Positions 1 through 64,000 of a DNA stretch of 64,000 nucleotides are shown here, one piece after another; the first letter of the stretch is position 1, and every line of letters starts with the position of its first letter. Origin of the DNA: Macrostomum lignano (Eukaryota); assembly GCA_002269645.1 (NCBI GenBank), contig NIVC01000230.1:620001-684000 (forward strand), in the 5' to 3' direction. The position numbers and the translations under genes were made by a program. The notes beneath the pieces were generated by a model, which was not told the origin of the DNA, did no database searches, and worked only from the letters and a program-made list of their open reading frames with translations.

Positions 1-303
1 TTGATTCTCGCTCTCCCGCCCCGCCTCTTACTTAGGGGCTGAGTAAGGGCTGAGCAAGGCAGTAACGTGGCCGACTCTCGAGCTTAAGTTCCGAGCGCGG
101 CCACATTAATGTCTACTAAGCCTGCTCCGTGGGCCTCAGTGTAAAGTTTGTCAGCTCCACCCTTTCCCCTCGCGCCCTCCTCTCAACTCTCCCCCTCGCC
201 CCATGCCGGGGTTTTTTTAACCCCGTATTTTCAGGCTTTGCCTTGGCACTGCGTGCAATGGTGCAATTGCTCTGATTTTCATTCTTTAGCTGTTTCAACA
301 ACC

Positions 304-1165
304 ATGGAAATTGCACGCGCACTACTAACAGCCAGACAGCTCAGAGCGGAGCTGGCCAAGCGCGGTCTACCAAACACAGGCTGCAAACAACAGCTCTACT
401 AACGGCTATGCCACCACTTGTAGTCTGAAAGTCCCACAGCCGACTCTGATGGCTCCGGCGCGACTCTTGATGCAGGAATCATCGCCGACTTGTCAACAGG
501 TGGGCACAAGGAACGAGGTGGGCACGGGGCGCTGCTGGCGAGGTTCTGCAGATGGAGGTCGAAGAGCTGGAAATCAAGGCGCTGACGCGGCGCCGTGCTC
601 AACTGCAGCGGCAGTTCAACGATAACCAGACTGCTGCCTCCCTACTTAAAGGTGAGCCCACTGATTTTTCTTCTGGTGTGCATGAGGCCTATTTATCTTG
701 CGCTGGTATATAGAGCGCGGTCAGTCGGCCAGAAAGAGCAGCCGGGCCTACCTGATCCGAGACTTTGTCAAGCCCAATGCAAATCAGTCAAGCGAGAGCC
801 TGACCGCTTGTATGAGAACGGCAACTTGTTATTCAAGAAGCAGCTGCGAAACCCAAGCAAGATTTCCACCGGCCAATGAATCTCCGGTAATGCTCAAATC
901 CTACAGCACCAGATTGATGACGGCTCGCTCATCTACACGAATGTCGACGGGTCTCTACCAGCGAGCTGAGAGGCTACCCAGTAGATCTGCGAACTTCTTG
1001 ACGCCAACTACAGCCCATATATTGCGGTGGGAGTTTGATAAAGTTTACAGGAAGCTACTGGCCGAGCCGGACTGACTGCCGGCTGTCAGTGGTTTAGCTG
1101 CAGGTGCCCGCATGTCTGCAAGCTGCCCGGCTGCGGTTAAGCCACACCCCACCCACCTGCATCGT
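304..1165 (+). mobile_element. Decayed DIRS/Ngaro-like (tyrosine-recombinase retrotransposon) gag remnant, in intron 2 of Toll copy B
   Basis: Broken reading frames give a SAP-like N-terminus (LTARQLRAELAKRGLPNTGCKQQLY*RL), a WEFDKVYRKLLA motif resembling DIRS ORF1, and a C-terminal zinc finger CRCPHVCKLPGCG/(shift)KPHPTH. It carries several stops and frameshifts. No RT or recombinase was seen. Confidence 0.5.
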
Positions 1166-1289
1166 CAAAGTAGCAATGTGGCGGAAGGATAAAAAACTAA
1201 AAGCAATTGCCTGTACCTTCCTGTCGCTGCTGTGTGGATTTTCGGGTTAACTTTTGTTTAACGCACGAACTATCAAAATAACGGAGCTC

Positions 1290-1500
1290 GAAAGCTCCAG
1301 GGTTAACGCCGTTTGACTCTCGTTCCACGATCGCTGGTTCGATTCCGTGCCCGACCACATTCATTTAAGGATCATGGCCCTTCAAATGGCCAAGGGTTGT
1401 CATGTGATTCACACCCATGATCGCCAATCTCCAAGGCACAGAGAGTGCACATGCCTGACGATTATAAAGTCAGGACCACTGTGCATGTACATTCTGTCTC
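1290..1500 (+). mobile_element. tRNA-derived SINE copy (family also at ~8156 and ~19400-19620)
   Basis: B-box GGTTCGATTCC at 1336-1346, followed ~100 nt later by the core GGCACAGAGAGTGCACATGCCTG...AAAGTCAGG. The same spacing occurs in the 19.4-kb copy. Confidence 0.55.
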
Positions 1501-1626
1501 AATAGTCATCAATAGTCAGCGGAATGGGCAGAACCGTTAGTTGTGTTACGATATCGCCGAAGGTGTTGCGCCAGGTTGCTTAAACCCTAATAAAAAATTA
1601 ACTAAGTAACTAAATTAGTTACTCAC

Positions 1627-2562
1627 GTTATACCAGGGCTGAATTTCGCCGATCAATTCGATTCTATTGTAGGACAAGTCCAAAACCTTCAGAGTCTGCG
1701 CAGAGGCCCTGAACCAGTAGCAGTGTCTGTTCTTGCCCGTTCCGTTTTGTACCGGTGGACGCCAGCAGATCCAGTCGCGGTACAAGCCGGAGATGCGGTT
1801 GTGGCTCAGGTTGACAGTCTGGAGGTTCCCAAGCAGGCTAAGCGAATAGGGTATTTCATTAAGTTTATTGAAGCTGAGGTCCAAGTAACTCAGTCCGACG
1901 CCCCAAGGAACCTGTTTGCTCAAGTTCTGCTTATTTTCGCTCTTGTTAAACTCCTGATGACCAAACACCAACGAAAAGTCAATGTTATCGTTGTCCATCA
2001 TGTCGTACAGGTATGTTACTTTGTTTAGTCGTCCCGAAGCATTGTAGCTGTACTTCAGATTCTCGAAAGCCTTTTTAACAAGTTTGTTATGGCTATTCAA
2101 CCAAGATCTGTTTTTGACCAGCTGTGCTAAAAGCTCGTCTAATGCATTGAGCGTCACTTGCAGTGCGTCGCTGCCGAACTCGGAAATGTTGCAGTGAGCC
2201 ATTGTCAGACTGTCGATATTTCTCAGAGCCAAGAGGTTTTGCACTGACACCCAGGTGATTGGCGAGTACCGAATCTGAATGCTGCGCAGATGCGTGCACC
2301 GATGCGTGATGTACACGGGAAGGAAATAAAGGTCTACCCTGTCCAAGTGAAGGTACGTCAGCTTGCAGTCGGACTTGTTGAAGTCCTTCGGGTAGGCGAC
2401 CTCTACAGTGTAGTAGCCGCCTACTCCAGGCTTCTCGGGTATTCCGAACTGCGCCAGTTTCATTTCCTCTCGCAGCTCGACATGCTCCAACTCCAGCTGA
2501 GTCGCGTCAACGTTGATGTTGATAGGACAACCGATTATCAAGACTTCGGCTGGCGGATACAC
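1627..2562 (-). CDS. Toll-like LRR receptor copy B, exon 2 (312 codons)
   Basis: Acceptor tttcAG|GTG at 2563/2562 and donor AAC|GTGAGT at 1627/1626, both phase 0. LRR motifs LSYLDLSFNKL, LQTVNLSHNRI, LKVLDLSYNRI. Same length as, and highly similar to, copy A exon 2. The next exon would lie before position 1. Confidence 0.88.
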
Positions 2563-2848
2563 CTGAAACCCATCGAATAATTTCAGATTCATAGTTCAGA
2601 ATTACTAAAAGCAGCTGGGCACATTTATTTCAGTTGAAGATACTACCTTTGACATAAGTGATTTTCTTATTGGTAAGCGCTTCCAGAATATTTTTGATGT
2701 GTCTTAATTGTCTTCACTGATGCTTAACAATGGTAGCAATAGAGAGATATGAAAGACTTGTACAGCGGCCCTGACTTTACATTCTATGCCTCATGGGATT
2801 GGTCTTCATGGACCGCGATGAGGACCGTAGTGATTTAAAAGTACTCAC

Positions 2849-3220
2849 CTTAATAGTCATCTTATTTTTGTAGTGCGCTAGGCTCAGCTGCCGAAGATCC
2901 ACTGTGGCGCAGTTGTGACAACCGCTGCAGTCAATCGTGAGATTCAAAACAACTCTGTAAAGAATTAATGAGCACGGAACTCCCGATTCGGGTGGCACTT
3001 CGAGCCGGTGAGAGATTTTGCAGTAAAAGTCATATCCCGACGGGTGGCCGGAGTCGCAGAGGCACTGGCTGTAGTTGTCATTAAAGACAACAAAACTGCT
3101 TTGGATTTGATCTTCTGGGTAATTAACTTTACCGCGGTGTCTGGAGCTCTGAGATGCAGTAAAACTTGACATCATTGCAAATAAGCAGATGCAGCTCAGT
3201 AACGCCAAGGTACTATTCAT
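2849..3220 (-). CDS. Toll-like LRR receptor copy B, exon 1 (signal peptide plus Cys-rich cap, 124 codons)
   Basis: Starts at an ATG with a hydrophobic leader (MNSTLALLSCICLFAMM). Cys pattern matches copy A exon 1. Donor AAG|GTGAGT at 2849/2848, phase 0. Identical 372-nt length to copy A exon 1. Confidence 0.85.
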
Positions 3221-4445
3221 TTCTGTTTTGGTGTATGTGCAAAATGAACTCTATACTGCGTCAATTGCGTAGAAATTTATCCAGCTAAAATGTGGAACTT
3301 CGCCCGTACAATTGAAATTTATATAGTCGCTTTGCCTTTGCAGTTGTTTATTTTATATTTTGATGAAGTTTCAGCTGCAGTGGGGGGGGGACTTGTTGCT
3401 GTCAGATTTTCAGATAACGCACCTCAGCAGAAGCCAAGGAACCCAAGTCACTACAGCGGAAAAATCGAAAAACGTACTTGGATGGCCTTGAAATTTTTCA
3501 GTCACTTTGCAACATTCAAATTACGCTCGTATAACTAACCCAACATCTTCATTTAGATGAAGTTTCGTAGGCTGCTCCTAAACGATAAGCTAAATGCATG
3601 TAAACTCTACGAGAGTTGGAAAATAAAATCCTGGAAAATAAAAAGTGACGCATTAATAGGTCAGAAACAATTGCTTTTTGTTTAAGTTTTTAATGTCGAT
3701 CGTCGACATTCTTAAAAATTGTGCAGTCTAAAATCAGAGACACCAAAGAATCAATTCATTCATCAAACATCATCGGCCACTTCTTTTGGCGAAATGTAAG
3801 AATCTTTAAAGTGTATTAACTCATTGCTCTATTTATTCTTCAATTCATTGTTAAACTGTCCTATGTATAAAAAAATTTAGGTAAAATCAGAACCTCAAAA
3901 TCAGACATAGCTACGGGCATATTGTACTGCTCTGCGCACACAAGCTCGAGTGGTCGATAATGCGATGTTAATAAAAAAGGTTTTCAATAATCAGCAGTAT
4001 TGAACTGATATAATAATGCATAAATTTATTCTTTAGCATGTACAGAGTCGTATATTCCTTGTCAACGAAACGCGATTGGGGCACTCCTAAGTATACGTCC
4101 TTCTTCATTAGAGCTCAGGCCTCAAACCAGATCGCAGCACATCGATCGTAAGTCGAAAGTAGAAATGGCGTTGAAAGCCTAAAAAGCAATTTTCTAAAAG
4201 TCTCTCTCTAAATTTTAACATTTACAAAATTATACAAAACTACGAGTAACTACAAATTATTGATCTTGTACCGGTACATGCACTCTCTTGCAATTTGATA
4301 GAACCTTAAAAATTGGGAAATCATTGAATGGGTAGCTATGACCTTACGGCTTATGCGACAATAAGGATTTCTTCTTTCTTGAAAAAATTGTTCATCGCTA
4401 GTTTTTTAACGTGAATAGAGACAATCAACACAATACTTGACTCCG

Positions 4446-4604
4446 TCACTTCCTGTACAGCACTCCGTCCAGCCAAAGCCCCAGCGCCTCGACGTCGCAG
4501 ACCTCCGCGCTCATGTCGAACCAATTCGTCGCCGGCCCGGACTCTCCGCCGTCCAGTCGCTGATTCGCCAACGCCCGGTAGCGAGCTCTCGACCGGCTGT
4601 CCAC
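4446..4604 (-). CDS. Terminal exon completing the second TIR domain (52 aa plus stop)
   Basis: Acceptor tttcgcctgcAG|GTG at 4605/4604, phase 0 matching the upstream donor. Translates VDSRSRARYRALANQ...NWFDMSAEVCDVEALGLWLDGVLYRK*. Confidence 0.65.
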   Translation of the reverse strand: MDSRSRARYRALANQRLDGGESGPATNWFDMSAEVCDVEALGLWLDGVLYRK

Positions 4605-4706
4605 CTGCAGGCGAAAGACGATTGATTTATCTCATTCATACAGATCAGTGAGGCAAAGCTACTCAAAACTCAGACCTGCTCACTCAGCTGATTGCGAGAG
4701 TCTCAC

Positions 4707-5116
4707 CTGTCCAACCTGAACTACCAGCAGGCGGCGTCTGAACGAGTTTGCAGCGAGGAAGGCTTGGAACTCGCACTGCAGCTCGGCCTCGTCTCTGAAC
4801 CAACTGAGCAGGCCGTTGCTGAGCAGCAGCACAAACTGGCGAGTTCGCTTCATCAGGAAGCTGTTGATGCGGCCGGCTTGCGAGGCGCCCTCGAAGTTGT
4901 CAGGCCAGCGAGCAGCCAGGACCGCGTCGTTGGTACCGAGCCGAACGCCTGAGAGGCGACAAGCTATAAGCTCGACGACGGTGTTTGAGCTCGAAGCTGA
5001 GTTGGCTCGGAACTCGGAGTCAGAGGAGGACTCGGGGGCGGACAGGATGAAGACCTCCGGCACTTTGTCCGAGTGGAACGGCGGCCAGTCACTGATCGTG
5101 CCCATACCGCGATTTT
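4707..5116 (-). CDS. Exon encoding a second, divergent TIR domain (likely exon 4 of Toll copy A, or part of a TIR-only gene)
   Basis: TIR-like motifs in order: PEVFILS (box1), SGVRLGTND (betaB/BB), RTRQFVLLLSNGLLSW (betaC), CEFQAFLA (alphaC), RRRLLVV (betaD). Acceptor acttcAG|AA at 5117/5116 is phase 1. Donor CAG|GTGAGA at 4707/4706 is phase 0. Confidence 0.7.
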
Positions 5117-5645
5117 CTGAAGTAATTAATTGAGCCACGTAATAGCGTTTTCAAAGTTCATAATTAAAAAAGACGCTAGTTTCGTCATTGTCTTTATTGA
5201 CTTCCGAAAATAGTTCGATTTGGCGTTCAGAACTGCGCTCCTACGAGCGTGTATTCATCCTGTGGGTCTATCTCGTTTTACTGCAACTGGATTTCACAGC
5301 ATAATGTCGTTATACCACTACACGAGATGGCCTGTCCAATCTGTTCGATACCTAGTCTGTTTCTGGGCTCTCCCCTCGGCCTGCTGCGATGTAGACGCAT
5401 TGGCTGCTGCCACGTGGAGAGTCGCCTTAGCATGCTTGGCTACGTGGACCTTGACGACCATGCTGGAGCGACAGCTGGACTCGGCGCACTAAGGGCTGCT
5501 TCGCACGTGGCGTGCAGACAATGAGGCCCTGTACTAAAGTGTTACGCTGCAACATCCGTCCACCATATTGTGCCGGTTTTGACCTTAACTGGCGGGCCAC
5601 GTGATCCGGGCCGAGTATTATATTGACCAGATCATGGGAAGGACT

Positions 5646-7916
5646 TCAATTTCTAAGAACGGACACAGCCTCTAAAAAATTTAACACTGACTTACTCATA
5701 AAATCCCATGTGCGATCAACATCTACAATAAGCGGCTGCACATCGCTTGGTTGTTCCACCATCTCTTCTGCTGCTAAAACAACTGAACATTCCGGTTCGC
5801 CGGCAGCTACCGTAGTTTCTGGAACCACTGACTGGTCAAACAAGAGGACCGTGGCCGGATCTCGGTTTCGAATGCGCTCGATGAGTCGGTATTCCCAGTC
5901 CACCGACTTGTATACGATGTCGCTCCCTGCGAGGATTCTCTGCAGAGTGTGGAACGCCTCCACGTCCTCAGGTCCGAGCTGTCTCTGGCGCTGAAGCGAC
6001 ACTCTGCGCGAGCTCAGGCGCAGAAACACAATGTCCTTGAACGGATTCCGACCTACGCTGTCGAGCTCTCGAATCACCTGGCACAGAGCGAGGTACTGGG
6101 TGTCGAGAAACCTCTCGGTCAGAGCTACCACCACCTTGCCGCTGAACTTGGCTCCCTCAGCTGGACAGTCAAAGTAGGTGAGCGGACAGGAGCACAGGTC
6201 CGAGTAGAGGAAGCTCTCCGGAACGCACAGCTCGAGCTCGTCTCCGCCCGAGGCGCTGCGCACGCAGTTCAGCACGTCGACCAGACAGTCCTGGTCTCTG
6301 TCCGACGCCCACAGCATCGCGTCGTACGGCAGCGAGTCCCGAGATGCCTGATGCTGCAGTCGCCGACTGCTCTGGTACTTGAGGAGGATGAGGACTCGAA
6401 CAACGGCCAGCAGTCGGTGTCGACGGCGGACAGCGAGCATCGCGAGACCGAGCAGCACGAGACCAAATGCTGATGTCAGAACGATCCGGACGGTCTGCTT
6501 TCGCTGCTGTGCTGCCGAGTTTGCTATGAGCTCGCACACTTTGACAAGTCTGCCCTCATCGCTCACTTGATAGTCTGTTGAGTTTCCTAGCTTCTCACAG
6601 GCCCCATTCCACTTGTGATCGTGACTGTTGGCCGTACAGGCGTCAATTATAACTTGGTCGACACTGCAGGTCATACGTTGAAAGTCGGACACTACTTGTG
6701 TAGACTTAGAGACCTGAAGCAGCGTTTGATGCAACTGCAGCCATTCTTTAGTGCAGGAGCATTGCCACGGGTTGTCACTTAGAGTGATGTCCATTAGACT
6801 CGGCAAGCAGTTCTCATTGAAAATCTCAACATCAAGTGTTGTCATGTTGTTATTTTTTAATGATATCCTTTGGGTGTTGTTTGCGAAAGTGCATATCGAC
6901 TCTTTTTTGAAACTCTTGATTCGATTGTGATCCAATTCTATCCGAGTTAGGCGGTGGTCGAAATTAAAAGCCCCGTTCTCAATGTAAACAATGCCACTGT
7001 TGCTTAATTCCAGAAACTCCAGCTGTGCGGAAAAACTCTGAGGCTTCCACTTGAAGGTTCCAGACGATATGTGGCGAAGACTGTCGACACCGTGGATGTC
7101 TGACATGTCAATTTTCTTTACTGGATAGTCGATAACCAACTGTGACAGTCTGAGTGATTTGTTTTGACATTGTAAGTTGAAGAATGTCCAGTCTTCATTG
7201 TGATAACAGGAGCATCCTGCCATGCAGTACACCCAGCAGTTTTTAGAATCCGTGCAGTTCCTGCTTGGTAGATTGTGCTTCTCGTTGCCTTCAAAGTTGC
7301 AGAGAAATCGTACAGACTGCTGCTTGGCCTCACGGAGAGAGAGATTTACTTTGCCTCTGTTTGGATCAAAAAACGTGCAGTTTGAGTCCATCTCCTCATC
7401 CGGAATTCGGGGATAATGGTATTCGCTATGTTCGGCCCACGGGGAATTCTCCTCCTCTTCGAATGTCTTCATGTAGACACTGCCGCAGTCGCAGACTAAA
7501 TTATTTTGCTGGTTCTTTGCGTACAGCACCACTCTGGAGCCCAGTGTCGTTCTCTTCGTCATAGTCATGCTGTCGTAGTAGATATGCCGCAAGTTGTTGT
7601 TGCTGAGGTCAATGAAGTCCAGCATCTTAAGATTATTGAATGCACCTGTTTCAATCGCAGTAATGCAATTATTGGCCAGCTTAACTCTGTGCAGTTGAGA
7701 AGATCTTGGCACGGAGTCATACTGGACGTTTCCTAACTGATTGTGCTGAATACTGATCTCCTCCAGTCGCTCTAAGCTGGACAGTAAGAAGTACGTCAGT
7801 TTATTATCATCCAAGTTCAAAACAAGAAGACTGGATTTTAAGCGGGACTTTGCGAACGCTTCCGGGTTTATAGTGGTAATCTGGTTGCCTTGGAGATAGA
7901 GTTCCGCCAATTGGAC
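5646..7916 (-). CDS. Toll-like receptor copy A, exon 3: LRRs, LRRCT-LRRNT cluster, LRRs, LRRCT, TM, divergent TIR
   Basis: Acceptor tattcgcAG|GTC at 7917/7916, phase 0. LRRCT NNLVCDC, LRRNT CMAGCSCYHN...C, second LRRCT NPWQCSC, TM IVLTSAFGLVLLGLAMLAV. TIR motifs PYDAMLWASDRD, LELCVPESF, SGKVVVALTERFL. Open to a stop at 5646. A perfect internal donor A|GTAAGT lies at 5696/5695. Confidence 0.92.
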   Translation of the reverse strand, partial: VQLAELYLQGNQITTINPEAFAKSRLKSSLLVLNLDDNKLTYFLLSSLERLEEISIQHNQLGNVQYDSVPRSSQLHRVKLANNCITAIETGAFNNLKMLDFIDLSNNNLRHIYYDSMTMTKRTTLGSRVVLYAKNQQNNLVCDCGSVYMKTFEEEENSPWAEHSEYHYPRIPDEEMDSNCTFFDPNRGKVNLSLREAKQQSVRFLCNFEGNEKHNLPSRNCTDSKNCWVYCMAGCSCYHNEDWTFFNLQCQNKSLRLSQLVIDYPVKKIDMSDIHGVDSLRHISSGTFKWKPQSFSAQLEFLELSNSGIVYIENGAFNFDHRLTRIELDHNRIKSFKKESICTFANNTQRISLKNNNMTTLDVEIFNENCLPSLMDITLSDNPWQCSCTKEWLQLHQTLLQVSKSTQVVSDFQRMTCSVDQVIIDACTANSHDHKWNGACEKLGNSTDYQVSDEGRLVKVCELIANSAAQQRKQTVRIVLTSAFGLVLLGLAMLAVRRRHRLLAVVRVLILLKYQSSRRLQHQASRDSLPYDAMLWASDRDQDCLVDVLNCVRSASGGDELELCVPESFLYSDLCSCPLTYFDCPAEGAKFSGKVVVALTERFLDTQYLALCQVIRELDSVGRNPFKDIVFLRLSSRRVSLQRQRQLGPEDVEAFHTLQRILAGSDIVYKSVDWEYRLIERIRNRDPATVLLFDQSVVPETTVAAGEPECSVVLAAEEMVEQPSDVQPLIVDVDRTWDFMSKSVLNFLEAVSVLRN

Positions 7917-8359
7917 CTGCGAATAGCAAAAATTTAGACAGGCACTTTGGTAAATACTACTTGTGATTGCAATCAAAGCTCGCAGAATGTTTAGCTAATG
8001 AATATGAGGGGCCCCACACCTTCGCAGTTTCACTCATTGTTTGACCTCAATTTTTATAACCCTTCGTTTTGATGCCCTCTCTCTCCTCTCACTTAGGGGC
8101 TGAGTAGCAAAGCAGTAGCAAAGCAGTCTCGGAAACTTAGCGATTAGCGCTTGAAGGCACAGAGAGAGTCCACATGCCTGACGCTTATAAAGTCAGAGCC
8201 GCTGTACACTCTGTGTGAGCGTATGTGTTCAAGAGTCGGCGGAAGAGGCAATTTCCGTCGGTTGTGGGACAATTTTGAGCTAAGACGTTGCGCCAGGGTG
8301 CTTACAACCCCTCTTGAAATTTTAGTGTAAACAATTAACTAAATAAGTTATTTACTCAC

Positions 8360-9295
8360 GTTATACCAGGGCTGAATTTCGCCGATCAGTTCGATTCTAT
8401 TGTAGGACAGGTCCAAAATCTTCAGAGTCTGCGCAGAGGCCCTGAACCAGTAGCAGTGTCTGTTATTGTCCGTTCCGTTTCGCACCGGCGGAGGCCAGCA
8501 GATCCAGTCACGGTACAAGCCGGAGATGCGGTTGTGGCTCAGGTTGACAGTCTGGAGGTTCCCAAACAGGCTAAGCGAATAGGGGATCTCTGTTAGCATG
8601 TTGTTCGCCAGGTTGAGGTAGCTGAGTTTCACCCCCCAAGGAACCTGTTTGCTCAAGTTTTGCTTGTCGCTCTCATGAAATTCCTGATGACCAAACACTA
8701 ACGAAAAGTCAATATTATCGTTGTCCATCATGTCGTACAGGTATGTCACTTTATTCAGTCGGCCTGAAGCATTGTACATTTGCTCCAGTTTGTCTACGGC
8801 TCTCTGAGTAAGGTTGTTTCCATCAATTCCCTTTGTTCCGTTTTGCACCCGCTGCGCCACCAACTTGTCCAATGCATCGAGAGTTATTTGAAGTGCATCG
8901 CTGCCGAACTCGGTAACGCTGCAATGAGCCATTGTCAGACTGTCAATGTTTCTCAGAGCCATTAGTCCTTTCACTGACACCCATGTGATTGGAGTGTTCC
9001 AAATTTGAATACTGTGCAGGCTTTGGCATCTGTACATGAGGTATTCGGGCAGGTACCAAATGTCGACAGTATCCAATTTCAGGTACTTTAACCAACAGTC
9101 CGACTCATTGAAGTTGTTCGGATAGGTGACTTCCACAGTGTAGTAGCCGCCGACCCCAGGCCTCTCTGGAATTCCGAACTGCGCCACCTTCATTTTGTCG
9201 CTAAGGTTGACTTTCTCCAGTTGCAGCTGGCGGGCGTCAACGTTAGCGCTGATGACCTGGCAGTTGAATATGTTGACCGCGGGTGGTGGATACAC
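8360..9295 (-). CDS. Toll-like receptor copy A, exon 2 (312 codons, LRRs with non-LRR islands)
   Basis: Acceptor attgtAG|GTG at 9296/9295 and donor AAC|GTGAGT at 8360/8359. The phase 0 join gives QPWYN|VQLAELYLQGNQI, continuing the LRR register. Confidence 0.9.
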
Positions 9296-9635
9296 CTACA
9301 ATGCAGCGTTTTTAGAGTGGAATTATTCAAGACATTGTTAGATACTTGGTGATGGCGGGTTGCATCACTTTTTCGGAATTTTCGTCATTGCTGCTATTCT
9401 TGTCACAAGTCGGTTGAATCGTTGGTTTTGACTTTAATTAAAACAAAAAAAGTTATTATTCTAAAGTTAAAATTCTGACCGCCAACTGATGTTTCCTTTC
9501 CTGTGGACATGTGCTTTGACAAAACCAGTATAATACCATAACCAGCTATAATAAAGACGTAAAACTACAGAATGCCACACGTTTGCAACCGAACTGATCA
9601 AAACTCAGCATTGAAGTGCAGAAAAGACAAGCACC

Positions 9636-10587
9636 AGGGGCCGTGCTATAGATTTAAGAGCCAGGGGTTAAGGAGTTAGGAGTAAGGAGTGCTCCTAGCA
9701 AGGAGTGAATCGATTTTGCGTGGTCTAGAGTTCAAGAATCAAGAGTTGGGAGCTAGGATTGTTTCAAGGAGTGCGGCATGGGAATGAGGAGGAGTTCTAA
9801 GGAGCGTAAGGTGATTGGCTAAGGAGTCTGCCAATCTGCGTACTATATTTAAACTCCTAAATGTACACATCCTTGGGTTTAATTCAAGGAGTAATTCGAC
9901 AAAATATACGGTTCAATCTTTATTACCCTGTCAAAAGCGGGAGCTAAAGCAATAAAACCACTTTAGACTACAAGCCTGCGCATTTGGTTAGGAGCGACAG
10001 GGAGCGCATTTAATTAGTTGATAGACTAGACCATAGAAAACGGTTAACTGCTATCGTAATTAATTAATTGCTCCCATTTGATAAACAACTAACTTAAAAA
10101 CCTAAGATGATTTTTTTGTTTTAAGACGGAACACATGTTTGTTGAAACTGGCGTACAAGAATGTACAGTGTAGAAGTGCATGGGGTAACATAAGCCAGTG
10201 GCGGATCCTGCAGGATTTGAAAAGTGAGGGCTGAGGGGTAGAGGCAAAAGATGACAAAAATAACACTCCTACGAACCTAGGAGTATAATTTGGCCCTTAA
10301 AATCTTAACTTGGAGTTAGGAGCTAGAAATGAAATTCGCTCCTTCTATATTGGACACCCGCTCCTAAAATTCACTCTTAATGGCAACTCCTCCCTCCTAC
10401 TCCCCACTCCTTGTTCTATAGCACGCGACAAACCTTAATGAGATCTCCTAAATTCACCTTAAAGGAGCCTCCTAGCTTTTAAAATTTAGTCGATTCTATA
10501 GCACAGAAAAGAGCCATCTGGGAGCTAAGAGTTTGGACACTCTTAAGGATTTAGGAGTTAAGAGTATTCTATCGCACCGGCACAGTG
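9636..10587. mobile_element. Non-autonomous hAT-like DNA transposon in intron 1 of Toll copy A
   Basis: 8-bp direct repeat ACAAGCAC at 9628-9635 and 10588-10595. CA...TG termini. Imperfect TIR (CAGGGGCCGTGCTATAGA vs TCTATCGCACCGGCACAGTG). AGGAG motifs in the left arm are mirrored by CTCCT in the right arm. Confidence 0.7.
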
Positions 10588-11052
10588 ACAAGCACTCAGT
10601 GCTGGACGTGAGCTAGCTAAATGTTTAACTTGCTGGTTAGCTAGTTAATGTTCTTAAAAATAGCGTTATCTGCCGTTGTCTGCCCAGCACTTCAAGCACT
10701 ACGGCAAAAAGATAGTCAATGGCAGGGGTCTACGCGGGCACTGACGAAAATCAAGGCCACAGTCGACCCGCAACCAACCAAGTTGGCAAGCAGTCATGCC
10801 CAGACCACTGACCGATGAACACGTATAGACACGCAGATACGAACTCAAGCATTCGCCCACTCAGGGTGTACAGTGTCTTTGATTTCCTCATTATCAGGCT
10901 CGTGGTTGACCCTCACAACTGTACATCGAACAAAAATATCCCAAAGCAATTTCTATGAAAGAGCCGCAATTCATGAACCCTTGCAGTTTGTAATTTTGAA
11001 ATTTAATCCACAACGAGTTTGTTTTTTAGATCCACAATTGCTTTCCAATCAC

Positions 11053-11424
11053 CTGTACGCCCATTTGCGTCTTGTCGTGCCTGAGCGTGAGCTGTCGCAG
11101 GTCGAGAGTGACGCATTCGCGACATCCGGAGCAGTTAATCGAAAGATGCGCTGCCACTCGGTAAGGAATTTCGTCGCACGGAATGCGGAGTGCTGGTAGC
11201 AGATCTGCATCGAATGTCTTGGGGGAAAGTTCGCAACTGTAATCGAACTCAGATGGGTCGCCGTAGCTACAGAGGCACTCATGGGTCTCGCTGCTATTTC
11301 CGTTAAAAACGAAATAGCTGCCTTGGATAAGTTCCTCCGGGAAATCAGCATTTTTGTTGATGGATCCTTTAGCGAACGTCCATGCCACCGCGGCGCAGCA
11401 GAGGAGGAAGACAATGAACTTCAT
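11053..11424 (-). CDS. Toll-like receptor copy A, exon 1 (signal peptide plus Cys-rich cap, 124 codons)
   Basis: MKFIVFLLCCAAVAWTFA signal peptide. Donor CAG|GTGATT at 11053/11052, phase 0. Homologous to 2849-3220. Confidence 0.87.
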
Positions 11425-12554
11425 AATTCCTGCTGTATATTGTCAGTTGGGCTCTCTTTAGAATTTTAAGAGTGCTTTCAGTTGCTCTGTTTGGCGTTTT
11501 AGACGATTTTCAAATCGTTTAGACGTACACTCGAACGAGCGTATTCAATGATTTTAAAAAGTTGTCACTTTTGCTTCTTGTTTACGTTCTATTCTGGTTG
11601 GCTGATGCTAAATGCTTGATGAAGATATTTAATAATTACTAAGCGAGGTTTACCTGTCGCTGTCTACTGCGTGAATGTCCGCAGCTTTGCAGGCTACGAA
11701 GTTCTCTTTCAAATTCTGACCGCCAGTTGATGTTTCCTGTAGACAGCTGTTGCGAACTAATTGTGAAGTAGCCATATGTTTTGCCTTCAATTTATTATTT
11801 CCTGTCAGGTGACTTGGCAGAAATTTGTCTTTCGGTCTGTTGTTGTACTGCATTTCTTAGTGTATACCTGATTGATCTGATCAAAACTGACATCCAAATT
11901 GTGCCGTAGCAACCAGAGGTTGAGCGTCAAGGTGACAAAAACGAGAGCGAAACCCTGGAATTCTTTGGCAGCTCTTTGATTTTGAGTCTCGAGGCTGTTA
12001 CTTCCAATACTTGTACGTTGAACTTTATTTACAACCCAGGATATTGCATGCCATTAATTCTAAGTTATGCCTACATGTATGAAAGTGAGAGTGGAGACAA
12101 AGAATTGAGGCCAGTTTAGAAAATAATGATTGTGGTTTGAGCAACTAAAAACGGAAAAGCTCGTATTAGTCAACAGTTGATAAGTTTTTTCCCTTTTTAA
12201 AACCATTTGCTTTTGCACTTGCTTGATTACATTTTTCGGCTTTTTGACTGAGTAGACAAAGAATGTTAAATTCGTGGACCGTTTGCCCTTCCTCAAAACG
12301 AGAATAAGAAGGAAGTTTTTTGAGACAATTACAACCAAAAGTAAAAAAATTTCCTTAAAATTGCTAATTTTCTTACTCGTAAAAGGCAAAATATACCCTC
12401 TTAGTAGTAGCTTGAACATTCTCGAAATGCTTTTTTGTCTACGGATGAAATTAAAAGTGCCATTTTGTGTCAATGCTTTGGAACTTCAGTGATGTCAGCA
12501 GTTTGTCTGCGGCTTCCAAGGACCTGCAGCGTCGCTTCGGTCTAGCCTGGGGAG

Positions 12555-12734
12555 GGAGGAGGTTTCACAAACTCGAAATTTCACAACGTCGAAAGCACCT
12601 TCTTTCACAAGGTCGAAACTTCACAAGGTCGGAATTTCACAACGTAGAAAACTACTGCATTGTTCTTGTTATATTAAGTTTTCGACGTTGTGAAATTTCG
12701 AGCTTATGAAGTTTCGACCTTGTGAAAGCAACCC
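12555..12734. mobile_element. ~180-bp foldback MITE, Mutator-like
   Basis: 9-bp direct repeat CCTGGGGAG at 12546-12554 and 12735-12743. Arms are built of inverted TTTCACAAGGTCGAAA-like subrepeats. GG...CC ends. Confidence 0.7.
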
Positions 12735-13820
12735 CCTGGGGAGTCCTGCAGTTGACGGCTCTATGCCTCAAAACCAGAGGGCGGCACTGTTCCAAGCTCT
12801 AGTGGACTCCCTCGACTAGCAGGTTGACAAGATCGCTTCGAGCTTCCACTGTATCGCCGTGCGGTCCTGGTCCGTCAAAGCGACTTGTGGCGCTGCCAGT
12901 GACTGTGACTCCATCTGCAGGCTGCATCATCCGCGTCCACGGAGATGCAGTTTCTGCCCAAAGTCGGTGCAGGAGAGGAGCTGCTGCTGCGGATTAAGGC
13001 CTGCGGATCGCTGATTGAAACGCGCCCTGTGACGCTGTTCTTAGTGACAGCGTATTCTGATGTGGTTGCGTTGCTGTTGTTGCTAGCTGAAATTACTGTA
13101 TTGTTAAATTTACTATTCCTTAAAACTATCGAAACAAGACCAGACGACAATATTACGAAATCGCATTGGTTACACTGCTGGCAGCGAAATGTCTTGCGTG
13201 CTGCCACTCATTCGAGCTAAAAGCAAGCATCAGTGGGTCTGCAGCCAGTGCCGATTTTTCCTGTCGAATGACCCGAATAAAAATCTGCAATAGTTTTGTT
13301 TCTCCGCCTTGCAGCAGCCTGCTAATCCATCGGCATCATGCAGTCACGCAGTAGATTAGCAGACTGTGCATCGGGCCTTAGAGTCGCCTGTCCGAATTTA
13401 AACCCGCAGCCTAGCCGAGTTACGCAACATCAAAGACCCCAAAGTCATCGCCCGGTCATATAGTTGGAATTAGCTCGACCTTGACTAGCGATACAGTCAT
13501 GCTAGAGCAGCAGCAAATTGAGCAGAATCTGCCGCCAGCCATGCGCGAACTCATCCGGGACACTTTCGCCTTTCGTGATGATCATCTTTTAGATTTCGGA
13601 ACCGGGGTCTGCGGCTGAATTATTGCCCGGAGCAAAGAACAAGATAGATATTGCTGGCATGAATGGGGACTAGGAGGCATGGACAATTTGCTTTGAGGTA
13701 TTGCGAAACAGACTTAGAAGATACAGACCTTGAATTTGCCCAAATACCGGTAGTGTTCTGGTGCTTGTCACATTCTTCATAGGTGTCTTTAATAGCTTAG
13801 GTTCACGATCTCATTATCGG

Positions 13821-14050
13821 CTGACTGACTGACTGACTGACTGACTGACTGACTGACTAACTGACTGACTGACTGACTGACTGACTGACTGACTGACTGA
13901 CTGACTGACTGACTGACTGACTGACTGACTGACTGACTGACTGACTGACTGACTGACTGACTGACTGACTGACTGACTGACTGACTGACTGACTGCACTG
14001 ACTGACTGACTGACTGACTGACTTACTTACTTACTTACTTACTTACTTAA

Positions 14051-14092
<42 letters not shown>

Positions 14093-14093
14093 G

Positions 14094-14172
<79 letters not shown>
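13821..14172. repeat. Compound microsatellite (CTGA)n then (CTTA)n
   Basis: Directly visible. The unit switches at ~14022. Confidence 0.97.
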
Positions 14173-15638
14173 GAAAAAACCATTACTAGCGGCAACGACA
14201 ACGGCCCAAATGTAATCGAAAATCGAGCATAAAATCTGAAAAAACGCCAAAACACAAAATAGCGCCAAGTCATCCTGGTGACTGGGTCGCGTCTGGTAAA
14301 CTGCAAACAGCCACCGGAGGGAAAGCTTGATGACGATGCTGGGAGGAGATCGCAGCTGGGCAGTCGGGGGGTCTTATCTCTCCAGATGGCAATCTAAGGA
14401 GGGTTGGGGCGCATACAACACCGCGAGCTGATAGAAGTGGCTCCAGACACAGGGGAGGGGATTCGCTGACCCGTTATTAATGCTCCGGCAGACTGCATGG
14501 CCCAATGGCTCCACTTTGATTTCGGCATACCTGCGTGTGTGTGTGTGTGTGTGTGTGGGTGCTGCGGGTTGCTGAAGGCACACACATTTTCACGGGGCGT
14601 GTCTCTACAAGAAGTCGCGAAAACATAGGAAAATCTCTCCGCGAAAGCCGCAGCACTCCTCCGGGGCTACGGGCGGAGGGGGTGGGGCAATTCAACCCGA
14701 AAAAATAATGCATTTTTACCTATGCTACGTAAACGTAGACAATTTGACCCGATCGGCTCAATTGAGGAAGCGGCCAGCAGCTGGGGACCCTCAGGCCAGT
14801 CATGGACTTCTAGATAGACGGATTGGAATCGGATGAAACAAACCGACGGTAAGCGTAAATCGCGGTATGATATCCTTTGACTTTGTGAAGTTTTGTATTT
14901 ATTGCGTGGCTTCTAAGCGTGAAAGCGGTGAAAGGCTGGTGTGAAAGCGTAAAAACATCAGCCAAGTTAGTTTCCACTCCAGGTTTTGTGTCCAGAACGC
15001 CATGCGCTTCGCCCCGCCAATCTTCTTCTGGTTAGGAAAAAGAAATCCTACAGAGCTCAGCGAAGGAGAAAGGAGCTCCTAGAGGCGAAAGGGATGCCGC
15101 GGCTACGGCTTGCAACTCGTGCTCTCAGTCCCGGTGCCAAATAGCGGGACAGGAAAACCGTGGGCTTGAGGCGTCGCGTAAGAGACTGCGCAAGCTGTTG
15201 CGCCTTATCGGAGAATAAAAATATGCGTTCATAAATATGTATTGTTGTATCAATGGCCCAAGGGCATGGATTTAAAATATGCGGCGAAGGATTATTTATG
15301 CTCGATAGGATTTAGCGTATATTACAGAGAAATTTATGAAACATTTCCTGCTCTATACTGACTTCCTGAGTTGGAGCACTTCAAGCCAAAACCGAAAGGT
15401 TATTTGGTTCCGCGAAAAAAGTATTATTTTACAATCAAATTTTTGCTATAAACAGATCTTCGGTTTTCTTGCAGGTAAGCAGACAAAATTGCAGGTAAAC
15501 AGAAATGGCAAAACTGTTGCATTTGGAATTGCTTTGCAATGGCTGTAACCATGGCGCTTTATGCCCACAAACTGTACTGTACGCTTCAGATTGCCAAGCT
15601 TTATGACGATATTTTCGAGTATTGCCATTTCTTCATCC

Positions 15639-15861
<223 letters not shown>

Positions 15862-16295
15862 CATACCATGGGAATCAGGAAAATCGCTAATTCCGTGGGA
15901 ATATTCGGTAGAAACGCAGCCTGCGCCTCATCATCGGCGCCCTACCAACCTCCGCAGTACGCGTATTCGCTCTTTAGAGCAATAAAAAGAATTCAAAATG
16001 CAAAAAGACCGCCAAAAGAGCTGCAGGTTTCTGAAAGCGAAAGCACCCGCCTTATTAAAACTGCTTCGGGCTGGCACAGCTTTCGGACTCCCAATGGCGC
16101 TTGCCTGTCAAACTTGTTGCTGGATGTTGCTGCTTTTCAGACTCTGCTTCTGCAGGCTGTTTAATGGAGAAATAATTTATTTCGGTTGAAAAACAATTAT
16201 ATTTTACAGCAGCATAGAGGATGAAGAACAGAGAAGCGCAGAGCAGAAAATGAATGTTAGAATTAACGGAAAATACATGACTCAGAGAGGGGGGT

Positions 16296-17040
16296 GACAG
16301 TAGAGAGGGGAGTGAGAGTAGAGAGTGGGAGTGAGAGTAGAGAAGGGAGTGAGAGTAGAGAGGGGAATGAGAGTAGAGAAAGGAGTGAGAGTAGAGAAGG
16401 GAGTGAGAGTAGAGAGGGGAGTGAGAGTAGAGAGGGGAGTGAGAGTAGAGAGGGGAGTGAGAGTAGAGAGGGGAATGAGAGTAGAGAAGGAAGTGAGAGT
16501 AGAGAGGGGAGTGAGGGTAGAGAGGGGGAGTGAGAGTAGAGAAGAGAGTGAGAGTAGAGAGGGGAATGAGAGTAGAGAAGGAAGTGAGAGTAGAGAGGGG
16601 AGTGAGAGTAGAAAAGGGAGTGAGAGTAGAGAAGGGAGTGAGAGTAGAGAAGGGAGTGAGAGTAGAGAGGGGAGTGAGAGTAGAGAGGGGAGTGAGAGTA
16701 GAGAGGGGAGTGAGAGTAGAGAGGGGGAGTGAGAGTAGAGAGGGGGAGTGAGAGTAGAGAGGGGGAGTGAGAGTAGAGAGGGGAGTGAGAGTAGAGAGGG
16801 GGAGTGAGAGTAGAGAGGGGGAGTGAGAGTAGAGAGGGGAGTGAGAGTAGAGAGGGGGAGTGAGAGTAGAGAGGAGGAGTGAGAGTAGAGAGGGGGAGTG
16901 AGAGTAGAGAGGGGGGTGAGAGTAGAGAAGTGGGGTGAGAGTAATGGGGGAGTGAGAGAAGAGAGGGGGAGTGAGAGTAGAGAGGGGGAGTGAGAGTATA
17001 AAAGTGGGGTGAGAGTAAAGGGGGAGTGGGAGTAGAGAGG
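16296..17040. repeat. Purine-rich ~18-19-bp minisatellite (GAGAGTAGAGAGGGGAGT)
   Basis: Tandem units with G-run length variation. Confidence 0.93.
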
Positions 17041-18279
17041 GAAATTAGGTTAATGCGATAGAGATAAGAAAGCTTAACTACTGACACCTGATATCAAACA
17101 CCGGAACCGAAAATAATAGGTTAAGTATTTATTTTCATATCTATATATTCCCACCTTTTCAGATTTTAAGCTAGGAGTATACAGTTCATTGCAAATATTT
17201 TCTGGTTTCAATTTCGTTCCCAGTTTGCGCTTAAATTATTCAACGGCATTACCGTATACAAGCGCGCGCTTTGTCCCGCAGTTTTACAACTCTCTAGCAG
17301 CTTTCAGTCTCTATTCCAGGAACTGGGTTCGATTTTTTCTTTCCCCTCTCTCTCTCTCTCTCGGCAGTGTGTAAAGCTTCTCTCGGGGTCCTGGAGGCGG
17401 CCAGACCAAGAGCCTACATGTACCCCAAGCCCTCAATATAGCTCGTAGTACACGAATATTGACTTATCTTGAGCTGGACTCAACAGAAATTTTGATCCCA
17501 CACTCAGATTGTAGTGATTGAACGAATTATTAAAATATCACTTCTAAACAGTGGTATCCGCTGGGGGGGGGGGGCGTTTGAGGGCTTGACCAACTGTCAA
17601 GTCAATGAAATAGCTACAGGTAACTGACAAGCTACATCGCAAATGTAATCCGTAGTCCGTTCGTATATGGAATGAAAAAATGATTTTTTGGAGAGACATT
17701 GCCCGTGGATCTCCTTTGCTTAAGCTTCTCCGTTCGGGCATCGATAGCAGTGGAATACAGCATGGTTGGGACTGTTTACAGGTGTACAGGCCATTGTTGC
17801 TGTTCACACTAATTATAAACGGCACATCAGGATGCGGGATTAAGCGACATCTGTCAGTCAATGGCGGATGCTGGGAGGACTGTGGGGCATTCACGATTGA
17901 AAAGTGTGCAGCGGTAGATATTGGAATGGAATGTTTAGTGTCTTCTCTGTGTGTCAGTCGCTCATTCAACTGTTCGCGCTCCTAACCAGTTTGAGGGCTT
18001 GTAAAAGTTAGTGCAGAAAAAGTTTGTTTTAAATATAACAAAGCTGCATTGCGAGCGTTTGAAATCGTTGCATAAAGCAGAATTGATGGTGAGTCAGTTA
18101 ACCACGAAGTGAAACTGGTAATTTTTTTAACGCATGGGTTTTCACTTTCAATCAATGCTTGAAGGTTGTTACTCATTTTGCATTGCAGCTGCAGCTAGTG
18201 GATGCAAGCAGCAGAATTCTCGGATAAGTGCTGGGTGCATAGGACAGGTACACAAACAGATGCGCAGGTACAAAGGTAC

Positions 18280-18610
18280 ACAGAGACATGGACTGATGTA
18301 CATAGACATGTACACAGACCGATAACAGACGGGTATACAGAAACATGGACAGGTATAGGGACAAGTACACAGACACATAGACAGACAGGTACACAGACAC
18401 ATAGGCAGACAGGTAAACAGACACACAGGCAGACAGGTAAACAGACACATAGACAGACAGGTACACAGACACATAGACAGACAGGTACACAGACACATAG
18501 GCAGACAAGTACACAGACACATAAGCACACATACAGGTACGCTCCAGACAACATAGACGGACACACAGACAGGTACGCTGTAGACACATAGGCAGACACG
18601 CAGACAGGTA
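18280..18610. repeat. 24-bp minisatellite (ACAGACACATAGGCAGACAGGTAC-like)
   Basis: Tandem units. The spurious ORFs over it show an 8-aa period. Confidence 0.85.
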
Positions 18611-19389
18611 CGCTAACGCAGGTTGAGATCATATATTTAGTTACCAAATTATTGAATTTCGTCGAAATTTCACCACTTCGCTACTTTACTACTCCAAAAT
18701 TGGAGGCACAGCTTTTCCTCCAGAAAATATTAGCGTCCACTTTGCTCTTCAGCCCAAATAAGTTTCCCGTGAAGTTCTAATAGAGTAGAAAATTGCTTTG
18801 CAAATTGCTTTGACAATCTCCAGATTGATGGAGAGAGAGGGAGTGGAAATCAAAGGGCCGCAGCCAAGAAGCTTTGAGGTTTCCTAAACGGCCTCTTTTG
18901 TCTGCTCGGTTTCCCCCGTTGCTCAACTTTCCGAGTCTCAACTCTGCCGTTTGTCAGTCTGCCTGAGTCCGATCTCAAAGCTCATGCAGCACTGCACGAT
19001 CAGTTACCTTTTCAACCATATATTTAAAAACGACACATTTTGGCCGCTGTGACTAGGAAACAGTTATATTGTTAATCGATTACGTAACACAATTGGTAAG
19101 ACGCGCAAAAAAGGAATCGCGGCTGCTCACGCGAGGCGATCGGGTCCGATTGCTGCGAGAAAGGAGATGAGGGAAAGAGAAACATGAGGCAGCCGTTTTA
19201 TGGCACGCATGGGAGCCCGGGGCAGCTCAGGTAGCTCCGGGCCAGACGAGTGTCGTCTTCCCTGTATTATTGTTGCCTTCCTTCATGCCCAAGTTTTTTG
19301 TAGCCAACCCCAACTCGACCTCGATTAAAAAGGGGAACCGAGCAGTGGGGGGTCTCCGTTGCCCCCCCCCAACCTCCCCACAGTCACCC

Positions 19390-19620
19390 AAAGCGATCGT
19401 TAACTCAGCATCTGGAGCAGAACCCGAGGAGTTGTCAGGTTCGACTCCTTGCGAGATCCACGCCCGTGAAGGTCCCTTGTTCGATTCCAAATTTGGTGTT
19501 TTTGTGCTCGAAAATTGGTTGTCGTGATTGTCCACCACCGAGGCACAGAGAGAGTGTACATGCCTGGTGATCAGAAAGTCAGGGCCGCTGTACACCCTGT
19601 ATTGGTGCACTTGTAGGTGT
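19390..19620 (+). mobile_element. tRNA-derived SINE copy, same family as 1290-1500
   Basis: B-box GGTTCGACTCC at 19438-19448 and core GGCACAGAGAGAGTGTACATGCCTG...AAAGTCAGGGCCGCTGTACAC from 19542. Confidence 0.55.
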
Positions 19621-20427
19621 TCAGGAATCAGCGAAATGGGAAAGATTTGCCTCAGCGCTGGGTTTAGTGAAGATGTCGTGACAACGCTCATGCAGATATT
19701 ATTAATATTACTACTCAGATTTGTATTACTTGTAGAATACTCGTACTTAAATTATCCACTTTTTATTTGTCAAAGCTAATATAGTTAGTGCTTGGCGTTA
19801 AATCGGTGCATTGTAGGGAAGAGTTGCATTCGCCACTCCAGATCCTCAGCTCAAAGATCTCCTTGCTCAGGTCTCAAGACGCAAATTGGCTTCACGGATT
19901 CGGGCGTGCAGCTTTTATTATCAGACGGGATCTGAAATCACGGATTCTCCGGAGTCTCGGCAGGATGCGTAGTGTCTGATCTGAGCTGCTGGAGGGAGTG
20001 CAGGGTTTCACGTGGCTGTGCAGAGCATGTGGGATGCGGGTCTCCGGCTACACACCTCATAGCCCTGTGCTCACGAACACTGATCAAATTTAGCCTGAGG
20101 TTTCAATTCGGGTAATAATGCCTGCCTCATATTGTCACTTGAATCGCTTCATCTCTGTTGCGTAACGCCGGTTCTTAGCTCTCCTATTGACTCGATAGAG
20201 CTGAAGCTCCTTGGATAACTCGAAGGCATCAGAGCTGGTCTTTTGTTCTCAGTAGCTATCTTAAACTGCCTCTTCTATAAAGATGGATGGCAACGTAGAA
20301 CGAAAAAATCTAATTTAAGCGTATCTATTGTTGCAACAGAAGCGCTTTGATTAAATAAATGATTGAATCAATTTGAAAAAAAGCCAAAAATATAGCCTCC
20401 AGCTTTACGATGCAAGGAGACCAGATG

Positions 20428-20685
20428 GCGCCCCTGGTGCTAAAGTCCCTGTTGCTAAAGCCCCTGGTGCTAAAGCCCCTGTTGCTAAAGCCCCTGATAC
20501 TAAAGTCCCTGGTGCTGAAGCCCCTGGTGCTAAAGCCCCTGGTGCTAAAGCCCCTGGTGCTAAAGCCCCTGTTGCTAAAGCCCCTGTTGCTAAAGCCTTT
20601 GGTGCTAAAGTCCCTGGTGCTAAAGCCCCTGGTGCTAAAGTCCCTGGTGCTAAAGCCCCTGTTGCTAAAGCCCCTGGAGCTAAAA
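20428..20685. repeat. 15-bp minisatellite (GCCCCTGGTGCTAAA)n; also at ~47855-47920 and ~49360-49440
   Basis: The same unit occurs at three dispersed loci in the window. Confidence 0.92.
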
Positions 20686-21177
20686 GACCCTGGAATGACA
20701 TTATTAATATTGGCATACCTGAGGATAATGATAGGTTTTAGAGTTTCTAGTTTGCAACTCTACTCTGTATTTCAGTCAAAATGCTCATGAAACAATTTGG
20801 CAAATAAATAATTGATATATTGGGTCTGCTAGCCTTGACAGCAGGAACATTTGTATTGCGTCACCAGCAGTATTTTGCGACATGTCAAGGCATGTCAGTC
20901 TCCAGCAGTTTTTCACTGCTTTTTCAACCTGCACATTGTATGCTATATTTAATCCGTAGTTCTGTATGCTGCTTAAATTCAACTAGCTCCCATTGCGATG
21001 CAGTTCTTATTGAATAGCACCTTTCACCTCAGCATCCGATTGAGCTCTGCTGCACGATAGCTTCCGACACATATCAATCAGGCAAAGATTGCCGAGTGAA
21101 CTGAGTTGTGTGAGCATAAATTTTTTTCTGGGTCACTGAACTGCATTTTAGTATTAACCTGGCCAAACTCTCCCCAC

Positions 21178-21209
<32 letters not shown>

Positions 21210-24200
21210 CTCCGCCGCCTCTGCAGTTCCTGCTTTCTTTGCTTTCACAACTAACATCTTGGCTCCACTGTATACCCTCTGACCTCATCAGCTGCTCCCA
21301 CTTCTAGCAACTCTTCAGCACCTTCTCTCTACTACTATTTTCTCCACCGCAATTCATCAAGTCGTCAGTTCCAATAGAATTGGTTGCGCCAATTCTTCAA
21401 AATCAGAGAAACAAATCAGAGACAAGGGAACAGAGAGCAGTTCAACGGTTATCCCGTCTGACACCCGTGCCAAGGTACGCATGGCCGCATTAACAGTCGG
21501 AATATCAAACCATTTTTGCTGCTTTAAATATTTTTTAACAGTTCAGAATTGTTAAAGGTATGATGAAATAGTTCGATCTGGTGTCCATAGTCGCCTGGTG
21601 TCAACCGTAGAAGAAGCCGACGGCGTCTGAACGGCGACGGAATGTTTGAGAGACTAGCTGATGTTCAGCAGTTGAGGTTCGCCCACTGTTGAGGCTTGAT
21701 CAGCGAAACTCGATAAATTCGGAACAGGATGTCCATAATCACCTGGGGCCATCTGCTGAAGGTCCAGAAGCTCCACCAGGGTGAAGGCCAGTGAACCAAC
21801 GCTGTGAGCGCTGATGCAGACACATGTGATCGAAGTGTTGATGAAATTTGGAGGCTTGGCAAGGCTGCACTGAGGCGCAGTGCTGATTGGCGCACAGGGG
21901 TGCACTGAATACACTGGCATGACGCTTATGGGAAAAATCCGACCTTCTGGCAGAGTCGATGTGTATCTCGACAGTCTTAAGGGCTTGTAACTTGATTCTT
22001 GTTTGAGAAGGTGTGCAACAAAAATTTCTGTAGAAGTTCTGTAGAATCGCTAGTTCCAGCTGGTAATTCTCACATGCGAGGGTTAGACACGAAGACACTG
22101 AATGTGATGAGGAAGTCCAGGTCGCAGTCCACCCTGTGTGAGCCTGTTGTACGTATCCGTGAGGTTCTTAGGGGTCAGTAGAATGTACATGACTGCCTCT
22201 TCGCTGGCTGCATATCGACTGCCGCTTTAATATAGTCAGTGGCAAAAAGCCCCCAGAAGACAAACAAACAAATACCTCGGAGGCAGAAGAACTACAGAAG
22301 ATCATATTGGGTGATACAGATGGCTGCCTGCAGCAAGCTCAACTCTCTCGTGGCATATTTAGTGGCCTACCTTTGCCTCCTAAACACTCCACCCTCAGGG
22401 CAGGTGGCAATGAGTAGTTACACTCCTAGGTGTTTTTGAGTGGCCAGAGAACTAGCCTACAGGTTGGTCCAGCACTCCAGCGCCCTTTGTCTCTGCAGAG
22501 CAAAGCTGTTCTATAGGGGCTTCTTCGACTTGTGGTGGCTTTTCATTCTTTCTCTCCATAGCCGTTCAAACACTTTTGACTGAGGCTTTGCCCCGAAGCG
22601 ATCAGTCAGGGAAGGACTCAACTCAACTCAAGCCCCCCCCCCTAAGACACACGTGGTTTCTCGCTAACAATGGGCTTTTGAAGGTAAGATCTGTGGGCCT
22701 AAGTTGGGTCACCAACTGGCAAGTTTTGTTCCTGTATTTTCTTACTGCTTTATAAACAATAACAGCAGGTGTTAATTGCGCCACTGATTCTTCAAGCTTG
22801 GGTTGATGAACTTCAGAAATGGGAACAGAGTTTTACGAGTTCATCTCAGGTGACAATATAATCCTGGGGATAATTGAAAACCCGAGATGAGCTCTCTAAG
22901 TTCTGGGCCACTACAGTCTCTGAGGCAGTTTTCAGGTCGCTAAATTGACACAAATCCGTGGCTCGAGAGGGGGTTCCTTTCGCGTTGAAAATGTGTGAGA
23001 TGAAAATTTCTCACCCATATTTCTATCCCTTCTATCCATTTTGAAATCTGTAGGGTGAGAGGATTTTGTAGCGCATAGAAAAGCTTATAAAAAAATTCAG
23101 TTGCTAGGGCGAAACGTCAGACTCAATTTGCAAAACTCCCAACTAGCTTCTCCCTAATGGCAAATGGGGTTGGTGGGTCAAATTTAGGGCCACGAACTCC
23201 TAGAAAAGACTTCGAGCTGAGTAGGGAAACCGTGGAGCTCTGGGGGGACTGGGGGCAGACGCCGTGGAGGACCGCGGGACTCCGCACCGGTCCATCCGCC
23301 TGCGCAACTGTCAAGTTTTCACCTCCAAGCAGCTTATTTTGCCACTTCCAGCGCCTGCGCACTTGACAGGATAATCCTCTCTGGCCTGGGACAGACTGGC
23401 AGATAAGGCGGGATAAGTTCTGCGTCTGTGTTTGCATTGAAAAACCTCCATCCAATCCACTACTGCGCGCCTCGATCTGCCTCGATATTCACTCTTGTAA
23501 TATTTATCCCAATTCTAGCCCAGATCCCATAGCGCGGTGCGCAATGCCGGTAGTTGATCTGGAGGACGGTTTCCCTGTAAAGAGAGGCAAGATTCTGCAA
23601 TACCTGAATGCATATCTGTCTAGCATTACGAGCTATTCAATCTTAGAGGTGATCCTTGGCACCCTTGAATGACGTAGAGCGTCGTTTATTCGTCAGTCTA
23701 ATGTAAAAAGGATCTACTTGCCTGCGATGTCCAGATGACATCAGAACATTGCGCGACAATGTCACAGCAGCTAACTGAAAATTCATTAAGGTGGCAGTTA
23801 ACATGGTTAGCATTCCGTTGATAATGATGGTTAATCTCTATGTAAATGAACGAAAATTAACAATTGAGTGGTTAATTTACCACAGTTAAATTTTCTAAAA
23901 AGTTAATTTACGTTAATTAACCGCATGTGTACTTGATTTTGTAGGTTTGCATTTCGGTTGAAAAACTCGTAAATTAACGTAAACCCTCCATCATTATGAC
24001 GTTGCGTGATGTAACGTTTATTTACTTAAAATCACGTTAATCAATCTTCAAACTATTAGTTACATGTAATTAACCCCCCACAATATTAATACAAACAGAA
24101 GTAGAAGGCCACCATGATGCGTGAAAAGGAAGCCGGATTTTGTTAAGTTGTTTCACCGCCAGACCAGACACAGCTTAGCTAATGCATTGCTAGGCCCTGC

Positions 24201-24653
24201 CACTCGTCCTCTCATTGGCTGTGGCGTCTGCAAAAAAACGGGAAAATCCTCACACACACTCAAGCTTAGCCCAAGGAGCGGGGCGAGCCAGTAGCAGGGC
24301 TGGAGGGCCGGGCCAACCGATGCGATAATGGACACGACGAGTGGCCTATATGGAGGGTGCCAGAGGGGTGGCTGCCTGACTGTTTTTTCAGTGCGGGCTG
24401 GGGAACTTCGCTCTCCTGGAATATAATCGACCCCTTCGATTGCCCACTCACTTCGGATCCATCACCTTCTGCTCGCCAATACCACAGCTCAGCCCCATGA
24501 ATCCGGCCAAGGATATGAAAACCGTTATCTGCTGCCCTCTGAGCTGCACTTAAAAGGAGTCCCCTAGGGTTGAACTTTCTGGTCTCGGCGAGAGGTCCAC
24601 TCACATCGGCTCAGGTAAGTTGCCTTACTTTTCTTAAATCGCATTTCTAAAAG

Positions 24654-24951
<298 letters not shown>

Positions 24952-26875
24952 CCCGTGTGGCCATCTGATCAGGTTTTTCGCCCGGTAGGCGATCGGGATT
25001 TTTGCCCGGTTTGTAATACATTTTTTCCTATCTAAAAACCCGAAAATCCTCGGGAAAGTGGTCTCGAAAACGGACGAAGACGGCAGTTTCGTCTGGTTGT
25101 TCGTCAGGAATTTCGTAGAGGACATCAGGTATTTTCTCGGGTTTCTCTTCGGCTACTCAAACTGATGAGTACCCTGAATAAAACCCGACAAATGACCGGA
25201 TGAAAGTGCAATAGCAGAACCCGGGAAATAACCGGGGCAAAATCAGACTAAAACCTAACGAAAGCGACACGACGACCCAACCGGACGAATACCCGGAGCA
25301 AAATCAGACTAAAACCTAACGAAAGCGACACGACGACCCAACCGGACGAATATCCGGGGCAAAATCAGACTAAAACCTAACGAAAGCGACACGACGACCC
25401 AACCGGACGAATATCCGGAGCAAAATCAGACTAAAACCTAACGAAAGCGACACGACGACCCAACCGGACGAATATCTGGAGCAAAATCAGACTAAAACCT
25501 AACGAAAGCGACACGACGACCCAACCGGACGAATACCCGGAGCAAAATCAGACTAAAACCTAACGAAAGCGACACAACGACCCAACCGGACGAATATCCG
25601 GAGCAAAATCAGACTAAAACCTAACGAAAGCGACACGACGACCCAACCGGACGAATACCCGGAGCAAAATCAGACTAAAACCTAACGAAAGCGACACGAC
25701 GACCCAACCGGACGAATATCTGGAGCAAAATCAGACTAAAACCTAACGAAAGCGACACGACGACCCAACCGGACGAATATCCGGAGCAAAATCAGACTAA
25801 AACCTAACGAAAGCGACACGACGACCCAACCGGACGAATATCCGGAGCAAAATCAGACTAAAACCTAACGAAAGCGACACGACGACCCAACCGGACGAAT
25901 ACCCGGAGCAAAATCAGACTAAAACCTAACGAAAGCGACACGACGACCCAACCGGACGAAAAACCCTGCATCCCTATCAAATTGTGTCTACTCTCGGAAA
26001 TATGTAGTGCCGACTTAGTAAAACATCTACAGTGCGCTTCTGTCAACGGATACCGTGAAGAGTGAAGAAGTAAGAAAATTGTCAGTGTTAATACAAAATA
26101 TGTAACGTTCCATCTTGCAATTCATCAAACTGTTCCAAATCACCTACAAGATCAATATACTCCTCTGTTTTTTTATTCCAAAGATGTTGTAGAATACAGT
26201 CAGTAGGCGCATAGTCGCTAGTCATCTAGGCGCATAAATGCGGGAATTTAAAATCACTTCTGACTGGCCAAAAGTATGTTGGAATCCCACAGTAGCATGC
26301 AGCCTTCAGAAATGTGTGCGATGACAGCATTAAAATGACAATATTTTTATTCTCAGTTTACGTGAACTACGCTCGTAATGTAACATACGAAGACGCTCAT
26401 ATGGTATATATAAAGACGAGCGGAAAAAATACTGCAAGAGAACAAAACAGGAGCACATTACAGGACATACAATTACAAGAAAATCTTCATGTCAATTGTC
26501 AATTATACACTGTGTCTCCCATACCATTTTCAACCCAATCCTGAATTAAAGGCTTTCACCAGCTCTTTTCTCCGGCTCTTGTCCGGTCGAAGAACCAGAG
26601 AAAGAACCGGGCAAAATTCCAGGCGGAATTGTTATTTCATCCGCTTTTACTCCGGATTTGCCTGCGTTACTAAACTGGTTCCAAACCTGGCGAAGGACCG
26701 GGTAAAAAACCAGAGCACTCGTACGGTTTTTCCTCCGGAATTTCGCCTGGTTTAGAAAGGCAGAGAAAAACCGGATAAATTCGCCTGGTTTATGTTCTTC
26801 GCCTGGAAATGGGGCAAAAAACATAGCAAGCCAGAGCAAAACCGGGCGAAAAACCTGATCGGATGGCCACACGGG
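24952..26875. mobile_element. ~1.92-kb non-autonomous DNA transposon, probably CMC/EnSpm-like
   Basis: ~35-bp TIRs: CCCGTGTGGCCATCTGATCAGGTTTTTCGCCCGGT and ACCGGGCGAAAAACCTGATCGGATGGCCACACGGG. 2-bp AG duplication; removing the element restores a perfect GATA repeat. No transposase ORF. Confidence 0.8.
25230..25962. repeat. 61-bp tandem repeat (~12 copies) inside the transposon
   Basis: Unit AAAATCAGACTAAAACCTAACGAAAGCGACACGACGACCCAACCGGACGAATA(C/T)CCGGAGC, near-identical copies. Confidence 0.95.
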
Positions 26876-26898
26876 AGATAGATAGATAAAAAACCTTC

Positions 26899-26988
26899 TT
26901 ATGCTACCTGTACTACCAACCGGCCTACGAACCTATCTATCTATATCTATCGGTATAGTTAGGCAGGTAGGTAGTACAGGTAGCATAA
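26899..26988. repeat. Small palindromic MITE-like hairpin
   Basis: TTATGCTACCTGTACTACC and its reverse complement GGTAGTACAGGTAGCATAA flank a TATC-rich centre. Confidence 0.6.
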
Positions 26989-28819
26989 TGTTATTACCTT
27001 AGCGCTGACAGACGTCATAAAGATGGGGATACGTGAGCTTAGAAATATTTGCATAAGACAGCAGCAGGGAGTACAAGCAAAGCGGACAGGAGATAAGCAG
27101 ACTCAGGCCGGCCTGATGAGGGCTCGGATCAGCTCTCGGACAGGCTGTCGTCCGAACGAATGTTATTTTACGCTGCTCGAGCTCATCGAGTCCTCTTCTC
27201 TTTAGAACAGGCCTGGCTCTCCCATCTGCTTCCTATAGTAGAAATGCATTTCCCGATAGTGGGAGAGAATTTCGAACAAAGCCAGATCCCCAGTTAGCTA
27301 ATAGGGGATGCAGCGAACCGTCCTTGCTCAGTTTGTGTCCGAGTTTTTTTATCAACTCAGCAGGCCTTTCCCTGACTCATCGTGGCGGACAAATTTGCAA
27401 CTGTTTTTATAGTACAAATGCCATCGCTATCTCCGCGTGTCATCAGTTTGGCAGCGGGACAGGAAAAAGGGACGGATTTGAGCCGCTCCCATGCAATCCT
27501 TGCAGTTCCAGGTGAAGCATGCAGCTGGGCACAGGCAGATCTATCTGCATCTGATCTGGGGCGGCCAGGAAATCCTGAGTTAGTTTTGTTATTCTATCTG
27601 TGTGTGATTAATTCTTCGGGAAATTGTGCAGCTCGCCGTCCCGCAGACTCTCTAGCGCTGGCTGGGGGGGGGGGTCAGTCAGACTGGCTCTAACTGTGCT
27701 CTCTTTTGGCAACGAATCGCTTAGAGATGGGAGAGAGTGGTGCCGGAGCCCCCCATATAGCTCTAATCAGACACTATAAATCAAGTTGCGACTTTAATCC
27801 ACTAAAAATCTATACAACGATTTCTGCCGCTGTCTGTCTCTCCTTCTCCCAGTCTCCGGTGGGATCTGGTCACCTTTCCTGTGGTAATGGGGCATGGCAA
27901 ATGGCACTAACTAAGGATAAGGTTTTACTGCCAAAAACAGATCCCTCCCCATCCGGATGCATGAGGATGAAATGCTGAAGCCGACGGATTCTGTGCGCGC
28001 ATGGTACTGCCTTGTGTCCGGCTGCAATAACCTTTTAATTCGGTGGCAACAAACACGGACCGAGTTTTGTGGCGACGCTGTAACAAGCACGCGGGATGCT
28101 GGGACTGACCGAGGGCTCGATGTCGCTATCAGGGTGAACACAAGTTCAAGAAGAAAGTGGTTTTGCTTGCTGGCCGAGAGACAGAGCTGCTGGCCGAGGT
28201 TATAGCAGAAGCAGAAGCAAGCTGCAACGGCTTCTGCAAGCTCTTCATCATCATTAAGGGGATATCTAAAAAAATAGTCGGGATTGGGCATTGGGTCAGT
28301 CTTGCCAGTTTGTCGATCGGGTGGGAAGTAGAATCCAGAGGATATTCACTTCACTCTCTGCCCCCTAATTGAAGGATGCCAAAAAATCCCCAATAACGAT
28401 CGCATACAAAAATGTTTTCCCTCAATGTCAAGGAAATGAAAATGAATAACTGCTGCCAGCATGCGGAGCACTGTATTTTATTCATTCAATTCCATTAGTT
28501 TGATAAGCCAACGATCTGCCAAATAAGAGCCATGAGCGGTGCGCTTCCATTTGGCTGATTGCTTCTAAACTCTCTCGGATTTTATAAAGTTTTCTGCACA
28601 GCCGAGTGTATTTTCATTTCCTAGATATCTAATAAATTGTTGAACTTGCTTATTATAGTTTATTTTCAAAAACCAAGTATTTGCAGGCATTTTAGCAGTA
28701 ACAGGGCTACTTGACTACCAGTAACAGGCCCAATGCGGCACGCGAAGCCTCTCTATCCAGTCCTCGGGTTCTTTGAAATTTCGCTATAGCAATCGGCTCG
28801 CTCAAGGTTTGTGTCTCTT

Positions 28820-29230
28820 CTAAGTTCTCTCTTCTCCTCTCTTTTCTCCTCTCATCCCCTCTCCTCTCTCATCTCATCTCCTTTCCTCTAATCTCCTCTT
28901 CTTTCTACTCTCATTTCCTTTCCTCTTTCCTCTCGTCTCCTCTTCTTTCTACTCTCATTTCCTTTCCTCTTTCCTCTCGTCTCCTCTTCTTTCTACTCTC
29001 ATTTCCTTTCCTCTTTCCTCTCGTCTCCTCTTCTTTCTACTCTCATTTCCTTTCCTCTTTCCTCTCGTCTCCTCTTCTTTCTACTCTCATTTCCTTTCCT
29101 CTCTCATCTCATCTCCTTTCCTCTCATCTCCTCTTCTTTCTACTCTCATTTCCTTTCCTCTTTCCTCTCATCTCTTCTCTTCTTTCCTCCTTTTCCCTCT
29201 CTCCCATTTCTCTTTTTTCCACTCTCCTCT
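28820..29230. repeat. Polypyrimidine tandem repeat (~44-bp unit)
   Basis: Repeated TTCTTTCTACTCTCATTTCCTTTCCTCTTTCCTCTCGTCTCCTC units. Confidence 0.85.
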
Positions 29231-30238
29231 GGCCCGCAACAATGGTTTATATTTCTTGTCTGGCAATAATGTGAAAGAATAATGACAAAATACTTTCTAT
29301 TTCATCATAAAAAAATAATTGAGATTTTTTTAATTGATGTGTCAAAACATTTCAACTTTCCAAGATTTTCAGTGCGGATTTTATTAACAAAAAACTTGAA
29401 AGTTGAACATTGAAAGCCGCTTCAGCTTTCGACAAGACACTTGAGTTAAAAAACTATAAGAAGATTTCAAAATGGGTTTGTCCCTGCCTGACCTGCACGA
29501 CCCCATCGCACTCCTGGCAGCAGGACACGTCAGTCTCATGCAATCCCTAACAAATTTCAATATGCCTCTCCCTCTTTGCAGCAAAATGAGGAGCTTCTAG
29601 CAGCAAGTGCAGGCAAAATGGATATCAATGCAAATGAAATGCGTTGTGCAGTGTCTCGCTCTCTCTCTTGGTATTAATGTTTGCCGTTTCAGACGTAATC
29701 CCCCCTCTGCATAGCAGAATTCCATTAATGTCAAACACTGCCTGCAGGATGCAACAGCGACAATCCGAGGAGGGTCCCGGAGGTCATCAGGACGTCCTCA
29801 TCGGGTCCCCCTCCTCCGCTACCATAGGCTGTCACCCTCGGCGGCACTCTAAATCCTAAAGGGGATTTCCCAGCGGGATATCAACAACTGGACAGGCAGG
29901 GAGGATGAAAGCGGGTCCGAGTTTCTAATCCCGGGAGCATCTGGCAGAAGCCCCTCTCTTTGACAAACGCCCGGATGAGGCCGGGGATTCTCCCGTGGGA
30001 AAGTGAAAAAAAACAATTTCGACCAAATGTTCTGGGCGAGTGTGCAGCAGAGGGGAAACGCTTTATTTTGATCTGCGAGAGGAAAGACAAACAAGATAGA
30101 TGAACGAGCAGAATATATTGTTTCGCATTGAAATTGCGAATTTCAACTGAGTCATGCGAAGGCCAGCATCTGCAACTTGTCCATGAACTGTAGCTAAAAT
30201 ATACAAGACGTTTTTCTTCGGGTCATTCAGCCCAGTCA

Positions 30239-30279
<41 letters not shown>

Positions 30280-33200
30280 TTCGATCATGTTTCTTCCTGC
30301 CAAATTTTTGCTTAAAAGGCAATAAAATTTTGCTGACATTTTTTTTCAAGGCAAAAACCTGGCTGCGCAATAAGTTCCTTTGGCAGTGCCATCAGTATGG
30401 CAAGTGAGCAGTGGGTGAGGAGTCAAGTTCCAAGTTCTGAAAACTTACAAGAGACTGTTTGAAATGACAGTGTAAGTTTGAAGTTTGGCCATAGACATGT
30501 ATCTAGACACAGAGGTTTCTATTAGCTAGAAGAAAAGTTCTTTTTAAAATCATGTTACTCACAGTTTCCATGGACTCAGATCAACCAGGGGCCGTAGCCT
30601 ATATAGTGGTCTAGCCTCGATTCAAACTGCAGCCAAATTAATTTGGTGCTAAATTGGAATCTCGGCTTGAGACTTCTCATACAATTAACGCCCTTGAAAA
30701 CCTATCCCCAAGGCACAATGAAGTGTACATCTACATGCGTACGTATCCGCGCGTTTGTGTGCCTGCTCAGGGGAGTCGGCGGAATGGGCGGTAAAATTCC
30801 TCTGGCTCCCCCACAACAGGTTAAGCACCAGTTGTTAAACACCTCCCCGACAACTACTTTGGCTTTAGTGCTGGCATCGTTTGGTGTTGGCGCCCCTCGA
30901 TTGCGCTCACAGAAACGCCCCTCAATGAAAAATCCTGACGTAACAAGTTAACGGGTAAAACGGAACCATTCACTTGACTCTTGTAAGCTTCTAGAATCTA
31001 TTAAACATGGCTCTGGACTTGCTGCTATAGGAGCAATAAACCTATCACAGAAGTCGGTCGCATTCAGACCGCGTGGCTTAGTCTGTTCAGGGATAGCGAG
31101 ATCGGCGCTGTTCCAAAGCTGCCGCGCTTATGTTAGCAATGACTAGCCACTGCTGCACAGCTTGGATCGTACCATCCATGCGGTGCGATCCCATGGGATT
31201 ATTGTGTCCACTTTGGGAGTAGCCCCACAACTTGCATGAGCGCACACCACCCCCGCTGGACTGAGCCTTTAATTAATCTTCAATTGTGCCCCTAATCAGG
31301 GCGGGATTTTATTCCTAGCGTTTGAGCTGGTTGCGAGCGCACGACAGGGGCAGACCAAACCGGGTACTCTGGGACTGGGAGAAGAGGTAGCAGGTGACAG
31401 AGCGAGTTATTTCTCTCTCTCGCTCTCTGTCTCCAAGAGCTTCTGATGCGTGCTAGCCAACAGGCTGTTTTTTCATTCCCAGACTCATAAAGCAATGTAG
31501 ATCGACATCAATTTTCAATTGTCCATTGTATATAACAAAAAACTCCACACGGGACTGGGTAATTGTAGTAGAAAACTTTCCTAGAGAGTGCCTGTCACAG
31601 AAGAGTGAAAAATCAAGCTGGGAATTGGATTTAGGGTCGAGCGGGTTGCCAACGCAGCGAAATTTGTTAATCTGAAGAGATGAAATTTGCTGCTCCCCAG
31701 AGGGCAAGCGAGACTGACAAGCTGGTGCAAGATAAAAAAACTGGAAGCCCAGAAGAGAAAAAAAATTTTTTTGACGTACAGCTTGCGACAAAAGATCCGA
31801 AACATGCCGCGCTATGCAGGCTAAAGATCAGAATTTCCATCGCAATTTTCTTTTTAAAACGCCCCGCGGGGTGGGTTGGTCGGCCAAGGGAAGCCTTGAA
31901 CTGCAGCTAAAATGGACTGCCTGACTGCCTGACTTGGGGCTGCATGGGCTTCGTCAGGTTCCTCTGGCAGCCCGACAGTTTATCGTGATACCGCGATATT
32001 CGCCAAATTAAACACTGAAAATCGCCCCAGCGTCTCCTCCACCACAATCTGATGCCGCGGGAGAGCTTTGCTGGGCCTGGCGTCAGTTACGCTCGTACAA
32101 GGACAAAAAATTCTGCCCCCCCGCCCTTCGTGGGAACTTCGCAGGGAGTCCTCGATTCTGGAAATAGTCCACCAAAGCTCTCGATTGCACTGGAACTTAT
32201 CGCTGGATTATCCGACAAAAGAAACTGAGAGTTTTTTCAACCTACTTATAGGCCCTGTGTTTTCTGTCTTTCATGCTTCGCTGATGGTGGAATTAGCCTA
32301 ATTTCCAGCGACAATTAGTCACTTCATGCAACGTCAGAAGCACTCGCTACTGCGATTCCAGAGGTAGTCTCTTGACCCCGGCTTTCTAGTGATATTTGGT
32401 TCACGATAATCGAGTCATCAGGTTTTGGTGTTTATAAGGATAGTCGTCAAAACATCTCCTAAATATATCAAAATATCTCCTATTTAGACCCCTAGAGGCT
32501 CATTTTTGACATAATCTAAGAATTTTTAGTGCTCCTGAACAACAACAACAAATTGTGCTTTCTATTCCCTCGAGCATCACCTATTTCAAAATCTAATTTG
32601 CTTATTTTACACCCTATTTATAAACTGAAAATGCCTCAGCTCCACTGAAACTTAATCCCCTTCTAATCTATGAAATGTTTCTGAGCTTTCCCATAACCTC
32701 GCACAGTCTGCAGCCTTTCAATATTCGATGCTGGGGAAAACATGCAACAGGAAGTGAATCCTAGAATCTCTTCCCCAGCAACAAGCAGAAAGAGACATCT
32801 CACAATTCTATTTACCTGTCGGTTTCAATATCTGCCCGTTGTTTTGTACCCGTTTCTGCTGCTCGATCCTTGTTATTTTACGATTCAACATAGCAATTTT
32901 CCCTCAGGAGGTGCCCACATAGGAGAAGGATATAGTCTTACCTAGCGAGTATGAGAGGACTTGAGCAGCGGGGGGATTCGAAGCAAACCGACAGATAGGT
33001 AGGAACGCAGGTAAAACACGCTAAACAAAAAAAACAAAAATTTTTTGAAAGGAAATGCCTCGCTATGGAACAAGACAGCCCATCAACGTTTACCCATCTA
33101 TCTCCCTACTCCATCGCATGGATACAGACGGGTGCAAGTGAAAATGCAGGAGGCCCTGTGAAAGCAGAATTAGAGAATCGACGAGCTCACGTGTTCTCGG

Positions 33201-33697
33201 CGAAGCCGGACTCACAAAAGGATAGAAAGGGAAGACAATAATCCAGAGCGACTGACCGAGCCAGAAGAAGGGTTTCCCGTGTCGCATACTCAGCGGGCAG
33301 TCGGGAAGGGGATGGGGAGTCGCCCTTGTATTTTGCTCTTCTCTTTTGAGTCGTCATCTTTGGTTTGCTGCATTTCCATTATGATATAATATTTCCCATT
33401 GAGTGTATAGTTCGAGCTAAATAGCCGGATAAATAAACCGTCATGGCCTAAGTTATACACGAAAAGCAGTTTAACCCACGAATTTATGGCATAGTCAGGA
33501 TAAATCACACAATCAAGTCGTCTTTAAAAGGCGACCAATATTTTTCTTGACGCTTGAGTGCCTTCTTGAGCATGGCTGATTGAAAAACTTTCCTCCCCGC
33601 AGATAATCGACAGCTTAAATCTTAACCACGTCAGTTCAAGCCATGGCTCTCGGAGCAATCTAGCGCCGCGATTGACCTTCGAATTCTTGGGACAGCG

Positions 33698-36600
33698 ATG
33701 CTTAACTCGATTAGCCTTGTCGCCCTGCTGTGGGCCATCAGCTGCGCACCCTTCATCTTGGCCGCGAGTCGCGAGGTGAACTTCGAATGCGACGAAGAGA
33801 CTGATCTGAATGCGGGAGTTGGTAACTTATGGCGAGCCTTAGGCAGCCCAAGCCGCCTCTCAGACTTCAGACTCATGCCGGAGTCGCCCTACTTCAAAGT
33901 TGACAAGGAAAGCAACGTGCGCATCAGAGGGCGAATCGACCGCGAGGATCCGGTCGCTTGTCCCGACGCAGGCGAGACTCGACCCTGCGTGATCGAACTC
34001 AACGCTTTCTCAGACAACGACCGGACTGTGGTGCGCATCACCATTAAGGATATAAACGACAATGCGCCGGTGTTCAAAGAGCCACAGAAAGAATTGATCG
34101 TCGAGGAGGGCGATACAAATTTTCAGTGCCCGCTGGATGCGGCAACCGATGCGGACATTGGTGACAATGGAATGCTCATTAAAGGTCACTACTTCCTGAT
34201 TGGCGTTGGGGGGCAATTTTCACTAAAGCAGAGACATCAGCAAGGCGCGCTGTACCTCGTGCTGGCTAAAGGAGCCCAGGCTCTGGACTATGAGACCGCA
34301 CAGCAGCACTTGCTAAACCTGACCGCTTGCGACGGTGGTTTAAATCCGAACTGTACCAGCCAGCGACTCATAGTCCGGGTACGCGATCGCAATGACAACG
34401 CGCCGATTGTAACGCCAGACGCGTGGCCGGCAGTGCCGGACACGCTGCCCGTTGGCGGTCGGGTGGGTAAAGTGACCGCCACGGACGCGGACAGTGGCGA
34501 AAATGGCCGCCTGACATACAGCATCACTGGCGATAGAAAGTCCATGGAAGCATTCGTTATTAACGAAACAACTGGCGAAGTCCGATTGCACCGCCGACTA
34601 AATGCGCGAAGCCATCTTCAGTACGTCATTCAGGTGCTAGTCTCAGATAATGGAACTCCCAGCCGCCAAACAGTGACTAGCTTCCCTCTGAGCGTCCGAG
34701 ACGCCAACGATCACGCACCGAACATTTCAATCCTTCCGATGGTCCAGCGATTGCAGCAGAAAGGTACACCTGAAGCAACCAAGAACTCTGGAATGGTTTT
34801 AGTCCGGGAGAACGCGAATACAGGCGCCTCACTAGCTTTCATTCAGGTGACCGACGAAGATCTAGAAGACAATGGTCGCACAACTTGTCAGCTTGGTGAG
34901 CCAGGAGCGGAGCTGTTTCGGCTTACGTCGTCTGGAGAGAAAGATTACATGCTTTACAGCCTGCAATCCCTGGACTACGAGGCACAGACAAGGACTAGCG
35001 TTCGAATCGATTGCCGCGATGCCGGGTCTCCGCCGCAGTCGCAAGCAAAGTCGTGCAAATCAAAGTTGAGAATGTAAATGAGTTTTCGCCGGAGTTTCAA
35101 TCTTCATATTACAACGCCACGGTTGAAGAGTCGAACGGTCAACATGATGACAACGGTGTAGGACGGCCAGTGCTCACTATTGAAGCCATTGATAGGGACC
35201 GAGACGACCCGCTGACTTTTCAAATTTTAGACGACGGAGCCACTTCCCACGGTCGCTTCTTCGAGGCCGTAGTGAGAGATACATCGAGCTTCTCAAATCT
35301 ACAGGGGGTCAGTCGTACAACAGGTGTAATCAGAGTGAAGTCGTCAATAGATCGAGACTCGCTTCGATTGCCAAACGATCGTTTGGTATTTGTCATTCAA
35401 GTTAAGGACACACCTGACTCCGAAGGTACACAGCACACCGCTAGCGCAAGCGTCACTGTTCGTGTATTAGACGTAAACGACAATGCTCCTGAAATTCTTC
35501 AGCCCCGACTGTACAAGGTACGCGAAAATGCACCGGTTGACACTCCTGTGCTCGCAGCATCAAATGGCGACAGTCGGATCCGATTCACTGATCCCGACGC
35601 TCCCGGACCAAATTCCCGAGCTGAATTTCAACTGCTAGATGTGCGAGCCAAAATTCTTGGCTTGGAAGGTGGAGACCGTTATCTGCGGCCGAGGGAGCGG
35701 CCGTTTCTTGTGACCAAAGACGGTCAGATTAGGACAACAGTCTCGTTGGATCGAGAAGTTCATTCGGCCTATCTAATATCTGTATCTGTTGCCAATACGG
35801 AGGCCCAGCCACGATTGAGCACTACGGCTGAGCTCACAGTGATTGTAGAGGACGAGAACGACAGTCCACCGGTTTGGTCATTTCCGAGGGAGTCCAACCT
35901 CTTTGTGAACATCTCCACTGCGCATCGAATCAATGATGACGTCACCTGGGTGCAGGCGACAGACTCAGACGAATCCAGCAACATCACTTACCAGCTCATT
36001 GATGCAGTTGGCGAACCGCTCACCTGGGTACCGTCGCATGCTTCGTTTTTTCTGGCCATCGACCCAAAGTCTGGCGTGATTCGCTTAGTTGCCCGACCAA
36101 CTCCTGGCCGCCACGTCGTGACAGTCCGTGCTGTGGACGCTGACCGGCCGCAGATGTTTGTAGACACCCAGCTGATCATAAACGTTCTGCGCTACGCTGG
36201 CGACGGCGGACACCTGCGCGAGGCTCAGGTTAACCTGTCAATCATTGTTGCCATGGTGGCGGCAACTTGCCTGGTCAGCCTCTGCCTGGTTTCCGCCATT
36301 GTCTGCGTCCGTCAACGGCGTCATCAGCGATCTGCAGGCGCCGCGTCTTCTGCCGGTGGCTCCTCTTGCGGCAACGGTGGCGGCCTTGGCGTCGAAAAGG
36401 CGTTATCGCCACCGACGCTGCCGCTGCCAGCATCGTGCCAATTCGGCCTCGATGACCAGCTGGACGACTGTGGTGCGCCTGAGCCGCTGTTGTTCAGCGG
36501 CGGCGGTGACATCGGAGGAGGCGGCTGCAGCAGCGGCTGCGGTACACCAACAAGGCACCACCTGCACATGACCACCTTCTGCCAGAGCGACTCACAAGTG

Positions 36601-36747
36601 CTGCCAATGATGCAGTCGCACCATCCGCTGTACTATCCGCAGCATCAGCACCTGCAGCAGCAATCCAAGCAGCCGTTCCGCTTTCCGCATCAGCAGCAGG
36701 CCATGTACCAGCAGCCAAACATGCAGCTGCTTCTGGCTGGAAATGAG
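33698..36747 (+). CDS. Protocadherin, large exon 1 (signal peptide, 7 cadherin repeats, TM, start of tail), with a 1-nt frameshift at ~35040
   Basis: Cadherin motifs DRE, DxNDNAP, AxDxD and LDYE in both ORFs (33698-35077 and 35011-36822). One inserted base between 35040 and 35041 joins them as DAGSPPQS|ASKVVQIKVENVNEFSPEF. TM IIVAMVAATCLVSLCLVSAIVCV. Donor GAG|GTGAAA at 36747/36748. Confidence 0.9.
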
Positions 36748-37795
36748 GTGAAATTTCTTCTTATTGACCAGCGACCAATCATAGAACCTTTGCCCTTCGT
36801 GTGTAGCTTTAACCAGTCTTGATAATTACAACGTTTTACCCTTACTTTTGAGCACTCAAAGCTTCTTTATAGTGACTCCATTCAATTTTGACACTCAATC
36901 ACAGGACACACCGAAACGAAGCATATCATTGTAGAGCTTAATGTTGATGTCCGGGATGTGAAACAGAGTGGACGATTGTGCAGAGAAATCGTTGCATTTA
37001 GTCGTCCTCATTGAATGCTTCACACCTGGCTTTGCTTTCTTCGCAGCAAAATCGTAGTTTCGTCAAGCAACGTCATTAGGCGTCAAAATGTGTGTTGAAT
37101 AGGGTGAAATGGTGCAGTAGGTATAGCTACTAACCCTCACAGAATGATTGACATTGAGAAGGGATGAATTGTGACTCATAGATTACTCGTAGAGAGATGA
37201 AGAATTGGTTCTAGCTTCACTCTCGTGCTCAAAATAATTAGAAGGCCAGTTTTTTTCTAGCACCTTGTCTCTTGAAATAGCTGTACGCTAGTAGATGAAG
37301 CACAAAATTGTGAGATTTAACGCTCGGGTTTCAAATAAGGATCTTCACCAACAGCATAGAACAGGCTGCCCAGTAATTGAGCAGCGTCACGCAGGGACAC
37401 CGAGTGAGTAAAAGTGAGTGCTTAAGCCTTACCGCTTGAGAAAGGATTCTAGTTAACAAAACAACCATAGAATAGAGCCGAAAGAAGAGGATCAAGTTTC
37501 TCCAGAAAATGGTTGCGATTATGGGAATTCCTTATTTAAAAGCTGGAAGTGTGTTCTGTGACCTCGCGTGAACAGTCGGAACAAAAAAAGCAGGTTGGCT
37601 CAGGTTGCCAGAGTTGTGTTGCGCAATGGAGATGACGAGTATTTGTAGTCACTTTCGTTTTATGAACTAACGATTTGAAGCAAATGTTAATTCACTTCGT
37701 GTAGTTCGTATGATGGCTGCTATAGCTAAAATGTAGCACATTTTACGAGCGTACTTGCTCACACATCTCACTGCGATGTTCTGCTTCGCTGCCAG

Positions 37796-37874
37796 GAATT
37801 CGATGGCGGTGACAGCGCGGACTCCGGTCGGGGCGGCAGCGAAGACGGAGCAGCTCTGCAGCATCAACATCAGG
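37796..37874 (+). CDS. Protocadherin exon 2 (79 nt) carrying a CM1-like motif
   Basis: Acceptor cttcgctgccAG| phase 0 and donor G|GTGAGT phase 1. Translates EFDGGDSADSGRGGSEDG..., resembling the delta-protocadherin DSG(K/R/H)GDS motif. Confidence 0.8.
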
Positions 37875-38280
37875 GTGAGTCTATGGCCCAACCTAGTCTT
37901 TGTTCAATGGGCTCTTAATCTTAGCTTTCTCTCTTGTGCGTCTACGTAGAGAGTGAGGGTTTCGGCCATGGAGGAATTTCTTAGAAACCGGCTTCGAAGT
38001 GAGGGATTTCAAATCATCGACCTAATTGATACTAATCATTTTGAGCGATACGTTGTGTATTCTACAAAAAATCCGTTTATCTTCCGTTCTACAAAGATAC
38101 TGTTTTGCATTTATCTAGATTATTTATCTATCACTCGCTTTTTAAATCCAAAACCTAATTTCATATTCTTATTTAAGTATAAATTGATGTGCTCATAATG
38201 CTACTGACCAAATCTAAATGAGTAGGACTATAGGAATTTTTTTTGCGTTGATTAACAAATTTTTGGTTAAATTTTGGCAG

Positions 38281-38564
38281 GCTCTATCCAGCTTCTATCA
38301 AATGCAGCCTCTTCGGCGGCCTCTTTGATGTCGCCGCAGTCTCAGCATCCGCATCAGCCTCAGCACGCGGCAGTATCTTTGACAGGCTGCTCGCCAACTC
38401 ACGCAACAACGGCAGCTGTCAAATCTAGAATGAATCAGCAGCCGATGCCGCTGCCAAGGATTCGGTCTCCGGGCCATTGTCTGGGCATCCCAGAGGAGGC
38501 TGAGGCTCCATCGGCTCAGCCAAGCGGATCGGCTGATCTGTACAACCGGGAGCAGCTGTGCTAG
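38281..38564 (+). CDS. Protocadherin terminal exon
   Basis: Acceptor attttggcAG|GC, phase 1 matching exon 2. Low-complexity S/P/Q tail open to the stop at 38564. Confidence 0.7.
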
Positions 38565-39859
38565 CTAAAATATTTTTCATAACTGTACAGTCGTGCAGAC
38601 TGTCTCCTCTGTTAGTTGCCTGTCTGCCCAGCCAAGCATAGCAGAGTCGCTTTGCGTTACGGCTATAAATAGCAGCATTTGGGGGCTGACTGGGATTAAC
38701 AGAGAAGGCCACACGTACCTGTAGATTCCAATTGGCCCGTTCGTGCTTGATCTGCTTTGGCAATCGCAGCAATAATACAGTAGTAATAGCAAGGCAAATA
38801 TCTTTTCTAATCGTTGTACGTGCAGCATGGATATAATACGATAGCTTAAAAGCTGTGAATTAATCCACCCTGATGGATAATGCTTCGCATAACTTGCTTT
38901 TTTTGAATAGCAAATACTCTCTTGTCCACTGTCCAATGTTCTGTCAATCGTGTTCTTTTTGTTTAAACTCGTGGCGATTTCAAATTTCTGAACTGTGACC
39001 AGTTTAATCGGATGTTCAATTTTGATTAGCTACTCAGCGTTGTGAGTTTCTTTTTTTCTGAAAGCAACTCGCTTTAGGCTCCATTGTACACTATTAGCGT
39101 ACCTGTGCGTTAGACATTGCTTGCCAACATTGATTCCAAAATTTTCATTTTAAAATAAAAATGGAATATTATTTGCAACTAAATCGATAGCAGAGGGCAC
39201 TGACGCGGCAAGACAGACACGCGAGTAGAGCATGTTTTATTTTCTATCAATTTAAGTGTAAAGTTAATTACAAAAAATTACAACTTATATTACTCCTTAA
39301 GCGAAATATCAATTGAAACGGTCGAGTTACTCGTAGAACAAATAAATTCGAATCGGCGTACAAAAGACGACGAACTAACAAATAAAATATTAAAATTTGA
39401 AAGGGTTTCCGCCAATGACAGAATAGTACGCTCGTATAAAAAAGCACAGAAACAGGACTTATCTCGAGCAACTAAGCAACGAGATAGCTTATCTCGTTGC
39501 TTATCTCGTTGGAAAGGTAAATACTTTCTTCAAAATTGTTAAACACAACCCAAAGCAACATCAGTTCTTTAGAGACCGGATTAAAGAGACCTCACATCAG
39601 AACGTCACATTTATACGAGACGAAGACAAAGCACAAGGCGTCTGGATTTTTCTTCTTTAGACAAGACAGTGATGGATTTCAAGATCTGAGCAATCACATG
39701 CTGAACAAACAAATGAATTGACGAACAGCTTTACTTATAACAAAAAGCACTTTAGACAGAAACTCAGAGCGGACTGTAGCTAAAATTTGCGAGCTTATTT
39801 GTCTGCATAGATGCGCAAATTGGAAAAAATATTGCAAGTCCAGCTTCTTAATTCGAGCA

Positions 39860-40165
<306 letters not shown>

Positions 40166-40869
40166 CAGTTGAGACAGACAGTCTGTGTGATGCCTATGAG
40201 GCATGTGACATGCACCTAGGTAACGTCATATTTCTGTTAGATATCAACCAGGCCGGCGTACTTTATGAATTAAGGGGTTTCAGAAATTCCCCAGTATATC
40301 AGAGCCAGCAGCGCAAACAGGTTGTGTGCCCTGCCTGACGATAAGAGAGTCGGGACAAGAGTCGGTGCCTGCGTGCTTCTTCATTTTCGGGTTCATCAAA
40401 TATCCCTGTGGCTATGGCTACTCAAAGAGAAACTCGACGCCTTTTTTGATGGTGCTCTCTCGGGCATGGCTACAAAATTTGTGCCTATTGTGATCAAAAA
40501 TAAATTCATCAGAAGTTAGTCGGTAGCTTCAATTTGTGTGCTCTCTTTGATGAAAAAATATATCGATAGAGTTGTAATTCGAGATATTTCCATCCTAAGT
40601 AGAAAATTTCCTGTGCCTCAGCGTCTGTAGGATGGAATAACACTCGCCTTAGTTACGGATGTTACGACGGTGACCATGGGAATACCCCCAGTCCTTACTT
40701 CTCCCGAACTCCTGTCTCAGCCGCAAAAAGTTTAATCTGTTTTCTAAGACTATTTTCTACATCTGATTGTGCAACACTGGAGCAATAATTTTCTCCAGAC
40801 TCTCCTGAACCTGCAGGGTTAAGAGGGCGCAGATCTCCACTCCAGTTTTGAAGCTGCCCGCCCAACCAA

Positions 40870-41507
40870 TCAAATGACGCCCCTGTCCAGCAAGTCCTGC
40901 ACATCATCGCACAGGCTGTCGAGCTGCGCGGCAATCGGCGATTCGGAGTCGAACATGTCGCGCAGCAGGCGCGGATCCCGGAAAAACTTCGAGCAGTTGC
41001 GCACCGTCTGCGCCGACTTCTCGCTGAGATGCCGCCGGATGAGGCGCAGCACGAGCTGCTCACAGTCGCCCAGCTGGCCCAGCAGCTCCCCCTGGTTGAC
41101 GGGCGTCTGGCGCTTCTGCATCCGCACCAGAGCCGTCGCCAAGTCGTTGAATTTGTCGCGAAACTCGTCGGCCATCGCCATCTCCTCGTTGTTGAACGCG
41201 TCGTTTAAATACAGGACACCGATTTTCAAATTGATCTTGATGATCTGCTTCATCAGCTTCTGGGCTGCCTGCCTGGACTGGGTGTGAGTCTTCACGATTT
41301 TGTACATCTTGTCAAACACCCGAGCCGACGGTGCGTCGAGGAAGATTTTAATGGCCTTCTTAGAGGCCAGCTGACTTGCGATTTTCTTCTGAGCGCGCAG
41401 ACTGAAAGTCGGCGTACTGAATGTGTCATCGCCGTCCAAAGTTGATCCAGCGACTGACGGCGAGGCCGATGCAGGGCCGCCCACTGCGCCATGCTCTGAC
41501 GATGCGC
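40870..41507 (-). CDS. TNFAIP8: TNFAIP8/TIPE-family protein, main exon
   Basis: Family motifs FSLRAQKKIASQLASK, KLMKQIIKINLKIGVLY, LIRRHLSEKS and C-terminal LLDRGVI*. Acceptor tttgcAG|GC at 41508/41507, phase 1. Confidence 0.92.
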
Positions 41508-42072
41508 CTGCAAATTTGCAGAAAGTAAGCACTAAAACATTCAATCTGTAGATTGTGCATGCTGGTCTTGCGCTCCTTTCACCGATCTATTTGTCCCTCC
41601 TTTTTCTACATTCACAGACTTGTTTTAGCGTTGACATACACCAACATTTTTTACAATTTAGATTTAATAAGAACGTATGGATGTAGGTATTTCACCATTT
41701 ATATGATCGAAATTTGTTCCTTAAGGGTATCAATCAGCGTTCCAATGCTAAGTTTGCCAAGTCAAGAGAATTTTCAGAGTACTAACGCTTAACGAAGTTG
41801 CAATATTATTTGCACAGCCATTAGTGGTAAAGAAAGACTGCATAGATAAGATTAGAACAAGTTAGGATTATAATTATTACCCTGTACAGCTAGCTATCCA
41901 AGTTTGACAGGATTTCTGTCAAAAAAATTCTCAGCACAATTAGTCATTATTATTACGGGTCGAGCTAAAACTAAAACCGAAGTACATCCAACACGTGAGT
42001 CACCACCAGCCGCGCCAGTATATATATTAGATAAAAACGCTTTAAATGCAAATGTGCTTAAGGGGCCGACAC

Positions 42073-42368
42073 GTGTCTAGAGGGACGAACACCTGTGAGA
42101 CAGGTGTCTAGAGGGACGAACACCTGTGAGACAGGTGTCTAGAGGGACGAACACCTGGGAGACAAGTGTCTAGACGGACGAACACCTGGGAGACAAGTGT
42201 CTAGACGGACGAACACCTGCGAGACAAGTGTCTAGACGGACGAACACCTGCGAGACAAGTGTCAAGAGGGACGAACACCTGGGAGACAAGTGTCTAGAGG
42301 GACGGACACCTGGGATACAAGTGTCTAGAGGGACGAACACCTGGGAGACAAGTGTCTAGAGGGACGAG
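42073..42368. repeat. 31-bp tandem repeat (~9.5 copies)
   Basis: Unit GTGTCTAGAGGGACGAACACCTG(G/T)GAGACA(A/G), starts at 42073, 42104, 42135 and so on. Confidence 0.93.
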
Positions 42369-43081
42369 GATGTAGAAGAAATGCGTCTGGAATCGATTTC
42401 CATATACTAAAAATTGTCTGTCTGTGTGTGTGATCGATTTTAGCATTTAACTCTAATGATCCAACGACTTCTATACAAAATTCTGAAGTCAATACTCAAA
42501 TAAGTTTACCTGACGGTCTGTCCTTTTGCATTGCTTTCAGTAAGAAGTTCGGAAGAAGCTCTCAGGAAGCGGAATCTGGGTGCTGTTTTCGAAATATCGA
42601 AGTCTGAATTGAGTTTCGGGAAATTTTTCTGCGTTTTTTATGGAATTTAGTTTATTGTCCAGTCAACGCATACAGGAAGAAGTCTGACCGAACAGCAAGA
42701 AGAAGATTGAAGAGAAATTTTGAAGACTTCGAGTAATCCTGAGCTTTTATCTGCTATCTGCTCGACTTTCTTAGGATTCGGCTGTGAGGGGGGGTTTAGG
42801 AGAAGAGAGGAAGGGAGAAACGGCAGAAATAGAGGCAGCAGATTAGCGCGCACAGGGCAAGGCTAAAGGAGCTGGGGGGGGGGGGGAAGCCAGTAGGGGT
42901 GGACGGTCGCAGTTGGCGGGGAGAGCAGCAGAGGCAGGAAAGAGAGGCCAGGCAGGTAGGCTGTTGGAGGGAAGGGGAATTGCTTGCTTTAGCCCTGAGG
43001 CAAAATGGAGACAGCACAGGCTGTGAGCACTGGCGCACAACAGACACACACTCACCTGAGCGCCCTGATTCCAATGCTTAC

Positions 43082-43100
43082 CCTGATCGCCTCGCCGCAT
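43082..43100 (-). CDS. Candidate short first coding exon of the TNFAIP8-like gene (MRRGDQ-G)
   Basis: ATG at 43100 followed by donor G|GTAAGC at 43082/43081. Phase 1 matches the 41507 acceptor. A short first exon is typical of the family, but other starts are possible. Confidence 0.45.
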
Positions 43101-43387
43101 GCGAAGAGTTGCTCAGAAACGCAGGCGGCTTACAGGCCCTCCCTCAACACCATGGCCTTTCCTAACCCTTCTCCGTGCCGATCTTTTCCTCTCCCCCTCT
43201 CTGTCTCCCCCTTGTGCGCTTCCTGTTCGACTCTGCGACAAGCTTCTTCTTTCTGGATGCGCGAATTGCACTGAATTTTCTAAATTTACCCTGCAAAAGG
43301 CATTTTTATTAAAACCCGTCAGTATGAATAAATTATTAAAACTGGTAATTCAGTTTGCGAATTCTGCGTACAATACAATCAGTGTAC

Positions 43388-43830
43388 AGTCCTCAACATA
43401 CTGCTCTTCTCTCTCTCTCTCTCTCTCTACCTCTATTCGCTCTCCCCTACCGGTCTCCTCTCTCCTCTAACTCTACCGCTCTCCTCTACCTCTACCGCTC
43501 TCCTCTCTACCTCTACCGCTCTCCTCTCTACCTCTACCGCTCTCTTCTCTACCTCTACCGCTCTCCTCTCTACCTCTACCGCTCTCCTCTAACTCTACCG
43601 CTCTCCTCTACCTCTACCGCTCTCCTCTCTACCTCTACCTCTACCGCGCTCTTCTCTACCTCTACCGCTCTCCTCTCTACCTCTACCTCTACCGCTCTCT
43701 TCTCTACCTCTACCGCTCTCCTCTCTACCTCTACCGCTCTCTTCTCTACCTCTACCGCTCTCCTCTCTACCTCTACCGCTCTCCTCTAACTCTACCGCTC
43801 TTCTCTACCTCTACCGCTCTCTCCTCTCCT
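43388..43830. repeat. Polypyrimidine ~21-22-bp minisatellite (CTCTACCGCTCTCCTCTCTAC)
   Basis: Directly visible tandem units. Confidence 0.9.
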
Positions 43831-44017
43831 TGTACCGCTCTCCTCCATATTGTTCAACTTCTTACTGTGTACTAAAGAATGAAATATGAAATACTTGGGG
43901 AGATTCGTAAGCTCTCACGTGAAACGATTCTATTGAAAAGTTATTTACAATTATATCCATTCAATATCAGAATATTATAATGAGCAGTAAAAAAGAGCGT
44001 TTTGACTGTAAACAAGT

Positions 44018-44563
44018 TCAATTGAACTGCAAAGTCAATTGCACAGACAGCCAGTTGGACTCGCAGCATGCCGTTAAATCATTCAAATTAACGACCTCGA
44101 CGCCTCGACTCATCACGGAGCAGTCGTTTTGATTTATTGGCTCCCGATCGAACACGATTTTCTCGCTAATGAAAGACGTCATCGGCTGCGAGTCGACGCT
44201 GACGCCTGTCGTCCAGCTGGCCAGCAGCGGGCGGTGGATCGGCGTCCCATTCGACGAGAGCAGCACGAGAAACGCCCGGACTTGAGGCTCCGACGATGAA
44301 GATGCGACGCAGCGTAGCCGCAACCGCATTGTCAGTCCGGAAAATTTGAAAGCCTCCGATTTGTAATCGAAGCTGGAGCGTTTTCTCAGTAGCTCGTCAG
44401 TGCTCACCTGCACCGATTGTGTGCAGGTGATAGTTGCAGAACAGGCGTCGTTGCCGGAGATCACTTCGACCACAGCTCCGTCTGTTCGATCTTGATCACT
44501 GTTGCATGTCACTGGTCTCGCCATTTTCTGCAGGGTCGCGCAATTGAAGATGAGTGCTTGGAA
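44018..44563 (-). CDS. MATH/TRAF-like domain exon (terminal exon; parent gene unresolved)
   Basis: Motif order YKSEAFKFSGLTMRLRLR, VRAFLVLL, PLLASWTTGV, SRGVEVVNLNDL, NWLSVQLTL matches a MATH beta-sandwich by eye. Strong acceptor ctcttttcttAG|TTC at 44564/44563 is in frame, phase 0. ATG at 44524 is an alternative start. Confidence 0.6.
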   Translation of the reverse strand, partial: FQALIFNCATLQKMARPVTCNSDQDRTDGAVVEVISGNDACSATITCTQSVQVSTDELLRKRSSFDYKSEAFKFSGLTMRLRLRCVASSSSEPQVRAFLVLLSSNGTPIHRPLLASWTTGVSVDSQPMTSFISEKIVFDREPINQNDCSVMSRGVEVVNLNDLTACCESNWLSVQLTLQFN

Positions 44564-45806
44564 CTAAGAAAAGAGTTCCAAGCTTGACATAAAACCAGTT
44601 GCAAGGTTTTCCACCGAAATTCCCGTGGGTTAGCCACAACTAACTTTACGGGCTTTCCACGGAATTACCGTGGCAGGACAAGCTTCATTCAGCCAAGGTA
44701 CACTACACAACCGATTCTAAAAATAGACTAAGATGGCTAAGGCTTGAAAAAAAGAAAGAAGCAGAAAGACTGCTGAATAGAGCTAGTGCAACAAATATGC
44801 TGTGCGTGTGCGTTTGTCACGAAGACTGGTTTAGCTAGCTAGTACGAGCGTCACAGCGATAGCTCAGAGTCTCCATCAGGATTCAAGTGACCTGCTCAGA
44901 TAGTTTATTTAGATTGTCATTGGTTAGATGAAGCAAATATTTCAACGGTACGAGTACATAAAACGCATAATTCCACAGTTACACAAAAGAGTATTTACTA
45001 TATGGAATAGAATGCATTGTTGATGATTTGATTTGAGAGCCCTTTATACTGTTCTAATATTATCTCCTCTTCCCATTACTTTCCCTATGTTTGCCTAACT
45101 ATCCAGGCCCTATTTTCTCTCGATGACTCATCGGATGACTCATCCCTACGCCTATCCCATATTATTCGCCAAATCGCGTTACGGCTATGCAGGCGACGTT
45201 ACAAAGTTGGTTGGCAGTTCAAGGTCCTGTGCATCACGAGTCACGCGCATGGAGCGTGATTAAATTTCTACATTAAGAAGCTATTTTTTGCCGCTATTTG
45301 AATAGCTTTTATTCCTTCTCCATCTGATTTTAACGCTGTCTCATTTTAGAATTAAAACCCTGGGGAATTAACGAATAGCAACGCTCTGAGGATACCGCGT
45401 TCTGGGTCAAAAGAGTTCATCTAAGCACAGATCGAGCCTTAGATTCTCAGGTGTACTTTTACGCAGGTAACTGGTGGCGAGCAAGGACTACTACAGCGTA
45501 ATCTTCTAGTGGTCCTTGTGGCGGCCAGGCCTTTGGTGTGTACCTATAAAACATCCTGGAGCTGCTAGTTAAGTTCGAAGGGCTTTGAGCTACCAAATAT
45601 CAAACGAGGGAAACAGTTCAAGAGAGTGGGGCCTGGAAGTAATGCTTTTCGGCGACAGAGCCCCGGAGTTGGTACGCACGAGTCGCACGATCAAGTTACA
45701 TCATAATCCCTTTCTACACTTGTACACTAAACATACAAGCTAAGTATTGGAACCTAGACCTCCTTAATCTTTGAAAGTGTAAAAATACGCTCGCACTGCT
45801 CATTAT

Positions 45807-46108
45807 TCATTGAGACTCAAAGCAGGTCTGCGCTAGTCTTGCCAGCTCATTCGAGTCCGAAGTGTACCGCAACACCCGAACTTGAGGCGCCACCGATGCT
45901 ATGGAGAATCGAACCGCCGCCGCAGCGGGTACAGCGCTGTCGCTATGGTAACCAAGGTGCAGAAATCTGTGCACAGCCAGAGTGGCATTGGTGAGCCAGC
46001 GGTGCAGGCTCTGACTGAAGCCGGTCTTCTGCAGGCTGCGACAGGCCGACAGCTGCAGTTGAATCTGGCGTTGCAGCCGTCTGTGAGCGGACATGCGGAT
46101 CCAGCGCT
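45807..46108 (-). CDS. GT32 glycosyltransferase exon 4
   Basis: Acceptor ttttgcAG|AG at 46109/46108, phase 1 matching exon 3. Contains LAVHRFLHLGY, a GT32-like C-terminal His motif. Confidence 0.65.
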
Positions 46109-46379
46109 CTGCAAAATTGGCGTTACACGTCGGGAATGAGCGAAACACCGGTAAAAATGAGAGCCTTAGATTAAAGTTACTGCATATGAAGTCTTTACAT
46201 GAAAGATCAAGCCATGCAAGCGAGGTGTGATGAAAGTTTCTGAGCTATTCTAGGCAGGAACTCTGATTAATTTCCCTTAATCCTTCTCAGCAATACCCCT
46301 TATGCCTTCTGAGAAAAAATATGAACAATACCCCTTGAGAAATCTAAGCAATCCCTTGATTCCACCCGAAGGCTTCCAC

Positions 46380-46580
46380 TGAACCAGATTAGCAATTCCC
46401 CTGAGCCACTTGAGCAATTCCCCCTGAGCCACCGACAAATTCCCCATGAGCTACCTAACAGACCCCCCGGGCTACCTAAACCCCCTGAGCTACCTGACAA
46501 ATTCCCCTTGAGCTACCTGACAAATTCCCCTTGAGCTACCTGACAAATTCCCCCTGAGCCACCTGACAAATTCCCTCCAG
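46380..46580. repeat. ~23-bp minisatellite (CAAATTCCCCTTGAGCTACCTGA)
   Basis: Tandem units in GT32 intron 3. Confidence 0.8.
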
Positions 46581-46959
46581 TGAGTTCCATGCACCGGATT
46601 AATAGGAGTAAAGCGAAGCGCCGCCCACAGGTAGGCGGATAAATAGAAGAAGGAAATCGAGGATTTGGATTTCACATCCCGCTCCACAATCTACCTGCTG
46701 AATATTCTTATAACTGGGATCTAAAAGCTGCTTAAGATTAAATTAAGCTTATCTCCGGGTATTAATTTTCGCGCTCAGAGATTCGTGTAAAAGATAAAGG
46801 TGAAAAATTCCAATTTATAGATGCTGGCAAAGAATAGCCTTGTATTTTTCGCACCAAAATCACGCTATTGAATTGCAGTTTAGTTTTAAAAGCAGGCCTC
46901 GAATCAACTTGGGCATTCCAAAAGTAGAGTTTCTATTAAATGCTATAGATACTACTTAC

Positions 46960-47121
46960 TGCAGTTCTGAGCCATTTTTTTCGGCTGATCAATGAGCGGC
47001 GAGCAGATCTCAGGTGACAGAGCTCTCAGGCCTTTACGCCTCTCTGGTGACTGCTTACGAACAAAGTTTCTGAACAGCTTGGTTAGGAATAGGGGTCCGG
47101 TGGATCTCAGTATGTCGGTGA
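46960..47121 (-). CDS. GT32 glycosyltransferase exon 3 (not in the supplied ORF track)
   Basis: Acceptor caatttcAG|TC and donor A|GTAAGT, phase 1 at both ends, 162 nt. Translates TDILRSTGPLFLTKLF..., containing the conserved GT32 TGP motif. Confidence 0.85.
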
Positions 47122-48459
47122 CTGAAATTGCAACGAGAAGTTTAACGAGCTTGTAAAACTAAGGTTTAAAGGAACTCATGTCATGTATAGTCAATCAAGA
47201 GGCTGATTCCGTTAAGAATCCAGCACAACCGAGAGAGCGAAACTTGACTGACAAAAACTACGATGCCTAAACGTCCAAATTGTTAAATCAGATTTCATTT
47301 TCTTTTGATGTTAACTCGCGGCATTTATATATATCCACAATTGTACATTTAGGTAGCTGAAAGCAGTAGAGCTGTGTTAGTAGATTTCTTATATTTCTAG
47401 CTGTGACGGCAGCTGAGTTTTTACAAAAATAACTGGCCCGTTCTCTAGGTAAAGTGCATCAGTTTTTTGAGACAGAGTTAAGGCTACTCATAGCACTTGA
47501 TTGACTAGCCAGAGAAAGGCAAAAATAATGCAAAAGCCGGACAGAAAGCTAAAGAGAGCAGCCATTAGCATAAGCAGGGACAGCCGAAGTGGAAAGACAT
47601 TATAACGCTCTCGAATCGTTCGATTTTCACTAAAGACCAGCATTTACTGTCATCTGCTTTAGTAAGATACGATGTTTTCCGCTTTTTCTCCAGCACCAAT
47701 TTAACCATATCTTATATCTTGATTATTCGAATTAAAAATTGAGCAAGAATATGCTTCTTTCAGAGAATGCTTCATAGTTGTAATCCGCAGAAATGTTACA
47801 GGAACATGTAGAATTTAGAAATGATACATGAGACCGGCAGACAAGAGATTCATGTCCCTGGTGCTGAAGCCCCTGGTGCTAAAGCCCCTGGTGCTAAAGC
47901 CCCTGGTGCTAAAGCCCCTTTTGGTACCTCAGTTGATCTTGGATCTTTTTCTAGACGGGGTTTTCTCGATTGCAGAGTTGCGTCTATGATAGTGAATAAA
48001 ATGAGCTATTCTACGACTCAATCTCATTAGAATATATTTCTAAAGCTTCAGAGCAAATGATGAGCAATTAGTTAAGCAATTGAACAATTGAACAATTGAA
48101 GGAGAAATGGAACTGACTTTTTCTACTTTACTTTACTTACTGTACAGGACAGGCTCAGAAACGTACTCTTACGTTTGCTTCGACATGTCCAGAAAATAAG
48201 AACAGGTTTTCAATAGTGTTAGAAACTGATCAAAGTAATAAAAACCTTTACAAAACCTGAACTGGTTTTGACGCCCCATTTATGTTGCTTGGTTACAGGT
48301 ATAATATGCAACTGGACGCACAGCGTGATTTCAAATATTTTTGTTTTTCTTGTTCTTGAAATTATTTATAGACCTGAAGAACGATTATCACTTGTCTTTT
48401 TGAATATTTAATGTGTTTCTATTTATTCATAAATGAATGTTTCATTTGTTGTAAACAAA

Positions 48460-48570
48460 GGGGTTGTAAGCCTAGAGGTTAGAGCGTCGGACTCAGGACT
48501 GAAAGTTCGTGGGCTTGATTCTCGACCTACTCGAAACAATTTGTGTCCAAGAACCACTAGGAACGCGTCA
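48460..48570 (+). mobile_element. tRNA-derived SINE head (degenerate)
   Basis: A-box-like TAAGCCTAGAGGTTAGAGCGTCGGACTC, a degenerate B-box, then GTGTCCAAGAACCACT-type SINE body. No valid acceptor stem. Confidence 0.45.
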
Positions 48571-48854
48571 TCTAGTATAGTCTAGTTGTAATTCTGCATT
48601 GCTTTAGTTCCCCCAGCTGTAAAATGGGTGCCAGCACTAGCTGAGGTAATTGAGGGTGTGTGTGGCGATCCCCAGTCCGTGGACTGATGTGCAGAACATG
48701 ATGTGCCTGATGTGCCTTCCCTTCAAATGCGCCGCGCAACAGCTGCAGCTGAGCTGTCGGTTGCACCTCCACATCTGCCTACATGTACTCGTACATCTGC
48801 CCAAAAGAAAGCGCATTTATACATGTACAGTTAACCTGATCATCCATAACTCAC

Positions 48855-49061
48855 GGCGTCTCGAGTCGTGCAGATTTTGAATGAGCACCCGCATGAAGGG
48901 GTGCCGCCGGCTGCAGCCCATCACCGAGTTCATTATAGAGTTAGTCTGGCTGTGCAGAATCTGGCTCTGCTCAACTCGCTCCTGATCGAAGAAGCAAGTC
49001 TCATTAATGGCCAGACCGGTGAACGGTTTCAAGCACTGGACATCCATGTCCGCGTAGATTC
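48855..49061 (-). CDS. GT32 glycosyltransferase exon 2 (DXD motif)
   Basis: Acceptor ctctggcAG|GA, phase 1. The join with exon 1 gives HYGG-IYADMDVQCLKPF. Also contains NSVMGCSRRHPF. Donor C|GTGAGT at 48855/48854. Confidence 0.88.
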
Positions 49062-49589
49062 CTGCCAGAGCCATGCATTGGTTGGACGAGATATACTCGT
49101 TCATTGAGAGGCATCGTTAATGACTGAGAACGTATGTAAGAACTCGATAAATTGCTACACGGGATAGCAAACTACGCTCGTAGTTGCAACAAAAACAACA
49201 ACAGAATACGCAGTTAGCGTCACAGGGCGCGCTTCAAGGCCAGATCGCGAATGAACGCCATGCCGTCGGCCAAAACTGGGGCGCCGGCGTCAGCCAGCAG
49301 GCAGTCGACAAAACGCCGAGTGCGCGCCTGCCCCCGCCGGTAGGGTGCCTACACCTCGCGCCCTGGTGCTAAAGCCCCTGGTGCTAAAGCCCCCGGTGCT
49401 AAAGCCCCTGGTGCTAAAGCCCCTGGTGCTAAAGCCCCTTCAAGGGCGCCAGGTAGTTGCAACTGACCCAAGCTTTCAAGCTCGGGGTCCCAACCTCCAT
49501 CTTGTATCCCAAATCCTCTGCTTAACTTGCTCGGCTAGCAACACCTCTAGGAATCCTAATTTGTTCTACTCTAAGTCTATGTCAATTAC

Positions 49590-50061
49590 CTCCATAGTGA
49601 TGCAAAATGAAGTACCGCAGGGCGTCCGATCTTTGCAGTGGTTGTTTGTACCGGCTATACATATCCAGGTACTGGGGGTAGTTGTCCCGCATAAAGGCGG
49701 TCGCATCTGCATCCGTCCACAACACATAGCTGAAGCCGCCCAGCGCAGTATTGATCAGCAGGCAAGGAATCACTGCGAACCGGTACGCTACGGGAATGTC
49801 AGCTGTTGAATAGATCTGGTGCAGCAACGGCGAGATTCGTCCGTCGCAGTTCTTCGAGCGTAGAAGGCTTCGCTTCGATGAATTCTGCATCGACAGGAGA
49901 GTAAGCGAAGTGCTAAGGCGATGCCGTATGGCCTTCTCGACTTCCGCGTCAAGCATGAACTCTGCAGGTATTCGCCGAGACTCGCTGGCTATTTGATCAA
50001 TAATCGACCACGGCTCCAGCATTCTGATCAGTTGGTCCCGTCTTGAAACTTGACGCCATTC

Positions 50062-50100
<39 letters not shown>

Positions 50101-50157
50101 CAGAAGCAGAACAGTCAGTGGCCGGTTCCGGTACAGCCGCACTGACAGAAGTCGCAT
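49590..50157 (-). CDS. GT32 (Gly_transf_sug, OCH1/SUR1-like) glycosyltransferase exon 1, type II membrane protein
   Basis: Poly-Leu signal anchor. Motifs ISPLLHQIY, LWTDADA, QRSDALRYFILHHYGG. Donor G|GTAATT at 49590/49589. The four-exon model gives 412 aa. Confidence 0.9.
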
Positions 50158-51178
50158 TCAACGGTGCGATCGCCCCCTACTAGAGGAGGAAAAATACCAC
50201 GATAGCTAAATGGAAAGCTGCAGTGCAATTGAGATGCTGAGTGTCGAGGGAAAGCGGCTACAGTTCTGCGGTACTTATACCCAAGGCAGCGATAGGCTGA
50301 TGAGGAACAATGAACAGTTGAGTCTGAGCTGAGCTGGGAAGGCTTGGCATTGCAGTGCTGGGGCTAAAGCAGCTCACTCAGTCGCTGGAGTGGAGGCCGA
50401 TGGGTGAGCTGCCTGACAATCGGATGCGCGGAAGCAGACGATCGCTGATTCCACACGAGTTTGTCAGGAGGCCGGGTGGCGCGACTGACAAAATCCAGGG
50501 ATGAAGCCGAAGGAAACTGGGCTGCTGCTAAAAAGTTGAAATTCTCAAGAATAGAACAAGAAATAAATAAGCTGCAGACTATTTATAGTACTTGAGCCTA
50601 AAACTTTTGAATGGTAGGTCAGAATCCTATTATTCTAGAAAGCCTCCGCAGTTGCGAGCGTTACAGCCTTGTTGGAATGAAAACAGCCAAGTGATCTGCA
50701 CTTTTTCTTTTGTTCTATTTTAAGACCTTCAAGACAGTCAGTATTCAAACGTGCTTAAAACATGCTCTGTACTTAGTTAGGTACTTCTAATTAGTTTGGA
50801 GAGTTAGCTAGAATCCTTCCTTAGTCGACAGATGGCTCATTAATTGCAACAGCCATGTGAGGAAGCAACGTTTTCACCAGATAGCGTATTGCGACACGCC
50901 TGTAAGTTGAATTGAACTTCAATACTTTAAAAGCTTCCAAGTGGAAGATATTTCCCATAGTCTTGTCATATAGTTAGATGCTGATGAAAACTTTTAATCA
51001 TTGTATAATTTTTATTCGATCGCTAAGCAGCTCGTGCTTGAGATGAGTTATTCTATGGTAGTGTTCGCCCTCCCGTGCATTGGCATTCAAATTTCAGTGT
51101 CAAGAATGAGATGAAATATCTATACTCAGCCTCAAACGGTTCTTTCGAAGGTCCTTATCGAATTTATCGAAGGTCCAA

Positions 51179-51535
51179 ATGCGCAAATCGGCTGCGGCAA
51201 CCGCGGTGGATGATCCGCTGCGCATTCGCGACATGAAAGTGCCAGCCTCAGTTTACAACACCAGTCGTAGATTAGTAGCAAGTTCAGGTGACTCGGCCGC
51301 TAGTGGCAGCACGCAGAAGCTTCAACTGACGCTCGGCAGAGTCACTGGTGGCAGCGGCAGCCGTGGTGCGCAACTGCGTCGGCGGCGGACTGCCCTGACT
51401 GGGGACGCCGATGTTGGCCGTCGGCTTCGTTCGCTGTCTGCCGAGGAGCGGCGCATCATGGAACGCATTCAACAGGGCGACTCAGCCGGCCGAGCCGACT
51501 CTGGAGGAGACGGGGGCGAGTCAATTGCCTATCAG
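51179..51535 (+). CDS. Uncharacterised protein, exon (first or internal)
   Basis: GC-rich open frame. Donor CAG|GTTTGC, phase 0, matches the 51928 acceptor. Confidence 0.55.
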
Positions 51536-51927
51536 GTTTGCGCCTCCTAATTGATGCCAAATAGTTTCTATGCTAATGATGTAGGCTTTAATGTCCAGTT
51601 GCCTCACCGAGACATTTCTGTCGGGACCACAAATCCTTATGCCGTCAGCTATGTGAGCAAAAGTCAAGATTGTAGAATTTTTGTATATCTACACTCACAG
51701 ATCCATGGAACTCATCCGCATACATAGCACTCGACACGTATTCCCCACCATCAAGTGAGTACATTCTAGCTTGTGTGGTGTGTGCTGATCGCGCGGCTTT
51801 TACACATTTTTAAAAACTTCAAAACTAATCAACCGGCTGAAATTAAAGATTTGTTAGCTTTCACTAATATAACTACATACACATCGATGAAAAGTCAAGT
51901 GAATCCGATGTCTAATCTAAAATGCAG

Positions 51928-52196
51928 GACCTGTGCAAAAATGTGCGCCTGACTTTCACCGGCAATCAGGCAATCTCCTGCAGCAAGTTGGCCGCCAATC
52001 AGGCTAGAACTATGCGCCTCCTGGAAACGGCAAAGCGACCGCCGCAGCCGCAGCCGCTGCCTCGCCGGGTTGGCGGTGAATCATCCAGACTGCGCGGCAG
52101 TGCGCGGTCTGCCGTTATGAGCGGACCTACAGCTCGGGGCCGTTCACGAGGCGGCGGCCGCTTGAGCAGTGGATATCCGCACTCTACAAGTCTGTC
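51928..52196 (+). CDS. Uncharacterised protein, internal exon
   Basis: Acceptor aatgcAG|GAC, phase 0. Donor TC|GTGAGT at 52196/52197, phase 2. Confidence 0.55.
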
Positions 52197-52768
52197 GTGA
52201 GTTGCAAGATTGCATTTAGCATTTTTCTAGTAATCTGAATGCAATGGCTTTCTCGGGGTTGGTCTCGATGCTCAAATAAAGAGAATACCCGTCTGTGACC
52301 ACTCTAGAAGAGTATAACACGCAAGCACTTCCATATGTAAGAACCGCTAGGTCAGTCGGCAGATCAACTGTGACAACTTGTTTGATGAATTTAAGATTTC
52401 TCTATCTCGAACTTAATTTGAGGACATTGATACACCCGGCAATCGTGAAGGACAGTTGATACCTTAACTGTACGACCTTTAGATGACAGATGCTCCTTGA
52501 CTGATAGAATTCCGTGGGGTTATTTTCAAATGTGCGGGTGGACATGCCAAAAACGTGACAACCTTATTACGCTAGAGGCATAAAATAAATGGCAATTAGC
52601 GAGTCTAAGAGCCGATTTTATCTGTGATGGCGCAGACATATTTTAATTGGCCTCTTAAGAACGGTTAAAAAGATGTCTGCATTTTTTCGGAAGTATTCAA
52701 TGCACACAACCTATTTTACATGAAGCATTCAATATTAAAATGTTATTTATTAAGTTACTAGCAGGCAG

Positions 52769-53486
52769 ACTCAGTGTCAATCATGAATGCGCGCATACTC
52801 AACAATTAATAAAAATTGGCAGTCGTCGGAATCGCACTGCTGGCAAGCAGAGCCAACCGAAGCACGAGCAGAGGAACCAGCAGCTGCACAGGCAGCAGCA
52901 GAGCATGTACACGAGCGACGTCAGTGTTGTGAAGGAACTGAACAGCAGCAGCGCGTCCGACTACGGCGACGGCGTCGTAAGTGGACCCGGCAGCGGTGTC
53001 GGCGGCAGCGGTAGGGCGAGAGACAGCAGCGACGGTCACGACTACTCAATGACTAGTCCCGGCTGCTCACCGTCGACAATCCGTCAATTGGAGCGCCGGC
53101 TGAGCGCTCTGGATCTACGCGGCGCCAATCCGCAAACGGCCGAGGCAGTTGCGTCGCTAAACTCTTGGGTCTGCGCCGGTGCCAGCCTGTTGCGGCATAT
53201 TTCCGCTGCGCGAGAGGCTGCGGCGCCGCGCCAACTGCAGCTGCAGAAGCAGCAGCGGGAGCAGCAGATTCGCCAGCTTAACGCCGAGCTGGAGACTCGT
53301 CAGCGACTCGAGGACGGCTGGGACCCGGCTGAGATCAACGTTGGAAGGCTGATTCGAAGAAGACACCTGGATGCGCTCCTTAGCAACAGCGCTGGTGGCA
53401 GCGCCTCAGAAGATGCCGTTGCGGGCGGCGCTGATGGCGATGTTCAGTTTTATAATCGAGGCCAGGAGGACGACTTATTTGAGTAG
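52769..53486 (+). CDS. Uncharacterised protein, terminal exon (S/G-rich with a Q-rich coiled coil)
   Basis: Long GC-rich ORF. A phase-2 AG at 52767-52768 fits the upstream donor, though it is one of three tandem AGs. No recognisable domain. Confidence 0.6.
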
Positions 53487-54229
53487 TAAACCAAGGCGTC
53501 GACCTTTTTTGTTTCCATTGTTTGTTGGGGGTATCAGAATTTCAGAATCAGATACATGTATGAAGCAGCATTACCTACAGTATTCAATTAGAAGCCGATT
53601 AAAATGCAATGCGTTGGATTTTTAGAGGGCGTGCTGAGCTAAGTATACGCAATTGCAAATGTAAGTCAATAATATTTGACGGAGCTGACGTGTGGATGTT
53701 TGTATAGTTTGAGCTAAACAAATTAAAGATAAGTGGAGTACTAACAAAGAGGGTTTAGACAAACCCGACCCTGTAGCTCAGCTCCCAGATATTGTAGCAA
53801 GCAAGCCTCGTGCACATGTAAGCTATTTTTTAGGCTGTAGTGTACGTTCCTTTAGGCAATGTTCCCTTTTATTTGTATTCTCAGCGGGTGTACGTTTCTT
53901 TACATATGTAACTTGGAGCCTGTAAAAGCAAATATGAAATAAAATTTGCATGGTTGTTTGCTTTTTGAAACCGAAGCTGCAGTATGAGTTTTTTCTACAG
54001 AAGGACTTCTTTCGTGTCTCTCTTTAGAGAAGAATTTCTACTAGAAGATGCAATTTGCGTAAGTACTTTTGTGCTAGAATACAGCACGTGACGTGATTTA
54101 ACTTTATATGTAATGCTAGTAGAAAGTAGCAACAAAATATACATGTACATGTGCTATACATGAACAGCTGCAATTACGAGCGCGAATCTCGATACTTTTT
54201 ATAGATTCGCAAAAATAGCTGGATTAAAT

Positions 54230-56333
54230 CTAGTGCGGCCCCCCTTCGGGGCGCCCAATAAGAAAGGAGCAAAAATAGTTCATGGAAAACAATAAAAAAA
54301 CACATTTTCTTAAACACTAATTCCTTCTTCACATTTTAAAAATCACCTTATTCGTGTAAAATTGTCACGGACTAAGATGTTTGCAAAATTAAAAAATCAC
54401 TTTTTCTCTAAAATTAACAAACAGTCAACAAAATATCGTTTCACTAAATAGAAAATATTCCCAAGACAGCAAGCAACCCCCTCCAAAAGTGAACAATCGC
54501 AGATAGCAAGCATCCTCTAATGCTCATAGCAAGAATCACCACAGATAGCAAGCACCCCCCAGATATTATAGAAGCATCCTGCAGATAGCAAGCACCCCCC
54601 AGATATTATAGAAGCATCCACCCAGATAGCAAGCATCCTGCAGATAGCAAGAATCCCTAAATAGCAAGCATCCCTGGATTGAAAGAATCCCATGCATGTA
54701 GCCAGCACCCCCTCTCCCAAATAGCAAGTATCCCCCCTCGAGAGCAAGCATCCACGAGACAGCAAGTAGCTAGTGCAAATGTTACTTCCGCTATGCAATA
54801 TTCGCTTTCTCAGGTTGTGCAATAATCTCTTTTTTAGACAGCGCAGTAATCAGCTTCTCGGCTAGTGCAATAATCCTTGGTTTATTAATAGCAATAATCC
54901 TTGATTAATCAAGTGCAATAATCCTTGGTTTATCAAGTGCAATAATCCTTGGTTTATCAAGTGAAATAATCCTTGGTTTATCAAGTGCAATAATCCTTGG
55001 TTTATCAAGTGCAATAATCCTTGGTTTATCAAGTGCAATAATCCTTGGTTTATCAAGTGCAATAATCCTTGGTTTATCAAGCGCAGTAATCTTTGGCCTA
55101 TCAAGTGCAATAATCCTTGGTTTATCAAGTGCAGTGATCCTTGGCCTATAAAGTGCAATAATCCTTGGTTTATCAAGTGCAATAATCCTTGGTTTATTAA
55201 GTGCAATAATCCTTGGTTTATCAAGTGCAATAATCATTGGTTTATCTAGCGCAGTAATCCTTGGCTTATCAAGTGCAATAATCCTTGGTTTATCAAGTGC
55301 AGTAATCCTTGGCCTATCAAGTGCAATAATCCTTGGTTTATCAAGTGAAATAATCCTTGGTTTATCAAGTGCAATAATCCTTGGCTTCTTGAGTGCAGTA
55401 ATCCTTGGTTTTCCAAGTGCAATAATCCTTGGCTTCTTGAGTGCAGTAATCCTTGGTTTGCCAAGAGCAATAGTCTTTGGTTTATTGAGTGCAGTAATCC
55501 TTGGTTTTCCAAGTGCAGTAATCCTTGGTTTATTAATAGCAATAATCCTTGGCTTCTTGAGTGCAGTAATCCTTGGTTTGCCAAGAGCAATAGTCCTTGG
55601 TTTATCGAGTGCAGTAGTCCTTGGTTTATTAATAGCAATAATCCTTGGCTTATCGAGTGCAGTAATCTAAGTGTTTTTATTTAGTCCTTTAATAAAACCT
55701 TTTAATAAAAAATTTTAAACTACTTAGATTCGAACCTAGGTCGCTGCATTAGCAGTCTGGTCTGTTCAGCTCTAGGCTAGCTCTCATCAAAGTTATCAGT
55801 GATGTTGTACCACTTATATAATTCAACACTCACACCAAGTCAGGTAGAGTAAAAAGTCTCACGAAGCAGTTATGACATAATCAATTTCTTGGCAAGTCAG
55901 TACCAGTGTCTATGAAAGTTTACAATATGGTTACGTAATATAAATTCAGTACTGCGCTATGCTTTCACACTCAAAGCTGTGACGCAATTCAATTGAGTGT
56001 CAAATTCAGCCAGTACACAGACGATAAATAAAGTGTATTGTGATGCAATCTATTTCAGAATCAGAATTCAACCAGTCAGTTTTTCTGCTAGCATTCTTAC
56101 AATGCATTTCAAGTCGAAAGAGCTGCTTGACCTTTGAAAAAAAGCATGTTTTTCGAATATTTAATCCCTTTAGCATCGAGCAATTTCTTGGCCACGATGC
56201 ATGTACCGTCACGGAAAAAATTCTGATCGAATGGTGCAAGTTCGAAGAAAATCGGTTCAGCCGTTTTTGCTAAAATCGATCACACACACACACACGCACG
56301 CACACACAAACAGACCATTTTTAGTATATTAGA
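54230..56333 (-). mobile_element. Non-autonomous Helitron-like element 1
   Basis: On the minus strand: 5' TC at 56333-56332, the conserved AAAATCGGTTCAGCCG motif plus (CA)n near that end, and a 3' GC hairpin (GCCCCC-TTCG-GGGC) next to CTAG at 54230-54233. The base after CTAG is not the canonical T. Confidence 0.6.
54862..55666. repeat. 24-bp minisatellite (CAAGTGCAATAATCCTTGGTTTAT) inside Helitron 1
   Basis: Tandem units. The spurious ORFs show an 8-aa period. Confidence 0.93.
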
Positions 56334-59300
56334 CTAGCAATTTAAGCCCCCCGTTGGGGGGCGCAAAAATGACGCCAAGTGGTTTTTATTTTGGCCAATG
56401 AGTAATAACCTTACTTATTATTCAAAATCCAATCAAAACTTACTTTTTCAAATTTTTGGCAAAAATAAATTGCCATGAATCAAAACCTTCACCAGCCAAA
56501 GTTTCCTTCATCAGCCCAAAACCCTTTCTCATTCAGCAAATAGTACTTATCCTTTCAAGCACAAACTCTTAGGGCATATCGTCATTGGCCTGGGCATATT
56601 CTGGTCCGCAGCAGGAGCTCAATATGCCATAAGCCTTGATAACATCTCAATAATTTCCCCAGTAAGCCTTGACATCTCAGCAATTCCTCTCAGTAAGCCT
56701 TGACAATTCAGCAATTCCCCCAGTAAACCTTGACAATTCAGCAATTCCCCCAGTAAGCCTTGACAACTCAGCAATTCCCCCCAGTAAGCCTTGAAATCTC
56801 AGTAACTCCCCAGTAAGTCTCGAATCTCAGTTATTCTTCCAGTAAGTCTTGAAGTCTAAGCAATTTCCCCAGTAAGCCTTGACATATCCAAGAAAGCCTT
56901 GAAGTCTCAGTAATTCCCCAGTAAGTCTCGAATCTCAGTAATTCCTCCAGTAAGTCTTGACTTCTCACAATTCCCCCAGTAGGCCTTGACAACTCAGCAA
57001 TTCCCCCAGTAAACCTTGAAATCTCAGAAATTCCCCCAGTAAGCCTTGAAGTCTCAGCAATTCCCCCAGTAAGCCTTGACAACTCAGCAATTCCCCCAGT
57101 AAACCTTGAAATCTCAGAAATTCCCCAAGTAAGCCTTCACATCTCAGCAATTCCCCCAGTAAGCCTTGAAAACTCAGCAATTCCCCCAGTAAACCTTGAA
57201 ATCTCAGAAATTCCCCCAGTAAGCCTTGAAGTCTCAGCAATTCCCCCAGTAAGCCTTGAAGTCTCAGCAATTCCCCCAGTAGGCCTTGACAACTCAGCAA
57301 TTCCCCCAGTAGGCCTTGACAACTCAGCAATTCATCCAAGAAAGCCTTGAAATCTCAGCAATTTCCTGAGTAAGCCTTGAAATCTCAGAAATTCCCCCAG
57401 TAAGCCTTGAAGTCTCAGAAATTTCCCCAGTAAGCCTTGACAACTCAGCAATTCCCCCCAGTAAGCCTTGAAATCTCAGTAATTCCCCAGTAAGTCTCGA
57501 ATCTCAGTAATTCCTACAGTAAGTCTTGACTTCTCACAATTCCCCCAGTAGGCCTTGACAACTCAGCAATTCCCCCAGTAAACCTTGAAATCTCAGTAAC
57601 TCCCCAGTAAGTCTCGAATCTCAGTTATTCTTCCAGTAAGTCTTGAAGTCTAAGCAATTTCCCCAGTAAGCCTTGACATATCAGCAATTCATCCAAGAAA
57701 GCCTTGAAATCTCAGCAATTCCCCCCAGTAAGCCTTGAAGTCTCAGTAATTCCCCAGTAAGTCTCGAATCTCAGTAATTCCTCCAGTAAGTCTTGACTTC
57801 TCACAATTCCCCCAGTAGGCCTTGACAACTCAGCAATTCCCCCAGTAAACCTTGAAATCTCAGAAATTCCCCCAGTAAGCCTTGAAGTCTCAGCAATTCC
57901 CCCAGTAAGCCTTGACAACTCAGCAATTCCCCCAGTAAACCTTGAAATCTCAGAAATTCCCCAAGTAAGCCTTCACATCTCAGCAATTCCCCCAGTAAGC
58001 CTTGAAAACTCAGCAATTCCCCCAGTAAACCTTGAAATCTCAGAAATTCCCCCAGTAAGCCTTGAAGTCTCAGCAATTCCCCCAGTAAGCCTTGAAGTCT
58101 CAGCAATTCCCCCAGTAGGCCTTGACAACTCAGCAATTCCCCCAGTAGGCCTTGACAACTCAGCAATTCATCCAAGAAAGCCTTGAAATCTCAGCAATTT
58201 CCTGAGTAAGCCTTGAAGTCTCAGAAATTCCCCCAGTAAGCCTTGAAGTCTCAGAAATTCCCCCAGTAAGCCTTGAAGTCTCAGCAATTCCCCCAGTAAG
58301 CCTTGACAACTCAGCAATTCCCCCCAGTAAGCCTTGAAATCTCAGTAATTCCCCAGTAAGTCTCGAATCTCAGTAATTCCTACAGTAAGTCTTGACTTCT
58401 CACAATTCCCCCAGTAGGCCTTGACAACTCAGCAATTCCCCCAGTAAACCTTGAAATCTCAGCAATTCCCCCAGTTAGCCTTGACATCTCAGCAATTCCT
58501 CCCAGTAAGCCTTGACATCTCAGCAATTCCTCCCAGTAAGCCTTGACATTTCAGCAATTCCCCCAGTAAGCCTTGACATCTCAGAAATTCCCCCAGTAAG
58601 CCTTGAAGTCTCAGCAATTCCCCCAGTAAGCCTTGACAACTTAGCAATTCCTCCCAGTAAGCCTTGACATCTCAGCAATTCCCCCAGTAAACCTTGACAA
58701 TTCAGCAATTCCCCCAGTACGCCTTGAAATCTCAGTAATTCCCCAGTAAGTCTCGACTTCTCACAATTCCCCCAGTAGGCCTTGACAACTCAGCAATTCC
58801 CCCAAGTAAGCCTTCACATCTCAGTAATTCCCTCAGTAAGCCTTGACATCTCAGTAATTCCCCCAGTTAGCCTTGACATCTCAGCAATTCCTCCCAGTAA
58901 GCCTTGACATCTCAGCAATTCCTCCCAGTAAGCCTTGACATTTCAGCAATTCCCCCAGTAAGCCTTGACATCTCAGAAATTCCCCCAGTAAGCCTTGAAG
59001 TCTCAGCAATTCCCCCAGTAAGCCTTGACAACTTAGCAATTCCTCCCAGTAAGCCTTGACATCTCAGCAATTCCCCCAGTAAACCTTGACAATTCAGCAA
59101 TTCCCCCCAGTACGCCTTGAAATCTCAGTAATTCCCCAGTAAGTCTCGACTTCTCACAATTCCCCCAGTAGGCCTTGACAACTCAGCAATTCCCCCAAGT
59201 AAGCCTTCACATCTCAGTAATTCCCTCAGTAAGCCTTGACATCTCAGTAATTCCCCCAGTTAGCCTTGACATCTCAGCAATTCCTCCCAGTAAGCCTTGA

Positions 59301-61387
59301 CATCTCAGCAATTCCTCCCAGTAAGCCTTGACATTTCAGCAATTCCCCCAGTAAGCCTTGACATCTCAGTAATTCCCCCATTAAGCCTTGAAAACTTAGC
59401 AATTCCACCCAGTAAGCCTTGAAATCTCAGTAATTCCTCCAGTAAGTCTTGACTTCTCACAATTCCCCCAGTAGGCCTTGACAACTCAGCAATTCCCCCA
59501 AGTAAGCCTTCACATCTCAGAAATTCCCCCAGTAAGCCTTGAAGTCTCAGCAATTCCTCCAGTAAGCCTTGACAACTCAGCAATTCCTCCCAGTAAGCCT
59601 TGACATCTCAGCAATTCCCCCCAGCAAGCCTTGAAATCTCAGCAATTCCCCCAGTAAGCCTTGACATCTCAGTAATTCCTCCAGTAAGTCTTGACTTCTC
59701 ACAATTACCCCAGTAGGCCTTGGCAACTCAGCAATTCCCCCAAGCAAGCCTTGACATCTCAGTAATTCCCCCAGTAAGCCTTGACATCTCAGTAATTCCC
59801 CCAGTAAGCCTTGACATCTCAGCAATTCCTCCCAGTAAGCCTTGACATCTCAGCAATTTCCCCCAGTAAGCCTTGAAATCTCAGTAATTCCCCGAGTAAG
59901 CCTTGAAATCTCAGAAATTCCCCCAGTAAGCCTTGAAGTCGCAGCAATTCCCCCAGTAAGCCTTGACAACTCAACAATTCCCCCAGTTGCCATGAATCAA
60001 AACCTTCACCAGCCAAAGTTTCCTTCATCAGCCCAAAAGCCTTTCTCATTCAGCAAATAGTACTTATCCTTTCAAGCACAAACTCTTAGGGCATATCGTC
60101 ATTGGCCTGGGCATATTCTGGTCCGCAGCAGGAGCTCAATATGCCATAAGCCTTGATGACATCTCAGCAATTTCCCCAGTAAGCCTTGACATCGCAGCAA
60201 CGCGAAGTCGAGCCTTGGCATCTACGCAATTCTCCCAGCCCAGTAAGCCTTGACATCTCAGAAATTTCCCCAGTAAGCCTCGACATCGCAGCAATTACCC
60301 CATTAAGCCTTGACATCTCAGAAATCCCCCCAGTAAACCTTGACATCGCAGCAATTAAACTCGAGCCATGGCACCTACGCAATTCTCCCAGTCCAGTAAG
60401 CCTCGAGATTGCAGCAATTACCCCAGTAAGCCTTGACATCTCAACAATTCCCCCAGTAAGCCAGAAAAATTTGCTGCTTCAATGCAGACTCCAATTGCCG
60501 ACCATCTGCTTAGCCTATGCCTGTTATTGCTTGTCTACAGTAATTCAGTAATTCTTGTAGCTTGTAGCTTCTCTTCTAATCCCGCAAAACAGAATGCAGT
60601 CATACTATTAACAGCCTGCAGATATCCACTTTGCCGTCTACAACTTTCATTAACATCAGCAAACTACAATAATTCACTCAGTAGAATACAGTTATCCCCT
60701 CAATAAACTTGCAATTAATCATTCACAGTTATTATCCACAAACTCTGTAGATAGTTATCCCATCGGCAGTTTGCAGCTATACACTCATAAGTCTGGAGGA
60801 ACTACCTCAGCAGTTTTTCGTTTTTCAACTTTGCAATCTTTTGCACAACACAGCTTTTAGCAATACTTTCAGCAGTTTAGCAACATTGTCTGCATTTTAG
60901 CGATTTCTTAGACCTAGGCAATAACAATTGATGGGATAACTGATAGTCGGAGCTAATTATTACTAATTAATAAAAAATAGTTGCTTTTAATCAAAAAATG
61001 TTCGATTAGTCCAGGCACAAGCTAAAAATAAATGAAAATTAATTTAATATATTTTTATCTCCCACGTGCATACTCTGAAGCTTGCGAATAATTTAATTAT
61101 TTATAGCTCGTAGCATCAGCTCAAGAAATTAAAGTTTAGTCTATGGCCATAGACGTATTATTATTTTTCGAGCTCTCACTGCGACAAAAATACACTAATT
61201 AGATAGGGAAAATACAGTTTTTTGAATATTTAAGACCTTTAGAAGTGAAGCAGATAAAAGAAATGTTAACCATACAATCCTTGGTTGAGTTGCAATTTTT
61301 TGGTGAAAACGCGATCGAAATTGGTCAAGAATTGCAATGTGTAGAGCGTTTTACACGGACATAGATTAGAGATTTAGTATATTTAGA
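56334..61387 (-). mobile_element. Non-autonomous Helitron-like element 2, carrying a 30-bp minisatellite
   Basis: CTAG at 56334-56337 next to hairpin GCCCCCC-GTT-GGGGGGC. 5' TC at 61387-61386 with an AT-rich TTTAGTATATTTAGA end like element 1. Confidence 0.7.
56630..59985. repeat. 30-bp minisatellite (CAGCAATTCCCCCAGTAAGCCTTGACATCT) with higher-order repeats
   Basis: 10-aa period in spurious ORFs. Identical ORFs recur at offsets of 836 bp (56965/57801) and 392 bp (58520/58912). Confidence 0.95.
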
Positions 61388-64000
61388 CTAGCAATTTAAG
61401 CCCCCCGTTGGGGGGCGCAAAAATGACGCCAAGTGGTTTTTATTTTGGCCAATGAGTAATAACCTTACTTATTATTCAAAATCCAATCAAAACTTACTTT
61501 TTCAAATTTTTGGCAAAAATAAATTGCCATGAATCAAAACCTTCACCAGCCAAAGTTTCCTTCATCAGCCCAAAACCCTTTCTCATTCAGCAAATAGTAC
61601 TTATCCTTTCAAGCACAAACTCTTAGCGCATATCGTCATTGGCCTGGGCATATTCTGGTCCGCAGCAGGAGCTCAATATGCCATAAGCCTTGATAACATC
61701 TCAATAATTTCCCTAGTAAGCCTTGACATCTCAGCAAATCCTCTCAGTAAGCCTTGACAATTCAGCAAATCCCCCCAGTAAACCTTGACAATTCAGCAAT
61801 TCCCCCAGTAAGCCTTGACATCTCAGCAATTCCTCTCAGTAAGCCTTGACAATTCAGCAATTCCCCCAGTAAACCTTGACAATTCAGCAATTCCCCCAGT
61901 AAGCCTTGACAACTCAGCAATTCCCCCCAGTAAGCCTTGAAATCTCAGTAACTCCCCAGTAAGTCTCGAATCTCAGTTATTCTTCCAGTAAGTCTTGAAG
62001 TCTAAGCAATTTCCCCAGTAAGCCTTGACATATCAGCAATTCATCCAAGAAAGCCTTGAAATCTCAGCAATTCCCCCAGTAAGCCTTGAAGTCTCAGTAA
62101 TTCCCCAGTAAGTCTCGAATCTCAGTAATTCCTCCAGTAAGTCTTGACTTCTCACAATTCCCCCAGTAGGCCTTGACAACTCAGCAATTCCCCCAGTAAA
62201 CCTTGAAATCTCAGAAATTCCCCCAGTAAGCCTTGAAGTCTCAGCAATTCCCCCAGTAAGCCTTGACAACTCAGCAATTCCCCCAGTAAACCTTGAAATC
62301 TCAGAAATTCCCCAAGTAAGCCTTCACATCTCAGCAATTCCCCCAGCAAGCCTTGAAAACTCAGCAATTCCCCCAGTAAACCTTGAAATCTCAGAAATTC
62401 CCCCAGTAAGCCTTGAAGTCTCAGCAATTCCCCCAGTAAGCCTTGAAGTCTCAGCAATTCCCCCAGTAGGCCTTGAAGTCTCAGCAATTCCCCCAGTAGG
62501 CCTTGACAACTCAGCAATTCCCCCAGTAGGCCTTGACAACTCAGCAATTCATCCAAGAAAGCCTTGAAATCTCAGCAATTTCCTGAGTAAGCCTTGAAAT
62601 CTCAGAAATTCCCCCAGTAAGCCTTGAAGTCTCAGAAATTTCCCCAGTAAGCCTCGAGATTGCAGCAATTCCCCCAGTAAGCCTTGACAACTCAGCAATT
62701 CCCCCCAGTAAGCCTTGAAATCTCAGTAATTCCCCAGTAAGTCTCGAATCTCAGTAATTCCTACAGTAAGTCTTGACTTCTCACAATTCCCCAAGTAAGC
62801 CTTCACATCTCAGCAATTCTCCCAGTAAGCCTTGAAAACTCAGCAATTCCCCCAGTAAACCTTGAAATTTCAGAAATTCCCCCAGTAAGCCTTGAAGTCT
62901 CAGCAATTCCCCCAGTAAGCCTTGAAGTCTCAGCAATTCCCCCAGTAGGCCTTGACAACTCAGCAATTCCCCCAGTAGGCCTTGACAACTCAGCAATTCA
63001 TCCAAGAAAGCCTTGAAATCTCAGCAATTTCCTGAGTAAGCCTTGAAATCTCAGAAATTCCCCCAGTAAGCCTTGAAGTCTCAGAAATTTCCCCAGTAAG
63101 CCTCGAGATTGCAGCAATTCCCCCAGTAAGCCTTGACAACTCAGCAATTCCCCCCAGTAAGCCTTGAAATCTCAGTAATTCCCCAGTAAGTCTCGAATCT
63201 CAGTAATTCCTACAGTAAGTCTTGACTTCTCACAATTCCCCCAGTAGGCCTTGACAACTCAGCAATTCCCCCAGTAAACCTTGAAATCTCAGAAATTCCC
63301 CCAGTAAACCTTGAAATCTCAGAAATTCCCCAAGTAAGCCTTCACATCTCAGCAATTCCCCCAGCAAGCCTTGAAAACTCAGCAATTCCCCCAGTAAACC
63401 TTGAAATCTCAGAAATTCCCCCAGTAAGCCTTGAAGTCTCAGCAATTCCCCCAGTAAGCCTTGAAGTCTCAGCAATTCCCCCAGTAGGCCTTGACAACTC
63501 AGCAATTCCCCCAGTAGGCCTTGACAACTCAGCAATTCATCCAAGAAAGCCTTGAAATCTCAGCAATTTCCTGAGTAAGCCTTGAAATCTCAGAAATTCC
63601 CCCAGTAAGCCTTGAAGTCTCAGAAATTTCCCCAGTAAGCCTCGAGATTGCAGCAATTCCCCCAGTAAGCCTTGACAACTCAGCAATTCCCCCCAGTAAG
63701 CCTTGAAATCTCAGTAATTCCCCAGTAAGTCTCGAATCTCAGTAATTCCTACAGTAAGTCTTGACTTCTCACAATTCCCCAAGTAAGCCTTCACATCTCA
63801 GCAATTCTCCCAGTAAGCCTTGAAAACTCAGCAATTCCCCCAGTAAACCTTGAAATTTCAGAAATTCCCCCAGTAAGCCTTGAAGTCTCAGCAATTCCCC
63901 CAGTAAGCCTTGAAGTCTCAGCAATTCCCCCAGTAGGCCTTGACAACTCAGCAATTCCCCCAGTAGGCCTTGACAACTCAGCAATTCATCCAAGAAAGCC
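61388..64000 (-). mobile_element. Helitron-like element 3 (continues past the window), with a 30-bp minisatellite from ~61685
   Basis: The first ~300 nt from 61388 are near-identical to 56334 onward (CTAG, hairpin, unique body). The array has a 988-bp higher-order period (62781/63769). Confidence 0.72.

Follow-up and report, generated by a model that had tools for sequence, protein, structure and literature searches.

The window, that is, the whole 64,000-nt stretch of Macrostomum lignano DNA that was analysed, carries on its minus strand a gene of five exons (gene A). Their joined open reading frame is 4098 nt long and encodes 1365 aa, with one stop codon, at its end. Inspection of the splice sites showed that all four introns are GT-AG and that every exon join is in frame. 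The acceptor of intron 3 reads ...ttacttcag/AA at 5117/5116; joined to the phase-1 GTAAGT donor at 5696/5695, it gives the protein junction WDFM-K-NRGMGT. Both of these sites, together with all exon coordinates of an earlier sequence-only reading of this DNA, were rechecked and every one was correct. The M. lignano paralog BOX15_Mlig017824g1 has no intron at the position of intron 1, and the protein sequence across the exon 1/2 junction is colinear with both BOX15_Mlig017824g1 and A0A1I8HAC1, with no indel. A second gene of the same kind, gene B, lies at the start of the window, and its exon 2 shows 73% protein identity to exon 2 of gene A; intron 2 of gene B runs past the window start, and its tail is outside the window. 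An Rfam scan of the whole window gave no match.

Table 1. Coordinates, within the window, of gene A, its predicted domains and the neighbouring gene B.
Feature	Position	Strand	Description
Exon 1	11053..11424	(-)	aa 1-124; start codon, signal peptide (aa 1-19), Cys-containing N-terminal part; ORF, GT donor at 11052
Intron 1	9296..11052	(-)	1757 nt, GT...AG
Exon 2	8360..9295	(-)	N-terminal LRR region, aa 125-436; Pfam LRR_8, LRR_4, LRR_1
Intron 2	7917..8359	(-)	443 nt, GTGAGT...CAG
Exon 3	5696..7916	(-)	LRRs, Cys cluster C578-C686, LRRs, Cys cluster C822-C897, TM, segment 1, most of linker
Transmembrane helix (predicted)	6420..6488	(-)	aa about 913-935, followed by RRRHR; sole internal hydropathy peak
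Segment 1 ('TIR1')	5835..6329	(-)	aa 966-1130; putative degenerate TIR-like domain at the Toll TIR position
Intron 3 GTAAGT donor	5690..5695	(-)	phase 1
Read-through stop of exon 3	5646..5648	(-)	50 nt past the end of exon 3
Intron 3	5117..5695	(-)	579 nt; AATAAA at 5198-5193, 76 nt upstream of the acceptor
Exon 4	4707..5116	(-)	end of linker and most of segment 2; conserved core from ~5095 (SDWPPFHSDK)
Intron 4	4605..4706	(-)	102 nt, phase 0, GTGAGA...CAG; partly conserved with the paralog's intron
Exon 5	4446..4604	(-)	final 52 aa of segment 2; stop codon 4448-4446
First AATAAA past the stop	4025..4030	(-)	candidate poly(A) signal ~420 nt downstream, by motif match only
Gene B (tandem paralog)	1..3220	(-)	exon 1 ~3220-2800, exon 2 ~2592-1624

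The product has a signal peptide, an ectodomain of ~890 aa, one transmembrane (TM) helix and a cytoplasmic tail of 430 aa. Leucine-rich repeats were matched by the Pfam families LRR_8 (3.8e-31), LRR_4 (8.9e-18) and LRR_1 (7.7e-13). On motif inspection the ectodomain shows two clusters of cysteines, one at aa 578-686 (CDC...C, then C..C.C...C) and one at aa 822-897 (CSC...C..C); the Pfam LRRCT and LRRNT models found no match in the product. With more than one such cluster, seen by inspection, the receptor fits the protostome type (P-type/mcc) of TLR. The hydropathy profile has two peaks only, at aa 1-19 (signal peptide) and about 910-935 (TM), and all 17 N-glycosylation sequons (N-X-S/T) lie N-terminal to the TM. 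This profile indicates a type I topology, with a signal peptide and a single TM helix. The best long-coverage matches outside Macrostomum were Tollo, Toll-6 and Toll-7, and full-length phmmer alignments to canonical Tolls stayed colinear past the ectodomain and the TM and extended into the TIR domains of these Tolls. The order signal peptide-LRR-Cys cluster-LRR-Cys cluster-TM-domain 1-linker-domain 2, as originally proposed, is the one supported here.

The nearest database proteins, two deposited M. lignano paralogs, BOX15_Mlig017824g1 (GenBank NIVC01001362.1, 1383 aa) and UniProt A0A1I8HAC1 (1330 aa), span 97% of the model, C-terminal module included, and have the same succession of signal peptide, LRRs, Cys clusters, TM, segment 1, linker and segment 2. 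In NIVC01001362.1, exons 5925-7235, 8115-10362, 10586-11004 and 11241-11414 translate exactly to BOX15_Mlig017824g1. This locus shares with gene A the GTAAGT donor, the phase-1 junction and the final exon pair, and has a short unconserved read-through tail; exon 4 is ~91% identical at the nucleotide level to NIVC01001362.1 10616-11066, and the two copies of intron 3 show no DNA similarity. Since no encoding contig is on record for A0A1I8HAC1 or for a further, chimeric Macrostomum model, this is the one paralogous DNA locus available for comparison. The GenBank annotation that includes BOX15_Mlig017824g1 was derived from StringTie/TACO RNA-seq assemblies, cut at experimentally mapped trans-splice and poly(A) sites (PMC5730564); by analogy, transcript support for the fused model would come from this paralog. 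The window product is undeposited and the paralog entries are uncharacterised, being named 'hypothetical protein' or, in UniProt, 'TIR domain-containing protein' (A0A1I8HAC1 and a third deposited model, A0A1I8HBV3, which is the read-through product). No paper on Mlig017824 turned up in a search of the literature.

In the predicted frame, the last two exons have Sd/S of 17/130 and Nd/N of 18/389 (Fisher p = 0.0016), and exon 5 compared with its NIVC01001362.1 copy gives dS 0.21 and dN 0.043. The last two exons are under coding constraint, with more synonymous than non-synonymous change per site. The five-exon model of 4098 nt and 1365 aa, with its in-frame GT-AG joins and a fused layout that is also deposited for the paralogs, is confirmed, and it is more than a chance open frame, as indicated by the donor, phase and exon pair shared with the paralog, the synonymous bias, the colinear exon 1/2 junction, and the two-peak hydropathy, sequons and Cys clusters of the product.

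The tail comprises segment 1, a variable acidic linker of ~60 aa and a conserved alpha/beta module of ~175 aa (segment 2) contributed by the last two exons. The sequence-only reading had assigned two tandem TIR domains to it. This assignment is supported in part only: neither cytoplasmic segment matched PF01582 or PF13676 in the Pfam scan, even at E <= 10. Likewise, NCBIfam and PADLOC scans of segments 1 and 2 returned no family, PDB sequence searches (single-sequence and profile) returned no TIR chain for either segment, and the precomputed Pfam lists of BOX15_Mlig017824g1, A0A1I8HAC1 and A0A1I8HBV3 hold LRR families only. Homology searches queried with the tail alone, or with segment 2 as an alignment of four sequences, returned nothing; as the paralogs carry these segments at >90% identity, the empty result points to a word-index limit rather than to absent relatives. 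A TRAF6-type PxExx(acidic/aromatic) motif was looked for by eye in the linker, and was dropped since only A0A1I8HAC1 has one and it is unconserved.

What did stand was a weak TIR-like signal in both segments, obtained with a custom Toll-TIR profile HMM built from 55 Toll TIR domains. Segment 1 scored a weak 12.1 bits, with an hhalign probability of 59% (P 9.3e-5), and its hhalign score was reached by none of 300 shuffles. In the reverse search, canonical TIR domains took 14 of the top 25 weak matches, against a 5% share of the residues searched. When extended, the alignment of segment 1 keeps to the order of the profile from box 1 to box 3. Its position and weak similarity suggest that segment 1 is the positional homologue of the Toll TIR, and it may be read as a strongly degenerate TIR domain.

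Segment 2 is most likely a second and very divergent TIR-like domain. It is less probable that the gene model is correct and that the C-terminal module is instead a Macrostomum-specific alpha/beta domain of some non-TIR or unknown fold, so that the receptor would combine one degenerate TIR with an orphan effector or docking domain. The profile score of segment 2 was 6.9 bits and the similarity is local, covering 49-54 columns from roughly strand C to strand D, a strand-helix-strand unit that many Rossmann-like or flavodoxin-like domains could mimic. The hhalign score (P 3e-4), however, lay above those of all 300 shuffles, and 15 of the top 25 weak reverse matches were inside canonical TIRs, against 5% of the residues searched. 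The register also argues for a TIR, since the extended hhalign alignment keeps the colinear order from box 1 to box 3: EVFILS at box 1, RWPDNFEG at the BB loop, LLLSNGLLSW...E (the S..W...E feature) at strand C/helix C, LLVVQVG at strand D and NWFD, with its box 3-like W, at box 3, with low posterior confidence beyond the strand C-strand D region. Segment 2 also retains a Glu four residues past the conserved Trp, where NADase TIRs have their catalytic residue; segment 1 lacks it. On the side of a non-TIR domain, segments 1 and 2 show no mutual similarity (hhalign P 0.2 over 8 columns), and segment 2 matches no curated model or PDB sequence. Moreover, when exon 4 was run exhaustively with phmmer against 1.84 billion representatives, the sole matches were one more Macrostomum model, the chimeric one, and a protein of low-complexity 'SSPSSSS' repeats, the latter rejected as spurious. 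With no relatives found outside Macrostomum, segment 2 is an orphan at the sequence level.

Structure prediction was carried out with AlphaFold2, and the alignment was kept free of canonical TIR padding, which would have been circular. The whole tail of A0A1I8HAC1 as a single sequence gave a pLDDT of 37 and segment 2 with a 4-sequence alignment 37.6, both too low for use. In these low-confidence models (pLDDT 37-37.6), DSSP assigned alternating strands and helices, a TIR-like pattern which would speak against the non-TIR domain. Foldseek matches of the low-confidence segment 2 model were generic GTPase or alpha/beta structures, with E >= 0.67 and no TIR, which would favour the non-TIR domain. 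With the low-confidence whole-tail model, nine TIR structures appeared in the top 50, none with E < 0.03, and the matching half was not assignable. Neither set of Foldseek matches is solid enough to serve as evidence.

The join between segment 1 and segment 2 bears on a further reading, which we consider quite unlikely, in which the last two exons form a separate cistron. The receptor mRNA would then be read through and polyadenylated within 'intron 3', for a product of 1192 aa with a single TIR; the AG at 5117 would serve as a spliced-leader trans-splice acceptor, and a small stand-alone protein would start at the ATG at 5105-5103. M. lignano trans-splices ~39% of its genes, and ~7% of its assembled transcripts are multi-gene precursors (PMC5730564). 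The AATAAA of intron 3 lies upstream of the acceptor and the in-frame ATG 11 nt after it; moreover, a read-through product is deposited for a paralog (A0A1I8HBV3), and the chimeric Macrostomum model carries a copy of the module that is not preceded by any recognisable TIR1 or LRR. However, this ATG occurs in the window copy only, with no Met before strand A in BOX15_Mlig017824g1, A0A1I8HAC1 or the chimeric model, and the phase-1 donor/acceptor pair is conserved in NIVC01001362.1, whose intron 3 has just the variant ATTAAA, 155 nt from the acceptor. Furthermore, the annotation built on transcripts, in which mapped trans-splice sites are cut, leaves the paralog as one gene. It is most improbable that the fused model arose from faulty annotation or assembly, or that the gene is a decaying pseudogene copy with an accidentally open frame: the exact 1365-aa and 1192-aa products were not found in a collection of 15 billion proteins, the assemblies of Macrostomum contain redundancy and chimeras occur among the deposited models, but the 4098 nt are fully open with canonical splice sites, both tail modules are under purifying selection, and the layout is common to two separately deposited paralog models.

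On balance, we consider it reasonably probable that gene A is an intact five-exon gene of a lineage-specific, tandemly duplicated, protostome-type Toll-like family, with a degenerate TIR and a divergent TIR-like second module. Of this picture, the analysis shows the gene structure, the family, the topology, the constraint on the last two exons and the fused layout of the paralogs. Identity among the three paralogs varies sharply along the protein, with 96-98% in segment 1 and 91-97% in segment 2, against 26-52% in the ectodomain and 37-48% in the linker. For the one DNA pair, with NIVC01001362.1, the ectodomain is saturated for synonymous change, whereas the tail has a dS of 0.12. From this single pair we infer that the tail cassette may be subject to gene conversion. 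Concerted evolution would keep the cassette nearly identical among paralogs while the ectodomains diversify.

In the mechanism that we propose for this Toll-like family, the variable ectodomains would dimerise on ligand and bring the two conserved tail modules together, which, by assembling homotypically in the manner of TIRs, could form a common signalling cassette. The distal module might offer downstream partners a second platform within the receptor itself, which would thereby, speculatively, carry its own adaptor or effector TIR. If the 5696->5116 splice were skipped, whether by reading through or through the intronic AATAAA, a short isoform with the first module only would result. More tentatively, Macrostomum may keep an expanded Toll-like family whose TIR has drifted beyond the standard models, which acquired an orphan TIR-like adaptor/effector module, and whose cassette is gene-converted as the ectodomains diversify. 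Such a retained family, if real, would diversify its receptors much as families of immune receptors do, in a phylum regarded as TLR-free.

Comparative surveys state that Platyhelminthes, M. lignano included, are free of TLRs (PMC8609888; PMC10279657; PMC7958881), with M. lignano scored as having 0 TLRs (PMC8609888). Published TLR surveys pick their candidates by TIR-profile HMM search, and the score of 0 is explained by a tail that matches no curated TIR family. By the curated models (PF01582/PF13676), the window product would fall outside the TLRs; the family, with a complete Toll ectodomain and TM but a tail unrecognised by those models, would be counted as 'LRR-only'. The interest of the locus is that it belongs to a tandemly duplicated Toll-like family in a reportedly TLR-free phylum, with 91-98% identity in the tail modules against 26-52% in the ectodomain. 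Should the tail modules be real TIRs, the statement of 'TLR loss in flatworms' would have to be qualified as regards the earliest-branching flatworm model. Being amenable to transgenesis and RNAi, M. lignano would in that case offer a system for studying the function of a Toll that carries a second, fused TIR. A second module that is not a TIR would instead be a new signalling domain on a Toll-like receptor. The advance would be modest until function or fold is shown, given the bivalve precedent described below and gene models that are already public.

Among known systems, the arthropod long Tolls (Tollo/Toll-8, Toll-6 and Toll-7) share 21-26% identity with the window product over 35-62% of the query, and are colinear with it in ectodomain plan, TM and position of the first cytoplasmic domain. 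In contrast, their single TIR is canonical, with a Toll-TIR profile score of ~150-220 bits where the window product has 12, and their C-terminal extensions are unrelated to segment 2.

The fused gene model is supported, but twin-TIR (SPP-2TIR) mccTLRs are already described in the bivalves Crassostrea, Mytilus and Hyriopsis (PMC10279657, PMC5845394), so that a twin-domain architecture is not unprecedented. The bivalve receptors likewise have an mcc LRR ectodomain, one TM and two tandem cytoplasmic domains. Both of their domains are ordinary, recognisable TIRs that are mutual duplicates and cluster together (PMC10279657), whereas in the window gene neither segment passes a TIR model and the two segments are unlike each other, so that by sequence it would not be grouped with the bivalve twin-TIR Tolls.

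The TIR adaptors MyD88 and SARM have been reported in planarians; such adaptors are separate soluble proteins (PMC7958881). Segment 2 is unlike MyD88 and SARM in having no death domain, SAM or ARM and no detectable sequence relationship to adaptor TIRs. If it is a TIR, it would nevertheless resemble the TIR adaptors in role, as a second TIR platform of the kind that they bring to the receptor TIR.

Recomputing the exons, open reading frame and splice sites of gene A, the five-exon receptor gene, returned every coordinate and number of the sequence-only reading unchanged. The ORF comprises 4098 nt (1365 codons with one terminal stop), its exons being joined via four GT-AG introns, of which intron 4 is 102 nt long. 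Read-through past 5696 would add 16 codons before a stop at 5648–5646 and so make a protein of 1192 aa; splicing to the acceptor at 5117/5116 instead puts the reading back in frame, with the junction peptide WDFM-K-NRGMGT. Hydropathy indicated only a signal peptide (aa 1–19) and one transmembrane (TM) segment (about 910–935, then RRRHR). The ectodomain, with 17 N-glycosylation sequons, Pfam LRR matches and two cysteine clusters (aa 578–686 and 822–897), has the layout of the protostome/mcc plan.

Features of the window and of the paralogous contig L001 (NIVC01001362.1)
Feature	Position	Strand	Remarks
Gene A exon 1	11424–11053	minus	
Gene A exon 2	9295–8360	minus	
Gene A exon 3	7916–5696	minus	ends in phase 1, then GTAAGT
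Gene A exon 4	5116–4707	minus	
Gene A exon 5	4604–4446	minus	
Tandem member	1–3220	minus	1.2 kb downstream of gene A
Tandem member exon 1	about 3220–2800	minus	
Tandem member exon 2	about 2592–1624	minus	protein 73% identical to that of gene A exon 2
Predicted cadherin or protocadherin-like gene	33698–36822	plus	two overlapping long ORFs; cadherin domains (Pfam Cadherin 1.6e-35, 1.7e-18), signal peptide, TM; gene probably interrupted around 35011–35077 by a frame change or small intron
TNFAIP8-like protein	40870–41544	minus	Pfam PF05527, 1.7e-48, full-length match
ORF with DXD sugar-binding glycosyltransferase region	49582–50157	minus	PF04488, 1.6e-08; preceded by poly-Leu stretch
Long microsatellite/minisatellite tracts	15.5–17.1, 18.2–18.6, 24.6–25.1, 39.7–40.2, 55.2–55.6, 62.1–62.6 kb		appear in ORFs as CLSV, SLLS, YLSI and similar repeats
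Strong GC skew	16–18 and 56–64 kb		
Third copy of last exon	L001 20519–20718	minus	tail-to-tail, ~9 kb from the P0001 gene

Gene A's own product had no entry in the protein collection searched. With the full 1365-aa model as query, three M. lignano proteins far outranked all other matches, namely P0001 (BOX15_Mlig017824g1, 1383 aa; 56% identity, 97% query coverage), P0002 (A0A1I8HAC1, 1330 aa; 57%, 97%) and the read-through form P0003 (A0A1I8HBV3, 1068 aa; 56%, 59%). Arthropod Tollo, Toll-6, Toll-7, chaoptin and artichoke followed at 21–31% identity, a ranking that points to M. lignano or a near relative as the source of the window. When the C-terminal 180–460 residues were used as query, the word-index homology search missed P0001 and P0002 despite >90% identity, so that its negatives for C-terminal domains of long proteins are not to be trusted. 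The tandem family member and gene A have the donor AAC/GTGAGT after exon 2 in common; the next intron of the tandem member (>1.6 kb) leaves the window, and its tail lies outside the 64-kb stretch. A further Macrostomum model, P0121 (2297 aa), is a chimera of the L001 minus strand that contains an antisense translation of P0001's tail, with a C2H2 zinc-finger stretch upstream of its segment 2 copy in place of LRR/TIR1. An intron of 1757 nt (9296–11052) between aa 124 and 125 of gene A is absent from P0001 (L001 5925–7235), a difference that represents gain or loss within the receptor family.

The five-exon fused model with its 5696→5116 junction was supported by the layout of the paralogs, by a shared donor and phase, and by selection on the last two exons. 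Both P0001 and P0002 carry the segment 2 module behind the same segment 1. L001 exons 5925–7235, 8115–10362, 10586–11004 and 11241–11414 reproduce P0001 exactly, and the third junction (ACGA/GTAAGT, phase 1) has the donor found in gene A. The L001 read-through tail, SKYNCQSFL followed by a stop, is the C-terminus of P0003, and is unrelated to that of gene A except for the 'SK' forced by GTAAGT. For the assembly that contains L001, the gene models in GenBank were produced from RNA-seq transcripts assembled on the genome and split at trans-splice and poly(A) sites mapped by experiment (PMC5730564); the junction thus has transcript support in a paralog. In the predicted frame, the last two exons show 17 synonymous changes in 130 sites and 18 non-synonymous in 389 (p = 0.0016), indicating purifying selection.

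That these two exons instead form a separate cistron, with an intercistronic arrangement upstream of exon 4, is very improbable: trans-splicing is heavy in M. lignano, and an AATAAA (5198–5193, minus strand) precedes the acceptor of exon 4 by 76 nt, with an in-frame ATG (5105–5103, minus strand) 11 nt beyond that acceptor, but the ATG is unique to gene A, no Met being present there in P0001, P0002 or P0121, and the paralog's transcript model keeps the junction. The two signals of the gene A copy could permit trans-splicing, or a shorter isoform that keeps a single cytoplasmic domain.

From sequence alone, segments 1 and 2, the two cytoplasmic modules after the TM, had been proposed to be tandem TIR domains. 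A Pfam check of the PF01582/PF13676 type went against this, neither segment matching any family even at E ≤ 10; NCBIfam and PADLOC likewise gave no family, and PDB sequence searches with tail segments found no TIR. Against a Toll-TIR profile built from 55 canonical TIR domains among the matches to the full-length model, segment 1 (aa 966–1130) and segment 2 scored 12.1 and 6.9 bits, respectively. The corresponding hhalign comparisons gave P of 9.3e-5 and 3.3e-4 and probabilities of 59% and 38%, over 73 columns (strand A–strand C) and 49 columns (helix B–strand D), scores reached by 0/300 shuffles in each case. In reverse searches, 14 and 15 of the best 25 matches fell inside canonical TIRs, which form only 5% of residues in that set. 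Extended hhalign alignments were colinear across all TIR boxes, although away from the core their posterior confidence was low.

Segment 1 also lies where a Toll TIR would, as full-length phmmer alignments to canonical Tolls cross the ectodomain and TM and end within their TIR domains. UniProt names even P0003 a TIR domain-containing protein, which suggests that some non-Pfam profile matches segment 1. The two segments showed no similarity to one another (hhalign P 0.2), and exon 4, searched exhaustively against 1.84 billion representatives, turned up relatives in Macrostomum only. Structure prediction gave pLDDT values of 37 (tail) and 37.6 (segment 2, four-sequence alignment), too low for fold assignment; Foldseek returned nine TIR structures, all insignificant, among 50 matches to the low-confidence tail model, and TIR structures were absent from the matches listed for the low-confidence segment 2 model. 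Segment 1 is fairly likely to be a degenerate TIR, and segment 2, an alpha/beta module, has roughly even chances of being TIR-like. The original observation is confirmed and its two-TIR interpretation partly supported.

Regional protein identity among the gene A product, P0001 and P0002 was 26–52% in the ectodomain, 83–87% in the TM, 96–98% in segment 1, 37–48% in the linker and 91–97% in segment 2. Between gene A and L001, dS was saturated in the ectodomain, 0.12 both from TM to segment 1 and for exon 4, and 0.21 for exon 5; with dS this low in the tail, protein-level selection alone is an insufficient explanation. DNA similarity forms two tracts, each about 87–91% identical: the TM–segment 1 block 6561–5716 (L001 9500–10348) and 5095–4454 (L001 10616–11391), the latter, an exon 4–intron 4–exon 5 block, including intron 4. 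The linker end, intron 3 and 3'UTR were unalignable between the two. From this one DNA pair, it appears that gene conversion or exon exchange has homogenised the signalling tail across paralogs as their ectodomains diverged, a mosaic suggestive of concerted evolution.

Bivalve Tolls with two TIR domains, termed twin-TIR or SPP-2TIR, have already been described (PMC10279657; PMC5845394), which leaves nothing new in a 'two TIR' architecture as such. In the bivalve proteins, however, both TIRs are ordinary and duplicates of one another (PMC10279657; PMC5845394), and gene A does not show the features by which that group is defined. In published surveys the TLR count is zero for M. lignano and for other flatworms (PMC8609888; PMC10279657; PMC7958881); such surveys begin with a TIR HMM search, and the gene A family fails a search of this type. 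Members of the family have database entries, but the literature searched contained no description of it. The novelty that can be defended lies in a Toll-like family that is lineage-specific and highly divergent and whose tail carries an additional conserved module, from a phylum said to have no TLRs.

Follow-up and report, generated by a model that had tools for sequence, protein, structure and literature searches.

Does the flatworm Macrostomum lignano carry a Toll-family receptor gene whose TIR domain has diverged beyond the reach of the surveys that found none? Platyhelminthes are stated to have no Toll-like receptors (TLRs) in three papers (PMC8609888; PMC10279657; PMC7958881), one of which names M. 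lignano. In that study, a TLR was defined by LRRs, a transmembrane (TM) segment and a TIR domain in one protein; a HMMER TIR profile and SMART gave a count of zero for the M. lignano genome, and LRR-only 'TLR-like' proteins occurred in every group without TLRs (PMC8609888). From the early-branching position of M. lignano it was argued that the phylum had lost TLRs at its base (PMC8609888). The locus analyzed here lies in a window of 64,000 nucleotides (contig NIVC01000230.1, positions 620,001 to 684,000), in which a first-pass annotation had noticed a Toll-type ectodomain joined to a strongly diverged TIR, and had proposed that the lineage loss would need revisiting if the host were a flatworm.

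The host is M. lignano, as indicated by the open reading frame at 33698-35074 of the window, which corresponds exactly to an NCBI/UniRef protein whose cluster mates are M. lignano cadherins, and by the best full-length matches to the receptor, which are M. lignano proteins. A mollusc or annelid host is thereby excluded. A neighbouring cadherin copy looks frameshifted.

The receptor gene is on the minus strand and consists of five exons running from 11424 to 4446, with a frame open across all 1365 codons and with junctions that are all GT-AG and in frame. Its parts are as follows.

11053..11424, minus strand: exon 1, 372 nt, with the start codon, signal peptide and Cys-rich N-terminal region
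11368..11424, minus strand: putative signal peptide MKFIVFLLCCAAVAWTFA, aa 1-19, a hydrophobic N-terminus read from the sequence
8360..9295, minus strand: exon 2, 936 nt, with the N-terminal ectodomain and first LRRs
5696..7916, minus strand: exon 3, 2221 nt, with LRR block 1, internal cysteine cluster, LRR block 2, juxtamembrane LRRCT, TM, TIR1 and acidic linker
7167..7505, minus strand: internal LRRCT (NNLVCDC...YPRI...C...FLC) followed by LRRNT (CWVYCMAGCSCYH...C), aa 574-686
6534..6773, minus strand: juxtamembrane LRRCT (NPWQCSC...), aa 818-897, with NPWQCSC at aa 818
6429..6485, minus strand: predicted TM helix IVLTSAFGLVLLGLAMLAV, aa 914-932, 19 hydrophobic residues read from the sequence and followed by the stop-transfer RRRHR
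5859..6332, minus strand: TIR1, strongly diverged, aa 965-1122, a profile-profile match
4707..5116, minus strand: exon 4, 410 nt, with the linker end and most of TIR2
4449..5066, minus strand: TIR2, tentatively TIR-like, aa 1194-1365, split by intron 4 (4605-4706)
4446..4604, minus strand: exon 5, 159 nt (stop TGA at 4448-4446 included), with the C-terminal part of TIR2

Exon 1 begins with ATG at 11424 and ends at the donor CAG/GTGATT (11053/11052). Exon 2 is bounded by the acceptor TTGTAG/GTG and the phase 0 donor AAC/GTGAGT, exon 3 by the acceptor TCGCAG/GTC and the donor ATGA/GTAAGT (5696/5695), and exon 4 by the acceptor CTTCAG/AA and the donor CAG/GTGAGA, a junction that agrees with the M. 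lignano paralog protein P0002. Exon 5, entered at CTGCAG/GTG and containing YRALANQRL...NWFDM..., is colinear with the C-termini of P0002 and a second paralog protein, P0001; the two proteins validate exons 4 and 5. The gene had been placed at 5646-11424, a range which does hold exons 1-3, but it continues outside with exons 4 and 5, and its supposed end at 5646 is merely the stop met when the exon 3 donor is read through. The second TIR-like cytoplasmic domain, encoded by exons 4 and 5, had therefore been missed. No entry of the protein collection searched is identical to the window protein, and thus no annotated or transcript-backed model was found for this copy.

From N- to C-terminus, the product comprises a signal peptide, the Cys-rich region, LRRs, the LRRCT-LRRNT cluster, further LRRs, the juxtamembrane LRRCT, one TM and a 433-aa cytoplasmic tail. 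We consider it probable that the locus is an intact five-exon M. lignano gene whose 1365-aa product is a Toll-family type I membrane receptor.

Several lines of evidence support the Toll-type ectodomain. LRR_8 of Pfam matches exon 3 (E=3e-22) and exon 2 (E=3e-11), LRR_4, LRR_1 and LRR_5 score above their cut-offs, and about 10 LxxLxLxxNxL motifs were counted in the protein. NNLVCDC lies at aa 574 (window 7505) and CWVYCMAGCSC at aa 663-673 (7238), and the cysteines of this internal cluster are invariant in a four-member family alignment, in which the TM segment is aligned in all four proteins. In a protein search, the M. lignano paralogs are followed by arthropod Tollo, Toll-6, artichoke and chaoptin at 1e-24. 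The block LRR, LRRCT, LRRNT, LRR, LRRCT is collinear with that of a spider Tollo (P0052; domain E=1.2e-10): the LRRCT-LRRNT junction corresponds residue for residue, and NPWqCsC of the juxtamembrane LRRCT pairs with NPWaCeC of Tollo. Neither the LRRCT nor the LRRNT model of Pfam matches the window protein, nor does any Pfam family match the Cys-rich region of exon 1. All features of the first-pass annotation were recovered at their given places on the minus strand, and the LRR_8 score in exon 3 together with the collinear Tollo alignment indicates that these features are not due to chance. The alignment also bears out the Drosophila Toll-type (protostome P-type/mcc) layout that had been proposed: the protein has more than one LRRCT and an LRRNT inside the ectodomain, as in the P-type/mcc definition, and, of the TLR components listed in PMC8609888, extracellular LRRs and a single TM with a signal peptide are present.

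The remaining component is the TIR domain. TIR1 begins about 30 residues past the TM helix, which is exactly the place of a Toll TIR, and includes the box 1 motif YDAMLWAS (aa 967), strand B LELCV (LELCVPESF at aa 997), strand C KVVVALTERFL (aa 1030), strand D IVFLRL and a box 3 that resembles DWEYRL; the canonical box 2 motif RDxxPG is absent. Standard searches fail to recognize the domain: Pfam TIR and TIR_2 give no match at E<=10 in any close family member, searches of all PDB sequences by phmmer and hmmsearch bring up no TIR, and an HMM built from six Toll TIR seeds reaches E values of only about 0.02-0.03 in a set of 121 sequences. When hhalign was used to compare TIR1 with a set of 54 TIR domains, which came from Toll/TLR proteins among the protein-search hits, the probability was 91.5% (P=8.7e-7), and the alignment is collinear end to end with boxes 1-3 in register. 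The score of 45.8 is reached by none of 150 column shuffles (13.2+/-2.5, maximum 24.1), the reversed alignment scores 13.5, and in a sliding scan over the whole protein TIR1 forms a peak, with ectodomain windows of the same alignment at only 9-16.6. Standard and relaxed profile scoring, which had been proposed as the check, thus gave a negative result in Pfam and a hhalign match well above both the shuffled and the same-protein backgrounds, as expected if the TIR has diverged enough for HMM surveys to miss it.

Structural modeling of the same region gave a mixed answer on whether the cytoplasmic part has the TIR fold that had been ascribed to it. An AlphaFold2 model of TIR1 (pLDDT 65, pTM 0.66) has the b-a-b order of a TIR, with strands and helices falling at the TIR elements of the hhalign alignment, but Foldseek with this model finds no TIR and nothing significant (TM<=0.26). 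Also, in the version of the receptor represented by P0122, the sole Pfam family listed is PF01582 TIR, at a sub-threshold E=0.11. The automatic UniProt name is 'TIR domain-containing protein' for paralogs, among them P0003, which carries only TIR1, and 'Protein toll' for fragments; the former name presumably stems from a match to PROSITE PS50104. For TIR in the M. lignano paralogs, these automatic names are ahead of the literature.

The most serious alternative is that the tail is not a TIR at all, in that a Toll-related ectodomain has been joined to a lineage-specific alpha/beta domain whose TIR-like motifs are convergent or generically Rossmann-like, making the protein an LRR-only 'TLR-like' receptor. 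Such proteins are described for every group that lacks TLRs (PMC8609888), and the blank Pfam, HMMER and PDB sequence searches as well as the Foldseek result with a moderately confident model would be explained. We regard this alternative as unlikely, as a generic alpha/beta tail accounts poorly for an hhalign match in register over the whole domain, for a scan signal specific to the two tail domains, for TIR as the only sub-threshold Pfam family, for the UniProt names, and for a position exactly where a Toll TIR belongs. The view of TIR1 as a genuine, very diverged TIR domain is supported by sequence profiles and a predicted model, but its fold is not proven structurally.

The second domain of the tail, TIR2, is probably also TIR-derived, judging from sequence comparison. 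Its exon 4 part includes EVFILSAP, RWPDNFEGAS, TRQFVLLLS and RRRLLVVQVGQ. The hhalign probability is 36-56% (P=1-4e-4), with a score of 30.5 against a maximum of 22.9 in 150 shuffles, and TIR2 is the second peak of the whole-protein scan; in an extended alignment, box-2-like RWPDNFEG and box-3-like NWF are in register. The AlphaFold2 model is poor (pLDDT 38); with this model, Foldseek gives nothing significant, although TIR structures head the list and turn up repeatedly among the first 50. Between TIR1 and TIR2, hhalign detects no similarity (probability 0.17%, score 13).

The receptor belongs to a multi-copy family in M. lignano. The window contains one tandem paralog, and elsewhere in the genome there are at least three more paralog types. 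The part of the tandem paralog (gene 2) within the window is as follows.

2849..3220, minus strand: gene 2 exon 1, 372 nt, ATG at 3220, donor AAG/GTGAGT, with tblastx similarity to exon 1 of the receptor gene (gene 1)
1627..2562, minus strand: gene 2 exon 2, 77% nucleotide identity to gene 1 exon 2, GT-AG

Exon 1 has the same length in both genes, exon 2 of gene 2 matches LRR_8 (E=9e-15), and the remainder of gene 2 lies beyond the window start. Family members include BOX15_Mlig017824g1/g2, Mlig027995g1, Mlig028150g1, A0A1I8HAC1 and Mlig015932g1/g2. Full-length matches within the family reach E=0, at 51-58% identity and with 95-97% of the length covered; no protein with >=90% identity to the window copy was returned by protein searches. 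As judged from these sequences, the window gene and the adjacent tandem copy are separate paralogs within the family. From exon 3 onward the paralogs have the same exon structure, and the tail of LRRCT, TM, TIR1, linker and TIR2 is common to the window protein and the family. P0122 (Mlig015932) is 30% identical with the same layout, and both domains are present in its tail, which is 28-31% identical. By this sequence comparison, the two-domain tail is ancient, having been kept between paralog clades at that distance.

The two halves of the receptor have diverged to different degrees. Full-length identity to P0001 and P0002 is 56-58%, whereas that of TIR1 is 94-95%, and DNA similarity to the P0001 paralog (M. 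lignano locus L001) in blastn starts at 6781, by the juxtamembrane LRRCT. The half comprising LRRCT, TM and tail is near-identical between paralogs (dS ~0.1), whereas the ectodomains have diverged to synonymous saturation; for exon 2 of genes 1 and 2, dN is 0.17 and dS 0.64, with an ectodomain omega of 0.26. Against a paralog, TIR1 has dN 0.011 and dS 0.096 (dN/dS ~0.11), exon 5 has dN/dS ~0.2, and exon 4, with 91% nucleotide identity, ~0.43. The divergent ectodomains and homogenised signalling half suggest a repertoire that varies recognition and keeps one output.

These values bear on the idea that the window copy is decaying or non-signalling, i.e., a pseudogene, or a decoy with a degenerate TIR, as a relic of TLR loss in progress. 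The missing canonical BB-loop motif of TIR1, the absence of the exact copy from the protein collection, the higher dN/dS of exon 4 and the frameshifted appearance of the adjoining cadherin copy could be taken in this sense. Decay is nevertheless improbable, given 1365 codons open over five exons with canonical splice sites, the low dN/dS of TIR1, a two-domain tail kept between clades only 28-31% identical, and several intact paralogs. A foreign origin by arthropod or other contamination, horizontal transfer or assembly artefact has a negligible chance of being correct: outside Macrostomum, the ectodomain is closest to arthropod Tolls, but at only 21-24% identity, and family members are located on five or more large contigs of M. 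lignano (224-809 kb), an exact M. lignano cadherin is in the same window, introns are at conserved positions, and a comparison with 1.84 billion representative proteins yields relatives of the tail in M. lignano alone.

If the window protein is a Toll-family receptor, it would act, by analogy with Toll/TLR, through a ligand outside the cell that brings its ectodomains together, which would juxtapose the cytoplasmic TIR domains and permit TIR-TIR assembly with an adaptor, and this assembly would start a kinase cascade. The window gene likely corrects the published TLR lineage loss (PMC8609888). Acceptance of a Toll-family identity would remove the base-of-phylum inference and place the loss after the Macrostomorpha split. 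A wider scenario is possible, if rather doubtful: macrostomorphan flatworms may have kept Tolls as an expanded tandem family in which gene conversion holds the signalling module of degenerate TIR1 and TIR2 nearly constant and ectodomains diversify. This family would be an innate receptor repertoire specific to flatworms, with an output domain drifted to the point that it may act through a non-canonical and possibly MyD88-independent partner, and TLR loss would then have occurred later within Platyhelminthes rather than ancestrally. More generally, HMM-based domain censuses can report lineage loss where the diagnostic domain has merely diverged extremely. Since RNAi and transgenesis are available in M. 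lignano and its genome is sequenced, Toll function in a regenerating flatworm is directly testable, and the homogenised signalling half with saturated ectodomains offers a lead on receptor repertoire evolution.

Among known systems, the arthropod 'long' Tolls (Toll-6, Toll-7 and Tollo/Toll-8) have the same succession of LRR block, LRRCT, LRRNT, LRR block, LRRCT, TM and TIR, and the spider Tollo has the motifs CDC, YPRI, FLC, CxxxCxxxCxC and NPWxCxC in common with the window protein. These are the best non-Macrostomum matches, yet overall identity is only 21-24%, and arthropod Toll TIRs score 1e-9 to 1e-19 in Pfam, whereas the window TIR is below detection; the window receptor also has fewer recognisable LRRs and an extra C-terminal domain, TIR2. 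Bivalve SPP-2TIR mccTLRs resemble it in a multiple-cysteine-cluster ectodomain and two tandem cytoplasmic TIR-type domains (Saco et al., 2023; PMC10279657), TIR2 being tentative here. The mussel two-TIR mccTLRs have canonical TIRs that cluster together, implying duplication (PMC10279657), whereas TIR1 and TIR2 are not close relatives by hhalign and are both far from canonical. A survey with a HMMER TIR profile would file the window gene among the LRR-only 'TLR-like' proteins (PMC8609888); unlike these, its tail bears a domain identified as TIR by profile-profile comparison.

Gene 1, a Toll-type receptor gene of Macrostomum lignano, is constructed on the minus strand from three long open segments in the range 11424-5646, which are joined by canonical GT-AG junctions in phase 0, and from two additional GT-AG-bounded exons encoding about 190 further residues seen in the best database relatives. 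The first-pass annotation had ended the gene at a stop at 5646; this stop is reached only past the splice donor ATGA/GTAAGT at 5696/5695, and the gene extends two exons further. The exons and the principal features of the product are as follows:

11424-11053, minus strand: first open segment of gene 1
9295-8360, minus strand: second open segment
7916 onward, minus strand: third open segment
5116-4707, minus strand: first additional exon
4604-4446, minus strand: second additional exon
aa 574-686 of the product: internal cysteine cluster NNLVCDC...YPRI...FLC...CWVYCMAGCSCYH, with more LRRs after it
aa 818: juxtamembrane cluster NPWQCSC
aa 914-932: hydrophobic segment of 19 residues, then RRRHR

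The complete protein has 1365 aa and includes a signal peptide, a Cys-rich N-terminus, an LRR block (Pfam LRR_8, E=3e-22 and 3e-11) and a 433-aa tail. In the tail, the first TIR-like domain (TIR1; aa 965-1122) is followed by an acidic linker and then by a second, more tentative TIR-like domain (TIR2; aa 1194-1365). YDAMLWAS, LELCVPESF and KVVVALTERFL are all located in the cytoplasmic stretch after the hydrophobic segment, and every motif quoted at first pass was found in its place. In its anatomy, the gene 1 product is a type I Toll-family receptor. Read-through of the exon-3 donor (5646-5695) adds 16 codons and a stop. As the M. lignano paralog model P0003 likewise terminates by reading through an intron (…PVT-SKYNCQSFL, then stop), an intron-retaining isoform bearing TIR1 alone is possible.

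The region of aa 468-825 is collinear in a phmmer alignment with spider Tollo (P0052) over LRRs, LRRCT, LRRNT, LRRs and LRRCT, and the matched motifs include CDC, YPRI, FLC, CxxxCxxxCxC...W and NPWxCxC. Pfam models for LRRCT and LRRNT had no match in the gene 1 ectodomain. The collinear alignment bears out the protostome-type Toll layout proposed at first pass; judged by sequence, the ectodomain is of the Toll type with a P-type/mcc layout, not just an LRR protein.

A full-length search found three M. lignano proteins at E=0 (51-56% identity) and next, after a gap, arthropod artichoke, Tollo, Toll-6 and chaoptin at E=1e-24. No protein counterpart with at least 90% identity was found for gene 1 or for gene 2, its tandem paralog. 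When 1.84 billion representative proteins were scanned exhaustively by HMMER with the tail of the paralog P0002 as query, meaningful scores were confined to M. lignano proteins (P0003, P0121 and P0122), and three weak further matches were repetitive, unrelated sequences. A word-indexed homolog search with the tail only returned nothing despite the 94-95% identical tails of P0001-P0003, and missed P0122 even when P0122 was inside the query profile; because this search misses known family members, absence from it is not evidence.

The ORF at 33698-35074 is an exact NCBI/UniRef protein of M. lignano with M. lignano cadherins as cluster mates, which settles the host in favor of the Macrostomum guess made at first pass. 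A different Macrostomum species, suggested by the lack of counterparts with at least 90% identity for gene 1 and gene 2, is thereby rejected as the source. The cadherin gene itself (33698-36822, plus strand) consists of two overlapping ORFs of 459 aa and 603 aa in different frames; the 459-aa piece is the annotated protein, and its cluster mates (Mlig024261) have 1140 aa. The copy in the window looks frameshifted, as a pseudogene or via an assembly indel. Among the neighboring genes at 40870-41541 and 49585-50157 (both minus strand) are those for a TNFAIP8-like protein (Pfam E=1.7e-48) and for a glycosyltransferase fragment with a DXD motif. Repeats in the window are as follows:

56642-63987: 7.3-kb satellite array reaching the window edge, made up of about 245 copies of a 30-bp unit (72% matches), with a higher-order period of 449 bp
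13821-14171, 15639-15858, 16284-17041, 24654-24951, 25227-25960 and 39858-40181: tetranucleotide and minisatellite arrays

The satellite array causes the strong negative GC skew at its position. The tetranucleotide arrays (CTGA, GTCT, AGAT, CAGA) are many and long and, together with 18-bp and 61-bp minisatellites, cause spurious long ORFs ('CLSV' repeats etc.).

Standard and relaxed profile searches of the tail gave different outcomes. Pfam TIR and TIR_2 gave nothing at E<=10 in the gene 1 protein or P0002, and in Pfam scans covering exon ORFs, P0002 and isolated domains no TIR passed E=0.1; six arthropod Toll TIRs scored 1e-9 to 1e-19 in the same scan. Likewise, phmmer and hmmsearch profile searches of all PDB sequences detected no TIR for the gene 1 tail, and a small HMM based on six Toll TIR domains gave E of about 0.02-0.03 for the tail in a 121-sequence set. 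By contrast, hhalign comparison with 54 aligned Toll/TLR TIR domains taken from protein-search hits gave TIR1 a probability of 67.8% with three close sequences, and 91.5% (P=8.7e-7, score 45.8) after addition of the divergent paralog P0122 (Mlig015932), as against scores of 13.2+/-2.5 (maximum 24.1) for 150 column shuffles and 13.5 for the reversed alignment. This outcome, with Pfam blank, agrees with the proposal at first pass that the TIR is diverged enough to escape HMM surveys. When a 190-column window was moved along the whole family alignment, hhalign gave exactly two peaks, at TIR1 (score 46, 92%) and TIR2 (score 32, about 49%), and ectodomain windows scored 9-16.6 with probabilities below 1%.

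In a relaxed hhalign alignment, TIR1 and TIR2 are each in register end to end. The pairings in TIR1 are PYDAMLWAS/LYDAFVSYS, LELCV/YRLCL, FSGKVVVALTERFLDTQY/SSRRTILILSENFLKSEW, IVFLRL/LLVIAL and DWEYRL/LFWDRL, and those in TIR2 are RWPDNFEG...TRQFVLLLS/YRDLPVGG...SRRTILILS and NWFDM/LFWDRL. For the P0122 version of TIR1, the sole Pfam family listed is PF01582 TIR (E=0.11). UniProt automatically names the paralogs, including P0003 with TIR1 only, "TIR domain-containing protein", which presumably reflects a match to PROSITE PS50104. Together, these findings make it very probable that TIR1 is a genuine TIR that has diverged strongly, and plausible that TIR2 is a TIR as well.

The AF2 model of TIR1, built from a four-sequence alignment (pLDDT 65, pTM 0.66), has the element order bA-aA-bB-aB-bC-aC-bD-aD-(bE)-aE, and these elements lie where the hhalign alignment would place them. 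Foldseek comparison of this model with PDB gave nothing significant, with no TIR in the top 50, a search limited by the shallow alignment behind the model. The predicted BB-loop region of TIR1 holds four cysteines (LCVPESFLYSDLCSCPLTYFDCP; aa 1000-1020, window about 6227-6165), which are kept in the gene 1/P0001/P0002 clade and missing from P0122, and AF2 predicts disorder there. The TIR2 model is poor (pLDDT 38); its Foldseek list, with the AbTir TIR at rank 1, several SPARTA TIR-APAZ entries and the MyD88 TIR, all at E>1, might be taken as a hint of a TIR only.

Gene 2 is located downstream of gene 1, and its remainder lies beyond the window; exon 3 is absent from the 1.6 kb remaining before the window edge. 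The segments relevant to family history are as follows:

3220-2849, minus strand: gene 2 exon 1, 372 nt, the same length as gene 1 exon 1
2562-1627, minus strand: gene 2 exon 2, 936 nt, the same length as gene 1 exon 2
6781-4454: DNA-similar 3' half (last LRRCT, TM, TIR1 and TIR2), matching 9280-11391 of L001, the locus carrying the P0001 gene

Comparison of gene 1 with gene 2 gave an omega of 0.26; positive selection on the ectodomain was not seen. The dS between them is 0.6-1.3, falling to 0.1 over the final 60 codons of exon 2.

Divergence of tail and ectodomain was compared between gene 1 and the P0001 gene (contig NIVC01001362.1). DNA similarity starts at 6781, the start of the last LRRCT, and continues to the gene end at 84-91%, intron 4 included. 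The exon-3 ectodomain has a dN of 0.51 with saturated synonymous sites (pS 0.78), whereas dN and dS are 0.011 and 0.096 for the TIR1 core, 0.073 and 0.17 for exon 4, and 0.043 and 0.21 for exon 5. By these rates, purifying selection acts on the signaling half, which is also far younger than the ectodomain. Purifying selection alone is excluded as the source of the near-identical tail, as dS is also low (~0.1-0.2) and intron 4 is alignable. Set against the saturated ectodomain, these features point to gene conversion, or to repeated reuse of one recently shared 3' module. The tail of P0122 has both domains at only 28-31% identity, indicating that the double tail is old. A last-exon copy (68% identity) is present in convergent orientation at L001 20508-20660 (minus strand), 9 kb downstream of the P0001 gene, and thus the family is clustered elsewhere in the genome too. 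P0121 (UniProt A0A1I8HAL1, 2297 aa), which is named a C2H2-type zinc-finger protein, has a copy of TIR2 at 91% identity and lacks TIR1. The gene model is probably chimeric, although separate use of the TIR2 module is conceivable.

Ligand-driven dimerization of the ectodomain would bring the tails of the gene 1 product together, and TIR–TIR assembly would then recruit an adaptor and downstream kinases. The canonical box-2 RDxxPG is missing from TIR1, and TIR2 retains R-x-P-D-x-F-x-G at the corresponding position; thus, speculatively, TIR2 may face the adaptor and TIR1 may act as a scaffold. Long Tolls, the nearest ectodomain relatives, act mainly in development. Judging from its copy number and diverged ectodomains, the M. 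lignano family looks more like an immune repertoire; its role may be either.

M. lignano has been listed with 0 TLRs in a survey using a HMMER TIR profile followed by SMART, which argued from this species for early TLR loss in Platyhelminthes and mentioned "TLR-like" proteins that are not displayed there (Orus-Alcalde et al., 2021; PMC8609888). TLRs are also reported as absent from Platyhelminthes by Saco et al. (2023; PMC10279657) and in a planarian review (PMC7958881), and our literature search found no paper with a TLR in Macrostomum. The first-pass interpretation of a diverged Toll in a flatworm is supported, with a probable TIR fold in the tail. Gene 1 is a probable correction of the published lineage loss and offers a practical way to study Toll function in a regenerating flatworm.

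Gene 1 joins a known Toll-type kind and is not a new kind of system. The UniProt automatic names already hint at the finding. Its closest kinds are the arthropod long Tolls, which have the same layout, the bivalve two-TIR mccTLRs (PMC10279657) and the M. lignano paralogs themselves; unlike those of mussels, the two tail domains of gene 1 have no detectable mutual relation (hhalign 0.17%).
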